Positions 1 to 64,000 of a stretch of DNA of 64,000 bases are shown piece by piece. Numbering within the stretch: position 1 is the first letter of the stretch; the number at the start of each line of letters is the position of its first letter. The position numbers and the translations under genes were made by a program. The notes beneath the pieces are model-generated. The model worked only from the letters and a program-made list of their open reading frames with translations. It made no database searches and was not told the origin of the DNA. The stretch comes from Planctomycetota bacterium (lineage in GTDB: Bacteria > Planctomycetota > MHYJ01 > WSZJ01): the NCBI GenBank assembly GCA_038060895.1, contig JBBTCT010000018.1, positions 26,300 through 90,299 on the forward strand. Reading direction: 5' to 3'.

Positions 1-1395
1 GCCGAGGGAGTCGTAGACGGTGACGTGTGTCAGCGCCGTTTCGCCCACGGCCGTGGCGGTTTCGTTGAAAAGCAGGAGCCGGTTGCCGCCCTCCGACAGG
101 ACGACGTTGTCGATGGCGTTCAGCAGCCCTGCGTTCGCAGCGATCCGCATCGTGCCGGCGGTCGAGCCTTCGTCGATCCGCCTGTCGGGTGTCGGCCCGG
201 CATCGGACAGGATCCCGTCTTCCGTCCCGGCCACCACGCCGACCGCCACGCGGGAGCGTTCGTTGAACTCGAACGCGTCGCCGGCAACGGGAAGAGCGAT
301 GGTGCTGTCGAGCGGTGAGACAAAAGTGATCGTGGTGACGCCGGCCGCTTCCGTGATCGTATCGATCTGGGCAGTGTGGCCTGCGCCGGTGCCTCCCGTG
401 AAGCGGAGGTAATCACCGGGACGGACGCCGGCGGTGACGAAGCTGCCCGTGAGGGTGGCTCCGGCCGTGGTGACCGTATCGAGGGCCCCGACGAAACCTG
501 TGGAGAGGGATGCGCCCCAGGTGCCGCTGGAGAGGGAGGTATTGATCCCGAGGGCGCCCTCGATGAAATCGAGGAGGTCCTGGAGGGTGGTACCGGTGTC
601 GTCGATCCCTGCGGCCGGAGGGCCGGCGGAGATTTCGAAGCGGCGGACGCCGAGGGAACGGCCGCCCTTGTCGGCCTGGAACTCGAGGACATCGCCGAGG
701 GCGAGCGCGAAGTCCACGGGTCCGCCGGCGTCGAGCCGGCCCAGGTCGGTCAGGAGCGTGGCGAGCGTCGCGGGCGTGGCGCCTGTGACGTCGATGAGCG
801 GCACGGCCGACTGGAGGACGTTGCCGTTCGAAGCGATGGGGCCGCCGCCGTTGAAATTCCCGTCGATGGAGAACTGGGACGTCGCGTTGGCGATCGTGAG
901 GGACCCGAGCGGGATGGTGATGTCGGACAGCGCCGCGCTCGGCGTGATCGTGAACGTGGAGAGGTCGGCCAGCAGTCCCTGGACCTTGAAACCGGACGAC
1001 GGGTCGATCAGGAGATTGCTGGCGTTCAGCCCGAACGTCCCGTCCCGCGTGTACAGCTCCTGGCCGCTTCCGTCGGTCAGGATGAAGAACCCGTCGCCGT
1101 CGATCGACAGGTCGGTATTGACCCCTGTCGCCACGAAGTTGCCCTGCAGGAAGTTCGTACGGGAACCGGAGACCTGCACGCCCAGGCCGACCTGCGACGG
1201 ATCCTTGCCGCCGAGATTTCCGGACGGCGCGGCGCCGAAGCCGAGCGTCTGGCTGAGCAGGCTCGCGAAATCAACGGAACTCGACTTGAAGCCGGTCGTG
1301 TTCACGTTTGCGAGATTGTTGCCGATCGCGTCGATCTTCACCTGCTGGGCCCTGAGCCCGCTGATCGCGGAATTCATTGCCCTGATCAAAGCCAT
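1..1395 (-). CDS. flgE: Flagellar hook protein FlgE (first 465 codons; 3' end lies beyond the left edge)
   Basis: Absent from the ORF track because it runs off the window. Manual minus-strand translation from ATG 1395-1393 gives MALIRAMNSAISGLRAQQVKIDAIGNNLANVNTTGFKSS...QVGLGVQVSGSRTNFLQGNFVATGVNTDLSIDGDGFFILTDGSGQELYTRDGTF. This is the canonical rod/hook N-terminal and FlgE motif set. The frame stays open to position 1, and the gene follows flgD. Confidence 0.85.
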   Translation of the reverse strand, partial: MALIRAMNSAISGLRAQQVKIDAIGNNLANVNTTGFKSSSVDFASLLSQTLGFGAAPSGNLGGKDPSQVGLGVQVSGSRTNFLQGNFVATGVNTDLSIDGDGFFILTDGSGQELYTRDGTFGLNASNLLIDPSSGFKVQGLLADLSTFTITPSAALSDITIPLGSLTIANATSQFSIDGNFNGGGPIASNGNVLQSAVPLIDVTGATPATLATLLTDLGRLDAGGPVDFALALGDVLEFQADKGGRSLGVRRFEISAGPPAAGIDDTGTTLQDLLDFIEGALGINTSLSSGTWGASLSTGFVGALDTVTTAGATLTGSFVTAGVRPGDYLRFTGGTGAGHTAQIDTITEAAGVTTITFVSPLDSTIALPVAGDAFEFNERSRVAVGVVAGTEDGILSDAGPTPDRRIDEGSTAGTMRIAANAGLLNAIDNVVLSEGGNRLLLFNETATAVGETALTHVTVYDSLG

Positions 1396-1467
1396 GACAG
1401 TACGCCTCGAAAGCGGGGTTCCTCGGTCGCTCGGAACCCCTTCCTGAGCCTCCCTTTCGGGGCCGGC

Positions 1468-1845
1468 TCAATCCAGGATCACGGTCGAGTCGATTTCGGT
1501 GAAGACCCTCTCTTTCAGGTCCGCCTTGTCGACCGCCGTCACAACCGTCTTGTTCTGCACGGACACGACCAGCCCGATGTCGCGAAGCAGGAAGAGCGAG
1601 TTGCGGCTCCCCTTTTCCGCTGCCTTTTTCAACGCGCCGTCGATCAGCTGCCGGTCCCGGTCGGAGAGGGAAATGCCTCTCGACTGAAGCCGCTGCTGCG
1701 CGTGCGCCGACCACTTCAATCCCCCCAGCTTCGACTTCAGGACCTCGGCGAACTTCGGCCCGCCCGTGACCGGCAATTGCCCGGCCCGCTGCGGCTGGTC
1801 CGCGTTCCCGATGCCCGGAATGTTGCGAAGAGGATCCATGGTCAT
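1468..1845 (-). CDS. Small flagellar operon protein (TIGR02530-like, recollection)
   Basis: 125-aa ORF between flgD and flgE. The motifs ...WSAHAQQRLQSRGISLS...LVVSVQNKTVVTAV...VFTEIDSTVILD resemble the small conserved protein found at this operon position in other bacteria. Its start overlaps the flgD stop. Confidence 0.55.
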   Translation of the reverse strand: MTMDPLRNIPGIGNADQPQRAGQLPVTGGPKFAEVLKSKLGGLKWSAHAQQRLQSRGISLSDRDRQLIDGALKKAAEKGSRNSLFLLRDIGLVVSVQNKTVVTAVDKADLKERVFTEIDSTVILD

Positions 1846-2276
1846 ACCGCCGGCTCTTCCGCGGGCGCCGGCAGGAAAATCTGCGCGACGGCCGAGAGGC
1901 TCATCGTCTGGTCGCCGATCACGAGCTTCACCTGCCCGTCGAGGACCACCACGCGCGAAACCAGGCCTCCTCCCTCAAGACCGTTGTCGGTGACGCCGAT
2001 CACGGCCTTTCCGAGCAGGGCAGAAGCGCTCGCCAGGTCGCCGCTGTGCTGAAGGCTGCGGAGGGAATCGGTCAGGGTCGCCGCGCTCTCGATCTGGTTG
2101 AGCGTGGCGATCTGCCCGAGGAACTCCGAGTTCTTCATCGGTTCCAGCGGATCCTGGCTCTGGAGCTCCGTGATGAGGAGCTTCAGGAAGTCGTCGCGGG
2201 TGACCCGGGCGCGGGCCGATGCGGAATCCGCGTTCAGCAGCGATTCCGTCGGCGACATCATCGAGGTCACATTCAC
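1842..2276 (-). CDS. flgD: Flagellar hook capping/assembly protein FlgD
   Basis: TRDDFLKLLITELQSQDPLEPMKNSEFLGQIATLNQIES is the FlgD N-terminal signature. The ORF-track start (2396) would overlap fliK. GTG 2276 follows AGGAGAA by 6 nt, just after the fliK stop at 2293; ATG 2261 is an alternative start. Confidence 0.85.
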   Translation of the reverse strand: MNVTSMMSPTESLLNADSASARARVTRDDFLKLLITELQSQDPLEPMKNSEFLGQIATLNQIESAATLTDSLRSLQHSGDLASASALLGKAVIGVTDNGLEGGGLVSRVVVLDGQVKLVIGDQTMSLSAVAQIFLPAPAEEPAV

Positions 2277-2292
2277 GGTTCGTTCTCCTGAG

Positions 2293-3468
2293 TTAGACGG
2301 TGACGTCCAGCAGGCGGGGAAGACGTGCTTCCGGCCGCGAGTCGGAGACAGTCTCCGGCTCCGCCTCCGTGAAGAACGGTTCGGGATTGGAAGCAAACGA
2401 GCCTTCCGCCCCGTTTCCTTCGCCCTGCGACACGGACACGGACATCCGGCCGAGCGTGAGACCCTGGTCCTCGAGCGACTGCCGGAGGTCGTTCGAGTGC
2501 TGCTGGAGCGAATGCCGGGCGGACTGCGAGTCGGTTTCCATGCGGGCGAACACGACTCCGTCGCGGACGGCGATTTCGATCCGGAGCGCGCCGAGGTGCG
2601 GCGGGTGAAGAAGGATCTTCACGCGACCACCTCCCAGCGAGGCCTGCGCTTTTACGGCTGCCGTCACGCGATCGACCGAGGACGGCGAGAGCGGACCCGA
2701 CGGCGTCGCGGAGCGAAGCACGGGGGCTGCCTGGCCGGACTGGGGGGCGGAAGCGGGAACGGGGCTGGACGGCGAATCGGCTGCGATCGGCGTCGAGGCG
2801 GAGACGGAAGCGTCTCGTGTCGCGACCGATCTTGCAGCCGCCGGCGCGGTCGGGGCGGAGAGATTCGGCACGGCGGCGGCGATTCCGGTGGATTCCGGAA
2901 CCTCCGACACCGGCGCGAGCTCACCGCTCGGGCCCGGCACGGTTTCAATTCCCTGGGACGAACTGACGACGGAAGTTCCCTTCGACGTCACGAACTGACC
3001 GGCGACCGGAAGAACCGGCACGACGGAGGACACCGCTCCCTCGAAGACGCAATCCTGGGCGGGAGCGAGGCTCCCGGCACCCGGTGCGCCTCCGACCGTC
3101 CCTGCCGAGAATGCAGGTGCGGTCTCGGGCCTGGGAGACGGGTGGAACGATTGACGACTCTCCGGAGAGCGGGGTTCTACCTGCTGCCGGATCGGGGGAT
3201 GCGCATCGGTCGACTCTTCCGGCCGATTTGCCTCCCGGCTCCGGGGAGCGGGCGTTTCGTCGGGACGAATTGTGTCCGTGACGTCACGACCAGCGTCCGG
3301 TCGATCCTGTGCCCCTGCTTCCCGTGCGACCTCCGGCGATGGTCCGGCCGGAAAAGCCGAGAAGAGCGATCCGAGCATCGCGGAGAATTCCATCGAGGCG
3401 GGACGGTCGTCCTGCGACGGTGGAGCCTGGTCCGGCTGCCGGGATCCTGAAATCGTCTGAATCTGCAT
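2293..3468 (-). CDS. fliK: Flagellar hook-length control protein FliK
   Basis: The C-terminal KILLHPPHLGALRIEIAVRDGVVFARMETDSQSARHSLQQHSNDLRQSLEDQGLTL matches the FliK C-terminal (Flg_hook) domain. The N-terminal part is a long Pro/Ala/Ser-rich region. Operon position fits. Confidence 0.8.
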   Translation of the reverse strand: MQIQTISGSRQPDQAPPSQDDRPASMEFSAMLGSLFSAFPAGPSPEVAREAGAQDRPDAGRDVTDTIRPDETPAPRSREANRPEESTDAHPPIRQQVEPRSPESRQSFHPSPRPETAPAFSAGTVGGAPGAGSLAPAQDCVFEGAVSSVVPVLPVAGQFVTSKGTSVVSSSQGIETVPGPSGELAPVSEVPESTGIAAAVPNLSAPTAPAAARSVATRDASVSASTPIAADSPSSPVPASAPQSGQAAPVLRSATPSGPLSPSSVDRVTAAVKAQASLGGGRVKILLHPPHLGALRIEIAVRDGVVFARMETDSQSARHSLQQHSNDLRQSLEDQGLTLGRMSVSVSQGEGNGAEGSFASNPEPFFTEAEPETVSDSRPEARLPRLLDVTV

Positions 3469-3546
3469 TATGGTTCACCTCCTTTCACAGCAGTTGGAGA
3501 CGGTTTTCGGGGAGAGCCTTGGTGGGGCTCTGCGCGAAAAACGTCA

Positions 3547-3681
3547 GGGGATGGGGAGGGGCGGGATTGGGATGGGGGGATCGGGATTTGGGTCGGGATG
3601 GGGCTGGCAACTTTTCTTGACGGCCCCATCCCCATCCCGATCCCGATCCCCTCCCATCCCCATCCCGTCCTTCCCAATCCC
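3547..3681. repeat. IR1: long imperfect inverted repeat with a G-tract arm (GGGAT-like units) and a complementary C-tract arm
   Basis: Left arm 3547-3604 is ggggatggggaggggcgggattgggatggggggatcgggatttgggtcgggatggggc. Right arm 3623-3681 is gccccatccccatcccgatcccgatcccctcccatccccatcccgtccttcccaatccc. The loop is about 18 nt. It lies between the MotE-like gene and fliK inside the flagellar operon. Confidence 0.9.
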
Positions 3682-3690
3682 ATGCCGTTC

Positions 3691-4302
3691 TCATTTCCCA
3701 AGCGCGGCCTGCACCTCCTTCGCCTTCACCGCGTAGTCCGTTTCTCCCCGCTTTCCCATCGTCAGCATGGCGCCGACGATGTCGGAGGCCTCGTACGGCT
3801 TCATCGCCCTCAGGTACCCCACGATTTCTGCCGTCTCCCAGTCCGCCATCAGCGTCGCGGCCGTCTTCGGAAGGTGATTGCGCAGGACGTCGAGGTTGGA
3901 CTTGAACTTGTCGCCGCCGGCCGAAATCAGGGGAGCCGAGGTCCCTCCCGGCGCCGGCACAACGCCGGCCACCGGCTTTTCGGTCGTCTCCGCCGTCCGT
4001 TTCTCCGCCCGGACGCGATCCGCCTGCAGCCGCAGGTCCCGGTCCCGCGCTTCCGCCATCGCCACCAGCGTCTCCATCTCGCGCAGATCCCCCGGAGTCG
4101 GACCCGAAACCGCCGTCACCGTCACGGGCGCCGGCATCGGACCCGCAGCCTCGCCGCGCAGCCCTCGCACGGCCGCATCCACCCGGTCGCTCGTGAGGAA
4201 TCCCCCGGCCGCCAGCGTCGCGACGAAAATCGCCACCGCGAGCGTCGTGACCACGCAGAAAACCAGGATCACCCTCCCGGCCGAAGTCATCGCCTTGTTC
4301 AT
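3691..4302 (-). CDS. Flagellar-operon membrane protein with MgtE_N/MotE-like C-terminal domain
   Basis: 203 aa with an N-terminal TM helix (VILVFCVVTTLAVAIFVATLAA) and a coiled coil. The C-terminal ADWETAEIVGYLRAMKPYEASDIVGAML resembles the MgtE_N-type domain seen in MotE/FlbB-like proteins. ATGA coupling with the fliJ stop. Confidence 0.5.
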   Translation of the reverse strand: MNKAMTSAGRVILVFCVVTTLAVAIFVATLAAGGFLTSDRVDAAVRGLRGEAAGPMPAPVTVTAVSGPTPGDLREMETLVAMAEARDRDLRLQADRVRAEKRTAETTEKPVAGVVPAPGGTSAPLISAGGDKFKSNLDVLRNHLPKTAATLMADWETAEIVGYLRAMKPYEASDIVGAMLTMGKRGETDYAVKAKEVQAALGK

Positions 4303-4751
4303 CGGATTCCTCCTGAAGCGCGGGACGCCGCGGAAGCCTCATCGATCGAGCGCTGCTCGTCCTTCAGCATTTCCACGGTCCACTCCGACGCGCGACGCTC
4401 GCGCAGGCGGTCCAGAGCCTTTCTTTCCTTCATCGAAGCGGAGAGCAAGGCGCGGGCTTTCTCGGAAGCGGCCCGGAGCTCTGCAAGCCGTTGCCTCTCG
4501 ATCCCGGCGCGCCGCTCCAGAGCCGCGATGTGCCGCTGGTGGGCCAGCAGGTCCGTGACCCGCAGCTCACGCGCCCCCTGGGCCGACCGCAGCTCCGTCA
4601 CGGCACGAGACTCCGCTTCCTCAAACCGCGCGACTTCGCCTGCCTGCACGTCAGCTGCCTGCCGCGCGATCCCAAAGGCGCGCTTTGCGCCTTCTTCCGC
4701 GGCGCGCCGCAGGTTCAGGAGAGACTCGAGGCGGAACTCGAAGCGCTTCAT
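4299..4751 (-). CDS. fliJ: Flagellar export chaperone-like protein FliJ
   Basis: 150-aa all-helical, charged protein (MKRFEFRLESLLNLRR...). It sits immediately downstream of fliI and overlaps both neighbours by 4 nt. Confidence 0.7.
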   Translation of the reverse strand: MKRFEFRLESLLNLRRAAEEGAKRAFGIARQAADVQAGEVARFEEAESRAVTELRSAQGARELRVTDLLAHQRHIAALERRAGIERQRLAELRAASEKARALLSASMKERKALDRLRERRASEWTVEMLKDEQRSIDEASAASRASGGIR

Positions 4752-6073
4752 GCGGACCCCTTCGGCTCGCTCAGGGAAGAGCTGCCGATTTCGCGAAGTG
4801 CGGCGACGGTCGCTTCGAGGGACGATTTCTCCATGAGCGGCTGCCGGAGGAAAGCGTTGATGCGGTCCATGGAAGCGATGGCGCGGTCAACTTCGGGGGA
4901 GGCGCCCTTTTGATAAGCGCCGACGGCGATGAGGTCCTCTGCGCCGCGCCAGGCGGCGAGAAGGGCGCGGACGCGGTCGGCGGCGGCGCGGTGATCGGGG
5001 GTGGCGACTTCGAACATGAGGCGAGAGATGGAGGCGAGGACGTCGAGGGCGGGGAAGTGGCCGCGCTGGGCGAGGGCGCGCGAGAGCCAGATGTGGCCGT
5101 CGAGGATGCCTCGTGCCGCGTCGGCGACGGGCTCATTGATGTCGTCGCCCTCGACGAGGACCGAGTAGATTCCGGTGATGGAGCCGGTCGCGGCCTGCCC
5201 GGCGCGCTCGAGGAGTTTGGGCATGGTCGAGAAGACGGACGGCGGGTATCCGCGGGTGGCGGGCGGCTCGCCTGCGCTGATGCCGATTTCGCGCAGGGAA
5301 TTCGCCATGCGGGTGATGGAGTCCATGAGGAGGAGAACGTTTTTGCCCTCGTCGCGAAACGATTCGGCGATGGCGGTGGCAACGAAGGGCGCGCGGGCGC
5401 GGAGAAGGGCGGGCTCGTCGCCGGTGGCAACGACGACGACGGCCTTGCGCCGGCCCTCGGGGCCGAGGTCGCGTTCGAGGAAGTCGCGGACTTCGCGGCC
5501 GCGCTCACCGACGAGTGCGACGACGACGACGTCGGCCGCGGTGTTGCGGGTGATCATGCCGAGGAGAAGCGACTTGCCGACGCCGCTGCCGGAGAAGAGG
5601 CCGAGGCGCTGACCTGCGCCGAGGGTGGCGAAGGCGTCGAGGGAGCGGACGCCGGTCGCCAGGGCCTTGTCGATGCGGCGGCGCGTCATGGCCGGCGGGG
5701 GAGGCGCGTAGACCGGGACACGGGTTGCGGAATGAAAGGCAGGCCCGCCGTCGATCGGGTCTCCGAGCGCGTTCACGACCCGCCCGAGGAGTTCGGGTCC
5801 GGCCGGAACGGTCGCGCCGCCCGGAACTGCGACGACGGCGTCGTGGCGGCGCAATCCGCGCGTCTCGCCCAGCGGCATGAGAAGAGCCCGGTCCTCGCGG
5901 AACCCGACGCACTCCGCCCGGACGCGCTCCGCGCCGACTTCGCAGACCGCTCCCACCGGGACCGCGATCCCTTCCGCTTCGATCACGAGCCCCACGACCC
6001 GCGCCACTCGTCCCGTGAGAAGAACAGGGGAGCTGTCGAAGAGACGGTCGGCCGCGGTGTCGAGGAAGTTCAC
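4748..6073 (-). CDS. fliI: Flagellum-specific ATP synthase FliI
   Basis: Walker A is GSGVGKSLLLGMI and Walker B is VLLLMDSITR. The layout is F1/T3SS-ATPase-like and the protein is 441 aa. Confidence 0.95.
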   Translation of the reverse strand: MNFLDTAADRLFDSSPVLLTGRVARVVGLVIEAEGIAVPVGAVCEVGAERVRAECVGFREDRALLMPLGETRGLRRHDAVVAVPGGATVPAGPELLGRVVNALGDPIDGGPAFHSATRVPVYAPPPPAMTRRRIDKALATGVRSLDAFATLGAGQRLGLFSGSGVGKSLLLGMITRNTAADVVVVALVGERGREVRDFLERDLGPEGRRKAVVVVATGDEPALLRARAPFVATAIAESFRDEGKNVLLLMDSITRMANSLREIGISAGEPPATRGYPPSVFSTMPKLLERAGQAATGSITGIYSVLVEGDDINEPVADAARGILDGHIWLSRALAQRGHFPALDVLASISRLMFEVATPDHRAAADRVRALLAAWRGAEDLIAVGAYQKGASPEVDRAIASMDRINAFLRQPLMEKSSLEATVAALREIGSSSLSEPKGSA

Positions 6074-6780
6074 GACCGTTCACCCAGCAGCAGCCGTTCG
6101 ATCTGGGCCAGCTGCTCCGCGATTCCTGCGTCGGAGGATCCCTCGGCCCAGGACACCTTCGCGCCTCCGCGGCCGACCGCTTCGTCTTCGACGACGCGGA
6201 CGACTTCCAGGCCGTCGAAGCGCTCCGCCAGCTCGGGCGCGAACTGGTCCATCAACACCCGGTCGGCCGGGTGCACCCGGATTTCCAGGCCGCCGCGCCG
6301 CGCCGCAAGCGCGATCGCCGCCGCCACGTTTCCCCGCACGATCGATTCGTCGAGCGCCACTTCGCGCTTCACCACGGTCCGCGCAATCGCCAGCGCCAGC
6401 TTGATCACGCCTGCTTCGGCGTCGGTCGTTGCCCGGCGGACCGCGTCCTCGAGTGCCGGGCCGAGCTGGCCGAGAAGCGACGCCACGCGGGCCTCGCCGG
6501 GCGAAAGCCGGCCTTGCGCATCCGCGAGCGCGGCGAGCCGCGACTCGGCACGCCCCTTTTCGATGCCCTGCTCACGCCCCGCGGCGACGCCGCGCTCCAG
6601 CGCCGCGGCGCGCTCCGCGTCCGCCAACTTGACGATCCGGGTGGCTTCTTCCTTCGCTCCCCGGATGATCGCGTCGGCCTTCTTCCTGGCCTCCTCGATT
6701 TGCGCGGAGGCCTCGGCTTCCAGGTCGCGGATCTGGAAGGGGGAGGGGGAAGAGCCGGTCTTAGGTTTGAAAATTCCCAT
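6070..6780 (-). CDS. fliH: Flagellar assembly protein FliH
   Basis: 236 aa with a charged coiled-coil N-terminus and a FliH-type C-terminal domain (IKLALAIARTVVKREVALD...RVHPAD). It lies between fliG and fliI. Confidence 0.75.
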   Translation of the reverse strand: MGIFKPKTGSSPSPFQIRDLEAEASAQIEEARKKADAIIRGAKEEATRIVKLADAERAAALERGVAAGREQGIEKGRAESRLAALADAQGRLSPGEARVASLLGQLGPALEDAVRRATTDAEAGVIKLALAIARTVVKREVALDESIVRGNVAAAIALAARRGGLEIRVHPADRVLMDQFAPELAERFDGLEVVRVVEDEAVGRGGAKVSWAEGSSDAGIAEQLAQIERLLLGERS

Positions 6781-6795
6781 GGTTTTGGGGGACGG

Positions 6796-7815
6796 TTACA
6801 CGACGATCTGCGAGCTCCCGCGGCCCTCTATGACGATGTCGCCCAGGTCCTCGTACTTGCGGACGACTTCGACGATTCCCTGCTGCGCCGCTTCCACATC
6901 GGACAGCCGCTGCGGGCCCAGGTACTCCATCTCCTCGCGCAGGAGGTCCTGCGCGCGCTTCGACATGTTTCTGAAGAACTTGTCCTTGAGGTCGTCGTCT
7001 GCCACCTTGAGCGCAAGCCCGAGCTGGCCGGTTTCGATGTCCTTGAGGATGATCTGGATCCCGTGGTCGTCGATCCGCTTGATGTCCTCGAACACGAACA
7101 TCAGCTTGCGGATCCGGTCCACCATCTGCGGGTCTTCTTCCTCGAGCGAATCGAGGATTGAGCGTTCCGTGGAGCGGTCGGTGAGATTGAGGATGGTGGC
7201 GACGGACTTGACGCCGCCGGCGCGTCGAAGGTCTTCCGCGAAGAGCGAGGACAGGCGCTTTTCGAGCGCGCCCTCGACCTGGGCGATGACTTCGGGGCTG
7301 GTGACTTCCATCTGCGAGACGCGGCGGACGACCTCGATCTGGCGCTGCTGGGGGAGGCCCTGCAGGATCTCCGCAGCCTGGTGGGCCGGGAGGTAGCTGA
7401 GGATCAGCGCGACCGTCTGGGGGTGCTCGTCCGACAGGAACGTCGAGAGGTTCTGCGGGTCCGCCTTGCGCAGGAACCCGAAGGGCGTCGATCGCGTCGC
7501 CGCCTCGATCGTCTCAACGATTTTCTTCGCTTCGTCCGGATGCAGCACCCGGGAGAGCAGGTCGCGCGCCGCGGGAAGCCCGCCCTGCGCCGTCACGTCC
7601 AGCTGCATCGTGTTGCGCAGGAAGTCCTCGAGCACCTGGTCGCGCTCCTCGCGCGTCACGCCTTCGAGCTTCGCGATCTCAACCGAGACTTCGCGGAGCA
7701 TTTCCTTGTCCATCTCCCCGAGGATTTTCGCCGCGAGGTCAGGATCGATGGACACCAGCAGCACCGCACTCTTGCGGATGCCCGACTGTTCCAGCGCTTT
7801 AGCGGGACTCATCAC
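6796..7815 (-). CDS. fliG: Flagellar motor switch protein FliG
   Basis: 339 aa. N-terminal KSAVLLVSIDPDLAAKILGEMDKEML, the MFVFEDI motif, and a C-terminal torque helix region (MSKRAQDLLREEMEYLGP). Confidence 0.95.
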   Translation of the reverse strand: MMSPAKALEQSGIRKSAVLLVSIDPDLAAKILGEMDKEMLREVSVEIAKLEGVTREERDQVLEDFLRNTMQLDVTAQGGLPAARDLLSRVLHPDEAKKIVETIEAATRSTPFGFLRKADPQNLSTFLSDEHPQTVALILSYLPAHQAAEILQGLPQQRQIEVVRRVSQMEVTSPEVIAQVEGALEKRLSSLFAEDLRRAGGVKSVATILNLTDRSTERSILDSLEEEDPQMVDRIRKLMFVFEDIKRIDDHGIQIILKDIETGQLGLALKVADDDLKDKFFRNMSKRAQDLLREEMEYLGPQRLSDVEAAQQGIVEVVRKYEDLGDIVIEGRGSSQIVV

Positions 7816-9404
7816 TCACCTCGCACAATCCAGTTTCGGATCAGGTTCGCGCCGGCCTGCGGGTTCCTGCGCATCAGATCGGTCACTTTTTCCTGAAGGC
7901 GGGCGCTCCGGAGATCGGCCGCCGCCGTCGCCGGGTCGAGCGAAGGTCCTTCCGGCGGGATCGCGAGCTCGGCGCGGACGCGTTCAATCTCCGCGAGAAC
8001 GTCCCGCGGGGCCGAAGCGCGCACGATGCGCCAGATGAAGAAGAGACCTGCCAGGACGAGCAGGACCAGCACGGCCTTTTCGCCGTACCGGGTCGCGATG
8101 TCGCGCCACTCGCTCGCGGCGATCGGCGCCACGACGGCCACGGGCTCCGGAAACGTCACCGGGTGCATCTTGATCTGCGCCGCCTCGACACTGCACGCCC
8201 GCGCTACCAGAAGCGTCCAGTCGCGCAGGTTGTTGGCGATGTTCTCCTGCGTCGCTTCGGCCGAGGCCGGCTTCGAACCGTCCGCTCCGAGCGACGCTTC
8301 GGCGTAGGGAACCACCACGGCCAGCGTCACTCCCTTGATCTTGCCGGGAGGCGTCACCGTGTGCGTCTTCTCCGATCCGAACACGTTGTCGAACTCTCGG
8401 CGCGAAGTGGTCTCGTTTCCAGCAACCGTTTCCGGCGAGCCGGGGACCGCGGTGCCGGGTTCGGCGAGGCCGCCGGGTTCGAGGGCGGAAGCGACTCCCG
8501 GGATGCCGCCCACGGCCGACGAGGGCTTTTCAGTCGTCTCCGAGACGCGAAGGGCGGACTCAGGCGCGAGGGCCTTGTTGGTCTCCTTCTCGACGCTTTC
8601 CATGTCGAGTTCGACCGCCGCCTGCACCGACACCTTCGAGAGGAACGACAGCGCGTCCTTCGCCTTCTTCGCCGCGAACTCCTCGTGTTCCTTCTTGAGC
8701 TGAAGCGCCGTCCCCGCCAGCACGTGCGGCTGCCGCGGATCGGGGACCTCGTACGAGTTCATCGCCGTGTCCGTGATGATCACCGCTTCCGGCGCCAGGT
8801 TCGGGATGCTCGCCGCCACCATCTCGGCGATCGCCCGGCCGTTCACGTCCCCGGGCGTCCGGCCACGCTTCAGCTTGAGATGCACGCTCGCCTTCGCCGG
8901 CCGCGCGTTGATCGTCGTCTCCGGGTCTTCCCCCGGTGCGATCTGCACCGCGGCCGCTTCGACGGCGTCCATGGAAGCGATCGCGCCTTCGAGCCTGCGG
9001 CGAAGGGTGTCCGTCCACTGCAGCCGCTGGCGCGCTTCGGTCGTGGTCCACACGTCCTGCGTCCAGAGCCACTCGAACTGGTTCTTGCCCTGGGGGAGGA
9101 TGCCGTCGCCGTAGAGCTGGACGAAGAGCTCGTCGCGCTTTTCCGGGGGCACCATGACGATGCCGTTCTCCAGCTTATACGGGACGGCTTTGGCTTTGAG
9201 GGACTCGAGCACGGCCGCGGTCACGTCGGCGGGCGAACCGGCGGGCGTCAGGGGCACCATCGACCGTCCGGGCGCGGCCGCGAAGATCAGGAAGAAGGCG
9301 GCGACGACAACGAGCGCGAGCAGCGCGAGCGAGACGCGCTGGGCACCGGAGAGTTTCGCGAGGAACTCCTGGACCCGTTTGAGCTGCTCTCGAAGAACGT
9401 CCAT
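7812..9404 (-). CDS. fliF: Flagellar M-ring protein FliF
   Basis: 530 aa with an N-terminal TM helix, a YscJ/FliF ring-building region (AVPYKLENGIVMVPPEKRDELFVQLYGDGILP), a second TM helix and a C-terminal tail. Confidence 0.9.
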   Translation of the reverse strand: MDVLREQLKRVQEFLAKLSGAQRVSLALLALVVVAAFFLIFAAAPGRSMVPLTPAGSPADVTAAVLESLKAKAVPYKLENGIVMVPPEKRDELFVQLYGDGILPQGKNQFEWLWTQDVWTTTEARQRLQWTDTLRRRLEGAIASMDAVEAAAVQIAPGEDPETTINARPAKASVHLKLKRGRTPGDVNGRAIAEMVAASIPNLAPEAVIITDTAMNSYEVPDPRQPHVLAGTALQLKKEHEEFAAKKAKDALSFLSKVSVQAAVELDMESVEKETNKALAPESALRVSETTEKPSSAVGGIPGVASALEPGGLAEPGTAVPGSPETVAGNETTSRREFDNVFGSEKTHTVTPPGKIKGVTLAVVVPYAEASLGADGSKPASAEATQENIANNLRDWTLLVARACSVEAAQIKMHPVTFPEPVAVVAPIAASEWRDIATRYGEKAVLVLLVLAGLFFIWRIVRASAPRDVLAEIERVRAELAIPPEGPSLDPATAAADLRSARLQEKVTDLMRRNPQAGANLIRNWIVRGE

Positions 9405-9450
9405 GGCTGCTCCGTGTTAGGAGGGTGGCTTGTGCGGCTTTTTGAATCTT

Positions 9451-9537
9451 GGGTCTAAGGTCGAAGGTCGAAAGTCGAAGGGAACTGCCTCGAATTACGC
9501 TGATTTCCTTCGACCTTCGACCTTTGACATTCGACCC
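9451..9537. repeat. IR2: inverted repeat with (GGTCGAA)n-like arms
   Basis: Left arm 9451-9482 is gggtctaaggtcgaaggtcgaaagtcgaagga. The reverse complement of right arm 9506-9537 is gggtcgaatgtcaaaggtcgaaggtcgaagga, matching 28/32 by hand alignment. The loop is 23 nt. It lies between fliE and fliF. Confidence 0.9.
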
Positions 9538-9555
9538 TTCCCGGAAACGGTGTTC

Positions 9556-9858
9556 CTAGATCCGCATCCGCTGGATTTCCTCGTACGCATCAACAAGCTT
9601 GTTCCTGATCTGCATCAGCGCTTCGAACGCCAGCTCGGCCTTGCGGACTGCGGTGAAGACGCCCGCCACGTCATCCGTCTTTCCCGTCGCGAGCGCGGCC
9701 TGCGCCGAGTCCGCTTCCTTCTGGAGCGCGTTGACCTTCTCCATCGATTCCTTCAGGACGTCCTTGAACGCCTTCTCGGGAGCTTCCGCCTGCCCGGCCA
9801 GCTTCGGCCCCTCGGGTCGGATCGGCTGCGGCCCGATCGGCAGAATGAAATCGCTCAT
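9556..9858 (-). CDS. fliE: Flagellar hook-basal body complex protein FliE
   Basis: 100 aa. FKDVLKESMEKVNALQKEAD...AVRKAELAFEALMQIRNKLVDAYEEIQRMRI is the typical FliE C-terminus. Confidence 0.85.
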   Translation of the reverse strand: MSDFILPIGPQPIRPEGPKLAGQAEAPEKAFKDVLKESMEKVNALQKEADSAQAALATGKTDDVAGVFTAVRKAELAFEALMQIRNKLVDAYEEIQRMRI

Positions 9859-10259
9859 GCGAGGATCCTCAGGGCCGCGTTGAACAGACCCTTGGTGGCG
9901 TCCATCGCGGTGACGTTGAGTTCGTAGGCCCGGGTCGCGTCCATGAGATTGACCATCTCGACGACCGGGTTGACGTTGGGCATCTGCACGAAGCCTTCTG
10001 AGTTCGCGTCCGGGTGGCCCGGGTCGTGTTCCATCCGGAAAGGAGAAGAGTCGTTGACGATCCTCTCGACGTGCACGCCTGCGACTCCTGGCTGTCCCTT
10101 GGCGCCGACGCGGAATACCACGTCCTGCCGGCGATAGGGACTCACGCGGCCGTGCGCATCGCGCGTCGTGTGGGCGTTCGCGAGGTTGTTCGCGATGACT
10201 TCCGTGCGCATCCGCTGGGCGACGAGCGCGCTGGCCGAAACGTCGAGGGCGTTGAGCAT
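9855..10259 (-). CDS. flgC: Flagellar basal-body rod protein FlgC
   Basis: 134 aa. N-terminal ALDVSASALVAQRMRTEVIANNLANAHTT and C-terminal YELNVTAMDATKGLFNAALRI. Confidence 0.95.
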   Translation of the reverse strand: MLNALDVSASALVAQRMRTEVIANNLANAHTTRDAHGRVSPYRRQDVVFRVGAKGQPGVAGVHVERIVNDSSPFRMEHDPGHPDANSEGFVQMPNVNPVVEMVNLMDATRAYELNVTAMDATKGLFNAALRILA

Positions 10260-10262
10260 GGT

Positions 10263-10691
10263 TTAGGGGCGCTCCCTGATGGCGGACTCGATGAGGTCGA
10301 ACTGCCGCGACAGCAGCTGCGTCAGCGCGGTGTAGAAGGCCGCGTTCTTCGCCATCTTCGCGGCCTCGACTTCTGCAACGACGTCGTTGCCGTCATGTCC
10401 GGGGATGCCCCCCGTGGGGATCGGCGACAGCGTGCGGAGGATGGAGAAATCGCTGCCGGAAGCGAACGCCGGCTGCGCCGGCATGCCGCCGAGCACGACG
10501 GGCTGGGTCGCGCGACCGGCGTCGGTCGCCCTGCGAAGCGCCGCCTGGAACTCATCGACCGGGAGGTCCTGCCCCCGGAATCCCGGCGTGCTCGCATTCG
10601 CGATGTTGTTGAGGATCACTTCATGGCGCTTCCACGAGAAGGCAAGGGCCGACTCGAGGGTGGGAATGGCGCCGGCGCTCGTGACGTCCAT
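10263..10691 (-). CDS. flgB: Flagellar basal-body rod protein FlgB
   Basis: LESALAFSWKRHEVILNNIANASTPGF is the rod-protein N-terminal motif. I chose internal ATG 10691, which is preceded by GAGGAAAC, instead of the track start 10805. Confidence 0.85.
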   Translation of the reverse strand: MDVTSAGAIPTLESALAFSWKRHEVILNNIANASTPGFRGQDLPVDEFQAALRRATDAGRATQPVVLGGMPAQPAFASGSDFSILRTLSPIPTGGIPGHDGNDVVAEVEAAKMAKNAAFYTALTQLLSRQFDLIESAIRERP

Positions 10692-11005
10692 CTTTCCTGT
10701 TTCCTCAACGTGGGCGGTGTCTAGACGGATTCCCGACCCAAAGAAAGCAAACCCGGGGCCGGGGGGGTGGTATTCCTGGACTCGCTTCAACTTCTTTAAG
10801 AACAAGTACTTACAGATGAAGCGTCTGGACTGCCACCCGGCGGGGGTTTCCCTGCTTCTAGTTTCGGCAAGAACCGCCGGCGAAATTTGCCGGAATCCCG
10901 CGGGAAAGGTTCGTCATTCGGCCTCCCATCGAATGCCGAACTCTGCTCGCGAGAGTGGCCGCACTTCGGGGGTCCGAGTCTCACAGGGCTATACTCGCGG
11001 GCCAG

Positions 11006-14000
11006 ATGTCGGACATTCCCCGAACCTTGACCACCCGCGATCGCGCTCTGGCCGAGCTGGTCCGCTTGCGCGGGTGGGCCGATGAAGCCGCGATCCAGCG
11101 CGCGATCCAGGAAGCGTCGAGCGCCGCCGGGGCGCGCGACCTGGGCGCCATCCTTGCGGCTTCGGGCGTCCTCACTCCGAACCAACTCCGGGAACTCGAA
11201 GCCGCGATGGACGGCCGACCCTCCGGCGCCCAGGGCTCCGGATCCTCCTCCGCGCTGGACCGCACCGTGGCGAAATCCGACGCCGGCGTGACCATCGCCG
11301 CCGCTTCCGGCCGGAAGGTCGGCGATACCGTGGGGCCCTATCGCATTCTGCGCGAGCTCGGCCGCGGCGGGATGGGCGTCGTCTACCGCGCGCTCCAGCC
11401 TGAGTTGCGCCGGGAGGTCGCCCTCAAAGTCATGCTCTCCGGCGGCGACGAAAGCAGCTCTGACGTCGAGCGCTTTCGCCGCGAGGCCGCCGTCGTCGCC
11501 AGGATGGGCCGTCACCCGAGCCTCGTCCAGATCCACGACATCGGCCGCGACGGCGAGCGGCTCTATTTCACGATGGACTTCATCGAAGGGCGGTCACTGA
11601 AACAGAGGATTGCCGAAGAAGGGCCGCTCTCCGGACGCGAGGCCGCGCGGATTGCCGCCGATCTTGCCTCCGCGCTCGCCTTTTCCCACGCGGCTGGCGT
11701 CGTGCATCGCGACGTGAAGCCGGCGAACGTGCTGATGGACCGCGAAGAGCGGGCTTTCCTCGGCGATTTCGGACTGGCGCGCGACCTGTCGAGCAGCGTC
11801 GCGCTCACGCAGAGCGGCGCGCCGATCGGGACGCCGGCTTACATGAGCCCGGAGCAGGCTGAAGGCCGGGCTTCGCGCATCACGCCGCTGTCCGACGTCT
11901 ACTCCCTAGGCGCGACCCTCTACGAGATGCTCACCGGCCGCCCGCCGTTCGACGGCGAGTCGCAGATGGACATCATCCGGCAGGTCCTCGAGAGGGACCC
12001 CGTCCCGCCGCGTTCGCTTCGTCCGGAGATTCATCGCGATCTCGACGTCATCTGCCTGAAGGCGATGCACAAGGTACCCGCCCGGCGATACGAGTCGGCG
12101 GCCGCGCTTGAGGCAGACCTGCGCCGCTTCCTGAACAACGACCCGATCCTCGCGCGCCCTCCCGGTTTTGGGGAAAAGCTCGTTTCGCGCGCCCGCCGCC
12201 ACCGCGTCGCGCTGGCCGCCGCGGCTTGCGTTCTCTTCGCCGGTGCAGGATTCGGCGGGTGGGCCGCATGGCGGGTGAAGAAGCGCGACGACGCCGAGAG
12301 CGACCGCGCCCGGACTCAGCGAGCGAAACAGGATGAGTACGCCCGGCGACAAAGCGAGGTGACGCCCCTGCTCATCGAGGGGAAAGACCTCATGACCCGC
12401 TGGGACGACGCGCGAAAGGTCGGCGATTGGCGCGGCCGCAACCGCTTCGCCGCCGCCGCGATCGCGACCCTGACCAGGGCCGCGGAGATCTTCCCCGAAG
12501 GCGCCGAAGTCCATTTCCAGCTCGGGATGGCCCTTCGCCGCGGGGGGTGGCATGAGAAGGCCCTCGCCTCCCTCGAGCGTGCCGTCTCCATCGACCCGCT
12601 TCATACCCTGGCCTGGTTCGAACATGGAGACATCACGGAGAGCCGCCTCCGCGAAGTTCGCGGCTCCCTGGTGCGAACCGGGATCGTCGCGATCCAGGGA
12701 AGCCAGGGATTCGTCCCCACCGGCATGAACAGGACGTTGATGTTCAGGAAAGAGGCCGGCGAGGGAGATGCCCCGCGCCTGCTTGAAACGGCGAAACGGG
12801 ACTTCCGCCGGACCCTCGAAACGGGCGCCGGCGCCGAACGGGCCGCCTACGGCCGCGCGATGCTCGCGTTCTACGCGGATCGCTTCGACGAGGCCCTCCG
12901 TGAGCTCGACGCCGCACTCGCCGCCAATCCCTACTTCACCGATGCGCTCGAAGCGCGCGCGTCGATCCTCGAGTTCTCGACGCGCGACATGGCGCGCGGG
13001 ATCGCCGACCGGGAAGCGATCCACCGCCTGGAACCCTACAACCCCTGGTATACGAACGAGCTCGCACTTTCTTTTCAGATGGCCGGCCGGGACAAGGAAG
13101 CGCTGGCGCTGGTCGCCGAGGCGGTCCTCAACTGCGACCACCCCGACGTCCTGACACGCGGCGCCTCGATCCGCTTCTCATCCGGCGACTACGATGGATG
13201 CCTGGAACTGGCGAAGCGCGCGCTGGCGACGAGGGAGGGAAGCCGTGCCGGCCGGGCCGATGCGGCGATCTACGTTCCCTACGTGGCGATGATGAGGCGC
13301 GAATTCGACGCCGCGCTTCGCGGGGTGGACGAGCTGGAGGGCGACCTGGGGCCCGATTTCGCGGGCGCGATGCGGGGGGAGATCCAGATGGCCCGCGGGG
13401 ACATGGGCGCTTCGGCCCGGGCGTTCCGAGGCATCACGCCGGGAAGCTATGTCGAGCAGGTCGAGTCGCTCGGGGCCGCCTTCGCAGAGTGGTGGTGCGG
13501 CAATCTCGATCGCGCGCGTCCCCTCTCCGAGACCGCCGTCCGGATGCGCGTCCTCCCGGCGGCGCCCGTCATCCGGGGAATCGTGCGAATGGACCAGGGC
13601 GATCTTGCCGGCGCCCTCGGAGATTTCGAGACCGTCCGCCGCGACGAGCCGGCGCTCAACGTCAACTACTCAAACCTCGCCGGCGCACGCTTCCTGACGG
13701 GCGACTACACGGGCGCGATCACGGCGCTCGAAGAGGCCGTTTCGACGACGCTGACGTCGCCGGAGCAGAAGGAGGCCGTGAAGCGGTTTTTCGAGCCGCT
13801 GGCGAAACGCGCGGGCGCGGCGAAGTCACCGGCGGAGGCGGCGAAGGTCGTGGAAGGGATCGCGGGACTCCTCGTACTCGCGGGCGCCCAGGCGACCGAC
13901 GAGACGATGCGCGCCGGGGTTCGTGAGGCGCAGCGCGGCGTGTTCTACATCCTGCAGGCGTTTTACATTCACCACGAAATGTGGAAGGAAGCGATCGGGG

Positions 14001-14221
14001 CAGGTGAGCGGATCGGGAGAATCACGAAGAGCGGAAGCGCGATGTACAAAGACGCCGTCGCCCGGGCGCGGGGAGGCCGGAAGCCGGAATCGGTGCTGAA
14101 GTCCCTGGAATCCGCCCTGGAGGCTGGCTTCGATGACGGAAAGCGGGTTGACGGCGAGAAGGCCTTCGATGCCCTGAGAAACGACGACGCCTTCAAAATC
14201 CTGCGCTCCCGCTGCCGGTAG
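11006..14221 (+). CDS. Ser/Thr protein kinase with TM helix and large C-terminal TPR-like region
   Basis: Hanks-kinase motifs are present: GPYRILRELGRGGMGVVYRA, VALKV, HRDVKPANVLM, DFGLAR, GTPAYMSPEQ. A TM helix (ALAAAACVLFAGAGFGGWAAW) is followed by about 600 aa of TPR-like repeats. The start was set at MSDIPR (11006). Confidence 0.9.
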   Translation: MSDIPRTLTTRDRALAELVRLRGWADEAAIQRAIQEASSAAGARDLGAILAASGVLTPNQLRELEAAMDGRPSGAQGSGSSSALDRTVAKSDAGVTIAAASGRKVGDTVGPYRILRELGRGGMGVVYRALQPELRREVALKVMLSGGDESSSDVERFRREAAVVARMGRHPSLVQIHDIGRDGERLYFTMDFIEGRSLKQRIAEEGPLSGREAARIAADLASALAFSHAAGVVHRDVKPANVLMDREERAFLGDFGLARDLSSSVALTQSGAPIGTPAYMSPEQAEGRASRITPLSDVYSLGATLYEMLTGRPPFDGESQMDIIRQVLERDPVPPRSLRPEIHRDLDVICLKAMHKVPARRYESAAALEADLRRFLNNDPILARPPGFGEKLVSRARRHRVALAAAACVLFAGAGFGGWAAWRVKKRDDAESDRARTQRAKQDEYARRQSEVTPLLIEGKDLMTRWDDARKVGDWRGRNRFAAAAIATLTRAAEIFPEGAEVHFQLGMALRRGGWHEKALASLERAVSIDPLHTLAWFEHGDITESRLREVRGSLVRTGIVAIQGSQGFVPTGMNRTLMFRKEAGEGDAPRLLETAKRDFRRTLETGAGAERAAYGRAMLAFYADRFDEALRELDAALAANPYFTDALEARASILEFSTRDMARGIADREAIHRLEPYNPWYTNELALSFQMAGRDKEALALVAEAVLNCDHPDVLTRGASIRFSSGDYDGCLELAKRALATREGSRAGRADAAIYVPYVAMMRREFDAALRGVDELEGDLGPDFAGAMRGEIQMARGDMGASARAFRGITPGSYVEQVESLGAAFAEWWCGNLDRARPLSETAVRMRVLPAAPVIRGIVRMDQGDLAGALGDFETVRRDEPALNVNYSNLAGARFLTGDYTGAITALEEAVSTTLTSPEQKEAVKRFFEPLAKRAGAAKSPAEAAKVVEGIAGLLVLAGAQATDETMRAGVREAQRGVFYILQAFYIHHEMWKEAIGAGERIGRITKSGSAMYKDAVARARGGRKPESVLKSLESALEAGFDDGKRVDGEKAFDALRNDDAFKILRSRCR

Positions 14222-15535
14222 CTAAAGACCCCACTTCTTGATCTTGTCGCGCAACGTGCGCTCTGCAATCTGCAACGCGGCGGAGGTCCGCTGGCGATTG
14301 CCGCCGTGCGATTGGAGCGCCGCCGCGATGGCGCGCTTCTCGATTTCCTCCATGGTCAGTCCTTCGAATGCCGAAACGGGCGCCGGCGATGCGGCCGAGG
14401 CGGACGCCGGCGCGATGAGCCACGGCGCGATATCGGCGGCGCGGATCGTGTCCGCGGCGACGAGGACGCAGGCGCGTTCGAGGATATTGAAGAGCTCGCG
14501 GATGTTGCCGGGCCAGCGGTAGTGACGCAGCGCGTCAACAGCATCGGCCGCCAGTTTTTTCCGGCCGCGCAGGAAGTGTGCGCAGAGCGCCTCCAGGTCG
14601 TCGAGCCGCTCGCGCAGCGGGGATACTTTCACCGGCACGACGTTGAGGCGGAAAAAGAGATCTTCGCGGAAGCGGCCCTTTTCGATTTCAGCGCGCAGAT
14701 CGCGATTCGTGGTCGCGAGGACGCGGACGTCGGCGCGGCGGGCGATCGAGGAGCCGACGCGCTCAAACACGCGCTCCTGCAGGACGCGCAGCAGTTTCGC
14801 CTGGAGGTTCGTGTCAATCTCGGAGACTTCGTCCAGAAGCAGGGTCCCGCCTTCCGCCAGCTCGAAGCGGCCTTTGCGCTGCCGGTCTGCGCCCGTGAAA
14901 GCCCCCTTCTCGTGCCCGAACAGTTCGCTTTCGAGCAGTCCCGCCGACAGAGCGGCGCAATTCACCGCGAGGAACGGCCCCGCCGCGCGCGCCGAATCGG
15001 CGTGGATCGCGCGCGCCACGACTTCCTTCCCCGACCCCGTCTCCCCCAGGATCAGAACCGTCGCTTCCGTCGCCGCGATCCGCTTCAGTTCCTCCCGCAT
15101 CCCCTTCAGCCCCACCAGCGCCGGACGCTCGCCGGCCACCTGCGCCCGCAGCGCCTCGTTTTCGCGCGACAGCCGGCCGTGCTCGAGCGCCCTTTTCGCC
15201 AGCAGCTCGAGTTCCTGCGCCTTGAATGGTTTCTGGATGAAGTGAAAGGCGCCGAGGCGCATGGCCTCCACCGCAGTTTCGATCGTGCCGTAGGCGGTCA
15301 TGACGATGACGGGAATGCCGGGGTGCAGCTTCTGCAACTCCGCCAGCACCTCCAGCCCGCTCATCGGGGCCATCTTGAGGTCGGTGATCGCGAGCTCCGG
15401 CGCCCACCGGCGCGCCTCCTCGATCGCCGCCGGGCCCTCGGAGAACGCCTTCACCTCGTGGCCCCCGCGCGACAGCGCTTCCGTGACCGATTCGCGCATG
15501 ATCGGCGTGTCTTCGATGAGCAGGACGCGGCTCAT
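14222..15535 (-). CDS. Sigma-54-dependent response regulator (REC + AAA+ with GAFTGA + Fis-type HTH), FleR/FlrC/FlbD-like
   Basis: REC domain is [11 protein letters not shown]...[11 protein letters not shown]. Walker A is GETGSGKE, the GAFTGA loop is present ([10 protein letters not shown]), and the C-terminal HTH is [25 protein letters not shown]. True start is ATG 15535, with ATGA overlap onto the kinase stop. The track ORF (to 16111) carries a spurious Arg/Pro-rich extension. Confidence 0.95.
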
Positions 15536-16356
15536 GGGGCCTCCGGAAGGTCGATGGTGAAGACGGCGCCGCCGCCGGCGTGGTTCGCGCCGGCAATGGT
15601 GCCGCCGTGAGCCTCGACGATGCGGTGAGCGATGGCAAGCCCGAGACCGGTGCCGCGCGAGCGCGACGTGTAGAACGGCGTGAACATCTTCGGCAGCGCA
15701 TCCGCCGAAATGCCGGGGCCGTTGTCGCGGAGGGTGATGCGGAGGCGGCCCGCGCTGCGGGAAACGGCGACTTCGATGCGGCCGCCCTCGGGGGCGGCCT
15801 GGGAGGCGTTGACGGCGATGTTGGCGAATACGCGCGTGAGAAGGGAAGGGTCGGCATGGAGAGGGAGGGGGCGGGCGAAGCTGCGGACCACCGAGATCTT
15901 CTTTTCGGCCAGCGCGCGCTCGGCAGCGAGAAGCGCGTCTTCGATCACCTCGGCCAGGTCGCAAGCCCGCCGCTGAGGCTGGATGTCGCGCGCGAAATCG
16001 AGCATGTCCTCGACCAGGCGGTCCAGGCCGCGCATGCCGCGCATCATCTTGTCCAGCGTGACGCGCGCTTCGCCGCCCGCCGGCAGATCCTCCTCGAGGA
16101 TCGAAGCCCACATCTGGATTCCGCCCAGGGGATTGCGGATTTCGTGGGCAAGGCAGGCCGCCATTTCACCGATCAGGGCGAGGCGGTTCTTGCGCGCAAG
16201 TTCCCGGTTCTTCTCCTCGAGCTCGCGCGTGAGCTCCGCGACGCGCGATTGAAGCGCGTCGTGAGAACCCTTGAGGCGCTCGGACGTCTCGTTGAAGGAG
16301 CGCATGAGCTCCATCAACGCGGCAACATCGGGTTTCTCGGTCAGTTTGTCCGGCAT
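15532..16356 (-). CDS. Cytoplasmic sensor histidine kinase (coiled coil + HisKA + HATPase_c)
   Basis: H-box is [18 protein letters not shown] boxes are [17 protein letters not shown] and [18 protein letters not shown]. There is no TM segment. Confidence 0.9.
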
Positions 16357-16359
16357 TCT

Positions 16360-16812
16360 CTACTCCGCCCGATCCACAAACCTCGGCGCCGCAGGAGCCA
16401 CGTTCCGGCCATATGCCGCCGCCGCCCGCTTTCCCTCCGCCGCCGCTCGCATCTCCTCCGACACCGTCCCTCGCGCCGCCTCCGCCATGCGCCGCGCTTC
16501 TTCCTCGCTCTTCATCACCGCTTCCAGCACCTTCGCCGTCGCTTCCAGCTCGGCCTCCACCGGCGCCGCCTCGTCGCGAGACAGGCCCCCCCGGATCGCT
16601 TCCCATTCCTCCCGCAACCCCGGCGCCGCCGCGGCCAGCCGCTCCAGCTCGCCCATGACCGCCCGCTTGCGCTCCACCATCTCCGCGAGCCCCGCGGCGT
16701 CCCCGGCAATCAGCGCCCCCTGCTCGCGCGCCAGCTCCGCCAGCCGCTCGTACCACGCGCGCCTCGCCTTCAGGCTCTCCGCCAGCTTCGCCGCCCGCGC
16801 CGCAAAATTCAT
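16360..16812 (-). CDS. Helical protein, weakly FlgN-like (flagellar chaperone family?)
   Basis: The real start is likely MNFAARAAKLAESL at 16812, with ATGA overlap onto the upstream TPR gene stop. It is 150 aa and all-helical, and the pattern ...YERLAELAREQGALIAGDAAGLAEMVERKRAVMGELERL resembles FlgN. The assignment is weak. Confidence 0.35.
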   Translation of the reverse strand: MNFAARAAKLAESLKARRAWYERLAELAREQGALIAGDAAGLAEMVERKRAVMGELERLAAAAPGLREEWEAIRGGLSRDEAAPVEAELEATAKVLEAVMKSEEEARRMAEAARGTVSEEMRAAAEGKRAAAAYGRNVAPAAPRFVDRAE

Positions 16813-19127
16813 CGCCCCACCACCAGCCGCTCCAGCAGCCGTTCGGCGGCTTCCTCCGCGCGACCGCCGTCCATCCCCGCTTTCCACGCATCCAGCGCGG
16901 CCTTGGCCCGCTCGCGGAAGCGCGCCGCCTGCTTCAGGTCCCCCAGCTTCTCGTGGCAGTCCGCCATCCGCGCCAGCGCCACCGCCGTCTCCGAGCCGCC
17001 TTTCGTGGCCCACGCCTGCCCGAACGCCTCCAGCGCCCCCGCCGTCTCTCCCACCTGCCAGAGCGACTCGCCCAGCAGAAGAGAAGTCCTCCGGGCGTCC
17101 GCCTCGCTCGCCGCGTCACGCGCCCGGCCGGGAAGCGCCAGCGCCGATCTCAGCCGCTTCGCCGCTTCGTCCCATGCGCGGCGCGTCATGGAAAGCCGTC
17201 CGAGGGTCGCCTCCGCCGTGAAGCGCTGGGCCCAGGCGGCGGGAAAACGTCGAACCGCGTCCACCAGGTTGCGCTCTGAGCGCGCAGCGCTCGCCGCCGC
17301 TTCGGAATCTCTCCCCGCAGCGCGAAGCCCCGAGGAGATCCGTGCCTGCACCTCACCGAGGGCGAAGAGCGCGTCCCGCCAGCGAGGGGCTTCGGGCGTC
17401 ACGTTGTCGTACCCGAAGAGGAAGTCCGCCAGCGTCCGCTCCGCGGCTTCGAGATTCCCCAGTGCCTCCTGCGACCGCGCCAGGGCCACGAAGGCCTCGT
17501 GCGCCCACCGCGGCGCGTTCCGGTGCTCTTCGAGGAACTTCGCCAGCTCGGTCACCGCTTCGTCGTGCCGGCCCAGTTCCTGAAGCGACCGGGCGCCGAG
17601 CCAGCGGGCTTCTGCGGAGCGTTCGTCGCTTTCGCCGAACTCGTGGGCCAGGCGCCGGAGGGGGAGGACGGCGGCCTGGTGAAACCCGCCGAGGAAGAGC
17701 TCGCGCGCGCCCAGGAAGCGGTTGTCGCTGGAGCGGGACTTGACGACCAGCGGGCCATCGGCTGCGTGGAGCCGAAGTTCAGCGGCCCGGCCATGGAGGG
17801 CACGCGCTTCGAGTGCGATTTCCGCAGCAGGTGTTCCGGCCTGATCGGAAGTCCGTGCCCGCTCGTCGGCCAGTTCCGCCCTTCGGGCCGCGACGGCGGC
17901 CGCGAGTTCCAGGGCGGCCTCGCTGTCGCCGAGCGAGTGCGCGAGGCCTTCGGACGCGCGCGCCAGCGCTGGCAGGTCGTTCGGATCGGGGCCGTACCGG
18001 AAGAGGTTTTCGAGGTCGCTCAAGGGATCCCCGGGGGGGACGAGGGCGGCGGGGAACGGGCGGGCGCCCAGATGCTCAAAGGCTGCGGCGTACGCGGCGG
18101 CGGCGTCGGCACGGCGGCCGGCTTCGAGACGGCGGCGGGCAATTCGGGCGCGCGCGGCGAAGAGAGCCTCTGCGGACGCGGGCAAATTGCGGAATTCGGA
18201 GAAATCGCCGTGGAAGAGCGGGTCGTCTGAGGTCGCGCCGGCCTCCAGCAGGGCGATTCCGGCGCGCTCGCGAAGATCCGTCCCGGGTCCCTGGCTCAGC
18301 AGCGCGCGCAGAAGGACCGCGGCTTCCGGGGCCCGTCCCAGCGAGATCAGCGCCCCGCCGCGGTCGAGCCGGGCTTCCGCCGCGTCGCGATCGAGTCCGG
18401 CCTTCTTCAATTCGTCTGCAGCATGGCTGAGCTCCGCTTCCGCTTCTTCTGCCTGCCCGATGCGCGCAAGAACACGGCCCAGGGTGCGCCGCGAGAGGCC
18501 CCTTTCGCGTCCTTCGGCGTCCTCGCGGACGAGCCTCCGGGCGGTTTCGACTGCGCGTGCGCGGTCGTCGGCGTTTCCCGAGGCGAGGGCGAGCGCGAGG
18601 TCGCGCCGTCCGTCCGAGCCGAGATCCCGCGCGGTCTCCAGTTTTTCGAGCTCCGCGATCGCCTCGGCCGAATATCCAAGCGCGATCATCCGCCGTGCGG
18701 CAGCAAGACGCAGCCGCCGGGCCTCGCGAGCATCCGCGCCGAGCGACGACGCCTGCGCGGCGCGCCACGCGGCGAATTCCAGCGCGCTGGTCAAGGGCGC
18801 CCGCTCAAGCCCCGCTTCCTCCAGGCGCGCTGCGGCGGCGAGGAGGGAAGCGTCGCCCGCCACCGCGCGGTGTTCCGCGGGAGAATCCGGCCCGGCGGGC
18901 CGCCGGGCGAGGACGACTTCCGCGCGGATTCGGGCTTCGGAGAATCGACCTTCCGCCATGGCCCTGCGAGCGCGGTCGAGCTCCGCTCGTTCGGCCGCGA
19001 CGCCGACGCCGCCACCGGCGAAGAGCCAGAGGATGGGGAGGGAGGCGAGGGCGGCGAGAAAGAGGGCGATGCGCCAGCGGGCGGCGAGGCGCCAGGGGGA
19101 GCGTGGGGAATCGGCGGGGGCGGCCAC
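16809..19127 (-). CDS. Large Ala/Arg-rich TPR-like repeat protein with N-terminal TM/signal anchor
   Basis: 772 aa. The N-terminal hydrophobic segment is IALFLAALASLPILWLFAGG. Helical repeat hairpins recur throughout (e.g. ...GNLEAAERTLADFL..., GETAGALEAFGQAW). It is tightly coupled to both neighbours. Confidence 0.6.
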   Translation of the reverse strand: MAAPADSPRSPWRLAARWRIALFLAALASLPILWLFAGGGVGVAAERAELDRARRAMAEGRFSEARIRAEVVLARRPAGPDSPAEHRAVAGDASLLAAAARLEEAGLERAPLTSALEFAAWRAAQASSLGADAREARRLRLAAARRMIALGYSAEAIAELEKLETARDLGSDGRRDLALALASGNADDRARAVETARRLVREDAEGRERGLSRRTLGRVLARIGQAEEAEAELSHAADELKKAGLDRDAAEARLDRGGALISLGRAPEAAVLLRALLSQGPGTDLRERAGIALLEAGATSDDPLFHGDFSEFRNLPASAEALFAARARIARRRLEAGRRADAAAAYAAAFEHLGARPFPAALVPPGDPLSDLENLFRYGPDPNDLPALARASEGLAHSLGDSEAALELAAAVAARRAELADERARTSDQAGTPAAEIALEARALHGRAAELRLHAADGPLVVKSRSSDNRFLGARELFLGGFHQAAVLPLRRLAHEFGESDERSAEARWLGARSLQELGRHDEAVTELAKFLEEHRNAPRWAHEAFVALARSQEALGNLEAAERTLADFLFGYDNVTPEAPRWRDALFALGEVQARISSGLRAAGRDSEAAASAARSERNLVDAVRRFPAAWAQRFTAEATLGRLSMTRRAWDEAAKRLRSALALPGRARDAASEADARRTSLLLGESLWQVGETAGALEAFGQAWATKGGSETAVALARMADCHEKLGDLKQAARFRERAKAALDAWKAGMDGGRAEEAAERLLERLVVGR

Positions 19128-19130
19128 GGC

Positions 19131-19466
19131 TCAGGCCTTCGGCGCGTAATAGTCGGGGAATTTCTTGGCCATGATCTCCTTGATCTCGAGGAGCTGGTGG
19201 TGCAGCTTGAGCAGCTTGATCCACTCGATGATCTTGAAGACGGGTTCGTCATAGAGCCGGTGGCCGGACTTGGTCGCCTCGGCGGCGTGGATGAGGCCGA
19301 GCATCGTGTAGTTGTGAACGGTCTGGCGTGTGAGTCCGGTGTACTGCATGACTTCGCCGATCTTGAAAAGTTTGCGTGGGCCTGAAGTCGGAGGGGCCGT
19401 GGCCGGCGCGGGCGCCGGTTCGGGGTCCTTGGCGGTGCGAGTTGTGCGGCGGGTGGAACCGGCCAT
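19131..19466 (-). CDS. MerR-family transcriptional regulator
   Basis: FKIGEVMQYTGLTRQTVHNYTMLGLI...GHRLYDE is the MerR N-terminal winged HTH pattern. The protein is 111 aa and is the first gene of the merR-TPR-FlgN-like-HK-RR operon. Confidence 0.8.
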   Translation of the reverse strand: MAGSTRRTTRTAKDPEPAPAPATAPPTSGPRKLFKIGEVMQYTGLTRQTVHNYTMLGLIHAAEATKSGHRLYDEPVFKIIEWIKLLKLHHQLLEIKEIMAKKFPDYYAPKA

Positions 19467-19539
19467 GGCGGGAACGACCTCCGGGGAAGGGGACTCGACG
19501 GAAATGGTACGGCATGAAAGAGGGGGGCGGGCAGGCGGA

Positions 19540-19575
19540 TTTACATTATGTCAGTCATAAAATGTAAAGTGTAAA
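19540..19575 (-). promoter_or_regulatory. Candidate MerR-type promoter/operator (-35 TTTACA, 19-bp spacer, -10 CATAAT, with dyad TTTACAT..ATGTAAA)
   Basis: An AT-rich island in GC-rich DNA, about 75 nt upstream of merR. The minus strand reads TTTACA(19575-19570)-19 nt-CATAAT(19550-19545). The dyad TTTACAT (19540-46) / ATGTAAA (19562-68) overlaps the spacer and -10. An overlong 19-20 bp spacer is typical of MerR-regulated promoters. Confidence 0.45.
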
Positions 19576-19590
19576 TTAGTATCGGCAGAC

Positions 19591-19728
19591 CGCGCACGAA
19601 ACCTTCGGCCTTCGACGCGCGACGCTGGCCCGTCCGGCGCGCTCAAGGAGCGGAATCTTGTGCCGGGGCTTACCGTGCGCGCCGGACGAGCCATCGCCGC
19701 ACGCCTCCGGCCGAAGGTTTCGCGCGCG
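19591..19728. repeat. IR3: long imperfect inverted repeat (about 52-nt arms, about 34-nt loop)
   Basis: Outer arms are cgcgcacgaaaccttcggcc (19591-19610) and ggccgaaggtttcgcgcgcg (19709-19728). Inner arms are gtccggcgcgc (19632-42) and gcgcgccggac (19677-87). The middle part is imperfect. It lies between the merR start and the STAS-purB stop. Confidence 0.85.
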
Positions 19729-19756
19729 GTCCGGGTCCTTGATCGATGGCCGCCGC

Positions 19757-21682
19757 CTAGACCCTTACTTCCAGATCGTCTCCTGAAGCCAGCTCCACCC
19801 CGCTCAGCGCCGGCTCCACTTCCTCGAGCAGGAACAGATCCACCTGCTCCGGGGCGCGCCCGACGTACCGCTTTGCATCCAGCAACTCCGCGCCCTTCCC
19901 CTTGAGCACGGCGAACGCCGGGTCCGCCGCGAGCCGCTCGAACAAGTCGTTCGGCTTGCCTTCTTCGCGGACTTTCGCGAAGGCCGCCACTGAGGCCTCG
20001 CGGATTTTCTCGTGAAGCTGCTGCCGGTCGCCGCCCGCCTTGACCGCCGCCATCAGGAGGTCCTCCGTCGCGAGGAACGGAAGCTCCTGTCGCAGATAGT
20101 TGTCGATCACCTTCGGGTAGACGACCAGCCCCTCGGCCACGCTGATCACGAGATTGAGAATCGCATCAGCGCCGAGGAACGCCTCCGGCACGCTCAGCCG
20201 CTTGTTCGCCGAATCGTCGAGCGTCCGCTCAAACCACTGCGCCGCCGCCGTGAGCGGCATGTTCGCTTCCAGCGAAATCACAAACCGCGCCAGCCCCGCG
20301 ATCCGCTCGCTCTTCGCGGGGTTCTGCTTGTACGCCATCGCGCTGGACCCGACCTGCCCTTTCCCGAACGGCTCCTGAAGCTCGCCGCGCGACTGCGCCA
20401 GACGCACGTCGTTTGAAAATTTCGCCGCACTCTGCGCGATCCCGGACAGCGCCGCCATCACCTGCGCGTCCACCTTGCGCGTGTACGTCTGCCCTGTGAC
20501 CCGGAACGCGCTCTTGAACCCCATCTTCTTGGTCAGCCGCCGATCCAGGTCCTCCACTTTCTCCTTGTCCCCTTCGAACAGCGCCAGGAACGACGCCTGC
20601 GTCCCAATCGCTCCCTTCACGCCCAGGAACCGAAGCGAGTCCCTCCGCGCGATCAGCTCCTTGAGGTCGATGAGCAGGTCCTGCAGCCACAGGCAAGCGC
20701 GCCGCCCCACCGTCGTCACCTGCGCGGGCTGAAAGTGCGTGAAACCGAGGCAGGGAGTGTTCTTCCACTTCGCCGCAAAGTCCGCGAGCGCCCGGCATGC
20801 CCTCGCCACCTTCGGAATCAGCAGCCCCAGCGCTTCCCGCATCACGATCAGGTCCGTGTTGTCCACCACGAACATGCTCGTCGCGCCCAGGTGGATGATC
20901 CCCGCCGCGCCCGGCGCCTGCTCGCCGTAATGGCGGATGTGCGCCATCACGTCGTGCCGCGTCTCGCGTTCGATCTCCGAAGCCCGGCTCGCGTCCACAC
21001 GGTCGCGCGCCGACTTCAGCTCGCCGATCTGCGTCTCCGTGATCGGCAGTCCCAGCTCCTTCTCCGCCTCCGCCAGCGCAATCCAAAGGTCGCGCCACGT
21101 CGTAAACCGCTTCCTGTCCCCGAAGAGCTCGATCATCCTCCGCCCCGCATACCGCTGAGTCAGCGGGTTCACCCAGTCCGTCGCCGTCCCTCCCGGGGTG
21201 ACGTTGCGCGGCACCGCGGGAAGGGGAGTGAGCGGCCGCGATGACGACGGCCGCACCCCACGACGTACTTCGGCCTTGTCGTAATCCTGCGGCCCGTTTG
21301 CAGGCGCCACGGGCGGCGGCCGGTCCTTCCTGCGGAACGAACGCGTCGCTTCGTCCCGGCTCTTGTACCGCTTCAGGAAATCGTTCAGCCCCAGCGTGTC
21401 GAACTGCGCCTGGACCCGCGTCCCAACCTGCACCAGCGCGACCGACCCGCCCGCCGTTTCGTTCTCGTCCGTAAACGTCACGAGCATCGCAATCCCTACG
21501 CTCGCCACGAAATCCACCGCTTCCATGTCGATCACGAAATCCCGCATCCCGCCGCGCCTCAGGTTTTCCAGCGCTTCCTGCAGAAGCGGAGTCCCCGACT
21601 GGTCGATTTTCCCGCGGAGCACGATGAGCCGCGCGTTCGAGTCCTCCGGGAGCCTCGAGACGGCGATATCGAGCTCGCTCAC
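19757..21682 (-). CDS. purB: STAS (anti-sigma-antagonist-like) domain fused in frame to adenylosuccinate lyase
   Basis: Residues 1 to about 115 (LIVLRGKIDQSGTPLLQEALE...DFVIDMEAVDFVASVGIAMLV...VALVQVGTRVQAQFDTLGLNDFL) form a SpoIIAA/STAS pattern, paralogous to the STAS domain at 28032. A Pro-rich linker follows. Residues from about 170 to 641 are an ADSL-type fumarate-lyase fold with NPLTQRYAGRRMIELF and the signature GSSAMAYKQNP. There is no stop between the two parts. Confidence 0.85.
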   Translation of the reverse strand: MSELDIAVSRLPEDSNARLIVLRGKIDQSGTPLLQEALENLRRGGMRDFVIDMEAVDFVASVGIAMLVTFTDENETAGGSVALVQVGTRVQAQFDTLGLNDFLKRYKSRDEATRSFRRKDRPPPVAPANGPQDYDKAEVRRGVRPSSSRPLTPLPAVPRNVTPGGTATDWVNPLTQRYAGRRMIELFGDRKRFTTWRDLWIALAEAEKELGLPITETQIGELKSARDRVDASRASEIERETRHDVMAHIRHYGEQAPGAAGIIHLGATSMFVVDNTDLIVMREALGLLIPKVARACRALADFAAKWKNTPCLGFTHFQPAQVTTVGRRACLWLQDLLIDLKELIARRDSLRFLGVKGAIGTQASFLALFEGDKEKVEDLDRRLTKKMGFKSAFRVTGQTYTRKVDAQVMAALSGIAQSAAKFSNDVRLAQSRGELQEPFGKGQVGSSAMAYKQNPAKSERIAGLARFVISLEANMPLTAAAQWFERTLDDSANKRLSVPEAFLGADAILNLVISVAEGLVVYPKVIDNYLRQELPFLATEDLLMAAVKAGGDRQQLHEKIREASVAAFAKVREEGKPNDLFERLAADPAFAVLKGKGAELLDAKRYVGRAPEQVDLFLLEEVEPALSGVELASGDDLEVRV

Positions 21683-22098
21683 TGGATCGTCGCCTTCTGC
21701 GCCGGCAGCCAGAGCGCAATCGCGACGTAGACCCCGAGGACAAGCAGGAGCAGAGTCGAAACGAGCCAGACGCGGGTCAGGCGCCGCGGCATCACGAGTT
21801 CGGCGAGGACGAACGCGCCGAGAGGCAGGAAGAGCAGCGCGCCCAGCTGCGCTACGGCGCCGAAGAGCGGCTTCGAAAATGCCGGAATCACGCTTCCGCC
21901 GATTTCAAGGCGCGACGCCAGCGCATTGACGTGATAGACGCTCCAGCCCGCAAGCGTTCCGTAGAGAAGAAGGGTCAGCCCGAGGTACGAATAGTGAACC
22001 GCCGGTTCCGCGCGATCGTTCCCGGTCTGCGGCGTCGCCCCCGGCAGCCCCGCCGGAGTCGGATTCGCCTGTCCCGCCGGCATTGTCTCGTCAGTCAC
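21679..22098 (-). CDS. Hypothetical integral membrane protein (3-4 TM)
   Basis: Hydrophobic helices include YLGLTLLLYGTLAGWSVY, LGALLFLPLGAFVLAEL and LVSTLLLLVLGVYVAIALWL. The GTG 22098 start follows GGGGAGG. It overlaps the purB-fusion start by 4 nt. Confidence 0.5.
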   Translation of the reverse strand: MTDETMPAGQANPTPAGLPGATPQTGNDRAEPAVHYSYLGLTLLLYGTLAGWSVYHVNALASRLEIGGSVIPAFSKPLFGAVAQLGALLFLPLGAFVLAELVMPRRLTRVWLVSTLLLLVLGVYVAIALWLPAQKATIQ

Positions 22099-22369
22099 GC
22101 GGCCTCCCCGCTCCTGCTTCCTCGAGCATCCGGGCAAAACGCGCGGGTTCCATCCGGAACTTGCACGCCAGCTGACCGTCGATGAAGGCCTGCGGCACCG
22201 ACTCCGCGTACTCCGCCGCCAGCGCCGCATCTTCCAGCACGTTGACCACCTCGACCTCGAACCCGTACCACATCAGGAACGCCTCGGCCGCCCCCTTCAT
22301 CTCGTCACAAAGAGGGCAGCCGGGTCGTGAGAGGATCTTGACGCGGACGTCAGTGCTTGGGGAACTCAA
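22091..22369 (-). CDS. Glutaredoxin-like small thioredoxin-fold protein (CPLC motif)
   Basis: VKILSRPGCPLCDEMK...VNVLED...YAESVPQAFIDG is a Grx-like/DUF836-like pattern. The start is uncertain; I used TTG 22369, which follows AAGGAGAACGAGG. The track start 22441 overlaps the upstream gene. Confidence 0.55.
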   Translation of the reverse strand: MSSPSTDVRVKILSRPGCPLCDEMKGAAEAFLMWYGFEVEVVNVLEDAALAAEYAESVPQAFIDGQLACKFRMEPARFARMLEEAGAGRPRD

Positions 22370-23213
22370 ACTTCGCCTCGTTCTCCTTCCACCACGCCTT
22401 CCACTTGTCCGCCACCGCCCAGCGGTCTTCCTTCCCCGCATACATCTTGTAACCCATGTCGAACCCCGTTCCCCACTTCAGCCCCTCGATCGCCATCATC
22501 CGGATCTCGGGAACCTCGCTGTACAGGAAGTCGATCAGTGACTTCACGCCGTCGCGACACTCCGCTCTCGTCAGCGCATCGGCCAGCATCACCCTCCATG
22601 CTTCCGTGCCTTCGTTGGAGTGCTTGAGAAGCGCCTGCCGGGTCGCGTCGTGCGGATCCCACGCGGACATGATCTTCAGCAACTCGCCGCGAACGCTTCC
22701 GTCGCTGAGATACGGCTCCAGGATGGGTGCGGCCTCCGCCGGCTTCGATTTCGTGAGAACCAGGATCGCGTTCGGCCGGGAGGGTGACTGAAGCTTGCGG
22801 ACGAGGAGGACGAGGTAGGGAAGCAGCTTGTCCGAAGGAAGGGCCAGTCCTTCCTCGATGGCCTTTTCGGGCTTCAGCTCATGAAGCGCCTTGAGGTACG
22901 CGTCGATATTGGCGCGGACCACGGGGTCCATCGGGGTGCCGGCGAGCGCGCTTTCGAGATCATCTCCGCTCAGCGGACGAGAGGGGGGCGAGAGCGCGTC
23001 CACCTTCCGCTGCAGCACGGTCATAAGCTGGTTGAGGGCGCGGACATCCCGTTCGAGTTCCGCGACGTGCTTGATCATCTCGCGCACGGTGTTGTCGGAA
23101 GCGGCCTGCCGCTCCGCGACGTTGTCCAACCCCACGGAAACCTTTTCGACGTCGCCGGGCGTCGCACAACCCGCTGCGGCAACGGCAAAGAGCAAGGCAG
23201 AGAACTTCTTCAC
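22350..23213 (-). CDS. Lipoprotein with coiled coil and HEAT-like C-terminal repeats
   Basis: The GTG 23213 start lies 6 nt after GGAGGA. The signal peptide plus lipobox is KKFSALLFAVAAAGC. The remainder is helical, with HEAT-like LIDFLYSEVPEIRMMAIEGL. Confidence 0.6.
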   Translation of the reverse strand: MKKFSALLFAVAAAGCATPGDVEKVSVGLDNVAERQAASDNTVREMIKHVAELERDVRALNQLMTVLQRKVDALSPPSRPLSGDDLESALAGTPMDPVVRANIDAYLKALHELKPEKAIEEGLALPSDKLLPYLVLLVRKLQSPSRPNAILVLTKSKPAEAAPILEPYLSDGSVRGELLKIMSAWDPHDATRQALLKHSNEGTEAWRVMLADALTRAECRDGVKSLIDFLYSEVPEIRMMAIEGLKWGTGFDMGYKMYAGKEDRWAVADKWKAWWKENEAKFEFPKH

Positions 23214-23325
23214 GGGCGATCCTCCAAGTCGCGGCGTTGGCCGCGTGTGTCCCCCCGGGGACGAAGGGCTGAGCGTCGGGCGAAGGGGGGATTGTAGTGA
23301 TCTGCCGCTCGTTCGGCCAGAGCGA

Positions 23326-23447
23326 CTCATAGCGTGAGAAACAATCCGGTGGGTCAGGCTGCGTCGGCCCAGTGGTGGTTGTTTGCAGGGCTCTTCTTTT
23401 TCGGGCCGACTCCGCCCGACCCACCGGATTGTTTCTCACGCTATGAG
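23326..23447. repeat. IR4: long inverted repeat (45-nt arms, 42/45 complementary, 30 bp perfect outer stem)
   Basis: Left arm 23326-23370 is ctcatagcgtgagaaacaatccggtgggtcaggctgcgtcggccc. The reverse complement of right arm 23403-23447 is ctcatagcgtgagaaacaatccggtgggtcgggcggagtcggccc. Confidence 0.95.
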
Positions 23448-23521
23448 GGAAAACGACTCTTCTGAACGAAGTGTCTGAACATTCCTCATCGCGGGCCCGA
23501 TTTCAGCACGCAGTTTTCCCA

Positions 23522-23640
23522 GCGCGCGTGAACCTTGCGAGCGACGGCGAGCGGTCGGGGCTCGCGGCACGGCGTCGAGCCTTTCCGACGCCGGGCCGCG
23601 AGGTCCGACCGCCGACGGCGTTCGCAAGGTTCACGCGCGC
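23522..23640. repeat. IR5: long inverted repeat (about 55-nt arms, 8-nt loop) abutting the purM stop codon
   Basis: Left arm is gcgcgcgtgaaccttgcgagcgacggcgagcggtcggggctcgcggcacggcgtcg. The reverse complement of the right arm is gcgcgcgtgaaccttgcgaacgccgtcggcggtcggacctcgcggcccggcgtcg. The outer 19 bp are perfect. Confidence 0.9.
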
Positions 23641-24705
23641 TCACCACTTGATCGCGACTTCGCGCTTGCCCCGCTTGACGGTGCCTACGATGGCGGCGGT
23701 CTCGCCGGATTCCTGCAGCCGGCGGACGACGGCCTTCGCGTAGTACGGATCGACGATCATGACCAGTCCCAGGCCCATGTTGAAGACGCGGACCATTTCG
23801 TCGTCCGGGATGCCGCCCTTCTCCTGCAGGAAGCTGAAAATGCGCGGGACGGGGATTTCGCCGATCTTGATTTCGACGTCCACGTCCGGAGGAATCACGC
23901 GCGGGACATTTTCCACGATCCCGCCGCCCGTGATGTGAGCGATTGCTTTCACCACCTTCTTTGTCCGGTAGGGCGCAAGCACGTGTTTCATGGACCGGAC
24001 GTAAATCCGGGTCGGCGTCAGCAGTTCCTCGCCGAGCGTGCCGCGGAGCCCTTCGATCCGGTCCTCGAGCTTCAACCCCGCTTTTTCGAGAAGGACCTTG
24101 CGCACGAGGGTGAAGCCGTTCGAGTGAAGCCCGCTCGACCCGACGCCGATCACCGCGTCGCCGACGCAGACCGATTTCCCGTCGATGATCCGGTCGCGTT
24201 CCACGATTCCCGTGCAGAATCCGCCCATCTCGTATTCGCCTGTCCCATAGTCGTCAGGGTGCTGCGCCGTCTCGCCGCCGAGCAGAACACAGTCCGACAA
24301 TTCGCAGCCGCGAACCAGGCCCTTCACCACGTCCAGCATCAGCGCCTCGTCCATTGGCCCGACGGCAATGTAGTCGAGGAAGAACAGCGGCTCGGCACCG
24401 GAGACGATGAGGTCGTTCACGCTCATGGCGACCAGGTCGATCCCGACCGTGTCGTGCTTCCCGGTGGCCTGCGCGATCTTCAGTTTCGTTCCGACTCCGT
24501 CCGCGCAACCGACCAGGACGGGGTCCTTGTATTGCTTCTTGAAGAGGTTCGCGGGGCCGTTCAGGGCGAAGAAGCCGGCGTACCCCCAGTCGTTCTGGAT
24601 GACGCGCGGGTTGTAAGTGCGGCGCATGAGGCCGAAGAGTTTGTCGATGAAGCGGTCTTTGGCGACCGTATCGACGCCGGCGTCCTTGTAGGTCATGCGC
24701 GCCAT
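23641..24705 (-). CDS. purM: Phosphoribosylformylglycinamidine cyclo-ligase (AIR synthetase) PurM
   Basis: 354 aa. The motifs YKDAGVDTVAKDRFIDKL..., DGVGTKLKIA and SNGFTLVRKV give a typical PurM layout. Confidence 0.95.
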   Translation of the reverse strand: MARMTYKDAGVDTVAKDRFIDKLFGLMRRTYNPRVIQNDWGYAGFFALNGPANLFKKQYKDPVLVGCADGVGTKLKIAQATGKHDTVGIDLVAMSVNDLIVSGAEPLFFLDYIAVGPMDEALMLDVVKGLVRGCELSDCVLLGGETAQHPDDYGTGEYEMGGFCTGIVERDRIIDGKSVCVGDAVIGVGSSGLHSNGFTLVRKVLLEKAGLKLEDRIEGLRGTLGEELLTPTRIYVRSMKHVLAPYRTKKVVKAIAHITGGGIVENVPRVIPPDVDVEIKIGEIPVPRIFSFLQEKGGIPDDEMVRVFNMGLGLVMIVDPYYAKAVVRRLQESGETAAIVGTVKRGKREVAIKW

Positions 24706-24755
24706 GGATCGTGGGCTCCTGTTGATTGCGGGCGCGGGATGCTAACCGAGGGAGG

Positions 24756-24838
24756 AGGTAGTTGGTAGGAGGTAGGGGGTAGTAAAGACGCGCGTGCCCA
24801 AAGTGCCGTAACTACCCCCTACCCACTACCCCCTGCCC
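24756..24838. repeat. IR6: inverted repeat with (GGTAGG)n-like arm and complementary C-rich arm
   Basis: Left arm 24756-24783 is aggtagttggtaggaggtagggggtagt. The reverse complement of right arm 24811-24838 is gggcagggggtagtgggtagggggtagt. The inner 13 bp are perfect and about 22/28 match overall. It lies between purF and purM. Confidence 0.85.
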
Positions 24839-26262
24839 TAGCATTTCTGCTGTTCGTGCTGCAACTTCTCGAATTTCTCATTCACCGGGACGCGGTAACT
24901 CCCGCTGTAGCAGGCGGTGCAGTAGTGATCCTTCGGGCTCGACACCGCGCCCAGAAGTCCCTCAAGCGAGAGGTATCCCAGCGAGTCGAGGTCGAGATGC
25001 CGCCGGATCTCCTCGACATTCATGCGCGCGGCGATCAGTTCCTCCGGATTTGGGAAGTCGATCCCATAGAAACACGGATGGGCGATCGGCGGGCAGGAGA
25101 TGCGCATGTGGACCTCCTTCGCTCCCGCCTGCCGCAGCATCTTGACGCGGCCGCGGCTGGTCGTGCCGCGGATGATCGAGTCATCGACGACCACAACGCG
25201 CTTCCCGCGCACGACCTCGGCGATCACGTTGAGCTTGAGCCCGACCCCCGAGATGCGCGCTCCCTGTGTCGGGGCGATGAAGGTGCGCCCGATGTAATGG
25301 TTGCGGACGAAGCCGTGGTCGAGCGGGATTCCCGACGCATGCGAGAAGCCGAGCGCCGCGTCGTTCCCGCTGTCGGGGATCGGCACCACGATGTCTCCCT
25401 GCGCGGGATGCTCCTTCGCCAGCGCCCGCCCGAGATTCATGCGCACCCCGTGCACGTTGTCGCCGAAAACACGCGAGTCCGGGCGCGCAAAGTAGACGTG
25501 CTCGAAGATGCAGTGCGCAGGCGTCTCGGGCTTTTCGTGGAAAAAGAACGAACGCTCGCCCTTCGAGGAAAACTCCACCACCTCTCCCGCCTTGACGTCC
25601 CGCACGTACTTCGCGCCCACGATGTCCAGCGCGCACGTTTCGCTCGCCACCACCGGCACGCCGTCCAGCTCCCCGATGCACAGCGGACGGAACGCGTGCC
25701 GGTCCCGGATCGCGTAGAGCCGGTCCTTCGAGAGGATGAGAAGCGAAAACGCGCCGCGAAGCTGCCGGAGCGCGCGGATCATCCTCTCGTCCTCCGATCC
25801 GTCCCAGGGCTGCGCCAGCAGGTGCATGATCGTCTCGCTGTCGGTCGAAGTCTGGAAAATCGACCCGCGCGACTCAAACTCACGGCGAAGCTGCCCGCTG
25901 TTCACGAGGTTCCCGTTGTGCGCGATCGCGAGCGGACCCGCGGCGTAGTTAAAGAGAAGCGGCTGCGCGTTCTGGATCGTGCTCGACCCCGTCGTGCTGT
26001 AGCGGACGTGCCCGATGGCGACCGGATTGCGCAGCGAAGCGAGGACTTCATCCGTAAAAATGTCGCCGACCTGTCCCATTTCCCGGTGCGCCAGGAGATT
26101 TCCGCCGCTCGTCGAGCAGATCCCCGCGCTTTCCTGTCCGCGATGCTGAAGCGAGTAAAGCCCGTAGTACGTCTTGTGCACCGCTTCCGGGTGCCCGTAG
26201 ATCCCGAAGAGCCCGCAGAATTCCCGCGGCCCTTCACCCGTCGCGTCGCGTTCGTCGCTCAT
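24838..26262 (-). CDS. purF: Amidophosphoribosyltransferase PurF
   Basis: The N-terminal nucleophile context CGLFGIYGH, YSLQHRGQESAGI, a PRTase motif (VVVVDDSIIRGTT) and C-terminal Cys residues for an Fe-S cluster are all present. The start was set at MSDERD (26262) to avoid overlapping the upstream gene. Confidence 0.95.
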   Translation of the reverse strand: MSDERDATGEGPREFCGLFGIYGHPEAVHKTYYGLYSLQHRGQESAGICSTSGGNLLAHREMGQVGDIFTDEVLASLRNPVAIGHVRYSTTGSSTIQNAQPLLFNYAAGPLAIAHNGNLVNSGQLRREFESRGSIFQTSTDSETIMHLLAQPWDGSEDERMIRALRQLRGAFSLLILSKDRLYAIRDRHAFRPLCIGELDGVPVVASETCALDIVGAKYVRDVKAGEVVEFSSKGERSFFFHEKPETPAHCIFEHVYFARPDSRVFGDNVHGVRMNLGRALAKEHPAQGDIVVPIPDSGNDAALGFSHASGIPLDHGFVRNHYIGRTFIAPTQGARISGVGLKLNVIAEVVRGKRVVVVDDSIIRGTTSRGRVKMLRQAGAKEVHMRISCPPIAHPCFYGIDFPNPEELIAARMNVEEIRRHLDLDSLGYLSLEGLLGAVSSPKDHYCTACYSGSYRVPVNEKFEKLQHEQQKC

Positions 26263-26309
26263 GATCCCCCAGTAGATCGACTTTCCGACTTCGTTGCAAA
26301 TCTGCCGCT

Positions 26310-26837
26310 TCAGGCGTCTTTCAGTTCCCTGGCTACTTCGGCTTCCCATTTCCTCCACGGGTCGAGGACGAGCGACTTCCTGAAGTGTTTTCTTGCGAGC
26401 CGGGGCATTCCCTCGCGCTTATAGGTCATTCCGATGTGGAAATGGGCGTCGGGGTCGTCGCGGTCGAGTTTGAGGACGGAGCGCAGCTTGATGCGTGCGC
26501 GCGGGTATTCGCCGCGGAGGTAATAGCCGAACGCGCTGAGGAATCGTTCGCGTTTTCGCTCGTCGAGCGCCCTCCTGCGCCGCCAGACGAGGATGCGAAG
26601 GAGGTCGAGGGTGGCATAGAGCCAGATGACGCCGGCTGCGACAGCGCAGCCGCGGGCGTCGACCCGGGTTCCGAGGGCGCCCAGGACCGGCGAAACTGCC
26701 GTGGCGTTGGCGAAGAACGTGAACCACACGAAGAACCAGAGGCCGCGGCCGATCCGGCCCAGGACGACATGGCCGACACCGGGGAGAACGAATCCCAGGC
26801 AGGCGGCGAGCTTGGTGGTTCTGGAAAAATCAGGCAT
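26310..26837 (-). CDS. Membrane protein with C-terminal TPR-like module
   Basis: 175 aa. TM helices include LAACLGFVLPGVGHVVL, LWFFVWFTFFANA and AVAAGVIWLYATLDLL. A TPR-like stretch follows (YYLRGEYPRARIKLRSVLKLDRDDPDAHFHIGMTYKREG). Confidence 0.55.
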   Translation of the reverse strand: MPDFSRTTKLAACLGFVLPGVGHVVLGRIGRGLWFFVWFTFFANATAVSPVLGALGTRVDARGCAVAAGVIWLYATLDLLRILVWRRRRALDERKRERFLSAFGYYLRGEYPRARIKLRSVLKLDRDDPDAHFHIGMTYKREGMPRLARKHFRKSLVLDPWRKWEAEVARELKDA

Positions 26838-26862
26838 GACCGCCGCGATCCTCGCCCACGTG

Positions 26863-27621
26863 TTACTTCGACATGCGCATGGCGGGGATCGGGTCCGAGC
26901 CCGTGTACTGGCGCTCCCAGGACCGGATGTGGTCGATGCGAAGGGCTCGCTCCGCGACCTGGTAGTCCTCGCCCGTGATCGGAACGGCCTTCATCGGGGG
27001 GGTCACTCCCTGGCCGTTTTTCTTCGAAGGCGCCCAATCCTCCGTAAACAGCAGCGAGATGCGGTCGGTCGGCGCAAGCGCCGCGGTTCTCCCGGGAGGC
27101 GCCGTGTAGCGCTTTGTGTTGCCCGTGCTTCGGACCAGTTCCGGCGGCGCGTCGCCGACGGGAGCGGCCACTTCAACTCCCGCGCCGGTGGAAAGCCCGT
27201 AGTACTTCTTGAGCGCGTCCTGGACTTCCGCCTCAGGCGCGACCACGACCTTGACCTTCAGCCCGGTCGATTTCCTCACGTCCACCACGGCCGCGCGATT
27301 GAAGAAATTCGCCTTGGCAATGAACACGATCCCCGCGGCTTTCTCGACCGGTACGATTTCGTGCTTTTCCGCCAGTTCCTTCGAGACGCAGGCGATCACG
27401 TCCGCCGCGATGTTCAGCGAAGCGATCGATACGTGGGGAATCTGGTATGTGGCTGCCAGAAACCGGGCCAGCTCGCCCCGTGCGGGAGCGCCGGCGCCAA
27501 CCAGCGCGGCCAGGATGGGGGAGCCTTTACGCTCTTCCCCTGCGCGCGCAATGTCTTCAGCAAGAACGGCGCCTTCCTCGATCAGGATCTCGCCGACACG
27601 CTGAAGGTCTTCACCGGCCAT
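26863..27621 (-). CDS. Stand-alone T2SS-E N-terminal (GspE_N/MshEN-like) domain protein
   Basis: RVGEILIEEGAVLAEDIARA...IPHVSIASLNIAADVIACVSKELAEKHEIVPVEKAAGIVFIAKAN is the GSPII_E_N pattern. No ATPase domain follows; the C-terminal roughly 110 aa is unknown. The start was set at ATG 27621, after GGAGAA. Confidence 0.65.
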   Translation of the reverse strand: MAGEDLQRVGEILIEEGAVLAEDIARAGEERKGSPILAALVGAGAPARGELARFLAATYQIPHVSIASLNIAADVIACVSKELAEKHEIVPVEKAAGIVFIAKANFFNRAAVVDVRKSTGLKVKVVVAPEAEVQDALKKYYGLSTGAGVEVAAPVGDAPPELVRSTGNTKRYTAPPGRTAALAPTDRISLLFTEDWAPSKKNGQGVTPPMKAVPITGEDYQVAERALRIDHIRSWERQYTGSDPIPAMRMSK

Positions 27622-27764
27622 GTGCTTCTCCGGGAGTGGGTTCGTGGAGAGCCTGATTATAAGGGGAAGCGAGCGGACCTTCCAATTCAAATCGAAGTTC
27701 AACCCGCCAGCAGGGCCCCGCCAGGCCCTGAATCTCTCTCGCCTCGGAAGTCATTGTCCTTCTG

Positions 27765-27881
27765 AAGTTTGCGAGTACGCGGGGTGTGGATCGCGGGGGC
27801 GCAGGGGAGCCGGGCCGGAGCCGTTCCCGGCCCGTGCGACCCGGAGCCCCCGCGATCCACACCCCGCGTACTCGCAAACTT
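27765..27881. repeat. IR7: long inverted repeat (about 54-nt arms, 36 bp perfect outer stem)
   Basis: Both the left arm and the reverse complement of the right arm begin aagtttgcgagtacgcggggtgtggatcgcgggggc. The inner part is imperfect. It lies in a divergent intergenic region. Confidence 0.95.
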
Positions 27882-28031
27882 GACCGGCCCCTCCCGCCGC
27901 TGCTAGCATTTCCCGAGCGTCGTGCCGAGCCGCGCCCGGGGCGGAGGTGAACGGCAGACGCAGACCGGGCGGGGCGCGCCCCCTTCCCGGCCGACAGGCC
28001 TGCTCCCTGGCGTCCGACAACTGGAGGATGC

Positions 28032-29054
28032 ATGCCGGATCTCACCTGGGACGTTCAGAAAGTCAATCAGCAGGCCGCCGTCATCATTCTGTCCGGCTCC
28101 ATCGATGCCAAGACGGTCCCGTCCTTCCAGGAACAGATGAACAAGGTCAAGGATGACGGGGTCATCAAGTTCGTCCTCGACATGGAAGCCATCAAGTACG
28201 TGAACTCGACGGGCCTCGGGTTCCTCGTCAACCTCGCCGATTCGCTCGACCCGCGCGGCGGCGGCATCGCCCTCGTCAAGCTCCACCCGAAGGTCAAAGT
28301 CGTTTTCGACATGCTCGGGCTCAATGCGTTCTTCAAGATCTTCGGCAGCCGCAACGACGCCGTCGCTTCCATGACGGGCGCGGGCAAGAAAGAAACCGTG
28401 GAGTCCGCCCCTGCCCCCGTCGCCACTGCAACCGCGCCGCTGCCCCCGTCACAGCCGCAACCCGCCACGCTGGCGCGCGGAACAACGCAGTCCTTCGCCC
28501 CCGTCCCCCAGGGCGAGGAAGTCGCCGTCTCCGGGCAGCAGCTCGAGTGCGCTTCCTGCAAGGCCACCCTCCTCGTTCCCGAGCCCGGCAACTACAAGTG
28601 CCCCCGCTGCAGCGCGATCTTCACCTATACGCGCGACGGCAAGGCCAACTTCCTCCCGCGCCGCCGCCTCACCCCGATCCAGATGACCCTGACCTGCTCG
28701 CCCGAGTGCACCGAGGGACTCGTGACAATGGCGGGGCTGCTCGCAAAGCGCGCCGGGTTCAACGACGGCCTGGCGAAATCCATGGAAGCGAGCGTCCGGG
28801 AATCCGCTTCCACGATCTGCGACAAGGCGTACGGTTCGAACGAGCAGGCGACGTACCAGGTGCTGATGGTTGCGAGCGACAACGAGGTGTCGATCAAGTT
28901 CAGCGACTACGGCAAGAAGATCGAAGCGGACATGCGCGACGCGAGCGGGAAGTCGGTGTTCACCGTGACGCGGCAGTCGATGGACGTGTTCGACCTGAAG
29001 GCGCATCCGAAGGGCGGGAACATCCTGACCTTGAGCAAGAGAGCGAGCGCTTAA
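28032..29054 (+). CDS. STAS domain + CxxC..CxxC zinc ribbon + degenerate RsbW/SpoIIAB-like (HATPase_c_2-like) domain protein
   Basis: The N-terminus (AAVIILSGSIDAKTVPSFQEQM...KFVLDMEAIKYVNSTGLGFLVNL...IALVKLHPKVKVVFDMLGLNAFF) is a STAS domain. A Pro/Ala linker follows. ECASCKATLLVPEPGNYKCPRCSAIF is a zinc ribbon. The C-terminal roughly 130 aa has the spacing of anti-sigma kinases (SVRESASTICDKAY...VSIKFSDYGKKIE...GGNILTLSK) but lacks clear N and G boxes. Confidence 0.7.
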   Translation: MPDLTWDVQKVNQQAAVIILSGSIDAKTVPSFQEQMNKVKDDGVIKFVLDMEAIKYVNSTGLGFLVNLADSLDPRGGGIALVKLHPKVKVVFDMLGLNAFFKIFGSRNDAVASMTGAGKKETVESAPAPVATATAPLPPSQPQPATLARGTTQSFAPVPQGEEVAVSGQQLECASCKATLLVPEPGNYKCPRCSAIFTYTRDGKANFLPRRRLTPIQMTLTCSPECTEGLVTMAGLLAKRAGFNDGLAKSMEASVRESASTICDKAYGSNEQATYQVLMVASDNEVSIKFSDYGKKIEADMRDASGKSVFTVTRQSMDVFDLKAHPKGGNILTLSKRASA

Positions 29055-29082
29055 GGCGGGACGGGAGTCGGGAGAAACGACA

Positions 29083-29112
29083 AGGACCTGCGGAAACGCG
29101 GGTCCTTTTTTT
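29083..29112 (+). terminator. Rho-independent terminator
   Basis: GGACCTGCG-GAAA-CGCGGGTCC (9-bp stem, GAAA loop) followed by TTTTTTT, about 30 nt after the stop at 29054. Confidence 0.7.
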
Positions 29113-29119
29113 CGGCGCG

Positions 29120-30862
29120 CTACGCCCGAAGGTCGCGAATCGCCTGGAGCGTGAGCAGGACGCCGATCAGGACGATGAGTGCGCTTGACGCGACGGCGAG
29201 GCGTCGCAGCCACGGCCCGCTGGCCTCCATCCGGGCGGCCATGTACTTCTTGGCGGAAATCAACAGGACGCCGATCACGGTGAGGACGCCGCCCAGGCCG
29301 AGTGAGAACGCAGTGAGGAGGATCAATCCCCACCCGACGCGCTGCACGGACAGGGAGAGGACGAGGATGAGGATGCCGGCGGGGCAGGGGACCATGCCGC
29401 CCAGGATGCCGGTGGTGATGAGGTCCCACGCGGTGATTCCCGGGGCATCGAGGGGCTGAAGGGTCTCGATGGCGTCCGCATTGCCGGCTTCGGTTTCGCG
29501 AGTTTCCGTGGCCACCGCGTGGCCGGAATGATCGTGAGTGTGGCCGTGTCCGTGGTCATGATCGTGTGAATGAGCGTGATCGTGTCCGTGGTCGTGCGCG
29601 TGGACCAGCCCGTGCAGGTGGTCGTCCCCGTGCGAGTGACCGTGCCCGGGGAGATGCGTATGCCCGCCCGGACCGTGTGCGTGACCGAGGCCGAAGCGCC
29701 AGCGGGAGTAGAAGAGCCACGATCCCATGCCGATGATCGTGATGCCGCTGAAGAGCGAGATCCACCTGGCGACTCCTTCGTCGCTGACTTTCCAGAACAG
29801 GAGGGCGAGCCCGACGGCGAGCACAACGCCGACGTGCGCCAGCGTGACCGTCAAGCCGAGCAGGAGCGCGTGACTGAGCCGGCCGTGTGAACCGACGAGG
29901 TACGCCGCGACGAGGGTTTTCCCGTGCCCGGGGCCGATCGCGTGCGCGGCGCCATAGCCGAACGCGATCAGGATCATGATGAGTGCAAGCCCGATCGGCG
30001 GCGACGCGTCTCCTTTGATGAACGCACGGATCCGGTCGTCCCAGGCGCGATTCAGTTTTTCGAACCATCCACGCGGCGGTGGCCGGTCTGACAGCTGTCC
30101 GGTCGTCATGTCCACCCACTTGCCGTCGGTCGTGAAGAAGTCCCCCGGCCGATCCAGCGTCCCGGGAACCTCAAACCAGAGCGGGAAAATGAACCCCCGG
30201 GCCATCGGCGCATTCCGGCCCGTCCCCACCGTCGCGAACGATTCCGTCGAGCCCGGCGGCTGGCCGATCGCGATGTTGCCTTCGCGGATCACCCGGCCGA
30301 CAAGCAGCGTGGCGTAGCGAAGCGGGTTGCTGTACGTCAGGATCGCGACGTACTTCTTCCCCGGGACGGGAGTGAAGTCCTTGACCGTCCATTGGAAATT
30401 CATTTTCACGCGGCCATCCGTGGTGGTGCGGTCCCCCCCGATGTCCGCGGCCTCCTTCTCGAGCTTCATGGAGCACACCGCAGCCTTGCCGTCGTCCCCT
30501 TCGATTTCGAGCAACAGGCCGTACTCGTTGACCAGTGCTCGGGTTCCAGCGAGGACCAGCGCCAGTTCTTCATCCGAAATCGACTTGTCCTGCGACTCGT
30601 CCGCCACCTGGCGCCATTCGAGCGCCGAGAGATCCGTGAACTGCATCCAGAGGTCCACCAGCAGCTTGTCGTGGTGGATCTGCAATTCCACCGACGTCGA
30701 GAACCCCTTCACCCGCGGGTCCGTCAGGTCGTGCGCCCACATTTCTTCCGTGCGGACATCCGCGGGATCCGACTCGGCCGAGACCGGGCCGGCGAGGGCG
30801 CACAACAACAGGAGAAGGCGCTTCACAATCGCGAGTATCGTCCGAACCCTGCCACCGGGCAA
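29120..30862 (-). CDS. NicO/RcnA-type nickel/cobalt transporter fused to a roughly 270-aa N-terminal periplasmic domain, with His-rich loop
   Basis: Signal peptide is LLLLLCALAGPVSA. The C-terminal half carries HAIGPGHGKTLVAAYLVGS (the NicO signature), several TM helices, and the loop HAHGPGGHTHLPGHGHSHGDDHLHGLVHAHDHGHDHAHSHDHDHGHGHTHDHSGH. Confidence 0.8.
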   Translation of the reverse strand: MPGGRVRTILAIVKRLLLLLCALAGPVSAESDPADVRTEEMWAHDLTDPRVKGFSTSVELQIHHDKLLVDLWMQFTDLSALEWRQVADESQDKSISDEELALVLAGTRALVNEYGLLLEIEGDDGKAAVCSMKLEKEAADIGGDRTTTDGRVKMNFQWTVKDFTPVPGKKYVAILTYSNPLRYATLLVGRVIREGNIAIGQPPGSTESFATVGTGRNAPMARGFIFPLWFEVPGTLDRPGDFFTTDGKWVDMTTGQLSDRPPPRGWFEKLNRAWDDRIRAFIKGDASPPIGLALIMILIAFGYGAAHAIGPGHGKTLVAAYLVGSHGRLSHALLLGLTVTLAHVGVVLAVGLALLFWKVSDEGVARWISLFSGITIIGMGSWLFYSRWRFGLGHAHGPGGHTHLPGHGHSHGDDHLHGLVHAHDHGHDHAHSHDHDHGHGHTHDHSGHAVATETRETEAGNADAIETLQPLDAPGITAWDLITTGILGGMVPCPAGILILVLSLSVQRVGWGLILLTAFSLGLGGVLTVIGVLLISAKKYMAARMEASGPWLRRLAVASSALIVLIGVLLTLQAIRDLRA

Positions 30863-30915
30863 GCGCAGCCCGGATTCCTCTCGACTTGCCCCGGACGCTC
30901 GGGTAAATTCCCTGC

Positions 30916-31152
30916 ATGATCACGCTCGTCGGGATTTTCGGACTGGGCGGCACCGAAATGGTCGTCATCTTCGGGCTCGCCGTCCTGCTTTTCGGCGCCG
31001 CCAAGCTCCCTCAGCTTGCCCGAAGCATGGGCAAGAGCATCAACGAGTTCAAGAAGGGGATGTCCGAGGGAGGTAAGGAAGAAGAGGGCGAAAAGAAGGA
31101 CGAGGACGCGCCCCGGAAGAGCGAAGAAGCCCCCTCGGGGAAGAAGGAATAG
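30916..31152 (+). CDS. tatA: Twin-arginine translocase subunit TatA/E
   Basis: 78 aa. GGTEMVVIFGLAVLLFGAAKLPQLARSMGKSINEFKKG is the TatA TM helix plus amphipathic helix, followed by a charged tail. Confidence 0.9.
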   Translation: MITLVGIFGLGGTEMVVIFGLAVLLFGAAKLPQLARSMGKSINEFKKGMSEGGKEEEGEKKDEDAPRKSEEAPSGKKE

Positions 31153-31279
31153 GACCGATTCGCGGCTGGCATTCGCCGCCGCGCGGACCTTGGATGCAGT
31201 CACGCCATTCAGCGGCTTGTGCGCTTCCGCCACCACGGCGGATCAGAGGTTCGCGTTGCCCTGATGGGGGCTCGGCCTG

Positions 31280-32350
31280 ATGGAAATCGCGCTTCTCACC
31301 CGCAAGCTGGACGTGCGCGGCTCGACGATCTACACGCTGAATCTCGCGACGCAGCTCGTGGCGCGCGGCCACGGCGTCCGGCTGATCTGCGGGGGCGGGA
31401 GGCTGCTGCCAGATTTCGAGCGGGGGGGCGTGCCGGTCGTGTTGTTCCCCGGGCTGGGGGACTCAACGGACCTGTTTCTCACGCGGAAAATCGCGCGCAA
31501 GATCCGCGAAAAGCCGCCGGCCCTCCTCCACGTCATGAGCCCCGCCGCCGCGTCTACAGGCGCTTCTGTCGCAAAGGCCGTTGGCATCCCGTATTTCATC
31601 AGCGTGCACTCGCCGCTCGAGCAGGTGCGGATGGCGACGAGTTCGAAGTACCTGCGCGGCGTCCTGGTGGCGAGCGAGTCGGTGCGCGAAAGCCTGGTCA
31701 ACGAGACGCGGGTAAGGAAGGACCTGATCCGCGTGGTGCTGCCGGGGGTGGACGTGAAGCGTCTGAAAGAGACGCCGCCGTTCTCTTCGGAGGGCGCGCC
31801 GGTGGTCGGGATTCTAGGGCCGCTGGAGACCGTGCGAGGGCACGACACGTTTCTGGAAGCGGCGAAGGTGATCCTCGTGTCGCATCCCGAGGTGCAATTC
31901 CTCGTGATCGGCGAAGGGCCGGAGGAGGAACGGCTGCGCAAGAAAACGGAGGAGCTCGGGATCCGCAAGAACGTCACGTTTCACGCCGACCCGGACAATT
32001 ACTTTACCGTGCTCTCGGGAGTGGACATCTTCCTGATGCCGTTCCTTCAGATCGGGCTCGGCAACACCGTGCTCGAGGCGATGGCGTGTGGCAAGCCGGT
32101 GGTCGCCAGCAGCGTCGGGGGCGTGTTCTACGTCATCAAGGAGAACGAGACCGGCCTCCTTCGCCCCAAGAACGACCCGCCTGCGTTCGCGGAGGCCGTG
32201 TGCGCCCTTCTCAGGGACCGCGACAAGGCGCGCCGCATCGGCCACGCCGCTCGCCTCCACGTCGAACAGAATTTCACCGCCGAGCGCATGGCCGCCGAGA
32301 CGCTCGAGGCCTACCAGCGCGCGCTGGAGTCCGCCGCCCCGAATGGATAG
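31280..32350 (+). CDS. Glycosyltransferase family 4 (GT-B, Glycos_transf_1)
   Basis: 356 aa. The N-terminal GT4-like half is followed by the C-terminal motif GLGNTVLEAMACGKPVVAS.VGG...I..ETGLL. Confidence 0.85.
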   Translation: MEIALLTRKLDVRGSTIYTLNLATQLVARGHGVRLICGGGRLLPDFERGGVPVVLFPGLGDSTDLFLTRKIARKIREKPPALLHVMSPAAASTGASVAKAVGIPYFISVHSPLEQVRMATSSKYLRGVLVASESVRESLVNETRVRKDLIRVVLPGVDVKRLKETPPFSSEGAPVVGILGPLETVRGHDTFLEAAKVILVSHPEVQFLVIGEGPEEERLRKKTEELGIRKNVTFHADPDNYFTVLSGVDIFLMPFLQIGLGNTVLEAMACGKPVVASSVGGVFYVIKENETGLLRPKNDPPAFAEAVCALLRDRDKARRIGHAARLHVEQNFTAERMAAETLEAYQRALESAAPNG

Positions 32351-33308
32351 CCGGGACTGCTCCGTGATCGTCGTCTCGTGGAACACGCGCGAGCTTCTGG
32401 AAGCGTGCCTGGCGAGCGTGCGGTCAAAGGCGGCGGGGGCGGAGATCGTCGTGGTAGACAATGCCAGCGAAGACAAGTCCGCCGAAATGGTGCGCGACCG
32501 GTTTCCGGAAGCGGCGCTCGTCGCCAACCCTTCGAATCGCGGATTCGCGCGGGCCGTAAATCAGGGGATTGCGCTGTCGAAACGGCCCGTAGTCCTGCTG
32601 CTGAATCCCGACGCGACGCTCACCGAAGGAGCGGTTGACGAACTGCTCCGCGCGATGGACGCGGACCCGAAAATAGGAATCGCCGGCGCGCAGCTCCTCG
32701 ACGAGGACGGCGAACGCCAGCACTCGTTCGACGGCTTCCCCTCGCTGGCGACCGAGTGCCTCAACAAGTGGCTCCTCCGCACCCTCTTCCCGGGCCGCTT
32801 CCCCGGCAAGCGCCTCGCGTTCGACGCCGTCACCGACGTCGACAGCGTCATCGGCGCCTGCCTCGCCGTTCGCCGCTCCACCATCGATCGCGTCGGCGCG
32901 CTCGACGAGCGCTTCTTCGTTTTCCTCGAGGAGACCGACTGGTGCCTGCGCATGAAGCGCGCGGGGCTCCGGGTGGTCCACGTCCCGGCGTCGCGCGTCG
33001 TGCACCTCCAGGGGAAATCGAAAGCCCGGCGCCCTGTTCTCGCGCGCATCGAGTACCTCCGCTCCCTCTTCATCTATTTCCGCAAGAACTCCGGCGCCGT
33101 GGCCTGGCTCGTTCTCCACGCCGCGCGTTTCTTGAAATCCGCCGTCAACGCCCTATTCTGCGGAATAGCCATGCTCCTCACCCTCGGCCTCGTCCCGTCG
33201 CTTCGCCGCCGCTGCGCGATCCACGCCGGCCTTTTCGGCTGGCAGATCCTCGGCTGCCCGCGCTTCATCGGCCTTCAGCCCCCCGACCTGCCCGAGGCCG
33301 TCCGATGA
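32343..33308 (+). CDS. Glycosyltransferase family 2
   Basis: CSVIVVSWNTRELLEACL...VVVDNASEDKS...NRGFARAVNQG...LLLNPDA is the GT2 (rhamnosyltransferase-like) pattern. Start ATG 32343 overlaps the GT4 stop. The track ORF start 32088 is a spurious extension. Confidence 0.85.
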   Translation: MDSRDCSVIVVSWNTRELLEACLASVRSKAAGAEIVVVDNASEDKSAEMVRDRFPEAALVANPSNRGFARAVNQGIALSKRPVVLLLNPDATLTEGAVDELLRAMDADPKIGIAGAQLLDEDGERQHSFDGFPSLATECLNKWLLRTLFPGRFPGKRLAFDAVTDVDSVIGACLAVRRSTIDRVGALDERFFVFLEETDWCLRMKRAGLRVVHVPASRVVHLQGKSKARRPVLARIEYLRSLFIYFRKNSGAVAWLVLHAARFLKSAVNALFCGIAMLLTLGLVPSLRRRCAIHAGLFGWQILGCPRFIGLQPPDLPEAVR

Positions 33309-34738
33309 GCGGCAGCATCGACCTGGATGTCGCCGGCGCCCGGTGGACGGTGGATCCGTCCGACCCGGAGGCGGCGCAGCCGGCCTTCCTCCAGAAAGTC
33401 GCGGACGGCACCGGCGACCTGCTGAAGGAAGTTCGGATCAAGCGCCTCCTTCGAATCCGCTCGGCGAGCGGGCGTCCCTACCTCGTGAAACACTACCGCG
33501 GACGCTCCTTCGTAGATTCCCTCAAGAACTTCTGGCGCGGCTCCGCGGCGTTCGAGGAATACGAACTGGTGCTGGAGGCGCTGAAGCGCGGGATCCCGAC
33601 GATCGCGCCGGCGTTCTTCGGCGAACGCGGGCACGACTCCTGGATCGGATTCCCCGAATTGCTCGAACTCATCCCCGCCGACAAGTACCTCCGCGGGCAG
33701 CGCAACGATATCCCTTCGGCAGGGGAACCGCGCAAACGCCTCGTCCGCGCGTACGGGCGATTCGCCCGCCGCGTGCACGACCTCGGGCTGGACCAGGACG
33801 ACTTTGACCCCAACAACGTGATGTTCCGCGTCACACCCGACGGGGCGCCGCACTTCGTCATCGTGGACTTCGAACGCGCGTCGTTCGCGGCCCCGGACCT
33901 GGCGCGCCGCGTGTGGCTCCTCGCGAAGATGAACCGCTTCGACGGCGCTTCCATGACTGACCGGCTTCGCTTCCTCGCCGGTTATTGCGAGGGCGCCCCG
34001 CGGATGCACCTGAAGGGGACCGCCTCGTCGATTCTGTCCGAGCATCGCAAGGTGCTGCTGCGCGATCTGTCGCGCGGCTCACGCAACGCTACCGAGGAAT
34101 CACGCAACATCGGCCGCATCGAGACCGGCTATTTCCGGAAGAAGATCGGCCGCGAGTCCGGCGACGGGCTGAACGAAGAAACGGCACGCGGTCTCGCGCA
34201 GGTCGCCCCGGGACTGTTCGGGGAGCCGTTCGCCATCGCTCCGACGGGCGCCCGCATCGTCCGCGTCGAGGCAGGCAAGGAAGGCGAACTCTGGCGTGCC
34301 GCCAACGCCTGCCTTCGCGCCGGGTTGCCCGTGCTCCCGCCCCTCGCTCACGGCGCCGGCTGGATCGCCTTCGCCGGGCTGGGGCGCGACCTTCCGGATT
34401 TCCTTGGCGGCCATCGCGGCCGTCCTGAATTCGGTCAAGCCCTCGAACAGCTGGGCCGCTCCTTCGGCCGCTTCGAAACCCTGGGACTCGACGTCCCGGG
34501 CCCATTCCCCCCGGACCCGCTCACCATCTTCGTTCACGACGGCCGGGTGCTCTTTACCTGCCTCGGCCCCCTGGGAGAACCCGCAGGCAGCACGAGGACT
34601 GGCGTGGAAGAGCGGCTCGCGGCCGTCACCGCCCCCCTGCGAAAGCGGTTCGACCTGACGCGCGCCGACGAAGAGCGCTTCGTGGAGGGCCTGCGCCGCG
34701 CAGGCGGACACACCGGTGTTTCCCGGAAGCCTCACTGA
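33305..34738 (+). CDS. Lipopolysaccharide kinase (Kdo/WaaP/InaA)-family protein with C-terminal extension
   Basis: YLVKHYRGRSF...EEYELVLEALKRGIPTIAP...RRVHDLGLDQDDFDPNNVMF...VIVDFERA is an LPS-kinase/RIO-like pattern. ATG 33305 overlaps the GT2 stop (ATGA). The track ORF from 32756 is a spurious extension. Confidence 0.6.
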   Translation: MSGSIDLDVAGARWTVDPSDPEAAQPAFLQKVADGTGDLLKEVRIKRLLRIRSASGRPYLVKHYRGRSFVDSLKNFWRGSAAFEEYELVLEALKRGIPTIAPAFFGERGHDSWIGFPELLELIPADKYLRGQRNDIPSAGEPRKRLVRAYGRFARRVHDLGLDQDDFDPNNVMFRVTPDGAPHFVIVDFERASFAAPDLARRVWLLAKMNRFDGASMTDRLRFLAGYCEGAPRMHLKGTASSILSEHRKVLLRDLSRGSRNATEESRNIGRIETGYFRKKIGRESGDGLNEETARGLAQVAPGLFGEPFAIAPTGARIVRVEAGKEGELWRAANACLRAGLPVLPPLAHGAGWIAFAGLGRDLPDFLGGHRGRPEFGQALEQLGRSFGRFETLGLDVPGPFPPDPLTIFVHDGRVLFTCLGPLGEPAGSTRTGVEERLAAVTAPLRKRFDLTRADEERFVEGLRRAGGHTGVSRKPH

Positions 34739-34787
34739 GGGTGGGCGGGATTCTCCGAACTCGCTTCTTCCGGCGAGCGATACAATC

Positions 34788-34816
34788 TTGCGACGCGTGA
34801 GCCGTGCGACTAGTAT
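34788..34816 (+). promoter_or_regulatory. Candidate sigma-70 promoter of the tRNA operon
   Basis: TTGCGA (34788-93), 17-nt spacer, TAGTAT (34811-16). The tRNA-Thr 5' end at 34828 is 11 nt downstream of the -10. Confidence 0.4.
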
Positions 34817-34827
34817 TCGCGCCGCTT

Positions 34828-34900
34828 GCTGGGCTAGCTCAATTGGCAGAGCCCGTGTTTTGTAAACACGAGGTTGCGGGTTCAAGTCCCGCGCCCAGCT
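34828..34900 (+). tRNA. tRNA-Thr (anticodon TGT)
   Basis: Hand-folded cloverleaf: acceptor GCTGGGC/GCCCAGC, D stem GCTC/GAGC, anticodon stem CGTGT/ACACG with loop TTTGTAA, T arm GCGGG-TTCAAGT-CCCGC. 73 nt, no encoded CCA. Confidence 0.95.
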
Positions 34901-34901
34901 T
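34857..34901. repeat. attL: 45-bp direct repeat (3' half of tRNA-Thr)
   Basis: gttttgtaaacacgaggttgcgggttcaagtcccgcgcccagctt is identical to 46878-46922. Confidence 0.95.
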
Positions 34902-34964
34902 AGACTTACGTCAATTTGGTTCTCCCGGCACCGTCCTAGGCACCGTTCATGCCTCCGATTCCGC

Positions 34965-36122
34965 CTAAACCGCCTTGCTCTCCGTGGCACCGTCCGAGCC
35001 GGGGGACAGGTTGAGAACCTCGCTCAGGCCTTGAATCGCACGGAGAGCATTTGACGGGTGCGCGTGCGCGTAGTGCCGAGCCGTCACGCGGACGTCGGAG
35101 TGCCCGAGGACCCGGGAGATATCGAGAATCGGCGTTCCCTTCATGGCGAGCAAGGTCCCCGTAGTGTGCCGGAGAACGTGCGTTCCGATATGGCCCCGCT
35201 TCTCCGCCGGGATCGCATCGCCCGCGCCCCGAACCGCCCGCTTGAGTGCCCGCTTGACCGCTTCGCCAGTCAGGGGCCGACCGTCCCTCTGCCGGAGAAT
35301 CGGTGACGTCGTTTCGTCCAACGGAGCCGGAGAGGTCGCGCGTAGATTGCTCAGGACCGCGTGAGCGTCGGGGGTCAGGGGGATTTCCCGAGCCCGGGAA
35401 GTCTTGGCGGTCTTGGCGACAATAACAAGCGACCGGCGGGACAGGTCAACGGCACCCCAGGTCAATCCGAGAAGCTCGCCCCGGCGGGCTCCGGTCGAAA
35501 CCGCGACCACGAGGAACGGCTTGAACCAGTCCTCCGCCGCGTTGACGAGCGCCCGAACCTCGGCGGGCTCTAGGTAGAGTTGCCGCTCCCTGCCCGCTTC
35601 CGAGAAGCGAGGAATCCGGCGGACCGGGTTTCCTTCGACGAGCGACCGACGTTCGGCCCACTTGAAGAACGTGCTAAGAACCGAGAGGTAACGATTCATG
35701 CTCGCCCCGCTCGTGCCCGCCTTCAACCGAGCATCGCACCACTTTTCGAGGTCGGCGCTCGTCACGGCGGAGAGGTTCTTCCCGCCCCAAGATTCGCGGA
35801 GCATGAAGTCGAACTTGTCCGAGTGCCCTTTGTGGGTAGACGGCTTGAGCCGCGGGCCGACCGCTTCAAGGAACATCGGCGCGGCTTCCCGAAGGGTCAG
35901 GGTTGAGCCCGTTACTTCGTTGAAAATCCGCCCGAGCGTCTCGTCGAGTCCCGCTCCCTCGGCGAGCAGGGATTCAATCGCGGCGAGTTTCCGCGTTGCG
36001 TGAGCCCGCGTTGGCCCCGCGTTCCGCATGATTTCCCGCCCCTCAGCGTGGAACACAACGTAGTACCCCGGCCTTCCGGCACGTCGCTTGACCTGTCCGA
36101 AGTCGCGTCGAGACTGACTCAT
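34965..36122 (-). CDS. int: Tyrosine recombinase / phage-type integrase
   Basis: 385 aa with a SAM-like N-terminal domain. The catalytic region contains ARRGELLGLTW, HVLRHTTGTLLAMKG and GHSDVRVTARHYAH (the R..HxxR..Y arrangement). Confidence 0.95.
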   Translation of the reverse strand: MSQSRRDFGQVKRRAGRPGYYVVFHAEGREIMRNAGPTRAHATRKLAAIESLLAEGAGLDETLGRIFNEVTGSTLTLREAAPMFLEAVGPRLKPSTHKGHSDKFDFMLRESWGGKNLSAVTSADLEKWCDARLKAGTSGASMNRYLSVLSTFFKWAERRSLVEGNPVRRIPRFSEAGRERQLYLEPAEVRALVNAAEDWFKPFLVVAVSTGARRGELLGLTWGAVDLSRRSLVIVAKTAKTSRAREIPLTPDAHAVLSNLRATSPAPLDETTSPILRQRDGRPLTGEAVKRALKRAVRGAGDAIPAEKRGHIGTHVLRHTTGTLLAMKGTPILDISRVLGHSDVRVTARHYAHAHPSNALRAIQGLSEVLNLSPGSDGATESKAV

Positions 36123-36289
36123 GCCTTGCCCCCTTTCCGCTGAGCGCCCGAACCGCCCTCGCGCGTGGCGAGGTAATCGGAGAGCGCAATCCTCAGAAAA
36201 TCACTCAACCCCCGGCGATCCGCTTCCGCCGCCTTTTCGAGCGCGGCGCGAAGCTCCGTCGGAACGCGAACGACGAGCGTTTCACTCAT
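36119..36289 (-). CDS. Ribbon-helix-helix (CopG/Arc-like) DNA-binding protein
   Basis: MSETLVVRVPTELRAALEKAAEADRRGLSDFLRIALSDYL is a beta-strand plus two helices, the RHH pattern. Its stop overlaps the integrase start. The start was set at ATG 36289. Confidence 0.65.
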   Translation of the reverse strand: MSETLVVRVPTELRAALEKAAEADRRGLSDFLRIALSDYLATREGGSGAQRKGGKA

Positions 36290-36326
36290 CCCCTTCTCCT
36301 CCGGTTTGTGTTTCATGCAACACATT

Positions 36327-36344
36327 GTATCGCAACGTATCGCA
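36327..36344. promoter_or_regulatory. Tandem direct repeat GTATCGCA-AC-GTATCGCA (10-bp period), candidate RHH operator
   Basis: Seen about 40 bp upstream of the RHH gene start. RHH repressors commonly bind tandem repeats spaced one helical turn apart. The link is by inference only. Confidence 0.3.
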
Positions 36345-37101
36345 CAAGTCAAGCGACAATCTGGGGAGGAAGTGATATCACTCGCTCGGCGACAGGCTCA
36401 ACGCGGAGGCGGTACGCGCGCGTTGGGTTCGCGCGAGCCGGGCCGGGAAGCGAGGGCGGAGAGAGCGAAGCGAGTCGATTTGCCGCATTTCGCCCATTCG
36501 CGGGACCCGCGCACCGAATAGGTAAACCCGGACCCCCGTTTGCGGGCGGACTGGCAACGCGCCGGAGTCGCGGATTAGATCGGTTTTCGCGAGGTTCCAT
36601 CGGCCTGCTTGGATAGGTTGCGCGGGAGTCTCGCGCGGCGGAATGAGAATGAAGCGAGCGGTCCGGGCGCGTCCCCTGCCGCACGTCCTCGCGCTCTAAC
36701 CCGCAAGGCCGGGCCGCTCGCTCCGGCGGGACGATATCACGGGGCGCGGGGTGGCGAGCGGGCGAACCGGTGCGGGGCAGGTGGAAGGCGTCGCGGGTCC
36801 TCCGCGCTTGCCCTGTATGTCCCCGCGGAGAGAGCCTCTCCCGACGAAATCAAAACCCCGGTCGGGTCGGCTCGATACGTCCAATGGTAGGGCTCAGGGT
36901 ATGGCAGGGAGGGAACGCAACCCGACCGGGACACAAATTCTACGAAGGTCCGGGAGACCGGCAAGTAAGCGGAGGGGCCGGGGGAGGGTCGCGGTCATCA
37001 GGTCCATTTCCGTTCGCGTTCGGAGTCCCGTGTCCCATACGATCCACCGACGGGGGAAGCGGCTCGACCTTTCTAAGTGGCACTCTAGGAAGCGCGAAAA
37101 C

Positions 37102-38085
37102 ATGGAGATGACTCCTCGCGAGGCGTTCGACGCAAGCCTCGAAGATTTCAGGGGCTTTCAGGCGGAGATCGCCAAATTTGGCCTCACTTGGCTTCAGAAG
37201 CTATCTGCCCACATGAAGCCGTCGGTGGGTGCTCAGCAACTTCGCGAGATCGCCGACCAAGAGGCTGGGAGACTCATGCGGTACATCATCCTTCGAGTAG
37301 GCGCAGGCATTCCCGAATCGAACACTCGCGCGAAGGCGCTCCCCGCACTCTTCTACCGAGGGCTATTCCCAGAGACGGGCCCTGCGGAAACCCTAGCTCA
37401 GATTGCGGACTACAGAGCCGACGGTCCGGTTGCGTTCTCTCGCTGCTTGTTCAAGCGGAGCGGCATGATCCCACCGCTTGAGTTGCAGGTTCTCGCGGCG
37501 AAGCAGACGAAGGGCCAGATGGACGACTATGAGAAGATTTTTCGCCTTTTTGCGGAGGGTCTCGCCGAGAAACACGGTCTCCCTGACACACTGGATGCAG
37601 AACCGGCCCAGAGGGGACGTCCTGTCGCGGTCGATGAGATTGAGGAAATCAGTCCGCTGAGAGGGGCCGAGTCAGCGACGGACCAGCGCGCCGCTTGGGA
37701 GCTTCTGAGTTCCGCGATGCGCTCCGGAGCCGTGGACATAGGAGTTCGCGAGAATCACGCGAACAATCTCCTGGCGAACACAAGCTCGACAGGAGCGGGA
37801 CTAAATTACATCTTTTCCGTCGGATGTCTGGCAGTACCGGTCGTTTTCTACTTCGGGGGCTGGAAAATCGGACTCGCCGTACTGGTCCCCCTTGCGCTGA
37901 TCTACCAGCTCATCGGAGTCATGGCCCGTTCACGAGTGCGGCGATTCGCGATGGAGGACCGGATCTTATTTCACACGATGATCGAAACGGATTCGATTCG
38001 ACCAAGGATCAACCCGAACGCCTTTCCGCCTCCATTCACCGCGGAGGAGTTGGCAAGGCTCATCGACCAATCTCGACCGCGCTAA
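37102..38085 (+). CDS. Hypothetical protein, roughly 235-aa soluble N-terminal domain + two TM helices + short tail (island cargo X1)
   Basis: The start was set at ATG 37102, after AGGAAG. The TM hairpin is YIFSVGCLAVPVVFYFGGW / IGLAVLVPLALIYQLIGVM. I recognise no family. The track ORF from 36751 has an Arg/Gly-rich spurious extension. Confidence 0.5.
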   Translation: MEMTPREAFDASLEDFRGFQAEIAKFGLTWLQKLSAHMKPSVGAQQLREIADQEAGRLMRYIILRVGAGIPESNTRAKALPALFYRGLFPETGPAETLAQIADYRADGPVAFSRCLFKRSGMIPPLELQVLAAKQTKGQMDDYEKIFRLFAEGLAEKHGLPDTLDAEPAQRGRPVAVDEIEEISPLRGAESATDQRAAWELLSSAMRSGAVDIGVRENHANNLLANTSSTGAGLNYIFSVGCLAVPVVFYFGGWKIGLAVLVPLALIYQLIGVMARSRVRRFAMEDRILFHTMIETDSIRPRINPNAFPPPFTAEELARLIDQSRPR

Positions 38086-38172
38086 AGTTCGCCCGTCGAA
38101 CAGGTCATCCCTCCGCGAGTCCAGTTCCATCGCCGAGGAACCGTTCCGTCGAGAACCGGAAGAGTGTCCCGG

Positions 38173-38907
38173 CTACTTCTCCATTGCGCGTCGCTTCTCA
38201 ATTCGCTCTTTGGCTTTGCGAGCGAAATCCTCATCGGATGCTGAGTCCTTGAACAGGTCCTTGAACGGGTTAACCCGGCTCGCCGCGAAGCTGTCGCGGC
38301 ATGCCGACTGGACTCGCAGGATCATTGCCAAATAGCGAAGCCGCTTTTCCTCCTGGGGAGCGGTCCCGAGGTCCTCAAGGACCGAGTCTTCGACTTCCTT
38401 CCAGAGAGCCCCTCTCGCATCGTCGGTTTTCACCTGAAGAAACGTCTGAATCCATGAGACTTCGCTTTCAGGAAGAGGGCTCTGGAGTCGAAGTAGGTTG
38501 GACAGGCCGCTCGGTTGCAACTTGATGCGGTCCATGTAAAGGGCGTGCATGACGCCTTCGGAGGGAGTCGAGTGGTAGGCCACGCGGTTCATCGACCATC
38601 GGAAACTAGAACTTTGCTCGGACAGATTCAGGTTGCCACGCTCTCCGTCGATGGTGTACCACGTGACCCTTCCATCGACCGCTTGAGCCTCCCACAACTC
38701 CGCACGCGCCGCCGCCGCTTCGATGATTTGTTGAATTGAGTCTTCCTTCGCCTTCCTCTCCGCTGAGAAGCGCGCTTCCAGTTCTTGCCGCTCGTCGCGC
38801 CGTTTGGAATACAGCACGCCACCAACCGAGACGCCAGCAACCGAGACGATGGCAAGCGCCAAGAATCCATATGCTCGCTTCAGTCGTGGCTCCATGCTCC
38901 CGATCAT
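38173..38907 (-). CDS. Hypothetical N-terminally membrane-anchored protein (island cargo X2)
   Basis: The start was set at MIGSMEP (38907). The TM anchor is GFLALAIVSVAGVSVGGVLY, followed by a coiled coil and a roughly 170-aa domain of unknown family. It is convergent with X1. Confidence 0.45.
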   Translation of the reverse strand: MIGSMEPRLKRAYGFLALAIVSVAGVSVGGVLYSKRRDERQELEARFSAERKAKEDSIQQIIEAAAARAELWEAQAVDGRVTWYTIDGERGNLNLSEQSSSFRWSMNRVAYHSTPSEGVMHALYMDRIKLQPSGLSNLLRLQSPLPESEVSWIQTFLQVKTDDARGALWKEVEDSVLEDLGTAPQEEKRLRYLAMILRVQSACRDSFAASRVNPFKDLFKDSASDEDFARKAKERIEKRRAMEK

Positions 38908-39013
38908 ACCTTCCGGGATGTCCGATTCTCGGAACGTGTACGGCAGGAAATCGAGCGAGTAGGCTTGTCCCGGAAGCTCACGCTCTTGCGTCGCATCATT
39001 CGGAGGAAGGTCC

Positions 39014-39412
39014 GTGGAGATTCCGTTCGCGATGTTTGCCGACCACGTCAGTACGACGAACGACGGCAAGCTGAACATCCTCGGCGTCTTTGAGACTGTC
39101 AAAGTCTCCGCCGGGTCAGCGCTGGCCCAGTGCTTCCTCCTCTATCGCGTCGAAGCTAATCGCGAGGAATTGCTGAATCCGCAGGCCGTGGCGGCATCCG
39201 TCCACAAGCCGGACGGAACCGAAGTGATGAGGTTCGAGACTTCCTTGATGTTCGGAAATGTCAGCGGATCGCCTGCGGGAACTGTTTTTCGGGCGAACGT
39301 CGCCCTGTGCCTTCAGGGCGTGAGATTCGACATAGCGGGCGAATGGAAGGCGCGATTCATGGGCGGGGGCGGGGAACTTGCCCAGATCACTCTTCTGGTT
39401 GAATTGCGGTAG
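39014..39412 (+). CDS. Hypothetical small protein (island cargo X3), directly upstream of hicA
   Basis: The GTG 39014 start lies 6 nt after GGAGGA. It is 132 aa, begins ...FADHVSTTNDGKLNILGVFETV..., and looks beta-rich. It vaguely recalls a DUF family seen in prophage regions, but I cannot name it reliably. Confidence 0.5.
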   Translation: MEIPFAMFADHVSTTNDGKLNILGVFETVKVSAGSALAQCFLLYRVEANREELLNPQAVAASVHKPDGTEVMRFETSLMFGNVSGSPAGTVFRANVALCLQGVRFDIAGEWKARFMGGGGELAQITLLVELR

Positions 39413-39435
39413 AGGCCAAACGTCCGGAGCGTGGC

Positions 39436-39687
39436 ATGGTAGGGTCTGCCGCCAAGAAACTTCTCGACCAGATGCGGGCCACCTCGGCGGGATGGTCCGA
39501 ACAGGACTTCTCGCGCTTGTTCCTCGGCTACGGCTTCGACAAAAAGGGCGGCGGCGGTCACACGAAATACTCCCACCCTCGCTATCCTGCGTTGCTCATC
39601 ACGGTGCCTCGTCACCGAAAATTGAAGAATTGGGTAGCCCGAGAAGCCGTTAAACTGATCGAGAAGCTGGAGGCCCTCGGAGGTTAG
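39436..39687 (+). CDS. hicA: HicA-like (YcfA/HicA family) toxin
   Basis: 83 aa. ...GFDKKGGGGHTKYSHPRYPALLITVPRHRKLKNWVAREAVKLIEKLE fits the HicA pattern G.GSH..y.hP...l.vP.H..l. GGAG lies 6 nt upstream of the ATG. Confidence 0.65.
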   Translation: MVGSAAKKLLDQMRATSAGWSEQDFSRLFLGYGFDKKGGGGHTKYSHPRYPALLITVPRHRKLKNWVAREAVKLIEKLEALGG

Positions 39688-39691
39688 CCGC

Positions 39692-40108
39692 ATGAAGAGC
39701 AAAGAAGGAAAGAGCAAGGTAGTGGGAGTCATCGTCGGAACAAAAGGCCGAGTGCAGCACTTCGGCGTTGAGTTGAGTCTTGAAACCGACGATGACGGGA
39801 GTAGCTACTACCTCGCTCGGTCCATCGAAATTCCTGGATGTATGAGTGATGGATCTAGCATCGAAGAAGCGCTGATGAACTTGGGGGACGCGATTCAGCT
39901 CTGCCTTACCACGAGCGAGAGTGCGACGTCAAAGCGAGCGCCCATCGACAAGGGTTATGGTTCGGACTTGTTCGTAAAGGGAGCAAGTTTGCAGCTCTTC
40001 CAAACGAAGTCCTCATCCTCCCCTGCGTCTGCGGTCTCTGGTCCGATTGCGGAATCCAACCTGTATCCGCTGCCGACCAGACGTGGAGCGCTGGCGAACG
40101 CAAAGTAG
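39692..40108 (+). CDS. hicB: HicB-like antitoxin (UPF0150 N-terminal domain)
   Basis: YYLARSIEIPGCMSDGSSIEEALMNLGDAIQLCL is the typical HicB N-domain motif. It starts 4 nt after the hicA stop and has a low-complexity C-terminal tail. Confidence 0.7.
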   Translation: MKSKEGKSKVVGVIVGTKGRVQHFGVELSLETDDDGSSYYLARSIEIPGCMSDGSSIEEALMNLGDAIQLCLTTSESATSKRAPIDKGYGSDLFVKGASLQLFQTKSSSSPASAVSGPIAESNLYPLPTRRGALANAK

Positions 40109-40198
40109 GCGTCGAGTGAAGGGCCGTTCGGAGAGTCTCAGGCTCAAGCTCCCCTTATGGCGCGAGAGGCTTCGATGGCCACGGCGAGCCGCACAGGT

Positions 40199-40426
40199 TC
40201 ATGGCCCAAGCTTCCTTCCGGCAGCGCGCTTCCGGTAGGGGCGGTATCCCTCCGCAAGCCGCTCGCGCCTGAGCTTCTCCACCGCGTCGAGGGGGACACG
40301 GATTGCACGGCCAAAGCGAAAGGAGGGAAGGACCCCGGCCCTGACCATTCTGTAGATCGTGGTCTGGCTTACTTCGAGAAGCCGGGCGACAGTCCTCATG
40401 CTTGCATCGATGGAGTGATCGGGCAT
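40199..40426 (-). CDS. Excisionase/AlpA-like helix-turn-helix protein
   Basis: SMRTVARLLEVSQTTIYRMVRAGVLPSFRFGRAIRVPLDAVEKL is the excisionase-family HTH_17 pattern. The start was set at MPDHS (40426). Confidence 0.7.
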   Translation of the reverse strand: MPDHSIDASMRTVARLLEVSQTTIYRMVRAGVLPSFRFGRAIRVPLDAVEKLRRERLAEGYRPYRKRAAGRKLGP

Positions 40427-40556
40427 GACGGGCTCCAAGTAGGGGGAGGGAGGCACGAATCGGAGGGGCGGTCATTAGGTGCATTCCCCGTGAAAAAAGG
40501 GGGGTCCACGGTGGATCGTTCCACCGACTGAGCTTGGTAGACTGCGGCAGCAGGGC

Positions 40557-40817
40557 ATGGGGAGTTTCTGGCCGCATAAGTCGGAAGAGAGAGCGATGGG
40601 AACAGCCGAGCGAATCGCGGGATGGCTAACGCCCCTCCTAATCCTCGGTCACATTTTCGCCTTCTTCGGCGTGGCAATTCGCCTCTGGGACCACGGCGCT
40701 TGGTTTTGGATTTGGATTTGTGGAGGTGGTGAGATCGCCTGCGGGACGGCATACGCCATAGTGACGTGGCCGATTGCTTGGGTGCTGGCGGGTATCTCAA
40801 AGCTGCTTGGAGAGTGA
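40557..40817 (+). CDS. Hypothetical small membrane protein
   Basis: Two hydrophobic helices (LTPLLILGHIFAFFGVAI, ACGTAYAIVTWPIAWVLAGI). No homology recognised; weak call. Confidence 0.35.
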   Translation: MGSFWPHKSEERAMGTAERIAGWLTPLLILGHIFAFFGVAIRLWDHGAWFWIWICGGGEIACGTAYAIVTWPIAWVLAGISKLLGE

Positions 40818-40845
40818 CTTCGCTCCCGCCTCAACGAGGGAGAAG

Positions 40846-41247
40846 TCACGCCCGCGCCTTGATCGTGGCGACAAGGATCGTTGAGGAAAACTTCAACATG
40901 CCTGTTAGCGCCTCCGCCCTTTGAAGCGGCGTCATCTTCGAGTCCGGGTCGGAAATCAATTTCAGGACGAAGCAGAGCGCCGCCTCAATTTCGTCCGGGC
41001 AGGGAAGAGCCTTCTTCGTCTCGCTCCAATCGAACCGCTTGTCCCTCTCCGCGACTGGATTGGGGACGCGGATTTCGTAGCGCCTGAAGTCGTCGTCCTC
41101 CTCGATTTCCTCTTCCTCGCCCCCGGCTTCGGTCTCCGGTTCCGGCGGCGTCAGGACTTCCTTCAGGTGCGAGCCAAGCGTCCCCTCCCGCGCCCGCTCG
41201 CTCGCCCGGCGGTTGTAGGCGTTGACTTCCTCGTTAGACATGGCCAT
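40846..41247 (-). CDS. Hypothetical acidic protein
   Basis: The start was set at MAMSNEE (41247), overlapping the upstream HTH gene end. It has an acidic stretch EEEEIEEDDD. Family unknown. Confidence 0.4.
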   Translation of the reverse strand: MAMSNEEVNAYNRRASERAREGTLGSHLKEVLTPPEPETEAGGEEEEIEEDDDFRRYEIRVPNPVAERDKRFDWSETKKALPCPDEIEAALCFVLKLISDPDSKMTPLQRAEALTGMLKFSSTILVATIKARA

Positions 41248-41488
41248 TCGATGCCCCCTTCCGGTTCTCACGCTTCCAAGGCTTCGCGGGCGCTTCCAGT
41301 TGGCCCCGTAGCCAAGCGTCGAGGGCCGGGATAACAACGCGCAGATTCCTTCCGATCCGAACGGCCTTGATTTCCCCTGAGTAGATCAGCCGCTCAACCG
41401 TCCGCGTACAGCACTCCAAGGCTTGCGCCGTCTCGCGGATCGTTGCGAAGTTCCTTCCGTCTCCAAGCGTTTCAACGCGCGGAATCAT
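41234..41488 (-). CDS. Excisionase-family HTH DNA-binding protein
   Basis: FATIRETAQALECCTRTVERLIYSGEIKAVRIGRNLRVVIPALDAWL is the HTH_17/excisionase pattern. Confidence 0.7.
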   Translation of the reverse strand: MIPRVETLGDGRNFATIRETAQALECCTRTVERLIYSGEIKAVRIGRNLRVVIPALDAWLRGQLEAPAKPWKRENRKGASNGHV

Positions 41489-41491
41489 TCG

Positions 41492-41890
41492 CTATCCGTC
41501 CTTTCGAGTGGGGGGAGGAACGAAGCGAATCCCTTTCCCGGACAACGCTGCACAGTTTTTTCCGGAGAGCGCCGAGGACAAGCCGGGCTCCGGGAAAGCG
41601 TGGACAGAATGGACACAATTCGACCCTCTCTGAATTCTGTCCATTTCGTCCAAGGTTCCGGAGCCCCCTTCCCGGATTTCAGCCTCCCGGCGGGAGAGTT
41701 CGGCGCTTGCCTCTTGAAGCCAGCCGACGAGTTCGAGCAGAGCGGCCTTGTGATCGCGAACGCGGGCGAGCAGGTCCGGGGTCAGCGCGGCTGTTTGGCC
41801 CCTGACTCGAAGCTCGCCTTCCTCCACGCGAAGCCGGATGCCAGCGGCGTAGAGGTCGGCGACGATGTTGGAGGGATAGGGCAGGGTCAT
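41492..41890 (-). CDS. Hypothetical protein with TubC-N-like N-terminal helical domain (recollection)
   Basis: ADLYAAGIRLRVEEGELRVRGQTAALTPDLLARVRDHKAALLELV resembles the short docking domain often found next to primases in mobile elements. Its start overlaps the primase stop (ATGA). Confidence 0.4.
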   Translation of the reverse strand: MTLPYPSNIVADLYAAGIRLRVEEGELRVRGQTAALTPDLLARVRDHKAALLELVGWLQEASAELSRREAEIREGGSGTLDEMDRIQRGSNCVHSVHAFPEPGLSSALSGKNCAALSGKGIRFVPPPTRKDG

Positions 41891-44694
41891 ACCGTGATCT
41901 CCTCGTCGCCACTTTCCGGGGCTGGTGGATCGCCCCCTGTCGGCTCTTGTTCCCGAGGTTGGGTGGCAGGGGTCGGGACAGAATGGACAGAATCCGCTGC
42001 AACCGCCTGCGGGGCGTGTTCGGCAACCTGGGGGTGAACGTCGAAGACGGCGGAGGGGGGGCGGCCCGGTCCCTTGCGCGTCGGCGCGGGTTGCTCCCGG
42101 AGGAAGCCGTGCGCGACAAGGGCATCGAGGGGCGCGTCAACGCCGTCCACGCTGTCAACCGTCCCACGAAGAGCGCGGTACGCATCGCGTCGGGAAATCG
42201 TCAGCGCGCGCGAATCCGCAAGGAAGACGAGCAGCTCGCACGCGGCCTCAATGTTCGGGTCCATGCCCATAGCGCCATGCGCGGCGCGAGCGTGCGCTTC
42301 GGCGTAGCGCGCGAGCTTGACTCCCCGCTCCATCGTCGCGGAGGTGACGGGCGCGCCCATGGACTTGCCCGGCCCGATGCTGTCCCCGCAATGAAGAATC
42401 CCGGCGACACGAAGAGCGAGCCCGCGCGCGCGGTTTGCCCAGTCGCGCAGGTGCGCCAGGTCGCCACCCGGCTTCATGCGCGCTTCAACGTCGGCGGCGT
42501 ATTCTCCGAGAGTAACTTGCGCTTCGGGCGCGAGCTTGAGCGTCAGGACTTCGGGGCGAACCGTCGAGCCCGGCGGAGCTTGCGGCAGAGGCAGGGTGAG
42601 CAAGTCCTTCACGCGCGCGCCGTACGCTTCGTGCGCGTCGAAGTCACGATGCCGGGGCTTCCACTCGCGGGAACCAATCCTCGTTACCGGCTTCGAGTAG
42701 AACAGGCGGGCAAGTAGGCCACGTCCACGGAGTTCGCGCCGAGCGCCGAAGCCAGAGAGGATTTCCGGCTGGACCGTCAGCCCCACCGTGAGAAGCGGCT
42801 CCCGAAGAATCACGGGCGGACGCGATATCCGATCCACGCGCACGCGGTCCCCGCCGTAGGCTCCGAGGAACAAGTCGAGATTTGCCGGGCCATCGTTGTA
42901 GCGCCCGGTCACGGTTTCGATAACTCCGCCCTCTGCCGCCGCAAAGAGCATCCGCTCCCCGTTCGCTTGCATCAGGTCGCCGAGCTTCTCCGGCGTCACG
43001 TCGCCAACGGTGAGAATCGGCGCGGACGGGATGACGTGCGCCCCCAGCACAAGCTCTGCCTCGCGGAGCGCGGACTCTGCCGTTGCCTTCGCATCCTTCG
43101 TTGCGTTCAACAGCGCTTTCTCTGCCGCCTTGACCTTTGCTCCAAGCACCCGCTGTTCTGCCTTCGCGTTCGCAATCTTAGGTTCCGCATTGCTCGCTAG
43201 GGTCCGCTCGAATTCCCAAACTGGCGCCAGCACCTTCCCGAAAACCGCTGACTTCATTTCGCCGGAAGGCAGGACCAAAACGATGTAGAGGTTGAGAGGT
43301 TCCCTCCATCCCGGCCACGCTTCGATCTGGTACTTACCGGCCAGCGCGGACGCGGCAACCGCTAGCCCGAGCAACGCGGGCAGGTCCGGCGGGCATTGGA
43401 GAGATTCCGCCAACGACTCCGCCGAATCGCCGAGCCACTTGGGGAGAGTGTCGAGCGAGAAGGCGGGCAGGTTCGCTTCCGCGATCATGGGAATCGGATC
43501 GCCCCACGGTTCGGGGGCGGTGCTAGTCGCGGTCGTCCCGTTCGCTCCGGCCTTGCCATTTCGCGGCGTCCCGTAGCCGAGAGCGAGCAGCGCCTTCGCC
43601 GCTTCGGAATCTCTGCCGCCGTGCCGGAGCCGGGAGAAAACCTGCGACGGGCTGTAGCTCTTGTTCACTTCGAATTCGGAGACGTTCGAGCTGAAAGCGT
43701 GGAGGAGCGGCCCGCCCTCCGAGGTCTTGTTATGTCCCAGCGTCGCGCACCTGCCGTCGCCGCCGGGCCGGGTCCAACTCGATTCCCCGTCACGCTCCAC
43801 GCCGTACCGCTTCCATCCCGCCCCTTCGAGCAGCGCGGCCACGTCGCCGCGAGAATTGAAATCCTCAAAGGGAGAGAGCCCTTCACCCTCCGCCCGCGCC
43901 TTCATCGCCGGATTGTTCTTTTTCTCTTCCGCCGGGACGAGCCGTGCGACGGCTTCGAGCTTCTCGCGGGAGACGATGCCGAGCGAACCGGGGGAGACGT
44001 AGACGAGTGCGGCGAGCCGGTGCGGACGTTCGGGAGTAGAGCTACCCTTCCGCGCAATCGTTCCGTAGAGCTTCGCGATTCGAGACGCGTTGAAGCAAGA
44101 CGGATCGACCTTGACCTGATCGGTTCCGAAACGAGCGTTGAGCGCGAGCAGGACACGGCGGAGCAGGTCTTTCGAAGCCTCGTCGTTCGGCAGGTCCAAG
44201 GGGTAGAGAACGTGCGCGCCATTGCCGGAGAGGGCGCGGACTCCCGCCACCCACCCTTGTTCACTCTCAAGCCAAGTCCGCGCTGTCCTGGCTATCTCGC
44301 ACGCTGCTTTGACTTCTGCTTTCGTTGAGGAGATTCCGGCCCGCCGTGTCGCGTCGAAATCGAGGTACAGCCAGCGGACCCGGAGAATGTCCGCGTCTTG
44401 CGTCGTGGACTTCGCGTAGTCGTGAAGCTTGTTCACCTCTGCGAGCGCGAGCAGGTCCGGCGACACGGGATTCAAGACCTGATAAATGCCCTTCGCCGTC
44501 GCGCGCGCTTCGAGCTTGGCAACTTCGGCGGCGACTTTCGCGGGATCGTTGAAGAATCCCGCCGCCGTGAAGGGCTTGCCGCTTCCGCGCGTCGAGGAAC
44601 AGTCGAGCGCCCGCACCTCGAAGACGGAGCCGGATTCATGGAACAGGCGAAGTGTCCGCTCAATTTCTGCGGGATTGATGGTAAGCGCGGTCAC
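41887..44694 (-). CDS. Replication protein: archaeo-eukaryotic-type prim-pol domain + DUF3987 (YfjI-like) domain
   Basis: AEP motifs are present: WLYLDFDATR (DxD) and SGNGAHVLYPL (sGxGxH). The large C-terminal region is like DUF3987. The start was set at GTG 44694, which follows GGAGAAAC by 4 nt and forms a GTGA overlap with the upstream stop. The track ORF to 44946 has an Arg-rich spurious extension. Confidence 0.8.
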   Translation of the reverse strand: MTALTINPAEIERTLRLFHESGSVFEVRALDCSSTRGSGKPFTAAGFFNDPAKVAAEVAKLEARATAKGIYQVLNPVSPDLLALAEVNKLHDYAKSTTQDADILRVRWLYLDFDATRRAGISSTKAEVKAACEIARTARTWLESEQGWVAGVRALSGNGAHVLYPLDLPNDEASKDLLRRVLLALNARFGTDQVKVDPSCFNASRIAKLYGTIARKGSSTPERPHRLAALVYVSPGSLGIVSREKLEAVARLVPAEEKKNNPAMKARAEGEGLSPFEDFNSRGDVAALLEGAGWKRYGVERDGESSWTRPGGDGRCATLGHNKTSEGGPLLHAFSSNVSEFEVNKSYSPSQVFSRLRHGGRDSEAAKALLALGYGTPRNGKAGANGTTATSTAPEPWGDPIPMIAEANLPAFSLDTLPKWLGDSAESLAESLQCPPDLPALLGLAVAASALAGKYQIEAWPGWREPLNLYIVLVLPSGEMKSAVFGKVLAPVWEFERTLASNAEPKIANAKAEQRVLGAKVKAAEKALLNATKDAKATAESALREAELVLGAHVIPSAPILTVGDVTPEKLGDLMQANGERMLFAAAEGGVIETVTGRYNDGPANLDLFLGAYGGDRVRVDRISRPPVILREPLLTVGLTVQPEILSGFGARRELRGRGLLARLFYSKPVTRIGSREWKPRHRDFDAHEAYGARVKDLLTLPLPQAPPGSTVRPEVLTLKLAPEAQVTLGEYAADVEARMKPGGDLAHLRDWANRARGLALRVAGILHCGDSIGPGKSMGAPVTSATMERGVKLARYAEAHARAAHGAMGMDPNIEAACELLVFLADSRALTISRRDAYRALRGTVDSVDGVDAPLDALVAHGFLREQPAPTRKGPGRPPSAVFDVHPQVAEHAPQAVAADSVHSVPTPATQPREQEPTGGDPPAPESGDEEITV

Positions 44695-45005
44695 TTGAGT
44701 TTCTCCGAATTGAGCGGGCTGGGCGCGCGTTCGAGAACTTCGACCTCGTAGACCTTCGCGCGCACCTGATCGAAACCGGTGAATGTGATGCGAACGCGGT
44801 CGCCGATGCATGGATCGGCGGCTCTCCACGCGGCGCGCAGGCGCGGAGGGATGTAGACCGCTTGCAGGATCGACCCAGCGTCGATGAACGCGCGATCCAG
44901 CAGCCCAAACCGGGCGCGGACGTCGCGCTTTACGGCTATGACGCACCCCAAGAGCGAGTCTCCCGGGACCTGGAACCTGTAGCGCAGAAGTGTCGATGTT
45001 TTCAT
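44691..45005 (-). CDS. Hypothetical small protein
   Basis: The start was set at MKTSTLL (45005), after GGAG. 104 aa, unknown family, translationally coupled to the primase. Confidence 0.4.
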   Translation of the reverse strand: MKTSTLLRYRFQVPGDSLLGCVIAVKRDVRARFGLLDRAFIDAGSILQAVYIPPRLRAAWRAADPCIGDRVRITFTGFDQVRAKVYEVEVLERAPSPLNSEKLK

Positions 45006-45152
45006 CTCAGGGACTCCGAAGGCAGGGTTGCGAGGGCGGAGGGAAGGTCCAAGTGGGAGGTGAGGTTCACGGGCGGGCTCGATCCACGCCGAGCCGAACG
45101 TAGCCAAGCGCCCACTTCAGCAGGGGGGATTCGAGAAGGTTGGAGTTCGAGT

Positions 45153-45476
45153 TCACGATTCCTTCCCGTCTCCGCTGCGCTCGTGCGGCAGAGGGTAGGC
45201 CTTCCGCAACGCGTCGAGGATCGCCGGGTTGCCGACCCTTGCCCTTGCTGGGGCTCGGACTGTGATTTCACGGCGGCGGAGCGCGTCGAGAAACGACACT
45301 CTCCGGAGGAGCAGCCTGCGACCGCATCGAGTGAAGGGGCCGCAGAGTCCCTTCCGGATCGCCTTCCATGCGGCGTCTACGCCGACACCCAGGACGCGGG
45401 CCACGTCCTCGACGCGCAGGATTTCAGGCAGACAGGCGCGAGCAACGTCTACTTCGAACGAGGTTTCGTTTTCCAT
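45153..45476 (-). CDS. Putative HTH (excisionase/MerR-superfamily-like) DNA-binding protein
   Basis: ILRVEDVARVLGVGVDAAWKAIRKGLCGPFTRCGRRLLLRRVSFLDAL is HTH_17-like. Weaker match than the other two. Confidence 0.45.
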   Translation of the reverse strand: MENETSFEVDVARACLPEILRVEDVARVLGVGVDAAWKAIRKGLCGPFTRCGRRLLLRRVSFLDALRRREITVRAPARARVGNPAILDALRKAYPLPHERSGDGKES

Positions 45477-45518
45477 ACCCCCTTACGGGGGCAAAGACTC
45501 CCGACTTGAAGAAGAATT

Positions 45519-46649
45519 TCAGAATTCCGAGGGGCCTATTTCCCGAGTCAACCAAGCCTCTTCCGCGGAGAGCGCATGGCTCAGGGAGTCGGGGCGGATC
45601 GTCGGGTGCCGAGCGAGCAAGTCAGCCGGTGACACGGAGGTTTCGTCCGGTATGCCGTGGCGTCCCAGCAGCAGCTGAAGCAGGTTCGCACGGACCACCC
45701 GAACGGCCTCGGACCTGCTTTCGATCCTCGACCGCTGCCTGCAAAGTTCCCGCAATCGCTCTACTTGGCGACAGACAATCCGCTTGCGTTCTTCGTCCTC
45801 GACCGGAATTGTCCCTTCGACTCCGCCGCCGACTTGCTCCAAGTTCTCGACCTGATACTCCCTCGACACAAGTCGGAGCAGTACCTCGCGAATCCGGTCA
45901 GCCGTGACGCGGATTCGAAAAGCTCCCCCACGTTGGCGGGTAAGAAATGGGCCTCCGGCACGGAGAATCCCCGCGACCGTCTCTTGCCGAATGTCCTCAT
46001 CCGGAAGTTCGCAACGCAGCGACTTGACGCTCTTTCGGACTCGATAATCGCGATCCAGCCGCCGGGCCGTCTTGCTTCGTGCCGAGTGAAACAGGGCTTG
46101 GTTGAAGGGGTCTTGGAGGGAGCCGTAGCGAATCTGATCAACGGCGTCTAGGTCTTCGGACCAAATGCCCGGGCCGAAGTCGAGAACCTTGAACTGAGCG
46201 AGCATCCGGCCGTACTTCGAGCGATCCTCGCGGCATCGCTGATCGGTCAGAGCGTCCCACGCAACCCAGGCTCGCATGAGGTCTTGCCGATTCTGTCCCG
46301 GCCGGAGCAAGCTACGCTCGCGAATTTCATCGCCGAGGATGGAAAAAAAGCGGGTGCAGACGCGAACGATTTGCAACCGGCGAACTTCGTAGGTGAGGTA
46401 CGTCTCGGCGGGCATGGAATCCCAAATCTCTCGTCGGATGATCCCGCCAAGCTCGTCTATGCGGGTCAGACCATAGGTCGTGTAGGTATCGAGCCAAGCG
46501 AGCGCCATCTGTCGCGTGAACTTGACCCTCGATACCGACGTGATCGGCCGGTAAAAGGGTCGCTTACTTTTGGGGGGTTCCACGTCTCGCCCTTCCGTGA
46601 AAGCGGGCCGAGGAAGTCGGGGGCGAGTCCGACTTACCTCGGTCCGCAA
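45519..46649 (-). CDS. Hypothetical protein (first gene inward from attR)
   Basis: 376-aa ORF with host-like codon bias. No family recognised and the start is uncertain. Confidence 0.45.
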   Translation of the reverse strand: MRTEVSRTRPRLPRPAFTEGRDVEPPKSKRPFYRPITSVSRVKFTRQMALAWLDTYTTYGLTRIDELGGIIRREIWDSMPAETYLTYEVRRLQIVRVCTRFFSILGDEIRERSLLRPGQNRQDLMRAWVAWDALTDQRCREDRSKYGRMLAQFKVLDFGPGIWSEDLDAVDQIRYGSLQDPFNQALFHSARSKTARRLDRDYRVRKSVKSLRCELPDEDIRQETVAGILRAGGPFLTRQRGGAFRIRVTADRIREVLLRLVSREYQVENLEQVGGGVEGTIPVEDEERKRIVCRQVERLRELCRQRSRIESRSEAVRVVRANLLQLLLGRHGIPDETSVSPADLLARHPTIRPDSLSHALSAEEAWLTREIGPSEF

Positions 46650-46877
46650 GCCTCGCGGGGAGCTACCCCGCGTCAGTCATTCTACCGTCAGAGCAGAGCC
46701 AACTAGCATCGAGGTTGGCACCGTCCCCGGCCCCGTCCGCGCATCGGTTCTCTTCGGCTGAGGTCGGTCCACGTCGGTTTGAACGTGAACCTCCGTTCGG
46801 CTTCAAGCGTTGACCCTGCAAGGGTTTCCCTCTAGGATTCCGCCCGCCGCGGGGTTGAATCCGCGACGGGCGAAACG

Positions 46878-46922
46878 GTTTTGTAAACACGAGGTTGCGG
46901 GTTCAAGTCCCGCGCCCAGCTT
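46878..46922. repeat. attR: 45-bp direct repeat copy of the tRNA-Thr 3' half
   Basis: Identical to 34857-34901. The sequences immediately upstream differ (..cccgt|g.. versus ..aaacg|g..). Confidence 0.95.
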
Positions 46923-47044
46923 CGAATCGAGGTGAGGGAGTCGGTGGAGGCTGCGTCGGGCGGCGGGCAGGGCGATGGCGGAGAACTTCAGCATTTGGCG
47001 CCGCCCGACTCCGCCTCCACACGACTCCCTCACCTCGATTCGAA
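46921..47044. repeat. IR8: long inverted repeat in the tRNA-Thr/tRNA-Tyr spacer
   Basis: Left arm 46921-46964 is ttcgaatcgaggtgagggagtcggtggaggctgcgtcgggcggc. The reverse complement of right arm 47000-47044 is ttcgaatcgaggtgagggagtcgtgtggaggcggagtcgggcggc. The outer 23 bp are perfect. Confidence 0.95.
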
Positions 47045-47101
47045 ATTGAACGACCCGGCGTATTGACAACAGGCGTTTTGACCTTCAAGAATTCGTGACT
47101 C

Positions 47102-47183
47102 GGGCAGATACCCAAGTGGCTAAAGGGGCCAGACTGTAAATCTGGTGGCTATGCCTTCGGGGGTTCGAATCCCTCTCTGCCCA
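47102..47183 (+). tRNA. tRNA-Tyr (anticodon GTA), long variable arm
   Basis: Hand fold: acceptor GGGCAGA/TCTGCCC, anticodon stem CCAGA/TCTGG with loop CTGTAAA, variable arm TGGCTATGCCTTC, T loop TTCGAAT. It aligns closely with the E. coli tRNA-Tyr layout. Confidence 0.9.
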
Positions 47184-47203
47184 TCGAAACGCGCCATTCA
47201 CGC

Positions 47204-47276
47204 GCGGGTGTAGCTCAATTGGCAGAGCGCCAGCCTTCCAAGCTGGCCGTTGTGGGTTCGAGCCCCATCACCCGCT
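47204..47276 (+). tRNA. tRNA-Gly (anticodon TCC)
   Basis: Acceptor GCGGGTG/CACCCGC, D arm TAGCTCAATTGGCAGAGC, anticodon stem CCAGC/GCTGG with loop CTTCCAA, T arm GTGGG-TTCGAGC-CCCAT. Confidence 0.95.
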
Positions 47277-47561
47277 TCAGGTTCCGACTTTTCTGACGGC
47301 CCGACGATGAGGGCTGATGATCGAGCGTTTCCGCCGCACAGTTCGCGCAATTTAAGGAACAGTGCGCCCGAGAGGGCCGTGTTTTTTCGTTTCTTGACGA
47401 GCGAAGCTAACTGGTTTTTGCCGTGTCGGAGAAGGAAGTGGTTCTGTTTTGGTCCAGCCAGTCAGCCTGCAGCGGCCCTAACTTTCGCGCGAGCGGTTCG
47501 TCCGTAACTTGCAGCCCCTCAGAGGCTTTGCTATTTTGCCGCCCCCTTGAGAGGAGGGCAC

Positions 47562-48710
47562 ATGTCCCGCAACATCTTCATCACGGCCACGCGGCCGAAC
47601 GAAGGCAAGACGGCGCTCACGCTCGGGCTCAGCGCCGCGTTCGTGAAAAAGGGCAAGCGCATCGGGTTCATCAAGCCGGTCGGGACCGCGGACATCGACG
47701 CGGGGAATTCCCGGTCAATCGATGAGGACACGCTCCTCATCGAGCGCGCCTGCCGCGTGCACTGCAACATCGAGGACATGAACCCCGTGACGCTCAAGCC
47801 GGGGTTCCCGGACCAGTTCGCGACGCCGGCGGCACGGCAGGGACTCATCGACCGCGTCAGGCGCGCCTACGACCGCGTCGCACAGGACAAGGAATTCGTC
47901 GTCATCGAAGGCACCGGCCACGCGGCGGTCGGGTCGAGCTGGGGCGTCTCCAACGCGGACATGGCCAAGCTCCTCAACGCCAAGGTCCTCCTCGTCGCTT
48001 CCGGCGGCGTCGGCCAGCCGATCGATGACATCCTCCTCAACAAGAAATTCTTCGAGGCCCAGGGCGTCGGCCTCCTCGGCGTCGTCATCAACAAGGTCTA
48101 TCCCGGCGAAATGGAGCGCATCGACAAGGTCGCCCGCAAGATCCTCGCCGAACACGACGTCGCCCTCCTCGGCGCCATCCCCTACGAGCGCGACCTCTAC
48201 ACGCCCACCGTCCTCCAGGTCCTCGAAACGCTTCGCGGCGACCTCCTCAACGGCGAGTCCGCCCTCAACACCCGCATCGGGAACGTCCTCATCGGCGCCA
48301 TGACCCCTCATAACGCCATGGACAAGTTCGAGGGCTCCTGCCTCCTCATCACCCCCGGAGACCGCGAGGACATGATCCTCGCCGCCCTCTCCATGACCCT
48401 CGTCGACCAGAAGAACCGCTTCTGCCTCGCAGGCCTCGTCCTCACCGGGGACATCTACCCGCGCAAGAACATCCTCGAGATCATCAAGAGGACGGGCGTG
48501 CCGGTGATGGTCGTGAAGAGCGACTCGTACGCGACGGCGAGCCGGGTGAACAACCTGGTAGTGAAGATCAGCCCGTGGGACAGCGCGAAGATCAACTACA
48601 TCGTGGACCTCGTCGGGAAATACGTGGAGGTCGACGAGGTGCTGAAGCGGATTGCGGAGGACGGCGGCGGGCCGAAGAGGGGGAAGAGTGGCGACAAGAA
48701 AGCCGAGTAG
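47562..48710 (+). CDS. BioD-like P-loop + DRTGG domain protein (phosphotransacetylase N-terminal-like)
   Basis: MSRNIFITATRPNEGKTALTLGLSAAFVKKGKRIGFIKPVG and LLITPGDREDMILAAL resemble the N-terminal regulatory half of Pta (AAA_26 + DRTGG). No PTA_PTB catalytic domain is present. ATG 47562 follows GAGGAGG. Confidence 0.65.
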   Translation: MSRNIFITATRPNEGKTALTLGLSAAFVKKGKRIGFIKPVGTADIDAGNSRSIDEDTLLIERACRVHCNIEDMNPVTLKPGFPDQFATPAARQGLIDRVRRAYDRVAQDKEFVVIEGTGHAAVGSSWGVSNADMAKLLNAKVLLVASGGVGQPIDDILLNKKFFEAQGVGLLGVVINKVYPGEMERIDKVARKILAEHDVALLGAIPYERDLYTPTVLQVLETLRGDLLNGESALNTRIGNVLIGAMTPHNAMDKFEGSCLLITPGDREDMILAALSMTLVDQKNRFCLAGLVLTGDIYPRKNILEIIKRTGVPVMVVKSDSYATASRVNNLVVKISPWDSAKINYIVDLVGKYVEVDEVLKRIAEDGGGPKRGKSGDKKAE

Positions 48711-48723
48711 CGGGCCGAAGGCC

Positions 48724-49518
48724 GTGCTGGACGTCGCGGTGGGCGGCGCGTGCGGCAAGATGGGGGAGCGCATCCTCGCCGTCCTGGCGGGCGAGGCCGG
48801 GTGCCGGCTGGCCGCGGCGATCGAGCGCGAGGGGCACCCGGGAGCGGGGAAGGATGTCGGGGAAGCGCTGGGGCAGGCGAAGCGCGGCGTGCCGCTCGAG
48901 TCGGCGCTGTCGCGCAAAGTGGACGTGCTCATCGACTTCTCGCACTTTTCAGCGACGGCGGCCCGGCTTGCGGAGTGCGTGAAGCTCGGCGTGCCGATGC
49001 TGGTGGGGACGACCGGCCTCGAGGCGGCGACGCGCGAAGCACTGCAGGCCGCGGGGAAGAAGATCCCCGTGTGCGTCGCTTCGAACGTGTCCGTCGGCGC
49101 GAATCTTCTGTTCAGGCTGGCGGCCGAGGCGGCCAAGGTTCTTGGCGACGCGTACGACGTCGAAATCGTGGAAGCGCATCACCGCATGAAAAAGGACGCG
49201 CCTTCGGGCACGGCGCTCACGCTGGCGCAGCGCGTCGCGGAGGCACTCGGGCGCGATCTTGAAAAGGAGCGCCGCGACGGGCGCAAGGGGGACGTCGGGG
49301 CGAGGACGACCGGCGAGATCGGGATCCATGCGGTTCGCGCCGGCGACATCGTCGGCGAGCACACGATTACTTTCGCGGGACTCGGGGAGCGCATCGAGAT
49401 CGTCCATCGCGCTTCAACCCGGGATACTTTCGCTCGCGGCGCGGTCCGTGCGGCCTGCTGGCTGGCGGGGGCGAAAGCGGGGTACTACAAGATTGAGGAA
49501 GCGCTCGGGATGGAGTAA
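48724..49518 (+). CDS. dapB: 4-hydroxy-tetrahydrodipicolinate reductase DapB
   Basis: VAVGGACGKMG is the NAD(P)-binding motif, with VGTTG and EIVEAHHRMKKDAPSGTA as the DapB signature. The start is uncertain; I chose GTG 48724, and the track start 48652 overlaps the upstream gene. Confidence 0.9.
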   Translation: MLDVAVGGACGKMGERILAVLAGEAGCRLAAAIEREGHPGAGKDVGEALGQAKRGVPLESALSRKVDVLIDFSHFSATAARLAECVKLGVPMLVGTTGLEAATREALQAAGKKIPVCVASNVSVGANLLFRLAAEAAKVLGDAYDVEIVEAHHRMKKDAPSGTALTLAQRVAEALGRDLEKERRDGRKGDVGARTTGEIGIHAVRAGDIVGEHTITFAGLGERIEIVHRASTRDTFARGAVRAACWLAGAKAGYYKIEEALGME

Positions 49519-49525
49519 GCGGTCG

Positions 49526-49798
49526 CTACTTGATCTTCTCTTCCATCATGCGTCCGGGCTTGAACGTCACCACGCGTTTCTCCGCCACGAAGACCTCGGC
49601 TCCCGTGCGGGGATTTCGCGCCTTGCGCGCCTTGCGCATCTTGACCTCGAACACGCCGAAATTACGAAGCTCGATACGTCCGTTGGCGATCAGCGTCTCG
49701 AGGATGGCATCGAACGTCCCCTGGACGACTTTCTTCGCGTCGACCTGTGAGAGCGTGAAGCGGTCGGCGAGGGTCTTGACGATGTCCTTCTTCGTCAC
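49526..49798 (-). CDS. HU/IHF-family DNA-binding protein
   Basis: 90 aa. ...[41 protein letters not shown] is the typical HU/IHF beta-arm. Confidence 0.9.
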
Positions 49799-50075
49799 GG
49801 GGGAGCCTCCTTAACTTGCGTCGGGGCGTCGCTTCTAAAGCGCGGAACTAAAACGATTTAAGTACAGAGGAAGAACATAAGCCTCTTGCGGGGGGCGAGT
49901 CAAGCGGCTTTTTTTGCAAATCGCTCGCAAGTCGTTATGGCGAAGGGATTTCGTGGAAGCGTGATGCCGCCGGCGGTTTGTCCCGGCCGATGGCGATGCC
50001 GCCGCAACTTCCCTTCCCACGGAGTCTTGCGATGGAACCCGCTCCGCGGCGGTCGCGCGTGGGTATGATCCCGGA

Positions 50076-52223
50076 ATGGCCGCTTCCACCCGAACTTCGC
50101 TGGCGCTCAAGGGAATGACCTGCGCGAGTTGCGTGGGGCGCGTCCAGACTGCGCTGGCGGCGGTCCCCGGGGTGTCCCGTGCGAACGTCAATCTGGCGAC
50201 GGAGCGCGCCACGGTCGAGTCGGAGGGCGTCGATCCGGTCGCGCTGGTTGCGGCGGTGCGTGGCGCCGGGTACGAGGCGTCGCTGGTCGAAACGGGGGCG
50301 CCTCCGGCCGCGGCGGAGGCTGCGCGCGGCGACCTCCGTCTGCCGGTCGCGCTCGCTGGAGCGGCCGCGCTGATGGCGCTCTCGATGGACGAGATGTTCC
50401 TCGGCCACGGACGCCATTTCGTTCCCGACCCTCCACTCCGGTGGATCCTGCTCGCGATCGCCACTCCGGTCCAGCTGTGGTGCGGTTGGCCCTTCCTGCG
50501 CGGCGCCATCGCCTCGGCCAGGCACTTCGCCGCCGACATGAACACGCTCGTCGCGGTGGGCACCTGGTCGTCGTTCCTCGTCTCGTTCGCGGCGGCGCTC
50601 GGCCACGGCCATGGTTTTTATTTCGAAACCGGCGCGACGATCATCGCGCTGATCCTGCTCGGGCGAACGCTCGAACACCGTGCCCGGCGGCGCGCCGGAG
50701 CGGCGATCCGCAAGCTCATGGAACTGCGGCCCGCGACGGCGCGCGTCGTCGTCGCGGGGACGGAATCGGAGGTGCCCGTCGAGCGGGTCCGCGCCGGAGA
50801 CCTCGTGCGCGTCCGCCCTGGCGAGCGGCTCGCCGTGGACGGCGAGGTCGTCGAGGGCGAGTCGCCGATCGACGAATCCATGGTCACCGGCGAATCCATG
50901 CCCGTCACCCGTCGCCCCGGCGACCCCGTCACCGGCGGCACCGTCAACGGAAGCGGCTCGCTGCTCTTCAAGGCCACGCGCGTCGGCGGCGAAACCCTGC
51001 TCGCGCAGATCGTCCGCGCGGTCGAGGAGGCGCAGACGCGCAAGGCGCCGGTCGAGCGGTTGGCCGACCGGGCTGCGGGCGTCTTCGTGCCCTTCGTTCT
51101 CATCGCCGCCGCCGTGACTTTCGCCGGCTGGTGGATCGCGAAGAACGACCCCGCCGCCGGTTTTCTCCCGGCCGTCGCGGTCCTCGTCATTGCATGCCCC
51201 TGTGCTCTGGGCCTGGCAACGCCGACCGCGGTGATGGCCGGCATCGGCCGCGGCGCGGAAAAAGGGATTCTCATCCGGGGCGGGGAAGCGCTGGAAGTCG
51301 CGCACAAACTGAGGACGATCGTCTTCGACAAGACGGGCACGCTCACCGAGGGCCGCCCCGAGGTCGTTGACGTCCTGACGCTCAGTCCAGACTTCCTCCC
51401 ACTCGCGCTCGCCGCAGAAAAGCGCAGCGAGCACCCGCTTGCCCGCGCCATCGTCCGCTTCTCAGAAAAGAAAACATCGGGCTCCCCCGAGCCCGACGAT
51501 TTCTTCTCGTACTCGGGAAGCGGTGTCGAAGCGACCCTCCAGGGACGCACCGTCGTCGTGGGCTCGCCGGAATTCCTCGCCGGCCGTGGAATCGACGTCG
51601 CCCCCGCCGGGACGTTCGTGATGCGGAACCGCGTCGAGGGGCGCACCGTCGTGGCGGCAGCCATGGAAGAGCGCCTGCTCGGCGCCTTCGCCGTCGCCGA
51701 CCCCGTCCGCCCCGCCGCCCGCGAAGCCGTAGATTCCCTCAAGCGCCGCGGACTTGCCGTCGTCATGCTCACCGGCGACAACGCCGTCACAGCAGAATCC
51801 GTCGCAAAGGCCGCCGGCATCGACCGCGTCGTCGCCCAGGTCCTCCCGAAGGAAAAGGCCGCGAAGATCACGGAGCTCCAGTCCGCCGGCCCTGTCGCCA
51901 TGGTCGGCGACGGCATCAACGACGCCCCCGCCCTCGCCACCGCCGACGTCGGCATCGCGATGGGCACCGGGACGGACATCGCGGCCGAAGCGGGACACAT
52001 CGTGCTGGTGCGGGGCGACATCCGCGACGTGGAGACGGCCATCAACCTGAGCGCGCGCACCCTGCGCACCATCCGCCAGAACCTGTTCTGGGCGTTCTTC
52101 TACAACCTCGTGCTCATTCCCGCCGCGGCGCTCGGCTGGCTCAACCCGATGCTCGCGGCGCTTGCAATGGCGTTCTCGAGCGTGAGCGTGGTGATGAATT
52201 CGCTGAGGTTGAGGCGGGCTTAG
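50076..52223 (+). CDS. copA: Copper-translocating P1B-type ATPase
   Basis: One HMA domain (GMTCASCVGRV), the CPC motif (ACPCALGLATP), the phosphorylation site DKTGTLT, and the hinge GDGINDAP. Confidence 0.95.
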   Translation: MAASTRTSLALKGMTCASCVGRVQTALAAVPGVSRANVNLATERATVESEGVDPVALVAAVRGAGYEASLVETGAPPAAAEAARGDLRLPVALAGAAALMALSMDEMFLGHGRHFVPDPPLRWILLAIATPVQLWCGWPFLRGAIASARHFAADMNTLVAVGTWSSFLVSFAAALGHGHGFYFETGATIIALILLGRTLEHRARRRAGAAIRKLMELRPATARVVVAGTESEVPVERVRAGDLVRVRPGERLAVDGEVVEGESPIDESMVTGESMPVTRRPGDPVTGGTVNGSGSLLFKATRVGGETLLAQIVRAVEEAQTRKAPVERLADRAAGVFVPFVLIAAAVTFAGWWIAKNDPAAGFLPAVAVLVIACPCALGLATPTAVMAGIGRGAEKGILIRGGEALEVAHKLRTIVFDKTGTLTEGRPEVVDVLTLSPDFLPLALAAEKRSEHPLARAIVRFSEKKTSGSPEPDDFFSYSGSGVEATLQGRTVVVGSPEFLAGRGIDVAPAGTFVMRNRVEGRTVVAAAMEERLLGAFAVADPVRPAAREAVDSLKRRGLAVVMLTGDNAVTAESVAKAAGIDRVVAQVLPKEKAAKITELQSAGPVAMVGDGINDAPALATADVGIAMGTGTDIAAEAGHIVLVRGDIRDVETAINLSARTLRTIRQNLFWAFFYNLVLIPAAALGWLNPMLAALAMAFSSVSVVMNSLRLRRA

Positions 52224-52477
52224 CGTCTTGGAGGCACCCGTCGGAACCGAAAATGCGCGCCTCGGCCCTCGGCGCAATAACCAAATGACGAGATCGGTCG
52301 AGCTCGTCGTGGTTTGCGCAATACGGACCGAATCTTACTCTCGTCCTCCCCTCGAGTTCCCCGAATGCCGATTTGCTTCATCATCGACTCGGGAGCGAGG
52401 CCGAGCAAATCCGCGCTGTTGGCAACGATCGCGGCCGTCGTCAAAAAGTCGCTGTAATCCGAGCTGCCTGGGAGCTC

Positions 52478-53416
52478 CTACTTGATGGCTTGGGGCGTTC
52501 TCTCCCATACCTTTCGGAGTACGGTTTCCAGGCGGTCGCGCACTTCCTGGTCCGCGTGACTCTTCATCAGGTCCGCGATCACGGCCGCTGCCGACGCCCC
52601 CTTAGCAACGATCGCGTCGCTCGCGCTCAGCCGCTCGTTCGTGTCCTTCGACACGAGGTGGTCGGCGAGCGCGCGGACCCTGTCCTCGTCCTCCTTGGCG
52701 AGCTTCGGCGGGCTCGTCGCCGCGAGCTCGGCCAGGATCTCCTCGACCTCGGGGCGCATGACGTAGACGTACTCGAACGTCACTCGCGGGTTCTTGAACT
52801 CGCGCACGCGGATGTGAACGTAGCCGCCCTCGCCGCTGCGGAGGCGGAAGCCGTTGGTGGCGGGCTGTGTCTCTTTGAGGTCCACCTCGCCGGCCTGAAG
52901 CGCCTCTGCCATCTCCTTGCGCTTTGTCGCGTCGATTTTTCCGAAACCCTCCGGGACGCCGGGGGCGATGCCGTGGAGGCCGCGGATGGTGATCATCGAA
53001 GCGCCGCCCGCGGAGCGGACGATCGCGACGTCGCCCTTGTGGCCTTCGCCGACTTTGTCCTCCTCGAAGCGCCACGTTTCGCGGCCGAAGCAGTCGAGCT
53101 GGAACTGGCCGATTTTGAAGTACGTCGGGAACGCGCCGGCGACGCCGCGGTGGATGATCTTGTCCTCCTTGTTGATGCGGGCGCGGATCTCGAGTGAGTA
53201 GAGCTTGAATCGTTCGGCGTCAAAGGTGCAGGAGGCTTCGCCCGTCTTTGCGATTTCCTTCTCAATGCCGGGCTCGACGAGGAAGACGTGGTACTGGTCG
53301 ACGTCCTCATTTTTCGGCCAGGTCACGGTGAGCTTGCCATCCTTGAACGTGCTCTTGAGGTCGTCGGCAACGGAGGGGAGGCAGAGGAGGCTGGCGAGTG
53401 CGAATGCGAGGCGCAT
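52478..53416 (-). CDS. Secreted hypothetical protein
   Basis: Signal peptide is MRLAFALASLLCLPSVA. 312 aa, no family recognised. The C-terminal helical part contains a HEAT-like repeat. Confidence 0.55.
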   Translation of the reverse strand: MRLAFALASLLCLPSVADDLKSTFKDGKLTVTWPKNEDVDQYHVFLVEPGIEKEIAKTGEASCTFDAERFKLYSLEIRARINKEDKIIHRGVAGAFPTYFKIGQFQLDCFGRETWRFEEDKVGEGHKGDVAIVRSAGGASMITIRGLHGIAPGVPEGFGKIDATKRKEMAEALQAGEVDLKETQPATNGFRLRSGEGGYVHIRVREFKNPRVTFEYVYVMRPEVEEILAELAATSPPKLAKEDEDRVRALADHLVSKDTNERLSASDAIVAKGASAAAVIADLMKSHADQEVRDRLETVLRKVWERTPQAIK

Positions 53417-53655
53417 GAAGCGGGGTCTCCGGGAGGGGAGTTTCTAAAGATTCCGGTTGCGGAAGGCGGCCGTTCGATCCTGAAGGACATCGATCCATAA
53501 GTGATTGTAGGCGAAGGGCTTGCGTTGCGAGAAGCGACACCTGTCACGTCAACTACAAAAACACATCAGCTTGTGATAACCGAGCCCCTTCTGGACATCC
53601 CCCTCCCGCGAAAATAAAATCTCCACTTCACCCTTTCCCCCCGGAGACCCTTGAC

Positions 53656-55119
53656 ATGATCAAAGTCTCTTCCACCAAGCGCCTCGACCGCACCGACGTC
53701 CTCATTCTCTTTGCCGAGGAGCCGTCGTCGAAGGACGTCAGGGCGCTTCACAAGTGGGACGCGCTCTCCGGGGATTCGAGCCGGCGGCTGGCCGCGGCGC
53801 TCGAGAAGGAGAATTTCCGGGGCAAGGTGGGGCAGACTTTCGTGTGGCACGCGGGGGACTCCCGCGCGGAGCGCGTCATCGTCGCGGGCGTCGGAAAGGC
53901 GGCGACGCGCGACGTGGACCTGACGATCAGGGCGGCCGGCGCGGCGGCGAAGAAGGCGAAGGAGATCGGTGCCACGAAGGTGATGTGCGCGCTTCCGCCG
54001 GCAGGCAAGCTCGGCGAGGAACGCAACGCGCAGGCGGTGACGGAAGGGCTGATCCTGGGCGCGTACGAGTTCGACAAGTACCGGCAGCCGAAGGAGACGA
54101 AGGCGTTTGAGGCGGCCGAGATTCTCGGCGCGCCGGAGCGGGCGGTGAAGCTCGCGGAGATTTTTTCGCGCGCGACCGTTTACGCGCGGGATCTCGTGAA
54201 TACGCCGGCCGGCGACTGCGCGCCGCGGCATCTTGCGGAAGCCGCGAAGCGGCTGGCCGGGTCGAACGTGAAGGTGACGGTGTGGGGGCAGAAGGAGATC
54301 GAGAAAAAGGGGATGGGCGGGCTGATCGGGATCGGGAAAGGCTCGGACGAGCCGTATCACTTCATCATGCTGAAGTGGGAGGGGAAGAAGGGCTCGAAGA
54401 AGGTCGCGATTCTCGGGAAGGGGATTACGTTTGATTCGGGCGGGCTGTGCATCAAGCCGGCGGACGGGATGGGGACGATGAAGTGCGACATGAGCGGCGC
54501 GGCGGCGGTGCTGGCGATGTTCAGCGCGCTGCCGGACCTGAAGCCGGACTGCACGGTGTACGGCTACATTCCCGCGGCGGAGAACATGACGGGCGGGAGC
54601 GCGGTGAAGACGGGCGACGTCCTGCGCACGGCGAGCGGGCGGACGATCGAGGTGAACAACACCGACGCCGAAGGGCGCGTCGTCCTTGCCGACGCGATGG
54701 TCATCGCGCGCGAGGACAAGCCTGACGAGATGATCGATCTCGCGACGCTCACGGGCGCCTGCGTCGTCGCGCTGGGCGACCAGGTCGCCGGCATGTTCTC
54801 CAACGACGACAACCTCGCCGCCGGCCTCGACGCCGCTTCCAAGCGCGCCGGCGAGCGTCTCTGGCGGATGCCGATCGTCGCCGAATACCGCGACCTCCTC
54901 CGGTCCGACATCGCCGACATCAAGAATTCCGGCGGCCGCGGCGGCGGCGCGATCCAAGGGGCGCTCTTCCTGCAGGAATGGGCGGGGGACCAGCCTTGGG
55001 CGCACCTGGACATCGCGGGGCCGGCGTGGACTGACAAGGGGATGTCCTTCTGCCAGCCGGGAGGGACCGGGTTCGGGGTGCGGACGTTGCTTGAGTACGT
55101 GACGGCGCAAGGAAAGTAG
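53656..55119 (+). CDS. pepA: Leucyl aminopeptidase (M17)
   Basis: NTDAEGRVVLADA is the M17 signature, with GKGITFDSGG. 487 aa. Confidence 0.95.
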   Translation: MIKVSSTKRLDRTDVLILFAEEPSSKDVRALHKWDALSGDSSRRLAAALEKENFRGKVGQTFVWHAGDSRAERVIVAGVGKAATRDVDLTIRAAGAAAKKAKEIGATKVMCALPPAGKLGEERNAQAVTEGLILGAYEFDKYRQPKETKAFEAAEILGAPERAVKLAEIFSRATVYARDLVNTPAGDCAPRHLAEAAKRLAGSNVKVTVWGQKEIEKKGMGGLIGIGKGSDEPYHFIMLKWEGKKGSKKVAILGKGITFDSGGLCIKPADGMGTMKCDMSGAAAVLAMFSALPDLKPDCTVYGYIPAAENMTGGSAVKTGDVLRTASGRTIEVNNTDAEGRVVLADAMVIAREDKPDEMIDLATLTGACVVALGDQVAGMFSNDDNLAAGLDAASKRAGERLWRMPIVAEYRDLLRSDIADIKNSGGRGGGAIQGALFLQEWAGDQPWAHLDIAGPAWTDKGMSFCQPGGTGFGVRTLLEYVTAQGK

Positions 55120-55175
55120 GGAGTGAGGAGTGTTGAGGGTTGAGCAGGGAGCAGGGAGGAGTCGGGAGATTTGAG

Positions 55176-55424
55176 ATGACCGCGATCTCTGAACTTGGAC
55201 CATCGCTTGTGATCGGGGCTACCTTTACGGCCTTCTCCGCCGTGAAGTTCTATGGCCTCGCCCGCGGCATCGAGGGCGGAGGCGGCAAGCCGCTTCAGAC
55301 GCGCCTCTGCGGATCCTGACCGACCTGGCCGTCGTGGGCGCGGTTCGCGGCCCCGGTCGTGATGCTGGCCATCGGGCTGGCTAACTTCGGCTACGCCATC
55401 GCCGTCCTGTCGCGCAGCTCGTGA
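55176..55424 (+). CDS. Candidate small two-TM selenoprotein (in-frame TGA at 55317-55319 in a C-G-S-[TGA] context); alternatively a recently inactivated CxxC gene
   Basis: Not in the ORF track. Manual translation gives MTAISELGPSLVIGATFTAFSAVKFYGLARGIEGGGGKPLQTRLCGS-TGA-PTWPSWARFAAPVVMLAIGLANFGYAIAVLSRSS-stop. GGGAGA lies 6 nt before the ATG. The G/C-ending codon bias continues across the TGA, and a hairpin lies just downstream. See the finding for details. Confidence 0.4.
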
Positions 55425-55427
55425 GAC

Positions 55428-56633
55428 TTAGCAGGCGCAGATTCCTCCGAACATGGAGGGGCCGCGCCTTCTCGACCGCATTCGCTGCGCGTAGCGTGAA
55501 AGTGTCAGTGCGCGGGATTTGCGTGGCGAAATCGGCGCGAGGCGGGCGACGATGAGGCACGCGATGCAGGCGAGGAAGAGCGTGCCGGCGGCAATGGCGA
55601 GAGTCCGGAGGGCGGATACGGTCCAAGGGTCGAGGCGCGGAGGCCTTGCCGGATTGGATCGCGGCGGCTCGGGCCGCGGCTCGGCCGCAATCAGCTCGGC
55701 CTCGCCGATCGGAAGTTCCGCGAAGTCCCCCGCCGCGGCCCGCGAGATCCCGCACCTCCTGCACTCCGCCAGGACTTCCGCAATGCCTGGCTCCCGTCCT
55801 TCGAGCACCAGCCTCCATTCGACTCGCTGAAACCCGGTGCGCCACCTTTCCGCTGTCGAAACATTGCGCCGGATGGCGGCCATCGCCGCGTCAATACTCG
55901 CTTCCGCACGCCCCGAACCCACGCGCCAGAGGAAAAACGTCGTCTCGAGGCGCCTGCTCAGTTCGCTCTTCGCCGGGTGACCGAGGTCGAGCGCCCGGAC
56001 CCAGGCCCAGATCGCCAGGTTCTGAGCGCCCCGGCGGCTGAGTTCGTCGCCCAGGACGAGCATGGCGTCGGGGAAGCGCGGGCAGCGGGTGGCGAGCAGG
56101 AGGAGGCGGAAGTAATCGACGCGGGGCCCGGCGCCCGGCGTTGGCCAGGTCGAGTACGGCTCGTCCAGAAAGCCGATGTTCCGCTGAGAAGCGCTCCACC
56201 GCAGCGCCCGAAGATGAAAATCGCCGAGGCCCGGGCAGACGTCCTGGTTGCGCAGAAGCGCCGCCGACAGCGATTCGGCGGCGCTCAGGAATCCGCCCGC
56301 GCGCTCCCGCAGGTCCGCAAGAAGCGCCGCGGCGCCGGCGTTTCCTGGGTCGAGCTGTTCGATCGAGGCGAGTACGGTGCCAGCCTCGCCGTCGCGTCCC
56401 AGCGCCGCCCGGGCTTCCGCGAGAAACAGCCGCGTCGGCAAATCCATAATGTTCGACCGGAGCCTTGTGTCCAAACGGACTTCCCGAAGCGTCCAGTATG
56501 TCTCGCCGTGCGAGGGAACCTGACCCGAGACCAGGTCGAACACGTCTTCCGGCTCCGCAGCCGCCGATGGCGGGCAGGCCCGGGAAAACGAACCGGACAG
56601 AATCGTGGCAAGCAGGGCGAGCCGAATCGTCAT
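55428..56633 (-). CDS. Hypothetical exported protein with C-terminal TM anchor
   Basis: The signal-like N-terminus is MTIRLALLATILSGSFS. The C-terminal TM helix is LAIAAGTLFLACIACLIVA. 401 aa, no family recognised. Confidence 0.5.
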   Translation of the reverse strand: MTIRLALLATILSGSFSRACPPSAAAEPEDVFDLVSGQVPSHGETYWTLREVRLDTRLRSNIMDLPTRLFLAEARAALGRDGEAGTVLASIEQLDPGNAGAAALLADLRERAGGFLSAAESLSAALLRNQDVCPGLGDFHLRALRWSASQRNIGFLDEPYSTWPTPGAGPRVDYFRLLLLATRCPRFPDAMLVLGDELSRRGAQNLAIWAWVRALDLGHPAKSELSRRLETTFFLWRVGSGRAEASIDAAMAAIRRNVSTAERWRTGFQRVEWRLVLEGREPGIAEVLAECRRCGISRAAAGDFAELPIGEAELIAAEPRPEPPRSNPARPPRLDPWTVSALRTLAIAAGTLFLACIACLIVARLAPISPRKSRALTLSRYAQRMRSRRRGPSMFGGICAC

Positions 56634-56756
56634 TCCTGTGCGAACGAAAGCCCGGGTGCGCGGTTCAGCTCTTCCGCGTGAGGATCATCTCGACGAACCG
56701 CAACGCGCGCTTCCCACCTCTTGCGGGAATTCAGGCATCCAGCATCTCCCGAAACA

Positions 56757-56972
56757 TCACTTCCGGACCGCGGCCAGTCCCATGTCGAGGAGCGTCTGCT
56801 TTCCCTTACCGCCGCAGCCGTTGCAGCGAAGGTCGACGACTTCGCCTATTTTCACGCCGGCGATGCCGTGGCACCGCTCGCAGGTGCGGAGCGGGACGAA
56901 AATCGCCGCGGCCAGGAGGCCCGCCCCGGCCAGGACAAACAGGAAGCGGCTTCCGCCTTTTTTGCTGCTCAT
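56757..56972 (-). CDS. Small membrane-anchored protein with DnaJ-type CxxCxGxG zinc-finger repeats
   Basis: The sequence is MSSKKGGSRFLFVLAGAGLLAAAIFVPLRTCERCHGIAGVKIGEVVDLRCNGCGGKGKQ... with two CxxC(x)G motifs after one TM helix. The start is ATG 56972 or 56981. The track ORF to 57266 is a spurious extension. Confidence 0.5.
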   Translation of the reverse strand: MSSKKGGSRFLFVLAGAGLLAAAIFVPLRTCERCHGIAGVKIGEVVDLRCNGCGGKGKQTLLDMGLAAVRK

Positions 56973-57018
56973 GCGCCCCATCCTACCGCCGCCGGGGGGC
57001 GGGTACAATCCGCGCCCC

Positions 57019-57651
57019 GTGCCATCCTTCCTGTCCCTCTGCGTCTTCGCGCGCCGCCCCGAGCGCGGCAAGGTCAAGACGCGCCTTGCCGCCGAGATCG
57101 GGGAGGAGGCGGCGCTGGAGGCGTATCGCGACTGCCTGCGGGCGACCTCGGCCCGGGTGGCGGAAGCGGCGCCGCAAGGGGCGCAGCGGGGGCCCTTCGT
57201 GTTCGGGACGCCGGACGGGTGCTCGGTGGACCTGGCGGCGTACTTCCCGCGATGGAGCGCGTTCATGGATCAGGGGGACGGCGACCTGGGCGAACGGATG
57301 GCGCGTGCTTTCCGGAGGCTGTCACCGGCGGTGCTGGTGGGGACGGACTCGCCTGACCTGCCGCTGGAGTATTTTGAACGCGCGTTCAAGGATCTGGAGA
57401 CGCACGATGTCGTGATTGGTCCCGCGGAAGACGGCGGTTACGTGCTGATCGGGATGCGGGAACCGCGCGAAGAGCTTTTCCGGGGGGTGCCGTGGTCGTC
57501 GCCGGACACGCTGAAGGTGACGCTGGAGAAGGCGAAGGGACTGAAAGTATCGCTCCTGCCGGCGTGGTATGACGTGGACACGAAAGCCGGCCTCGAGAGG
57601 TGGAGAGGTCGCCCCATCGTCCCGGCTGGCCCGAAAACGAAAAAGGCATGA
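57019..57651 (+). CDS. DUF2064 (TIGR04282-like) nucleotidyl/glycosyl-transferase-fold protein
   Basis: LCVFARRPERGKVKTRLAAEIGEEAALEAYRDCL...VLVGTDSPDLP...HDVVIGPAEDGGYVLIGM is the typical DUF2064 pattern. The start is GTG 57019 or ATG 56971. Confidence 0.75.
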   Translation: MPSFLSLCVFARRPERGKVKTRLAAEIGEEAALEAYRDCLRATSARVAEAAPQGAQRGPFVFGTPDGCSVDLAAYFPRWSAFMDQGDGDLGERMARAFRRLSPAVLVGTDSPDLPLEYFERAFKDLETHDVVIGPAEDGGYVLIGMREPREELFRGVPWSSPDTLKVTLEKAKGLKVSLLPAWYDVDTKAGLERWRGRPIVPAGPKTKKA

Positions 57652-57732
57652 GCCACAGAGGACACAGAGGCCGCAGAGAAAACTCCCAATTGTCGGATGG
57701 GCTTTCTCTGTGCTCTCTGTGTCCTCTGTGGC
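57652..57732. repeat. IR9: inverted repeat with (CACAGAG)n-like arms
   Basis: Left arm 57652-57681 is gccacagaggacacagaggccgcagagaaa. The reverse complement of right arm 57703-57732 is gccacagaggacacagagagcacagagaaa, matching 27/30. The loop is 21 nt. It starts 1 nt after the DUF2064 stop. Confidence 0.9.
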
Positions 57733-57754
57733 AACGCCCTTTCCTTTGCCCCCC

Positions 57755-58465
57755 ATGTGGGCGCCTCGCAGCGTGAGTTCTTCGCCCAGGATCGCCGTCG
57801 TCATTCCCGCGCTGAACGAGGAGAAGTCGCTCCCCCTCGTCCTCGCCGCCCTTCCGAAAGTCGACGACGTCATCGTGGTGGACAACGGCTCCACCGACCG
57901 CACCGCCGACGTCGCGCGCACCGGCGGCGCCCGGATCGTGAGCGAATCGCGGCGTGGCTACGGAAGCGCCTGTCTCGCGGGAATCGCCGCCCTTCGCGAG
58001 CCCGACATCGTCGTCTTCGTGGACGCGGACTTCAGCGACCACCCCGACGAGTTGCCGCTTCTCGTCGCACCGATCGCGGAGGACCGCGCGGACATGGTGA
58101 TCGGCTCTCGCGCGCTCGGGAACCGCGAGAAAGGCGCGCTGCTTCCCCAGGCCCGCTTCGGCAACATGCTCGCCTGCTTCCTGATGCGCGTGATCTACGG
58201 CCACCGCTACACCGACCTCGGGCCGTTCCGTGCGATCCGCCTCTCTTCCCTCCGGAAAATCGGCATGCGCGACCGCAATTTCGGGTGGACCGTCGAGATG
58301 CAGATCCGCGCGCTGCGACACGGCCTGCGCGTCACGGAAGTCCCCGTCAGCTACCGCAAGCGCGTCGGCGTCTCGAAAATCACCGGAACGCTCTCCGGCA
58401 CGCTGCGTGCAGGGTATAAGATCCTCTTCACCATCTTCCGCCACGCATTGTCGCGGAAGGGGTAA
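57755..58465 (+). CDS. Glycosyltransferase family 2 (DPM1/TIGR04283-like)
   Basis: IAVVIPALNEEKSLPLVL...VIVVDNGSTDRT...VFVDADFSD... The start was set at MWAPRS (57755). This family typically partners with DUF2064. Confidence 0.85.
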   Translation: MWAPRSVSSSPRIAVVIPALNEEKSLPLVLAALPKVDDVIVVDNGSTDRTADVARTGGARIVSESRRGYGSACLAGIAALREPDIVVFVDADFSDHPDELPLLVAPIAEDRADMVIGSRALGNREKGALLPQARFGNMLACFLMRVIYGHRYTDLGPFRAIRLSSLRKIGMRDRNFGWTVEMQIRALRHGLRVTEVPVSYRKRVGVSKITGTLSGTLRAGYKILFTIFRHALSRKG

Positions 58466-58473
58466 CGTCAACC

Positions 58474-59739
58474 ATGATGGCCCTTCGTAAAGCGGCTTTC
58501 CTTGCGTTCGCGCTCGCCGCGCTTCCCGCGCCGGCGTACGAACTCTGGTACAAGGACCGCGTGCTCTTCGACGACCTGCCGCTGAGAGAGATCGAGGATG
58601 GAGCTTCCCTCACGTTCAAGGTCATCCCTCAGGGCAAGTACCGCTTCGGCTGGTGCGCCGTCACGTACCCCGACGGAACGACGGGGAGCTTACAGGACGC
58701 CGAAATAAAAAACGGGAAGGCGACGCAGAAGGTGAAGTTCGACCAGGGGAAGGGGAAGTACGTGGTGGAGTTCCTGATGGAGGGGCCTCTCGGGCCGGCG
58801 GTGGGGGCGATCTTTCACTACTGGGTCGGGGTGCCGGAGGAGAAGGAGGAAGTCCGGGACTTCAAGTGGGACGTGCGAGGCGCGGAGGAGATCGAGAAGG
58901 ACGTCTTTGACCGGATCAACGCGTTCCGGAAGACGTGCAAGGCGCCGGAGGTGAAGTGGGACGACCGGATCTGCGCGATCGGGCGGGAGCACTGCGACGA
59001 CATGATCGAGGGGCGTTACTTCGCGCACATTTCGCCGAAGCACGGTGACCTGGGGACTCGGGCGAAGGTGAAGTACGGGTGGAAGAACGTGATCTGGGGG
59101 ATGCCGGACCGCGGCTACGTGGAGAAGCCGGACGGACCGATTTTCATCGGGGAGGACATTGCGTACGACAACAACCCCGCGGGGGCGATGGATGCGTGGC
59201 TCGGCTCGCCGGGGCACCGCGCGGTCTTCATGAACAAGTTCGTGACGCACTGCGGGGTGGGAGTGAAGAAGTACGAGGCGATGGAAAACGGATTCCTCGT
59301 GCGGAAGATCTATTTTGTGGCGGCGTTCGCGCTTTACGCGGACACGAACATCGAAAAGGCGGAGAAAGAAGCGGAGCTGCGTCGGGTCGAGGCGAAGGCT
59401 CTTCCGCAGTTCGAGCGTGCGCAGGCGCTGGAGGCGATCGACCCGCCGGCGGCGGTGAAGCAGTACGAGGAGCTTGCCGCGAAGTTTCCGGACTCGGCGA
59501 GCGGGCGGAAGGCGGCGGCGCGGGCGAAGGAGCTGACAGGCGCGCCGGACTGGGCGGAAACGGTGAAGAAGGCAGATGGCCGGCGGGAAGCGCGGCAGTG
59601 GATGGATCGGGCGAAGATGCTGATCGACAACAAGCGGCCCGACAATGCGAGGACGTGGCTGGAAAAAGTGGTCGCGGGGCATCCCGGGACGCCGGAGGCG
59701 GAGGAGGCGCGGCGGTTGATCAAGACGCTGCAGGAGTAA
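58474..59739 (+). CDS. Secreted CAP/SCP (PR-1-like) domain protein with C-terminal TPR-like helical region
   Basis: Signal peptide is AAFLAFALAALPAPA. The CAP core is RINAFRKTCKAPEVKWDDRICAIGREHCDDMIEGRYFAHISP...GSPGHRAVFMNKFVTHCGVGV. The C-terminal part is helical with repeats. Confidence 0.7.
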   Translation: MMALRKAAFLAFALAALPAPAYELWYKDRVLFDDLPLREIEDGASLTFKVIPQGKYRFGWCAVTYPDGTTGSLQDAEIKNGKATQKVKFDQGKGKYVVEFLMEGPLGPAVGAIFHYWVGVPEEKEEVRDFKWDVRGAEEIEKDVFDRINAFRKTCKAPEVKWDDRICAIGREHCDDMIEGRYFAHISPKHGDLGTRAKVKYGWKNVIWGMPDRGYVEKPDGPIFIGEDIAYDNNPAGAMDAWLGSPGHRAVFMNKFVTHCGVGVKKYEAMENGFLVRKIYFVAAFALYADTNIEKAEKEAELRRVEAKALPQFERAQALEAIDPPAAVKQYEELAAKFPDSASGRKAAARAKELTGAPDWAETVKKADGRREARQWMDRAKMLIDNKRPDNARTWLEKVVAGHPGTPEAEEARRLIKTLQE

Positions 59740-59860
59740 GGGGATAGGGTTGGGATTTGGAGTTGTCGTGGCCTTTTTTTCGCATTTCCAACAATACGGC
59801 AGCTCTCTCCCCGTTCCTGATGCAAGGGGGACGACCAGACCTCACACTGGGAGACAGCCG

Positions 59861-60112
59861 ATGCTTCACAGAATTTTCGCCGGGTTGCTGGCCTGCGCGT
59901 TCCTGGCCACGCACGCCGGCGCGGATGGACCGCCGCCGCCGCCGAAGCCGCCAAAACCGCCGCCGCCGCCTGCTGGGGGTGACCCGGGGGACGAAAAGCC
60001 GAAGCCGCCGAAAAAAAAGAAGGGCAAGAAGCCGCCTCCTCCGCCGAAGGACGGCGAGAAGCCGCCGATGCCCCCGCCTCCTCCCCCCCCGAAGGACGGC
60101 GAGGGGGGCTGA
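59861..60112 (+). CDS. Secreted Pro/Lys-rich low-complexity protein (first part of a TGA-interrupted frame)
   Basis: Signal peptide MLHRIFAGLLACAFLATHAGA is followed by PPPPPKPPKPPPPP...KKKKGKKPPPPPKDGEKPPMPPPPPPPKDGEGG. TGA 60110-60112 is in frame with the next ORF. Confidence 0.5.
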   Translation: MLHRIFAGLLACAFLATHAGADGPPPPPKPPKPPPPPAGGDPGDEKPKPPKKKKGKKPPPPPKDGEKPPMPPPPPPPKDGEGG

Positions 60113-60118
60113 CCCGAC

Positions 60119-60406
60119 ATGGATGACGGCGGGAAACCGCCGATGCCTCCGGACGGAGGCACGGGTGACGAAAAGGATGGGAAGAAACCGAAGCCGCCGA
60201 AGGGCGCCAAGGGCGGAAAGCCGCCGCTGCCTCCGCTCCCGAAGGACGGAAAAGGCCCGAAACCGCCGCTCCCGCCTCCGCTTCCTCCGCCAGACGGCGA
60301 GGGCGACCCCGATGGTCCGAAGCCTCCTTTGCCGCCGAAGCCGCCGATGCCTCCTGCCGAAGAGGGTGAGGGCGAGGAAGAGGATCCGATGGACGATCTC
60401 AAGTAA
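60119..60406 (+). CDS. Pro/Lys/Gly-rich low-complexity ORF, same frame as 59861-60112, no signal peptide of its own
   Basis: MDDGGKPPMPPDGG...KPPLPPLPKDGKGPKPPLPPPLPPPDGEGD...EEGEGEEEDPMDDLK has the same composition and repeat units as the upstream ORF. It may be its read-through continuation. Confidence 0.4.
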   Translation: MDDGGKPPMPPDGGTGDEKDGKKPKPPKGAKGGKPPLPPLPKDGKGPKPPLPPPLPPPDGEGDPDGPKPPLPPKPPMPPAEEGEGEEEDPMDDLK

Positions 60407-60434
60407 TCCTAAGTCCCGACAGGACCTTCGCTTC

Positions 60435-60465
60435 GGGCCCGGCTTCGGCCGGGCCCGTTTTTTTT
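60435..60465 (+). terminator. Rho-independent terminator
   Basis: GGGCCCGGC-TTCG-GCCGGGCCC followed by G TTTTTTTT. Confidence 0.8.
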
Positions 60466-60548
60466 GTAAGGTCCCGTAACGTTTTTCTTCCCCCCCCGTC
60501 CTTCTAGGCGTCGGGGGGACCAGAAAAACCAACTCAGCGAGGTCGAAA

Positions 60549-61142
60549 ATGAACCGGATTCTCACGATCGCTGCGCTCGCGCTCTTCGTGTTCGGGACTA
60601 ATGGCTACGCCGAAGACGACAAGCGGGCCGAGCCCGGATCTGACGGCAAAGCCGAGGGCAAAGAGGGAAAAGTAGACGAGAAGAAGGACCGCGAGGCGCG
60701 GGCGTGGGCCGAGAAGAAGGCCGCCGAGTTCAAGCGCTGGAGCGACGAGAAGAAGAAGTGCGAACGCGACGGGCATCATCGCTGCGGAGCGGGCGCGCGG
60801 AAGGGCTGTGAGAACCGCGATTGCGAGCGGAAGGGCCACAGGAAGTGCCAGGACGAAGCCCGCGCGAAGTGCAAGGGCGCGTGCGAGGAGATTCGCGCGA
60901 AGGCGAAGAAGGACAAGGCCGTTGACATCAAGGGTGACGAGAAGAAGAAAATCGATGCGAAGCCGGGCGACATCGTTCCTGGCGGCAAGAAGGACGGCGA
61001 CGGGAAGTGCGACAAGGACGAAAAGCCTGCGGATGGCGACGGGAAGTGCGACAAGGGCTGCGACGACAAGGCGAAGGACGAAGAGAAGGCAAAGGACGAA
61101 CCGAAGGACGAGGAAGGCGACGGCCTGGGCGACCTGAAGTAA
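60549..61142 (+). CDS. Secreted Lys/Asp/Glu-rich, Cys-containing low-complexity protein
   Basis: Signal peptide is MNRILTIAALALFVFGTNGYA. The protein contains 12 Cys, by hand count, in charged context and the repeat DGDGKCDK (x2). The C-terminus is EEGDGLGDLK. Confidence 0.6.
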   Translation: MNRILTIAALALFVFGTNGYAEDDKRAEPGSDGKAEGKEGKVDEKKDREARAWAEKKAAEFKRWSDEKKKCERDGHHRCGAGARKGCENRDCERKGHRKCQDEARAKCKGACEEIRAKAKKDKAVDIKGDEKKKIDAKPGDIVPGGKKDGDGKCDKDEKPADGDGKCDKGCDDKAKDEEKAKDEPKDEEGDGLGDLK

Positions 61143-61162
61143 CGGTTCGCAGCGCAAACTCG

Positions 61163-61190
61163 AAGGCCCGGCCAAAAGCCGGGCCTTTTT
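61163..61190. terminator. Bidirectional-looking rho-independent terminator between convergent genes
   Basis: AA-GGCCCGGC-CAAAA-GCCGGGCC-TTTTT. Confidence 0.7.
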
Positions 61191-61220
61191 ATATTGGGTC
61201 GCGTCCGACTCGCTCCGGAC

Positions 61221-62717
61221 TTAGCGAACCGACTGGATCGCCGCGTTGCACCACTCGAGGACTTTCGCGGGGCAGATGCCCAGCGCGATCGTCGCAATCG
61301 ACGCCAGTCCGAGCCCGAGAACGGCGCCCCAGCGGTCTTCACCCTTCGGGAATTCCTCGCCCTTCGCGGGATCGCGCATGTACATCGCGACGACGATCTT
61401 CAGGTAGTAGTACGCGCTCACGACGGAAGCGGCGATGCCGGTGATGGCCAGCCAGAGGAATTCACGGTTCTGGATCGCTTCGCGGAAGATGAGGAACTTG
61501 CCCATGAATCCCGCAGTGGGGGGGATTCCGGCGAGGGATGCCATGAATAGGGTCATGGCGGCGGCCGCGGCGGGACGCCGGGAGGCGAGGCCGGAGAACT
61601 GGGAAATGTCCTCCAGTTCGCCGCCTTCGCGGGCGAGCAGCGAGATCAGGCCGAAAGACCCGGCGGTCATGACGACGTACGCGATGACGTAGAAAAGGAC
61701 AGCGGCGGCCGCGTGTTCCGTTTCGCTCGCGACGACGATGCCCACCAGGATCACGCCCGTATGGCCGATCGAGCTGTACGCGAGGAGCCGCTTCAGATTC
61801 GTCTGCGCCAGCGCGCACACGTTTCCAACGACCATGGTGGCGGCCGCGAGGAAAGCCAGCGCTCCGCCCCACTCAAGACCGAGGTGCGGGAACGCGACCG
61901 TGGCGCTTCGAAGGAGCGCCGCGAACACGCCCGCCTTGACGACGCCGGCCATGAAGCCGGTGACGGGCGCGGGGGCGCCTTCGTAGGCGTCGGGGGTCCA
62001 GGCGTGGAAGGGGACGGCGCCGACCTTGAAGGCGGCGCCGACGAGAAAGAGCGCGAGGCCGGCGGCGAGGAGAGGCGTATTGGCGGGGACGCGGGCGAGC
62101 GCGTCGAGGCGGAGAAGGGAAGACTGGGACGGAGACTGGAGGATGCCCTCGGTGCCGCCGGTCGTGACGACGGCGCCATAGAGGAGGGCGATGCCGAAGA
62201 GGAGGAAGCCGGTGGAGAAGGCGCCCATGATGAAGTATTTCATCGCTGCCTCGGTGGACTTCTCGCGGTCGCGGGTGATGCCGGTGAGGCAGTAGACGGC
62301 GATGGACATGATCTCGATGCCGAGGAAGACGGACATGAGGTCGTTGGCCTGGGCGAGCATGACGGCGCCCGCTGCGGCGGTGAGCATGAGGCCGTAATAC
62401 TCGCCGAAATCGATGCCGGAGGAGCGGACGTAAGAAGCGCTCATGAGGACGGAGAGGGCGGTGGCGGCGCAGGCGGCGAGGCCCATGACGACGGCGAGGC
62501 CGTCGATGCGGAGCGCGCCGCCAAAGGCTTCCTCGTTGCGGCCCCAGAGCGACAGCAGGGAGATCGCCGCGGCGACGGTGCCGCCGAGCGAGATGAACGG
62601 AAGGGCGCCGCGCTCGATCTTGCCGGAGTAAAGGTCGGCCGTGACGGCGACCGCGGCGGTGCCGAGGAGGATGAGGACGGGGCTGAAGAGCTGGAGGTCG
62701 TGGGCGCCGAGGGTCAT
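61221..62717 (-). CDS. nuoN: NADH-quinone oxidoreductase subunit N
   Basis: 498 aa, about 14 TM helices, NuoN/ND2 pattern (...[14 protein letters not shown]...). It follows nuoM with a 4-nt overlap. Confidence 0.9.
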
Positions 62718-64000
62718 TTGCGCGAATCTCCCGGGCCGGGCGCTTCCAGTGGCGTCATGAGGGCGCGATGGCGGTTCTCCGCTTCACGCCGTTCGTTTTC
62801 GTGCCGGATCGCCGCGCGGATCTGGCGGTTGTAGTTCTCGACGGTGGGGGCGACGCGATTGAGAAAGACGTTGGGCGCGACGCCGATGGCGAAGATGAGG
62901 ACGAGCAGCGGGAGGAGCGTGGCCCACTCGCGGCCGCGGAGGTCGCCGAGGTGTTCGTTTTCTTCGTGGGTGACCCGGCCGAACAGGACGCGCTGGGCCA
63001 TCCAGAGCATGTACGCGGCGCCCAGGACGACGCCGGTGGAAGCGAAGATGGCCGGAAGCTTCTTCACCTGGAAGGTGCCGAGCAGGATCAGGAACTCCCC
63101 GATGAACCCGTTGGTGCCCGGGAGGCCGATGGAACTGAGCGTCACGATGATCAGCACCGCTGCGTACCACGGCATGACCTTCGCAATCCCGCCGAAATCC
63201 TCGAGGAGGCGCGTGTGTCGGCGCTCGTAGAGGACGCCGACGCAGAGGAAGAGGGCGCCCGTCGAGATGCCGTGGTTCACCATCTGGAGGATCGATCCGG
63301 AGAGCGCCTTGTCGTTCCAGACGAACATCCCCAGAACGCAGAAGCCGAGGTGCGCGACCGACGAGTACGCGATCAGTTTCTTCATGTCCTCCTGCGCGAG
63401 GCACATGAGCGACCCGTAGATCACGCCGATCACGGCGAGCACGATCATGATCGGCGCGAACTCGGCGGCGGTGCCGGGGAAGAGCGGGATGGCGAAGCGC
63501 AGGAGCCCGTAAGTCCCCATCTTGAGCAGCACTCCCGCGAGAATGACGGAGCCCGCGGTCGGCGCTTCGACGTGCGCGTCGGGGAGCCAGGTGTGAAGCG
63601 GCCAGATCGGGACTTTGACGGCGAACGCGAGGGCAAACGCGAAGAAGCACCAGCGGGCGGCGGAGACGGTGAGCGGGAGGGGCTCGTTGCCGGCCGGGTT
63701 GAGGGCGGCGCGCAGCGTCTCGAGATCGAAGGTCTGGGCGCCCGATTTGAAGTACAGGTAGATGATCGCTACGAACATCGGCAGCGAACCGACGATCGTG
63801 AACAGGAAGAATTTCAGCGCCGCGTACACCCGGCGGCGGCCGCCCCAGACGCCGATGATCAGAAGCATCGGGATGAGCATGGCTTCCCAGAACACGTAGA
63901 AGAGGAGCAGGTCCTGGGCGACGAACGACCCGATCATGGCGCTTTCGAGGATGAGGAAAGCGGCCATGTATTCCTTCACGCGGTCCGTGATCGACCAGCT
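62714..64000 (-). CDS. nuoM: NADH-quinone oxidoreductase subunit M (5' end beyond the right edge)
   Basis: [48 protein letters not shown] and [12 protein letters not shown] are NuoM/ND4 motifs. The frame stays open upstream of the track start (63979 is an internal GTG) through to position 64000. Confidence 0.95.

What the first reader, a model, noticed from the sequence alone, without database searches (positions are those of the whole stretch)
19757..21682. STAS (anti-sigma antagonist-type) domain fused in frame to adenylosuccinate lyase, in an operon with a Grx-like CPLC protein
A roughly 115-aa STAS domain and a roughly 55-aa Pro-rich linker precede a complete ADSL-type PurB (signature GSSAMAYKQNP), with no intervening stop. 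STAS domains normally act in partner-switching cascades or as regulatory domains of transporters. I am not aware of a STAS::PurB architecture.

- The gene is translationally coupled to a membrane protein (21679-22098), a glutaredoxin-like CPLC protein (22091-22369) and a lipoprotein (22350-23213).
- purM and purF lie just downstream.
- A second STAS protein, with an RsbW-like domain, is encoded at 28032-29054.

This suggests post-translational control or localisation of a purine-biosynthesis step by a partner-switch-like module.
Basis: partly seen in the sequence, partly recalled or inferred. Interest (0 to 1): 0.65.

Follow-up and report, generated by a model that had tools for sequence, protein, structure and literature searches.

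The report
STAS domain fused to adenylosuccinate lyase
A group of uncultured groundwater Planctomycetota makes its purine-pathway enzyme adenylosuccinate lyase with a signalling (STAS) domain tethered to the front by a floppy linker, a real, inherited and undescribed fusion that probably puts the enzyme under phosphorylation or partner-binding control.

Summary
ORF 19757-21682 (minus strand, 641 aa) encodes three parts:
- a STAS domain (aa 12-112, Pfam E 4e-13);
- a disordered Pro-rich linker (aa ~116-169);
- a complete, human-type adenylosuccinate lyase, above the TIGR00928 cutoff, with its catalytic motifs intact.

It is not an assembly or stop-codon artefact. The same fused ORF, with the same GTG start, occurs in at least 9 distinct sequences from independent assemblies of one Planctomycetota clade. 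A metatranscriptome also holds the STAS-coding part.

The STAS is ancestral to the clade and under purifying selection (dN/dS 0.18-0.48, against 0.05-0.11 for PurB). The Ser aligned to SpoIIAA Ser58 is invariant. Two lineages removed the domain by in-frame deletion, so it is accessory.

Its closest relatives are the N-terminal STAS domains of a planctomycete family built as STAS, zinc ribbon and RsbW-like domain. One member lies 6.3 kb away, transcribed divergently.

No other STAS-PurB fusion was found, and I found no paper describing one. A STAS-glycosyltransferase fusion controlled by a phospho-switch (Anabaena All4160) is a published precedent for the kind.

Verdict: a real new variant of a known kind. 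The mechanism is inferred: a tethered, phospho-Ser61-dependent partner-binding handle on PurB.

The parts
19757..21682 (-). STAS-linker-PurB fusion gene, 641 aa, GTG start overlapping the stop of the upstream membrane-protein gene (GTGA)
   Evidence: orthologous fused ORFs
21338..21682 (-). STAS domain (aa 1-115; Pfam match aa 12-112); AF2 pLDDT about 87-92
21500..21502 (-). Codon of Ser61. It aligns with the phospho-acceptor Ser58 of SpoIIAA and its counterpart in RsbV, lies at the N-terminus of helix 2, and is invariant in all 7 fused orthologs that cover it.
21176..21337 (-). Pro-rich linker (aa 116-169), predicted disordered (pLDDT below 50 for aa 122-167). Its length varies widely between orthologs (about 40 to about 190 aa).
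21218..21271 (-). Conserved short motif EVRRGVRPSSSRPLTPLP inside the linker, present in the inner clade of fused orthologs
19757..21175 (-). Adenylosuccinate lyase part (aa 170-641), human-ADSL type (phmmer E 4.5e-165 to 5NX8/2J91). Catalytic motifs: RHDVMAH aa 242, GATS aa 266, THFQPAQ aa 315, GSSAMAYKQNP aa 445.
21679..22098 (-). 139-aa membrane protein with no family match; its stop overlaps the fusion gene's start
22091..22369 (-). Glutaredoxin-like CPLC protein (Glrx-like/DUF836, E 1e-11)
22350..23213 (-). 287-aa putative lipoprotein with a weak HEAT-repeat match
23641..24705 (-). purM (AIRS/AIRS_C), upstream in the same orientation
24838..26358 (-). purF (amidophosphoribosyltransferase; GATase_6/7), upstream; overlaps the end of the TPR gene 26310-26837
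28032..29054 (+). Divergently transcribed 340-aa protein: STAS (paralog of the PurB STAS, 39% identity), disordered linker, 4-Cys zinc ribbon, and a SpoIIAB/RsbW-fold domain without kinase motifs. Candidate partner, not shown to interact.

Best explanation
**Shown**
- This is a genuine, vertically inherited gene fusion in one clade of uncultured, mostly groundwater or sediment Planctomycetota.
- The product is a bead-on-a-string protein: a SpoIIAA-type STAS domain, a roughly 50-aa disordered Pro-rich tether (up to about 190 aa in relatives), and a catalytically intact ADSL-type PurB.
- The gene is the last one in a purF-purM-lipoprotein-Grx-membrane-purB gene string.
- The STAS module most resembles the N-terminal STAS of the planctomycete STAS/zinc-ribbon/RsbW-like family. 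It probably arose by duplication from that family, one member of which lies 6.3 kb away.
- The module was present in the clade's ancestor and was later deleted in frame at least twice.

**Inferred**
- The STAS is a tethered regulatory handle, not a rigid allosteric domain.
- Unphosphorylated, it binds an RsbW-type (HATPase_c_2 fold) partner. Phosphorylation of the invariant Ser61, by a kinase encoded elsewhere and reversed by a PP2C phosphatase, releases it.
- PurB is a homotetramer in characterised homologs (established knowledge), so four handles per enzyme would allow sequestration, clustering or ball-and-chain occlusion.
- The effect would be to tune AMP/AICAR production after translation, analogous to Anabaena All4160, where phosphorylation of an N-terminal STAS switches off the fused glycosyltransferase.
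- RsbW-type kinases respond to adenine-nucleotide levels (established knowledge for RsbW/SpoIIAB). Such a switch would therefore form a feedback from ATP supply onto a purine-synthesis step.
For: **The fusion is real and expressed**
- Domains and thresholds.
- The fused ORF with the same GTG start occurs in the window, L004, L005 and L006, and in P0002, P0003, P0388, P0389, P0391 and P0392.
- P0006/L009 and P0007 are cut inside the STAS by contig ends.
- P0242/L084 and L010 are two halves of the gene from one MAG, broken in the linker.
- Contigs from independent runs and a metatranscriptome match with 0 differences.

**The STAS is ancestral and constrained**
- NJ tree of the PurB core: the clade has 100% bootstrap support, fused forms are basal, and STAS-less L008 and L007 are nested inside (93% and 74%).
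- dN/dS is 0.18-0.48 for the STAS against 0.05-0.11 for PurB. GC3 is uniform at 0.85/0.80/0.87.

**Structure and the serine**
- Ser61 aligns to SpoIIAA Ser58 and is invariant while its neighbours vary. In the AF2 model it sits at the N-terminus of helix 2.
- The model gives STAS pLDDT about 90, linker aa 122-167 below 50, and a well-folded PurB.

**Relatives and precedent**
- The STAS is 39% identical, without gaps, to the STAS of the 340-aa neighbour.
- The nearest non-fusion STAS domains among 1.84 billion representatives are N-terminal STAS domains fused to HATPase_c_2, a membrane domain, or HEAT plus cyclase.
- The neighbour's C-terminal domain has the SpoIIAB/RsbW fold (E 2e-8, TMt 0.78-0.87).
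- Precedent: the STAS-glycosyltransferase All4160 is phosphorylated on the conserved STAS Ser by RsbW-like kinases in vitro. Genetics indicate that phosphorylation inactivates it and that the SpoIIE-type phosphatase HenR reactivates it (PMC13555669).
- No riboswitch was detected in the operon, so there is no sign of RNA-level purine control there.
Against: - No kinase, phosphatase or binding partner is identified. The window holds no PP2C/SpoIIE and no HATPase_c_2 domain with intact kinase motifs.
- The STAS scores below NCBIfam's anti-anti-sigma cutoff (48.8 against 53.45).
- The residues around Ser61 drift: A/S/C before it, V/S/A/T after it, and Gly63 replaced by Ala in L005/P0002.
- The STAS evolves 3-5 times faster than PurB, and two lineages deleted it without touching the operon. 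Any control is therefore non-essential.
- A serine at the N-cap of helix 2 could be conserved for structural reasons alone.
- No experiment exists on any member.
Confidence: 0.45

Rival explanations
1. Ligand-sensor reading. The STAS binds a small molecule itself, either a purine nucleotide (GTP/ATP) or an anion. It modulates PurB by docking on it or releasing from it, with no kinase or partner protein involved.
For: Some STAS domains bind nucleotides. The pendrin STAS is reported as a nucleotide-binding protein (PMC5613929, listed). From my own knowledge, SpoIIAA and the Rv1739c STAS also bind GTP/ATP. A purine-nucleotide sensor on a purine enzyme makes metabolic sense. No kinase or phosphatase lies nearby.
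Against: No nucleotide-binding motif was identified. The 50-190-aa disordered, length-variable linker is a poor transmitter of allostery. The closest STAS relatives belong to the partner-switch type, fused to RsbW-like domains. The invariant Ser61 is not explained.
Confidence: 0.13
2. Reverse-flow reading. PurB is the scaffold or sensor and the STAS is the output. The PurB tetramer displays four STAS domains. These titrate an RsbW-like partner, for example the 340-aa protein's own RsbW-like domain or an anti-sigma factor, and so couple purine status or PurB abundance to gene expression such as the adjacent sigma54/flagellar genes.
For: The STAS paralog with an RsbW-fold domain is transcribed divergently from the same intergenic region. 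A sigma54 regulator, a histidine kinase, a FlgN-like gene and a flagellar cluster lie immediately downstream. Sensor-STAS fusions such as RsbR and YtvA are known (own knowledge; YtvA also in PMC10949197).
Against: The 340-aa family is widespread in Planctomycetota that have unfused purB. It is retained in L007, which lost the PurB STAS. The floppy linker makes it unlikely that the substrate state of PurB reaches the STAS. In known sensor-STAS proteins the STAS is C-terminal and tightly linked.
Confidence: 0.15
3. Nearly neutral passenger. A duplicated STAS-plus-linker segment landed in frame at the 5' end of purB. It is tolerated because the long linker keeps it out of the way, and it has no function of its own.
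For: It was lost twice by clean in-frame deletion with the operon unchanged. Constraint is relaxed: aa identity is 55-86% against 90-95% for PurB, and dN/dS is up to 0.48. The linker is as variable as the STAS.
Against: The ORF has stayed intact across the whole clade, down to lineages with only 73-80% PurB identity. dN/dS is clearly below 1 in all six comparisons over the full-length STAS. About 30 STAS positions are invariant, including Ser61 and the FDxLGLNxF motif. AF2 folds the domain confidently. A useless 170-aa extension on a highly expressed enzyme would be expected to decay faster.
Confidence: 0.2
4. Artefact. The ORF is really two genes (a STAS gene and purB) joined by a sequencing or assembly error, a missed stop or a frameshift. 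Alternatively, PurB is made only from an internal start.
For: The window comes from a metagenome-assembled genome. The GC-rich, low-complexity linker is where one other MAG's assembly breaks.
Against: The continuous frame is the same in at least 9 distinct sequences from NCBI, JGI, ENA and Logan assemblies. Contigs of independent runs agree with 0 indels. The only in-frame start-type codon at the junction (Val171, GTG) is not conserved. The STAS-less lineages still use the same upstream GTG. An additional internal initiation product cannot be excluded from sequence alone.
Confidence: 0.02

Closest known systems
Anabaena sp. PCC 7120 All4160 (and All2285, Synechocystis XssP): N-terminal STAS fused to a bacterial sugar transferase, controlled by a partner-switching-like phospho-switch (PMC13555669; architecture also noted in PMC8256260)
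   Same: An N-terminal SpoIIAA-type STAS domain with the conserved Ser, fused in one polypeptide to a biosynthetic enzyme. The fusion is restricted to one lineage. The output is an enzyme, not a sigma factor.
   Different: The enzyme here is a soluble central-metabolism lyase (PurB), not a membrane glycosyltransferase. The phylum differs. The STAS domains appear to have been recruited independently: this one's nearest relatives are planctomycete. No cognate kinase or phosphatase is identified here, and nothing has been tested experimentally.
Adenylosuccinate lyase PurB/ADSL, human-type subfamily (PDB 2J91, 5NX8; TIGR00928)
   Same: aa 170-641 align end to end with human ADSL (phmmer E 4.5e-165). 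The match is above the purB equivalog cutoff. The fumarate-lyase signature and the catalytic His and Ser motifs are present.
   Different: It carries a 169-aa N-terminal STAS-plus-linker extension. No other PurB among the best 120 hits or the 80 genome loci has one.
SpoIIAA / RsbV anti-sigma-factor antagonists (PDB 1AUZ, 1TH8_B, 6M36_B)
   Same: Same fold and length. The Ser aligned to the phospho-acceptor is present.
   Different: It is not a stand-alone protein. It scores below the TIGR00377 cutoff. The DSSG/DSTG motif has degenerated to (A/S/C)-S-(V/S/A/T)-(G/A). No adjacent anti-sigma kinase, sigma factor or PP2C gene is present.
Planctomycete STAS / zinc-ribbon / HATPase_c_2-like family (the 340-aa protein at 28032-29054). 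Comparable single-chain partner-switch proteins, such as M. tuberculosis Rv1364c, are known to me from memory only.
   Same: It is the source-like family of the PurB STAS: 35-39% identity, gap-free, same N-terminal position, followed by a Pro/Ala-rich disordered linker.
   Different: Its C-terminal module is an RsbW/SpoIIAB-fold domain instead of an enzyme. Its STAS keeps the canonical N-S-T-G motif nearly invariant.
SLC26/SulP transporters with a C-terminal STAS domain
   Same: A STAS domain fused to a non-regulatory functional module.
   Different: There the STAS is C-terminal, attached to a membrane transporter, and of a different STAS subtype. No transporter domain is present here.

Membership tests
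Adenylosuccinate lyase (PurB, TIGR00928; fumarate-lyase superfamily) | Lyase_1 plus ADSL_C domains, and a score above the equivalog cutoff | tested here: met
   Pfam Lyase_1 E 1.3e-20 and ADSL_C E 4.5e-19. TIGR00928 scores 378 bits against a cutoff of 326.
Adenylosuccinate lyase (PurB, TIGR00928; fumarate-lyase superfamily) | Fumarate-lyase signature GSxxMxxKxN, and the catalytic His (THxQPAQ) and Ser loop conserved | tested here: met
   GSSAMAYKQNP at aa 445, THFQPAQ at aa 315, RHDVMAH at aa 242. All are invariant columns in a 38-sequence alignment.
Adenylosuccinate lyase (PurB, TIGR00928; fumarate-lyase superfamily) | Cleaves SAICAR and adenylosuccinate; is the only or housekeeping purB of the genome | not testable with these tools
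   There is no enzyme assay, and the rest of the genome could not be searched. Indirect support: the gene sits next to purF and purM, and dN/dS is 0.05-0.11.
SpoIIAA/RsbV-type anti-sigma-factor antagonist (phosphorylatable STAS) | STAS fold | tested here: met
   PF01740 scores 49.4 bits against a cutoff of 22.6. PDB sequence hits are 4HYL, 4QTP, 1AUZ and 6M36_B. The AF2 secondary structure is the beta-alpha STAS pattern with pLDDT about 90.
SpoIIAA/RsbV-type anti-sigma-factor antagonist (phosphorylatable STAS) | Conserved phospho-acceptor Ser/Thr at the start of helix 2 | tested here: met
   Ser61 aligns with SpoIIAA Ser58 and with the serine of the RsbV DSTG motif. It is invariant in 7 of 7 fused orthologs that cover it.
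SpoIIAA/RsbV-type anti-sigma-factor antagonist (phosphorylatable STAS) | Score above the NCBIfam anti-anti-sigma model cutoff (TIGR00377) | tested here: not met
   48.8 bits against a cutoff of 53.45. The neighbouring 340-aa protein passes with 69.6 bits.
SpoIIAA/RsbV-type anti-sigma-factor antagonist (phosphorylatable STAS) | A cognate RsbW/SpoIIAB-type kinase/anti-sigma factor and a PP2C phosphatase that act on it | tested here: inconclusive
   The only HATPase_c_2-fold domain in the window is the C-terminus of the 340-aa protein. It lacks the N-box Asn and the G2/ATP-lid. No SpoIIE/PP2C is present in the window.
STAS-enzyme fusions under a partner-switching-like phospho-switch (All4160 type) | An N-terminal STAS with the conserved Ser, fused in frame to a catalytic domain | tested here: met
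STAS-enzyme fusions under a partner-switching-like phospho-switch (All4160 type) | The catalytic domain is a bacterial sugar transferase (Bac_transf); cyanobacterial lineage | tested here: not met
   The catalytic domain is Lyase_1/ADSL_C and the organism is a planctomycete. This is analogous to that family, not a member of it.
STAS-enzyme fusions under a partner-switching-like phospho-switch (All4160 type) | Phosphorylation of the STAS Ser changes enzyme function | not testable with these tools
   Needs biochemistry or genetics.
SLC26/SulP transporter STAS | A STAS domain C-terminal to a Sulfate_transp membrane domain | tested here: not met
   There is no transporter domain, and the STAS is N-terminal.

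The most novel reading that the evidence does not exclude
A partner-switching (STAS/RsbW-type) signalling network in Planctomycetota directly controls a core purine-biosynthesis enzyme after translation. The ATP-dependent phosphorylation state of Ser61 decides whether the PurB tetramer is free or held through four tethered STAS handles. The holder would be an RsbW-fold protein such as the divergently encoded STAS/zinc-ribbon/pseudokinase protein. This would close a feedback loop between adenine-nucleotide charge and AMP/AICAR synthesis, and possibly couple it to the adjacent sigma54/flagellar programme.
Probability: 0.2. Interest if true: 0.75.

Novelty: new variant of a known kind. Interest (0 to 1): 0.5.

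Why it matters
Partner-switching modules are textbook regulators of sigma factors. Only recently has one been shown to act directly on a fused enzyme, the glycosyltransferase All4160. A STAS fused to adenylosuccinate lyase would extend that principle to central nucleotide metabolism, where bacterial control is normally explained by PurR, riboswitches and feedback inhibition of PurF.

Natural STAS-deleted relatives in the same gene context amount to a ready-made comparative experiment. The finding also points to a promiscuous planctomycete STAS-plus-linker cassette, fused to RsbW-like, cyclase, membrane and now lyase modules. That cassette may be a general way these bacteria wire proteins into a signalling network.

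It also flags that public annotation ('adenylosuccinate lyase') hides the extra domain.

Tried and rejected
- **Word-index search, STAS alone.** It returned nothing, not even the protein itself, so it was uninformative. I replaced it with the exhaustive HMMER search.
- **Looking for other STAS-PurB architectures.** Among the best 150 STAS relatives, every long protein with an N-terminal STAS that I scanned carried another module or none recognisable: HATPase_c_2, Cons_hypoth698, HEAT plus Guanylate_cyc, or tandem STAS. This cannot exclude independent fusions built on unrelated STAS domains.
- **Second, unfused purB.** I could not check this.
- **Consensus promoter and terminator scan.** Terminator hits are at background level. 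The two promoter-like sites in the 27622-28031 spacer are only suggestive.
- **Rfam scan.** It found tRNAs only, with no purine or ZTP riboswitch.
- **AF2 model of the 340-aa protein.** Both domains fold well, but pTM is 0.47, so nothing can be said about intramolecular docking of STAS on the RsbW-like domain. Multimer prediction of the PurB STAS with that domain was not possible with the tools.
- **Internal-start hypothesis.** Rejected, because Val171/GTG is not conserved and the STAS-less orthologs keep the upstream GTG.
- **Foreign-insertion hypothesis.** Rejected, because GC3 is uniform across STAS, linker and PurB.
- **First NJ/bootstrap script.** It timed out. I reran it with a faster distance calculation.
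Full report
**1. Observation**

The ORF at 19757-21682 lies on the minus strand. It starts with GTG and encodes 641 aa without interruption.
- Pfam places a STAS domain at aa 12-112 (E 4.3e-13, more than twice the gathering score), Lyase_1 at aa 199-468 and ADSL_C at aa 535-615.
- NCBIfam's purB equivalog TIGR00928 matches aa 174-615 with 378 bits, above its 326-bit cutoff.
- The fumarate-lyase signature GSSAMAYKQNP (aa 445-455) and the motifs RHDVMAH, GATS and THFQPAQ are present. They fall in invariant columns of a 38-sequence PurB alignment.
- The lyase part is of the human-ADSL type, with phmmer E 4.5e-165 to 5NX8/2J91, against about 1e-43 for the Bacillus and Staphylococcus enzymes and 1e-31 for the Thermotoga enzyme.

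Two details need correcting. The gene string is on the minus strand, so purF (24838-26358) and purM (23641-24705) are upstream of the fusion gene in the direction of transcription. The 'internal GTG' is just the Val171 codon.

**2. Not an artefact**

- The exact protein occurs on four contigs. The window is contig CAZAMR010000011.1 of the MAG GCA_964486315.1.
- Logan contigs of two groundwater runs cover 20568-22500 and 20963-22500 with no mismatch or indel. A run from another study covers 21126-21463.
- A 2018 aquifer metatranscriptome yields contigs 21250-21486 and 21457-21808. The second runs from the STAS, across the start codon, into the upstream membrane-protein gene. DNA carry-over into that library cannot be excluded.
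- Orthologs tell the same story. The same uninterrupted STAS-linker-PurB frame occurs in species-representative MAGs L004 (91% identity), L005 (83%) and L006 (81%).
- It also occurs in the metagenome proteins P0002, P0003, P0388, P0389, P0391 and P0392 from NCBI, JGI, ENA and Logan.
- In these loci the frame opens with a GTG that overlaps or abuts the end of the upstream gene.
- P0006/L009 and P0007 begin inside the STAS only because their contigs end there.
- In MAG GCA_013360825.1 the gene is split between two contigs, in the GC-rich linker. L084 ends after the STAS in the same synteny, and L010 starts in the linker and continues as PurB.
- Val171 is T or A in other orthologs, so there is no conserved internal start.

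**3. Evolution**

- All members share a conserved block: NicO-like permease, the 340-aa STAS protein (opposite strand), an MshEN-domain protein, a TPR protein, purF, purM, lipoprotein, Grx-like protein, membrane protein, (STAS-)purB, MerR, and a 772-aa TPR protein.
- None of the other 73 purB loci has a STAS or these neighbours within 8 kb. That set includes eight from other Planctomycetota.
- An NJ tree of the PurB core gives the clade 100% bootstrap support. The fused L009, P0007 and L010 are basal.
- Two lineages lack the STAS.
  - L007 keeps the same GTG and a remnant of the STAS tail and linker (VKARLKNRKRATKPAMTTGAEP...).
  - L008 keeps the GTG and about 15 linker residues.
  - Both are nested among fused forms (93% and 74% support).
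  - Each deletion is seen again in a slightly different sequence from an independent assembly: P0390 against P0004, and P0005 against L008.
- The fusion is therefore ancestral, and it was lost at least twice by in-frame deletion.
- Nei-Gojobori dN/dS is 0.18-0.48 for the STAS, 0.19-0.61 for the linker and 0.05-0.11 for PurB in the six comparisons between full-length fused genes. The STAS is translated and constrained, but far less so than the enzyme.
- GC3 is uniform across the three parts.

**4. Anatomy**

- AlphaFold2, with 38 aligned sequences of which only five cover the STAS, folds the STAS confidently (pLDDT about 87-92).
- It leaves aa 122-167 disordered (pLDDT below 50) and folds PurB well (mean pLDDT 84.7, pTM 0.71).
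- Linker length ranges from about 40 to about 190 aa among orthologs. The inner clade shares a short motif, EVRRxxRPSxSRPLTPLP.
- Ser61 aligns with the phospho-acceptor Ser58 of SpoIIAA and with the serine of the RsbV DSTG motif.
- Ser61 starts helix 2 in the model. It is invariant in all seven fused STAS domains that cover it, while the flanking residues vary.

**5. Origin and relatives of the STAS**

- An exhaustive HMMER search of 1.84 billion cluster representatives with aa 1-124 found only the fusion cluster itself and the partial P0242 at E below 1e-30, apart from a triple-STAS protein.
- The next relatives, at 35-39% identity, are N-terminal STAS domains of 320-390-aa planctomycete proteins.
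- Longer proteins with the same kind of N-terminal STAS carry HATPase_c_2, a Cons_hypoth698 membrane domain, or HEAT plus adenylate/guanylate cyclase.
- The member encoded at 28032-29054 is 39% identical to the PurB STAS over 103 aa without a gap.
- That gene is transcribed divergently from the pur string. Sigma70-like hexamers occur on both strands of the 27622-28031 spacer, which is suggestive only.
- Its family is widespread: 352 hits, with 43-50% identity over the full length.
- The family's build is a STAS with a nearly invariant N-S-T-G, a Pro/Ala linker, a four-Cys zinc ribbon, and a C-terminal domain that in some members reaches PF13581 (HATPase_c_2).
- The AF2 model (pLDDT 84) matches SpoIIAA with the N-terminal domain (TMt 0.88). 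The C-terminal domain matches SpoIIAB, RsbW and UsfX (E 2e-8, TMt 0.78-0.87).
- The alignment shows that the N-box Asn is usually replaced, the second G1 glycine is absent, and the ATP-lid/G2 segment present in the true kinase-like member P0346 is missing. This domain is probably a binder, not a kinase.
- It is retained in L007, which lost the PurB STAS.

**6. Mechanism**

*Shown:* a tethered STAS on an intact PurB. It is ancestral, constrained, expressed at least as RNA, and dispensable in two lineages.

*Inferred:*
- The long, disordered, length-variable linker argues against rigid allostery and for a handle that recruits, sequesters or occludes.
- The partner-switch ancestry of the STAS and the invariant Ser61 point to phosphorylation-dependent binding to an RsbW-fold partner.
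- PurB tetramers would display four such handles.
- The published case of Anabaena All4160 shows that this logic exists. There an N-terminal STAS is phosphorylated on the conserved Ser by RsbW-like kinases in vitro. Genetics indicate that phosphorylation inactivates the enzyme and that the SpoIIE-type phosphatase HenR reactivates it. The authors note that such STAS-transferase fusions are lineage-specific (PMC13555669; architecture also noted in PMC8256260).
- I give this reading about 0.45.

*Rivals:*
- A direct nucleotide or anion sensor (0.13).
- Reverse information flow, with PurB as a multivalent STAS scaffold acting on the RsbW-like neighbour or an anti-sigma factor (0.15).
- A nearly neutral passenger (0.2).
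- An artefact (0.02).

*Against the favoured model:*
- No kinase or PP2C is encoded in the window.
- The STAS scores below the TIGR00377 cutoff.
- The motif around Ser61 drifts.
- The domain has been lost twice.

**7. Novelty**

- I found no other STAS-PurB fusion and no relevant paper.
- Public records of fused orthologs are named only 'adenylosuccinate lyase' (KAF0243752.1, MCE9581228.1).
- STAS-enzyme fusions with a phospho-switch are now a known kind, so this is a new variant of that kind and not a new category.
- Interest is moderate (0.5). It would rise if a kinase/phosphatase pair co-varies with the fusion, or if Ser61 status changes ADSL behaviour.

**8. Limits**

- I could not inspect the rest of any genome, so a second purB, kinases and phosphatases remain unchecked.
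- I could not query domain-architecture databases.
- I could not run multimer predictions.
- Taxonomy below phylum is uncertain. The records are labelled Planctomycetota, Planctomycetia or 'Candidatus Brocadiia'.

Noticed in passing
window 28032-29054 (+): This 340-aa protein is a single-chain partner-switch pair: a SpoIIAA-like STAS, a disordered linker (aa 118-167), a 4-Cys zinc ribbon (C173, C176, C190, C193) and a SpoIIAB/RsbW/UsfX-fold domain. That last domain lacks the N-box Asn and the ATP-lid/G2 box, so it is probably a pseudokinase. It belongs to a large, uncharacterised planctomycete family annotated only as 'anti-anti-sigma factor'.
   Followed up: yes
window 21218-21271 (-), aa 138-155 of the fusion protein: A conserved short linear motif, EVRRxxRPSxSRPLTPLP, lies inside the otherwise variable disordered linker. 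AF2 draws a low-confidence beta-strand at aa 138-141. It could be a docking or phosphorylation site (TP).
   Followed up: partly
window 4299-10805 (-) and 14222-16800 (-): A flagellar gene cluster (fliJ, fliI, fliH, fliG, fliF, flgC, flgB) lies here. In the direction of transcription it follows a FlgN-like gene, a HisKA/HATPase_c histidine kinase and a sigma54-dependent response regulator. The block lies directly downstream of STAS-purB, MerR and a 772-aa TPR protein.
   Followed up: partly
window 10955-14221 (+): A large Hanks-type Ser/Thr protein kinase with TPR repeats (about 1071-1088 aa), opposite in orientation to the surrounding genes.
   Followed up: no
window 34828-47276: Probable integrated mobile element. 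tRNA-Thr (34828-34900) is followed by a tyrosine integrase (34965-36122, minus strand), several ORFs with no family match and lower GC3, and a DUF3987 protein (41887-44946). It ends near tRNA-Tyr and tRNA-Gly (47102-47276). Attachment repeats were not searched for.
   Followed up: no
window 26863-27702 (-) and 26310-26837 (-): An MshEN-domain protein (a possible c-di-GMP-binding module) and a small TPR/DUF6677-like membrane protein head the purF-purM gene string. purF overlaps the TPR gene by about 40-50 nt. A 10/12 sigma70-like promoter match lies at 27685-27656.
   Followed up: partly
window 29120-30862 (-): A NicO-family metal permease with a long His/Asp-rich loop (HGHSHGDDHLHGLVHAHDHGHDHAHSHDHDHGHGHTHDH) and an N-terminal extracytoplasmic domain. 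It is conserved in synteny next to the 340-aa STAS gene.
   Followed up: no
P0241 (508 aa), P0306/P0315, P0308/P0386: The same STAS subtype also occurs as a triple tandem STAS protein, and fused N-terminally to a Cons_hypoth698 membrane domain or to HEAT repeats plus an adenylate/guanylate cyclase. This suggests a promiscuous STAS-plus-linker cassette.
   Followed up: partly
L084 (JABWAY010000087.1) end and L010 (JABWAY010000471.1) start: In MAG GCA_013360825.1 the STAS-purB gene is broken between two contigs, within the GC-rich linker. GenBank therefore lists a 'partial STAS domain-containing protein' (NUN48692.1) while the PurB part lies on the other contig.
   Followed up: yes

Follow-up and report, generated by a model that had tools for sequence, protein, structure and literature searches.

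Does the 308-bp gap between pepA (53656-55119; Peptidase_M17, E = 3e-117) and the convergent gene ending at 55428 hold a gene whose internal TGA codon is read as selenocysteine (Sec)? The question concerns a 64-kb stretch of Planctomycetota DNA, called the window here. An earlier note had drawn one frame through the gap, from ATG 55176 through 47 codons, a TGA at 55317-55319 and another 34 codons to a TGA at 55422-55424, with one hydrophobic helix in each half and the internal TGA three residues after a Cys (C45-G-S-TGA), and had proposed a candidate selenoprotein. On re-reading, the positions of the ATG, of the GGGAGA ahead of it and of the TGA codons, the motif and the translation of the split frame all proved exact, and hydropathy agrees with one helix per half. 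The gap holds one 82-codon gene, and its features are collected in Table 1. GGGAG is found at a similar distance ahead of the start in a close orthologue (L010). Here we argue that 55176-55424 is very probably a genuine Sec-encoding gene, for an 82-residue integral membrane selenoprotein, and that comparison of homologous sequences strongly supports the selenoprotein reading.

Table 1. Features of the candidate selenoprotein gene, in window coordinates
Feature	Position	Strand	Basis and remarks
Shine-Dalgarno-like GGGAGA	55164..55169	+	6 nt before ATG 55176; read directly
Predicted complete gene, 82 codons including one Sec-UGA	55176..55424	+	Translation; P0257 alignment; family profile
Predicted first transmembrane helix, residues ~4-30	55185..55265	+	AlphaFold2, column conservation, hydropathy; conserved G14, F17, T18, K24, G27
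Basic glycine-rich loop RGIEGGGGKP...RLCGS-U-PTWPS with predicted active site	55266..55331	+	K+R counts; invariant G34, G46, C48, W51
Cys45 codon, first residue of CxxU	55308..55310	+	Cys at -3 in 100/101 truncated (TGA) forms, 61/117 Cys forms
In-frame TGA, predicted to be read as selenocysteine, residue 48	55317..55319	+	Cys in 117/117 homologues; TGA in 16/16 copies
Lower stem CGACC (55321-25)/GGUCG (55355-59) round upper hairpin	55321..55359	+	Read directly
Predicted second transmembrane helix, residues ~53-80	55332..55415	+	Only if the UGA is decoded; GC3 0.97, LAIGLxNxxW
SECIS-like upper hairpin GGGCGCG-GUU-CGCGgCCC	55336..55353	+	Loop 55343-55345, one bulged G, spacing 23 nt

The same preference for G/C-ending codons had been claimed for both sides of the internal TGA. 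Such codons are preferred on both sides but not equally, GC3 in frame being 0.74 upstream vs 0.97 downstream, with 0.90 in pepA. Since the other two frames downstream of the TGA have GC3 of 0.56 and 0.62, the coding signal runs past the TGA and is stronger there. Comparison of the window gene with its L010 orthologue (81% identical) gives differences at the three codon positions of 7/4/18 upstream and 4/3/9 downstream of the TGA, the downstream substitutions being six synonymous and six non-synonymous. This bias to the third position shows purifying selection on the protein on both sides of the TGA. A GC3-based screen of the window for other genes with an in-frame TGA returned antisense-frame artefacts only.

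Searching with Cys in place of Sec found two full-length proteins of 84 residues (P0002 and P0003), which read ...RLCGSCPTW... at the site, together with three 47-residue proteins that end in ...CGS or ...CGT. A profile search extended the family to 253 members, nearly all of 79-90 residues, named "hypothetical" and lacking a Pfam domain. In an alignment of 117 full-length members, the residue at the position of the window TGA is Cys in every one, and the other invariant positions are P9, G14, G27, G34, G46 and W51 only. One full-length Cys form, P0257, can be aligned over the TGA with the window protein at 59% identity (E = 4e-31), with identity at 28 of the 34 positions that follow the site. 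The motif LAIGLxNxxW after the site is common to TGA forms and Cys forms, and loci of the two kinds can be closely related and syntenic (window, L014, P0257, P0002). The homologues thus read CGSC or CGTC at the site; CGSC or CGSU, with conservation running on past the TGA, is the pattern that had been named beforehand as support for a Sec codon.

The family is sizeable and stands apart. Among 1.84 billion cluster representatives, an exhaustive HMMER search picked out 116 clusters at 50% identity, at least 32 of them truncated at the C-G-[T/S/A] site, and among these 116 clusters there were no distant relatives in named families. With E up to 10 allowed, the window protein, P0002 and P0003 gave no match beyond noise to Pfam-A and NCBIfam release 20.0 (June 2026), and the precomputed Pfam field is empty ("-") for all listed homologues, full-length and short. 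The earlier note had been unable to place the protein in a known selenoprotein family, and these searches bear it out.

What do the truncated entries represent? A profile of the N-terminal half retrieved 104 short proteins of 44-73 residues; nearly all stop one codon before the invariant Cys, in C-G-[T/S/A], 74 of them in LCGT and 15 in LCGS. The Cys three residues before the site is present in 100 of 101 truncated forms. At the DNA level we could read 16 gene copies (window, L010 (= L001), L014, L008, L015, L009, L011, L022, two in L016, L017, L018, L019 (= L020), L021, L023 and L024), and the codon at the site is TGA in all of them. After the TGA, each of the 16 has 32-39 open codons that encode the second helix (...LFLAIGLxNLxW...), so that frame and helix are kept in the TGA orthologues, on which the earlier proposal had been made to depend. 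The TGA-form proteins are 43-85% identical to one another. Two near-identical copies in L016 (10001-10250 and 19550-19800) lie 9.5 kb apart on a 5.65-Mb contig, each with a 221-aa FG-GAP_3 gene upstream, which adjoins one copy and is separated from the other by a 189-aa gene; this pair is a segmental duplication.

One alternative is that translation ends at the TGA as usual, giving a 47-residue one-helix peptide, with the hairpin that follows acting as a terminator or regulatory element and the downstream frame a relic. Gene callers annotate about 100 database clusters in just this way, and the hairpin, rich in G and C, is close to where two convergent genes end. Yet this reading would leave unexplained the 32-39 open codons in 16 of 16 copies, in which the helix of the Cys forms is encoded, as well as the third-position-biased substitution and the in-frame GC3 of 0.97 beyond the TGA. 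Moreover, no T-run terminator was detected, and the stop falls exactly on the one invariant Cys of the family. We consider ordinary termination highly improbable.

The selenoprotein reading predicts an RNA signal behind the UGA. Both stems and the GUU loop drawn in the earlier note have exact coordinates: the window hairpin has a stem of 4+3 bp, a GUU triloop and a folding energy of -12.2 kcal/mol, and its loop lies 23 nt after the UGA, inside the range of 16-37 nt for bacterial SECIS (bSECIS) elements. In all TGA forms a hairpin follows the UGA at 16-23 nt, and its triloop contains G-U (GUN, or GGU for the L014 group). Its common form is AGCCGCG-GUN-CGCGGCU, with a closing pair that is G-C in L008, L009, L011, L015 and L022, A-U in L016, L017 and L018, and G.U in L019. 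In L021, AAUCGC/GCGAUU replaces AGCCGC/GCGGCU, which amounts to two compensatory outer pairs. The L010 hairpin is the window version with one A.C mismatch, L014 and L023-L030 have GGCCGCUCC-GGU-GGGGCuGGCC, and the bulged hairpin of the window type is backed by three lineages only. The lower stem has counterparts in the same clade (GACC/GGUC in L010, CCCGAU/AUCGGG in L014) and is not conserved outside it; its covariation, coming from three lineages only, is suggestive. An alternative window hairpin, GUCGUGGGC-GCG-GUUCGCGGC (55331-55351), was rejected, as it is not kept in L010.

Conservation of the upper hairpin is seen in the pairing itself. In an alignment of 13 sequences, 86.5% of cells are paired, compared with 33-51% when the partners are slid by 1-3 columns; six of the eight hairpin pairs show changes on both sides, and the observed covariation was reached by none of 500 column shuffles. 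RNAalifold, given the sequences from the UGA onward only, returned the same 7-bp stem with three compensatory pairs. With spacings of 16, 19 and 23 nt, the hairpin sits in different codon registers between clades, and where pairs are compensated, the amino acids encoded by both arms change: GGU/GCG to AGU/UUG turns Gly-Ala into Ser-Leu, and Gly to Ser goes together with Ala, Thr or Pro to Leu. Because the registers differ and the compensatory changes alter the protein, we take the hairpin to be conserved at the RNA level. At residue 56 (window 55341-55343), the Cys forms have a near-invariant Asn (106/117) and the TGA forms an Arg, whose CGG codon is part of the 3' arm of the hairpin; we regard this replacement as the mark that an RNA constraint has left on the protein. 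Of the five Cys-form loci with DNA, none shows a conserved hairpin in the homologous position, and two lack any qualifying hairpin. Conservation of the hairpin in orthologous loci, which the earlier note had left to be checked, is therefore found together with covariation, and in the TGA forms only.

How well does the hairpin fit existing models? PMC13188914 summarises the bSECIS model of Zhang and Gladyshev: a loop of 3-9 nt with G in position 1-2, usually followed by G or U, on a stem of 4-16 bp, 16-37 nt from the UGA and with a minimum free energy no higher than -7.5 kcal/mol. All these limits hold for the window and for 11 of the 12 other lineages, and L008 departs in energy only, at -6.6 kcal/mol (short segment). 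A cmscan of 55250-55450 at E up to 10 found no match to Rfam, including bacterial SECIS families such as RF01989 and RF01990; it returned only chance matches to microRNA and cis-regulatory models, and Rfam gave nothing at its gathering thresholds either. Folded alone, 55310-55375 has z = +1.38, and 187 of 200 shuffles fold as well, so that the significance of the hairpin comes from the comparative data and not from the single sequence. A covariance model built without the window's clade (R1) scored the window hairpin at 10.5 bits (E = 1.8, rank 11 over 64 kb). This low score indicates that in GC-rich DNA the motif is not specific genome-wide, a GC-rich model of 23 nt being too short for that, and we therefore rely on its position relative to the UGA and on covariation.

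A second complementarity, AGCCGC...GCGG(C/A)U of 5-6 bp, lies just 5' of the Sec/Cys codon (window 55285-55317; L014 8380-8404). It is found in the Cys-form loci L004, L005 and L007 as well. The codons that form it are those for the conserved Lys-Pro and Cys-Gly, and as both arms have the same sequence as the arms of the downstream hairpin, alternative pairing is possible. R1 picks it up, and we rejected it as a Sec signal because the Cys forms have it too.

With the hairpin conserved, the reading to which the earlier note would otherwise have fallen back, a recent TGC to TGA nonsense mutation in a Cys-form gene, is effectively refuted. Such a mutation needs a single base change, and most of the family are Cys forms. 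On the other hand, the same TGA occurs in lineages whose proteins are only 43-62% identical, in these lineages the downstream frame is intact and the hairpin co-evolves, and the gene order is conserved in several related assemblies of the window's clade. The pseudogene reading fails because about 100 clusters stop at this exact codon and because of the third-position bias downstream, and we put its chance close to nil.

A further possibility is read-through without selenium, in which a near-cognate or suppressor tRNA, helped by the hairpin, would insert Trp, Cys or Gly at the UGA. Four entries have W, G or R at the site (CGTW, CGTG or CGTR in P0299, P0293, P0246 and P0247) and continue past it with hairpin-encoded residues (...SRSLRL...); these entries probably either come from gene calling under alternative genetic codes or reflect real substitutions, the former being the simplest account of those with W or G. 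Also in line with this possibility, the Sec machinery is not among the genes found in the window: selA, selB, selD and tRNA-Sec were found neither within the 64 kb nor in the fetched flanks of the other loci, the 35 predicted window proteins that were scanned include no SelA, SelB or SelD, and the only tRNAs in the window are tRNA-Thr, tRNA-Tyr and tRNA-Gly. An AIRS-domain gene at 23641-24705 was considered as a possible selD and rejected, since it is purM (TIGR00878, 395 bits). However, Cys at the site in 117 of 117 homologues makes a classic Sec/Cys pair, and the hairpin is of the SelB type, its small apical loop having G-U at nt 20-28 from the U of the UGA (PMC13188914). TGA is moreover the commonest ordinary stop in the window, where it ends 18 of the 41 genes called, and it is the terminal stop of 10 of the 16 selenoprotein gene copies, including the window gene itself. 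This use as an ordinary stop indicates that the recoding is specific to the site and that there is no general reassignment of TGA. Read-through without selenium is in our judgement very unlikely. For some Planctomycetes, Gemmata obscuriglobus and Isosphaera pallida among them, the literature reports complete selA/selB/selD sets (PMC4807772). Two species-representative genomes have the gene, both of them Planctomycetota MAGs and both with TGA forms.

We therefore return to decoding as Sec and to the protein that it would produce. AlphaFold2, run on the Cys homologue P0002 with the 117-sequence alignment, gave a model (pLDDT 93.3) with helices at 4-30, 40-45 and 53-83, a structured loop and no sheet. 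Within the loop, the motifs RGI-x-GGG-x-KP and R-L-C-G-S-[C/U]-P-[ST]-W-S-[RK] are conserved. Over the 117 homologues, Lys and Arg number 4.56 on average in the loop, 0.14 at the N-terminus and 0.94 at the C-terminus, which by the positive-inside rule would place the loop and its Sec in the cytoplasm, at the membrane surface. On the cytoplasmic face of the membrane we place a probable thiol/selenol active site. A Foldseek search of the PDB with the model found no structural analogue (best E = 2.4).

Which residue does the work is suggested by the pattern of Cys residues. Cys48 is invariant in the Cys forms, and their second Cys is at position 37, 42 or 45 (at 45 in 61 of 117) or absent (in 23 of 117). 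Since the second Cys can move or be lost, residue 48 would be the one essential nucleophile. A partner thiol appears to be favoured, especially with Sec as the nucleophile. In L021 (1032-1290) the first Cys is lost and a Cys stands three residues after the Sec (LFGT-U-PTC...), and this U-P-T-C arrangement indicates that the partner thiol can move to the other side of the Sec.

Taken together, the mechanism that we propose is as follows. The ribosome would read the UGA at 55317-19 as Sec, with the hairpin at 55336-55353 acting as a bacterial SECIS element that recruits SelB with Sec-tRNA(Sec), and translation would run on past the UGA, over the second transmembrane helix, as far as the true stop at 55422. 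The result would be a helical hairpin, probably with both termini outside the cytoplasm, whose basic glycine-rich cytoplasmic loop could set the Cys45-x-x-Sec48 pair at the membrane interface. In the chemistry we prefer, Sec48 would then act as nucleophile in a thiol/selenol site that is anchored in the membrane and serves redox reactions or the handling of soft metal(loid)s, and may form a selenenylsulfide with Cys45 that is recycled by cytoplasmic thiol reductants. A membrane-anchored redox site cycling through this Cys45-Sec48 selenenylsulfide is our working model, held tentatively. The main alternative, binding or hand-over of soft metals or metalloids in the manner of the cytosolic Cys pairs of Mer transporters, seems to us rather unlikely.

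Could the neighbouring genes point to a partner? The order pepA, selenoprotein gene, convergent gene (379-401 aa), DUF2064, (GT2), CAP/TPR is shared by the window, L014 and L023-L030. By clade, the neighbours are pepA, an FG-GAP gene, an HTH regulator, a HoxH/HycI hydrogenase operon, or a methyltransferase with an ABC-2 transporter. Across the loci compared, no conserved operon partner offers a functional clue, and because the neighbourhoods differ, neither a partner nor a substrate can be named. In L019 (8532-10794; = L020), the selenoprotein gene lies in a hydrogenase operon, between the HoxH-type NiFe-hydrogenase large subunit and the HycI maturation protease. In L017 (6890-8581), a SulP-type sulfate transporter is present as two ORFs (372 and 152 aa) that adjoin an ArsR-type HTH gene, close to the selenoprotein gene; the split may be a frameshift or an assembly artefact. 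In the window itself, a copper/heavy-metal P-type ATPase with an HMA domain (50076-52223) is two genes upstream of the selenoprotein gene, and a TIGR04282 gene (DUF2064, the "arsenosugar biosynthesis glycosyltransferase" family; 56605-57651) lies just beyond the convergent neighbour; no link of either to the selenoprotein was established. Further away, the stretch 34828-47276 looks like an integrated mobile element, with a tRNA-Thr (34828-34900) immediately followed by a minus-strand tyrosine integrase (34965-36122), a minus-strand DUF3987 primase-like protein (41887-44946) and an end near tRNA-Tyr and tRNA-Gly (47102-47276).

It is likely that the window gene is the founding example of an undescribed family of integral-membrane selenoproteins of about 82 residues, with Sec forms found so far in Planctomycetota genomes and metagenomes, in which a glycine-rich basic loop would hold a selenol at the cytoplasmic membrane interface. 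If this is true, the arrangement of the selenol could be a new membrane-bound chalcogen/metalloid-handling site or lipid-phase redox site, and not one of the soluble thioredoxin type. Few bacterial selenoproteins are integral membrane proteins. As this one would be among the smallest, it should be tractable for asking why selenium is used over sulfur at a membrane interface, and the syntenic Sec and Cys loci are natural pairs for comparison. The family would also be a clean example of an RNA element shaping a protein sequence, with Arg fixed where the Cys forms keep Asn. For the databases, where about 100 clusters are cut to about 47 residues, a family model that allows U at position 48 would correct the entries.

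How does this family compare with known selenoproteins? The 2026 catalogue of known and predicted prokaryotic selenoproteins relies on Pfam, TIGRFAM or NCBIfam models to define nearly all of its families (PMC13188914 Table 1), and the 111 families of BSepDB derive from the same lists. Our profile scan covered Pfam-A and NCBIfam; the few families that have cd or PTHR identifiers only are soluble folds. In the literature on the CGSU/CGTU motif and on Planctomycetota selenoproteins, we found no description of the family.

Among predicted membrane and transport selenoproteins are the MerT-like PF02411 (C/SxxU), YeeE/YedE, SaoP and SO_0444 families (PMC13188914 Table 1). Like them, the window protein would have Sec in an integral membrane protein with a Cys-rich or CxxU-type motif, and those families are linked to the handling of soft metals or chalcogens. 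Unlike them, it has two helices only and stands alone, and its neighbourhood shows no conserved metal resistance genes. It has no match to PF02411 at E up to 10, and its model has two long helices vs three in MerT. A CxxU motif with CxxC homologues is also shared with the SelW-like and AhpD-like proteins (Rdx fold), and a selenenylsulfide redox cycle is plausible here too; unlike the thioredoxin fold, the protein is predicted to be an all-helical transmembrane hairpin with no sheet, and about half of the Cys forms do without Cys45.

The prototype of a bacterial selenoprotein gene with a SECIS in its coding region is E. coli fdhF. As in genes of this type, the UGA aligns with a Cys, a stem-loop follows immediately downstream inside the coding sequence, its small apical loop has G-U on the 5' side, and databases annotate the gene as truncated. 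Most family members have this G-U at nt 23-24 counted from the U of the UGA, which we take to be its position in fdhF as well. Unlike the fdhF type, the hairpin of the family is a short 7-bp stem with a triloop, or the bulged 4+3 bp stem of the window, and the window protein is unrelated to formate dehydrogenase or to the other listed selenoprotein families. On comparative grounds, the proposed mechanism is the standard bacterial arrangement of a Sec-UGA with a coding-region SECIS, and since neither Pfam and NCBIfam nor the literature gave a match, we would class the window gene in a new family of standard bacterial selenoprotein.
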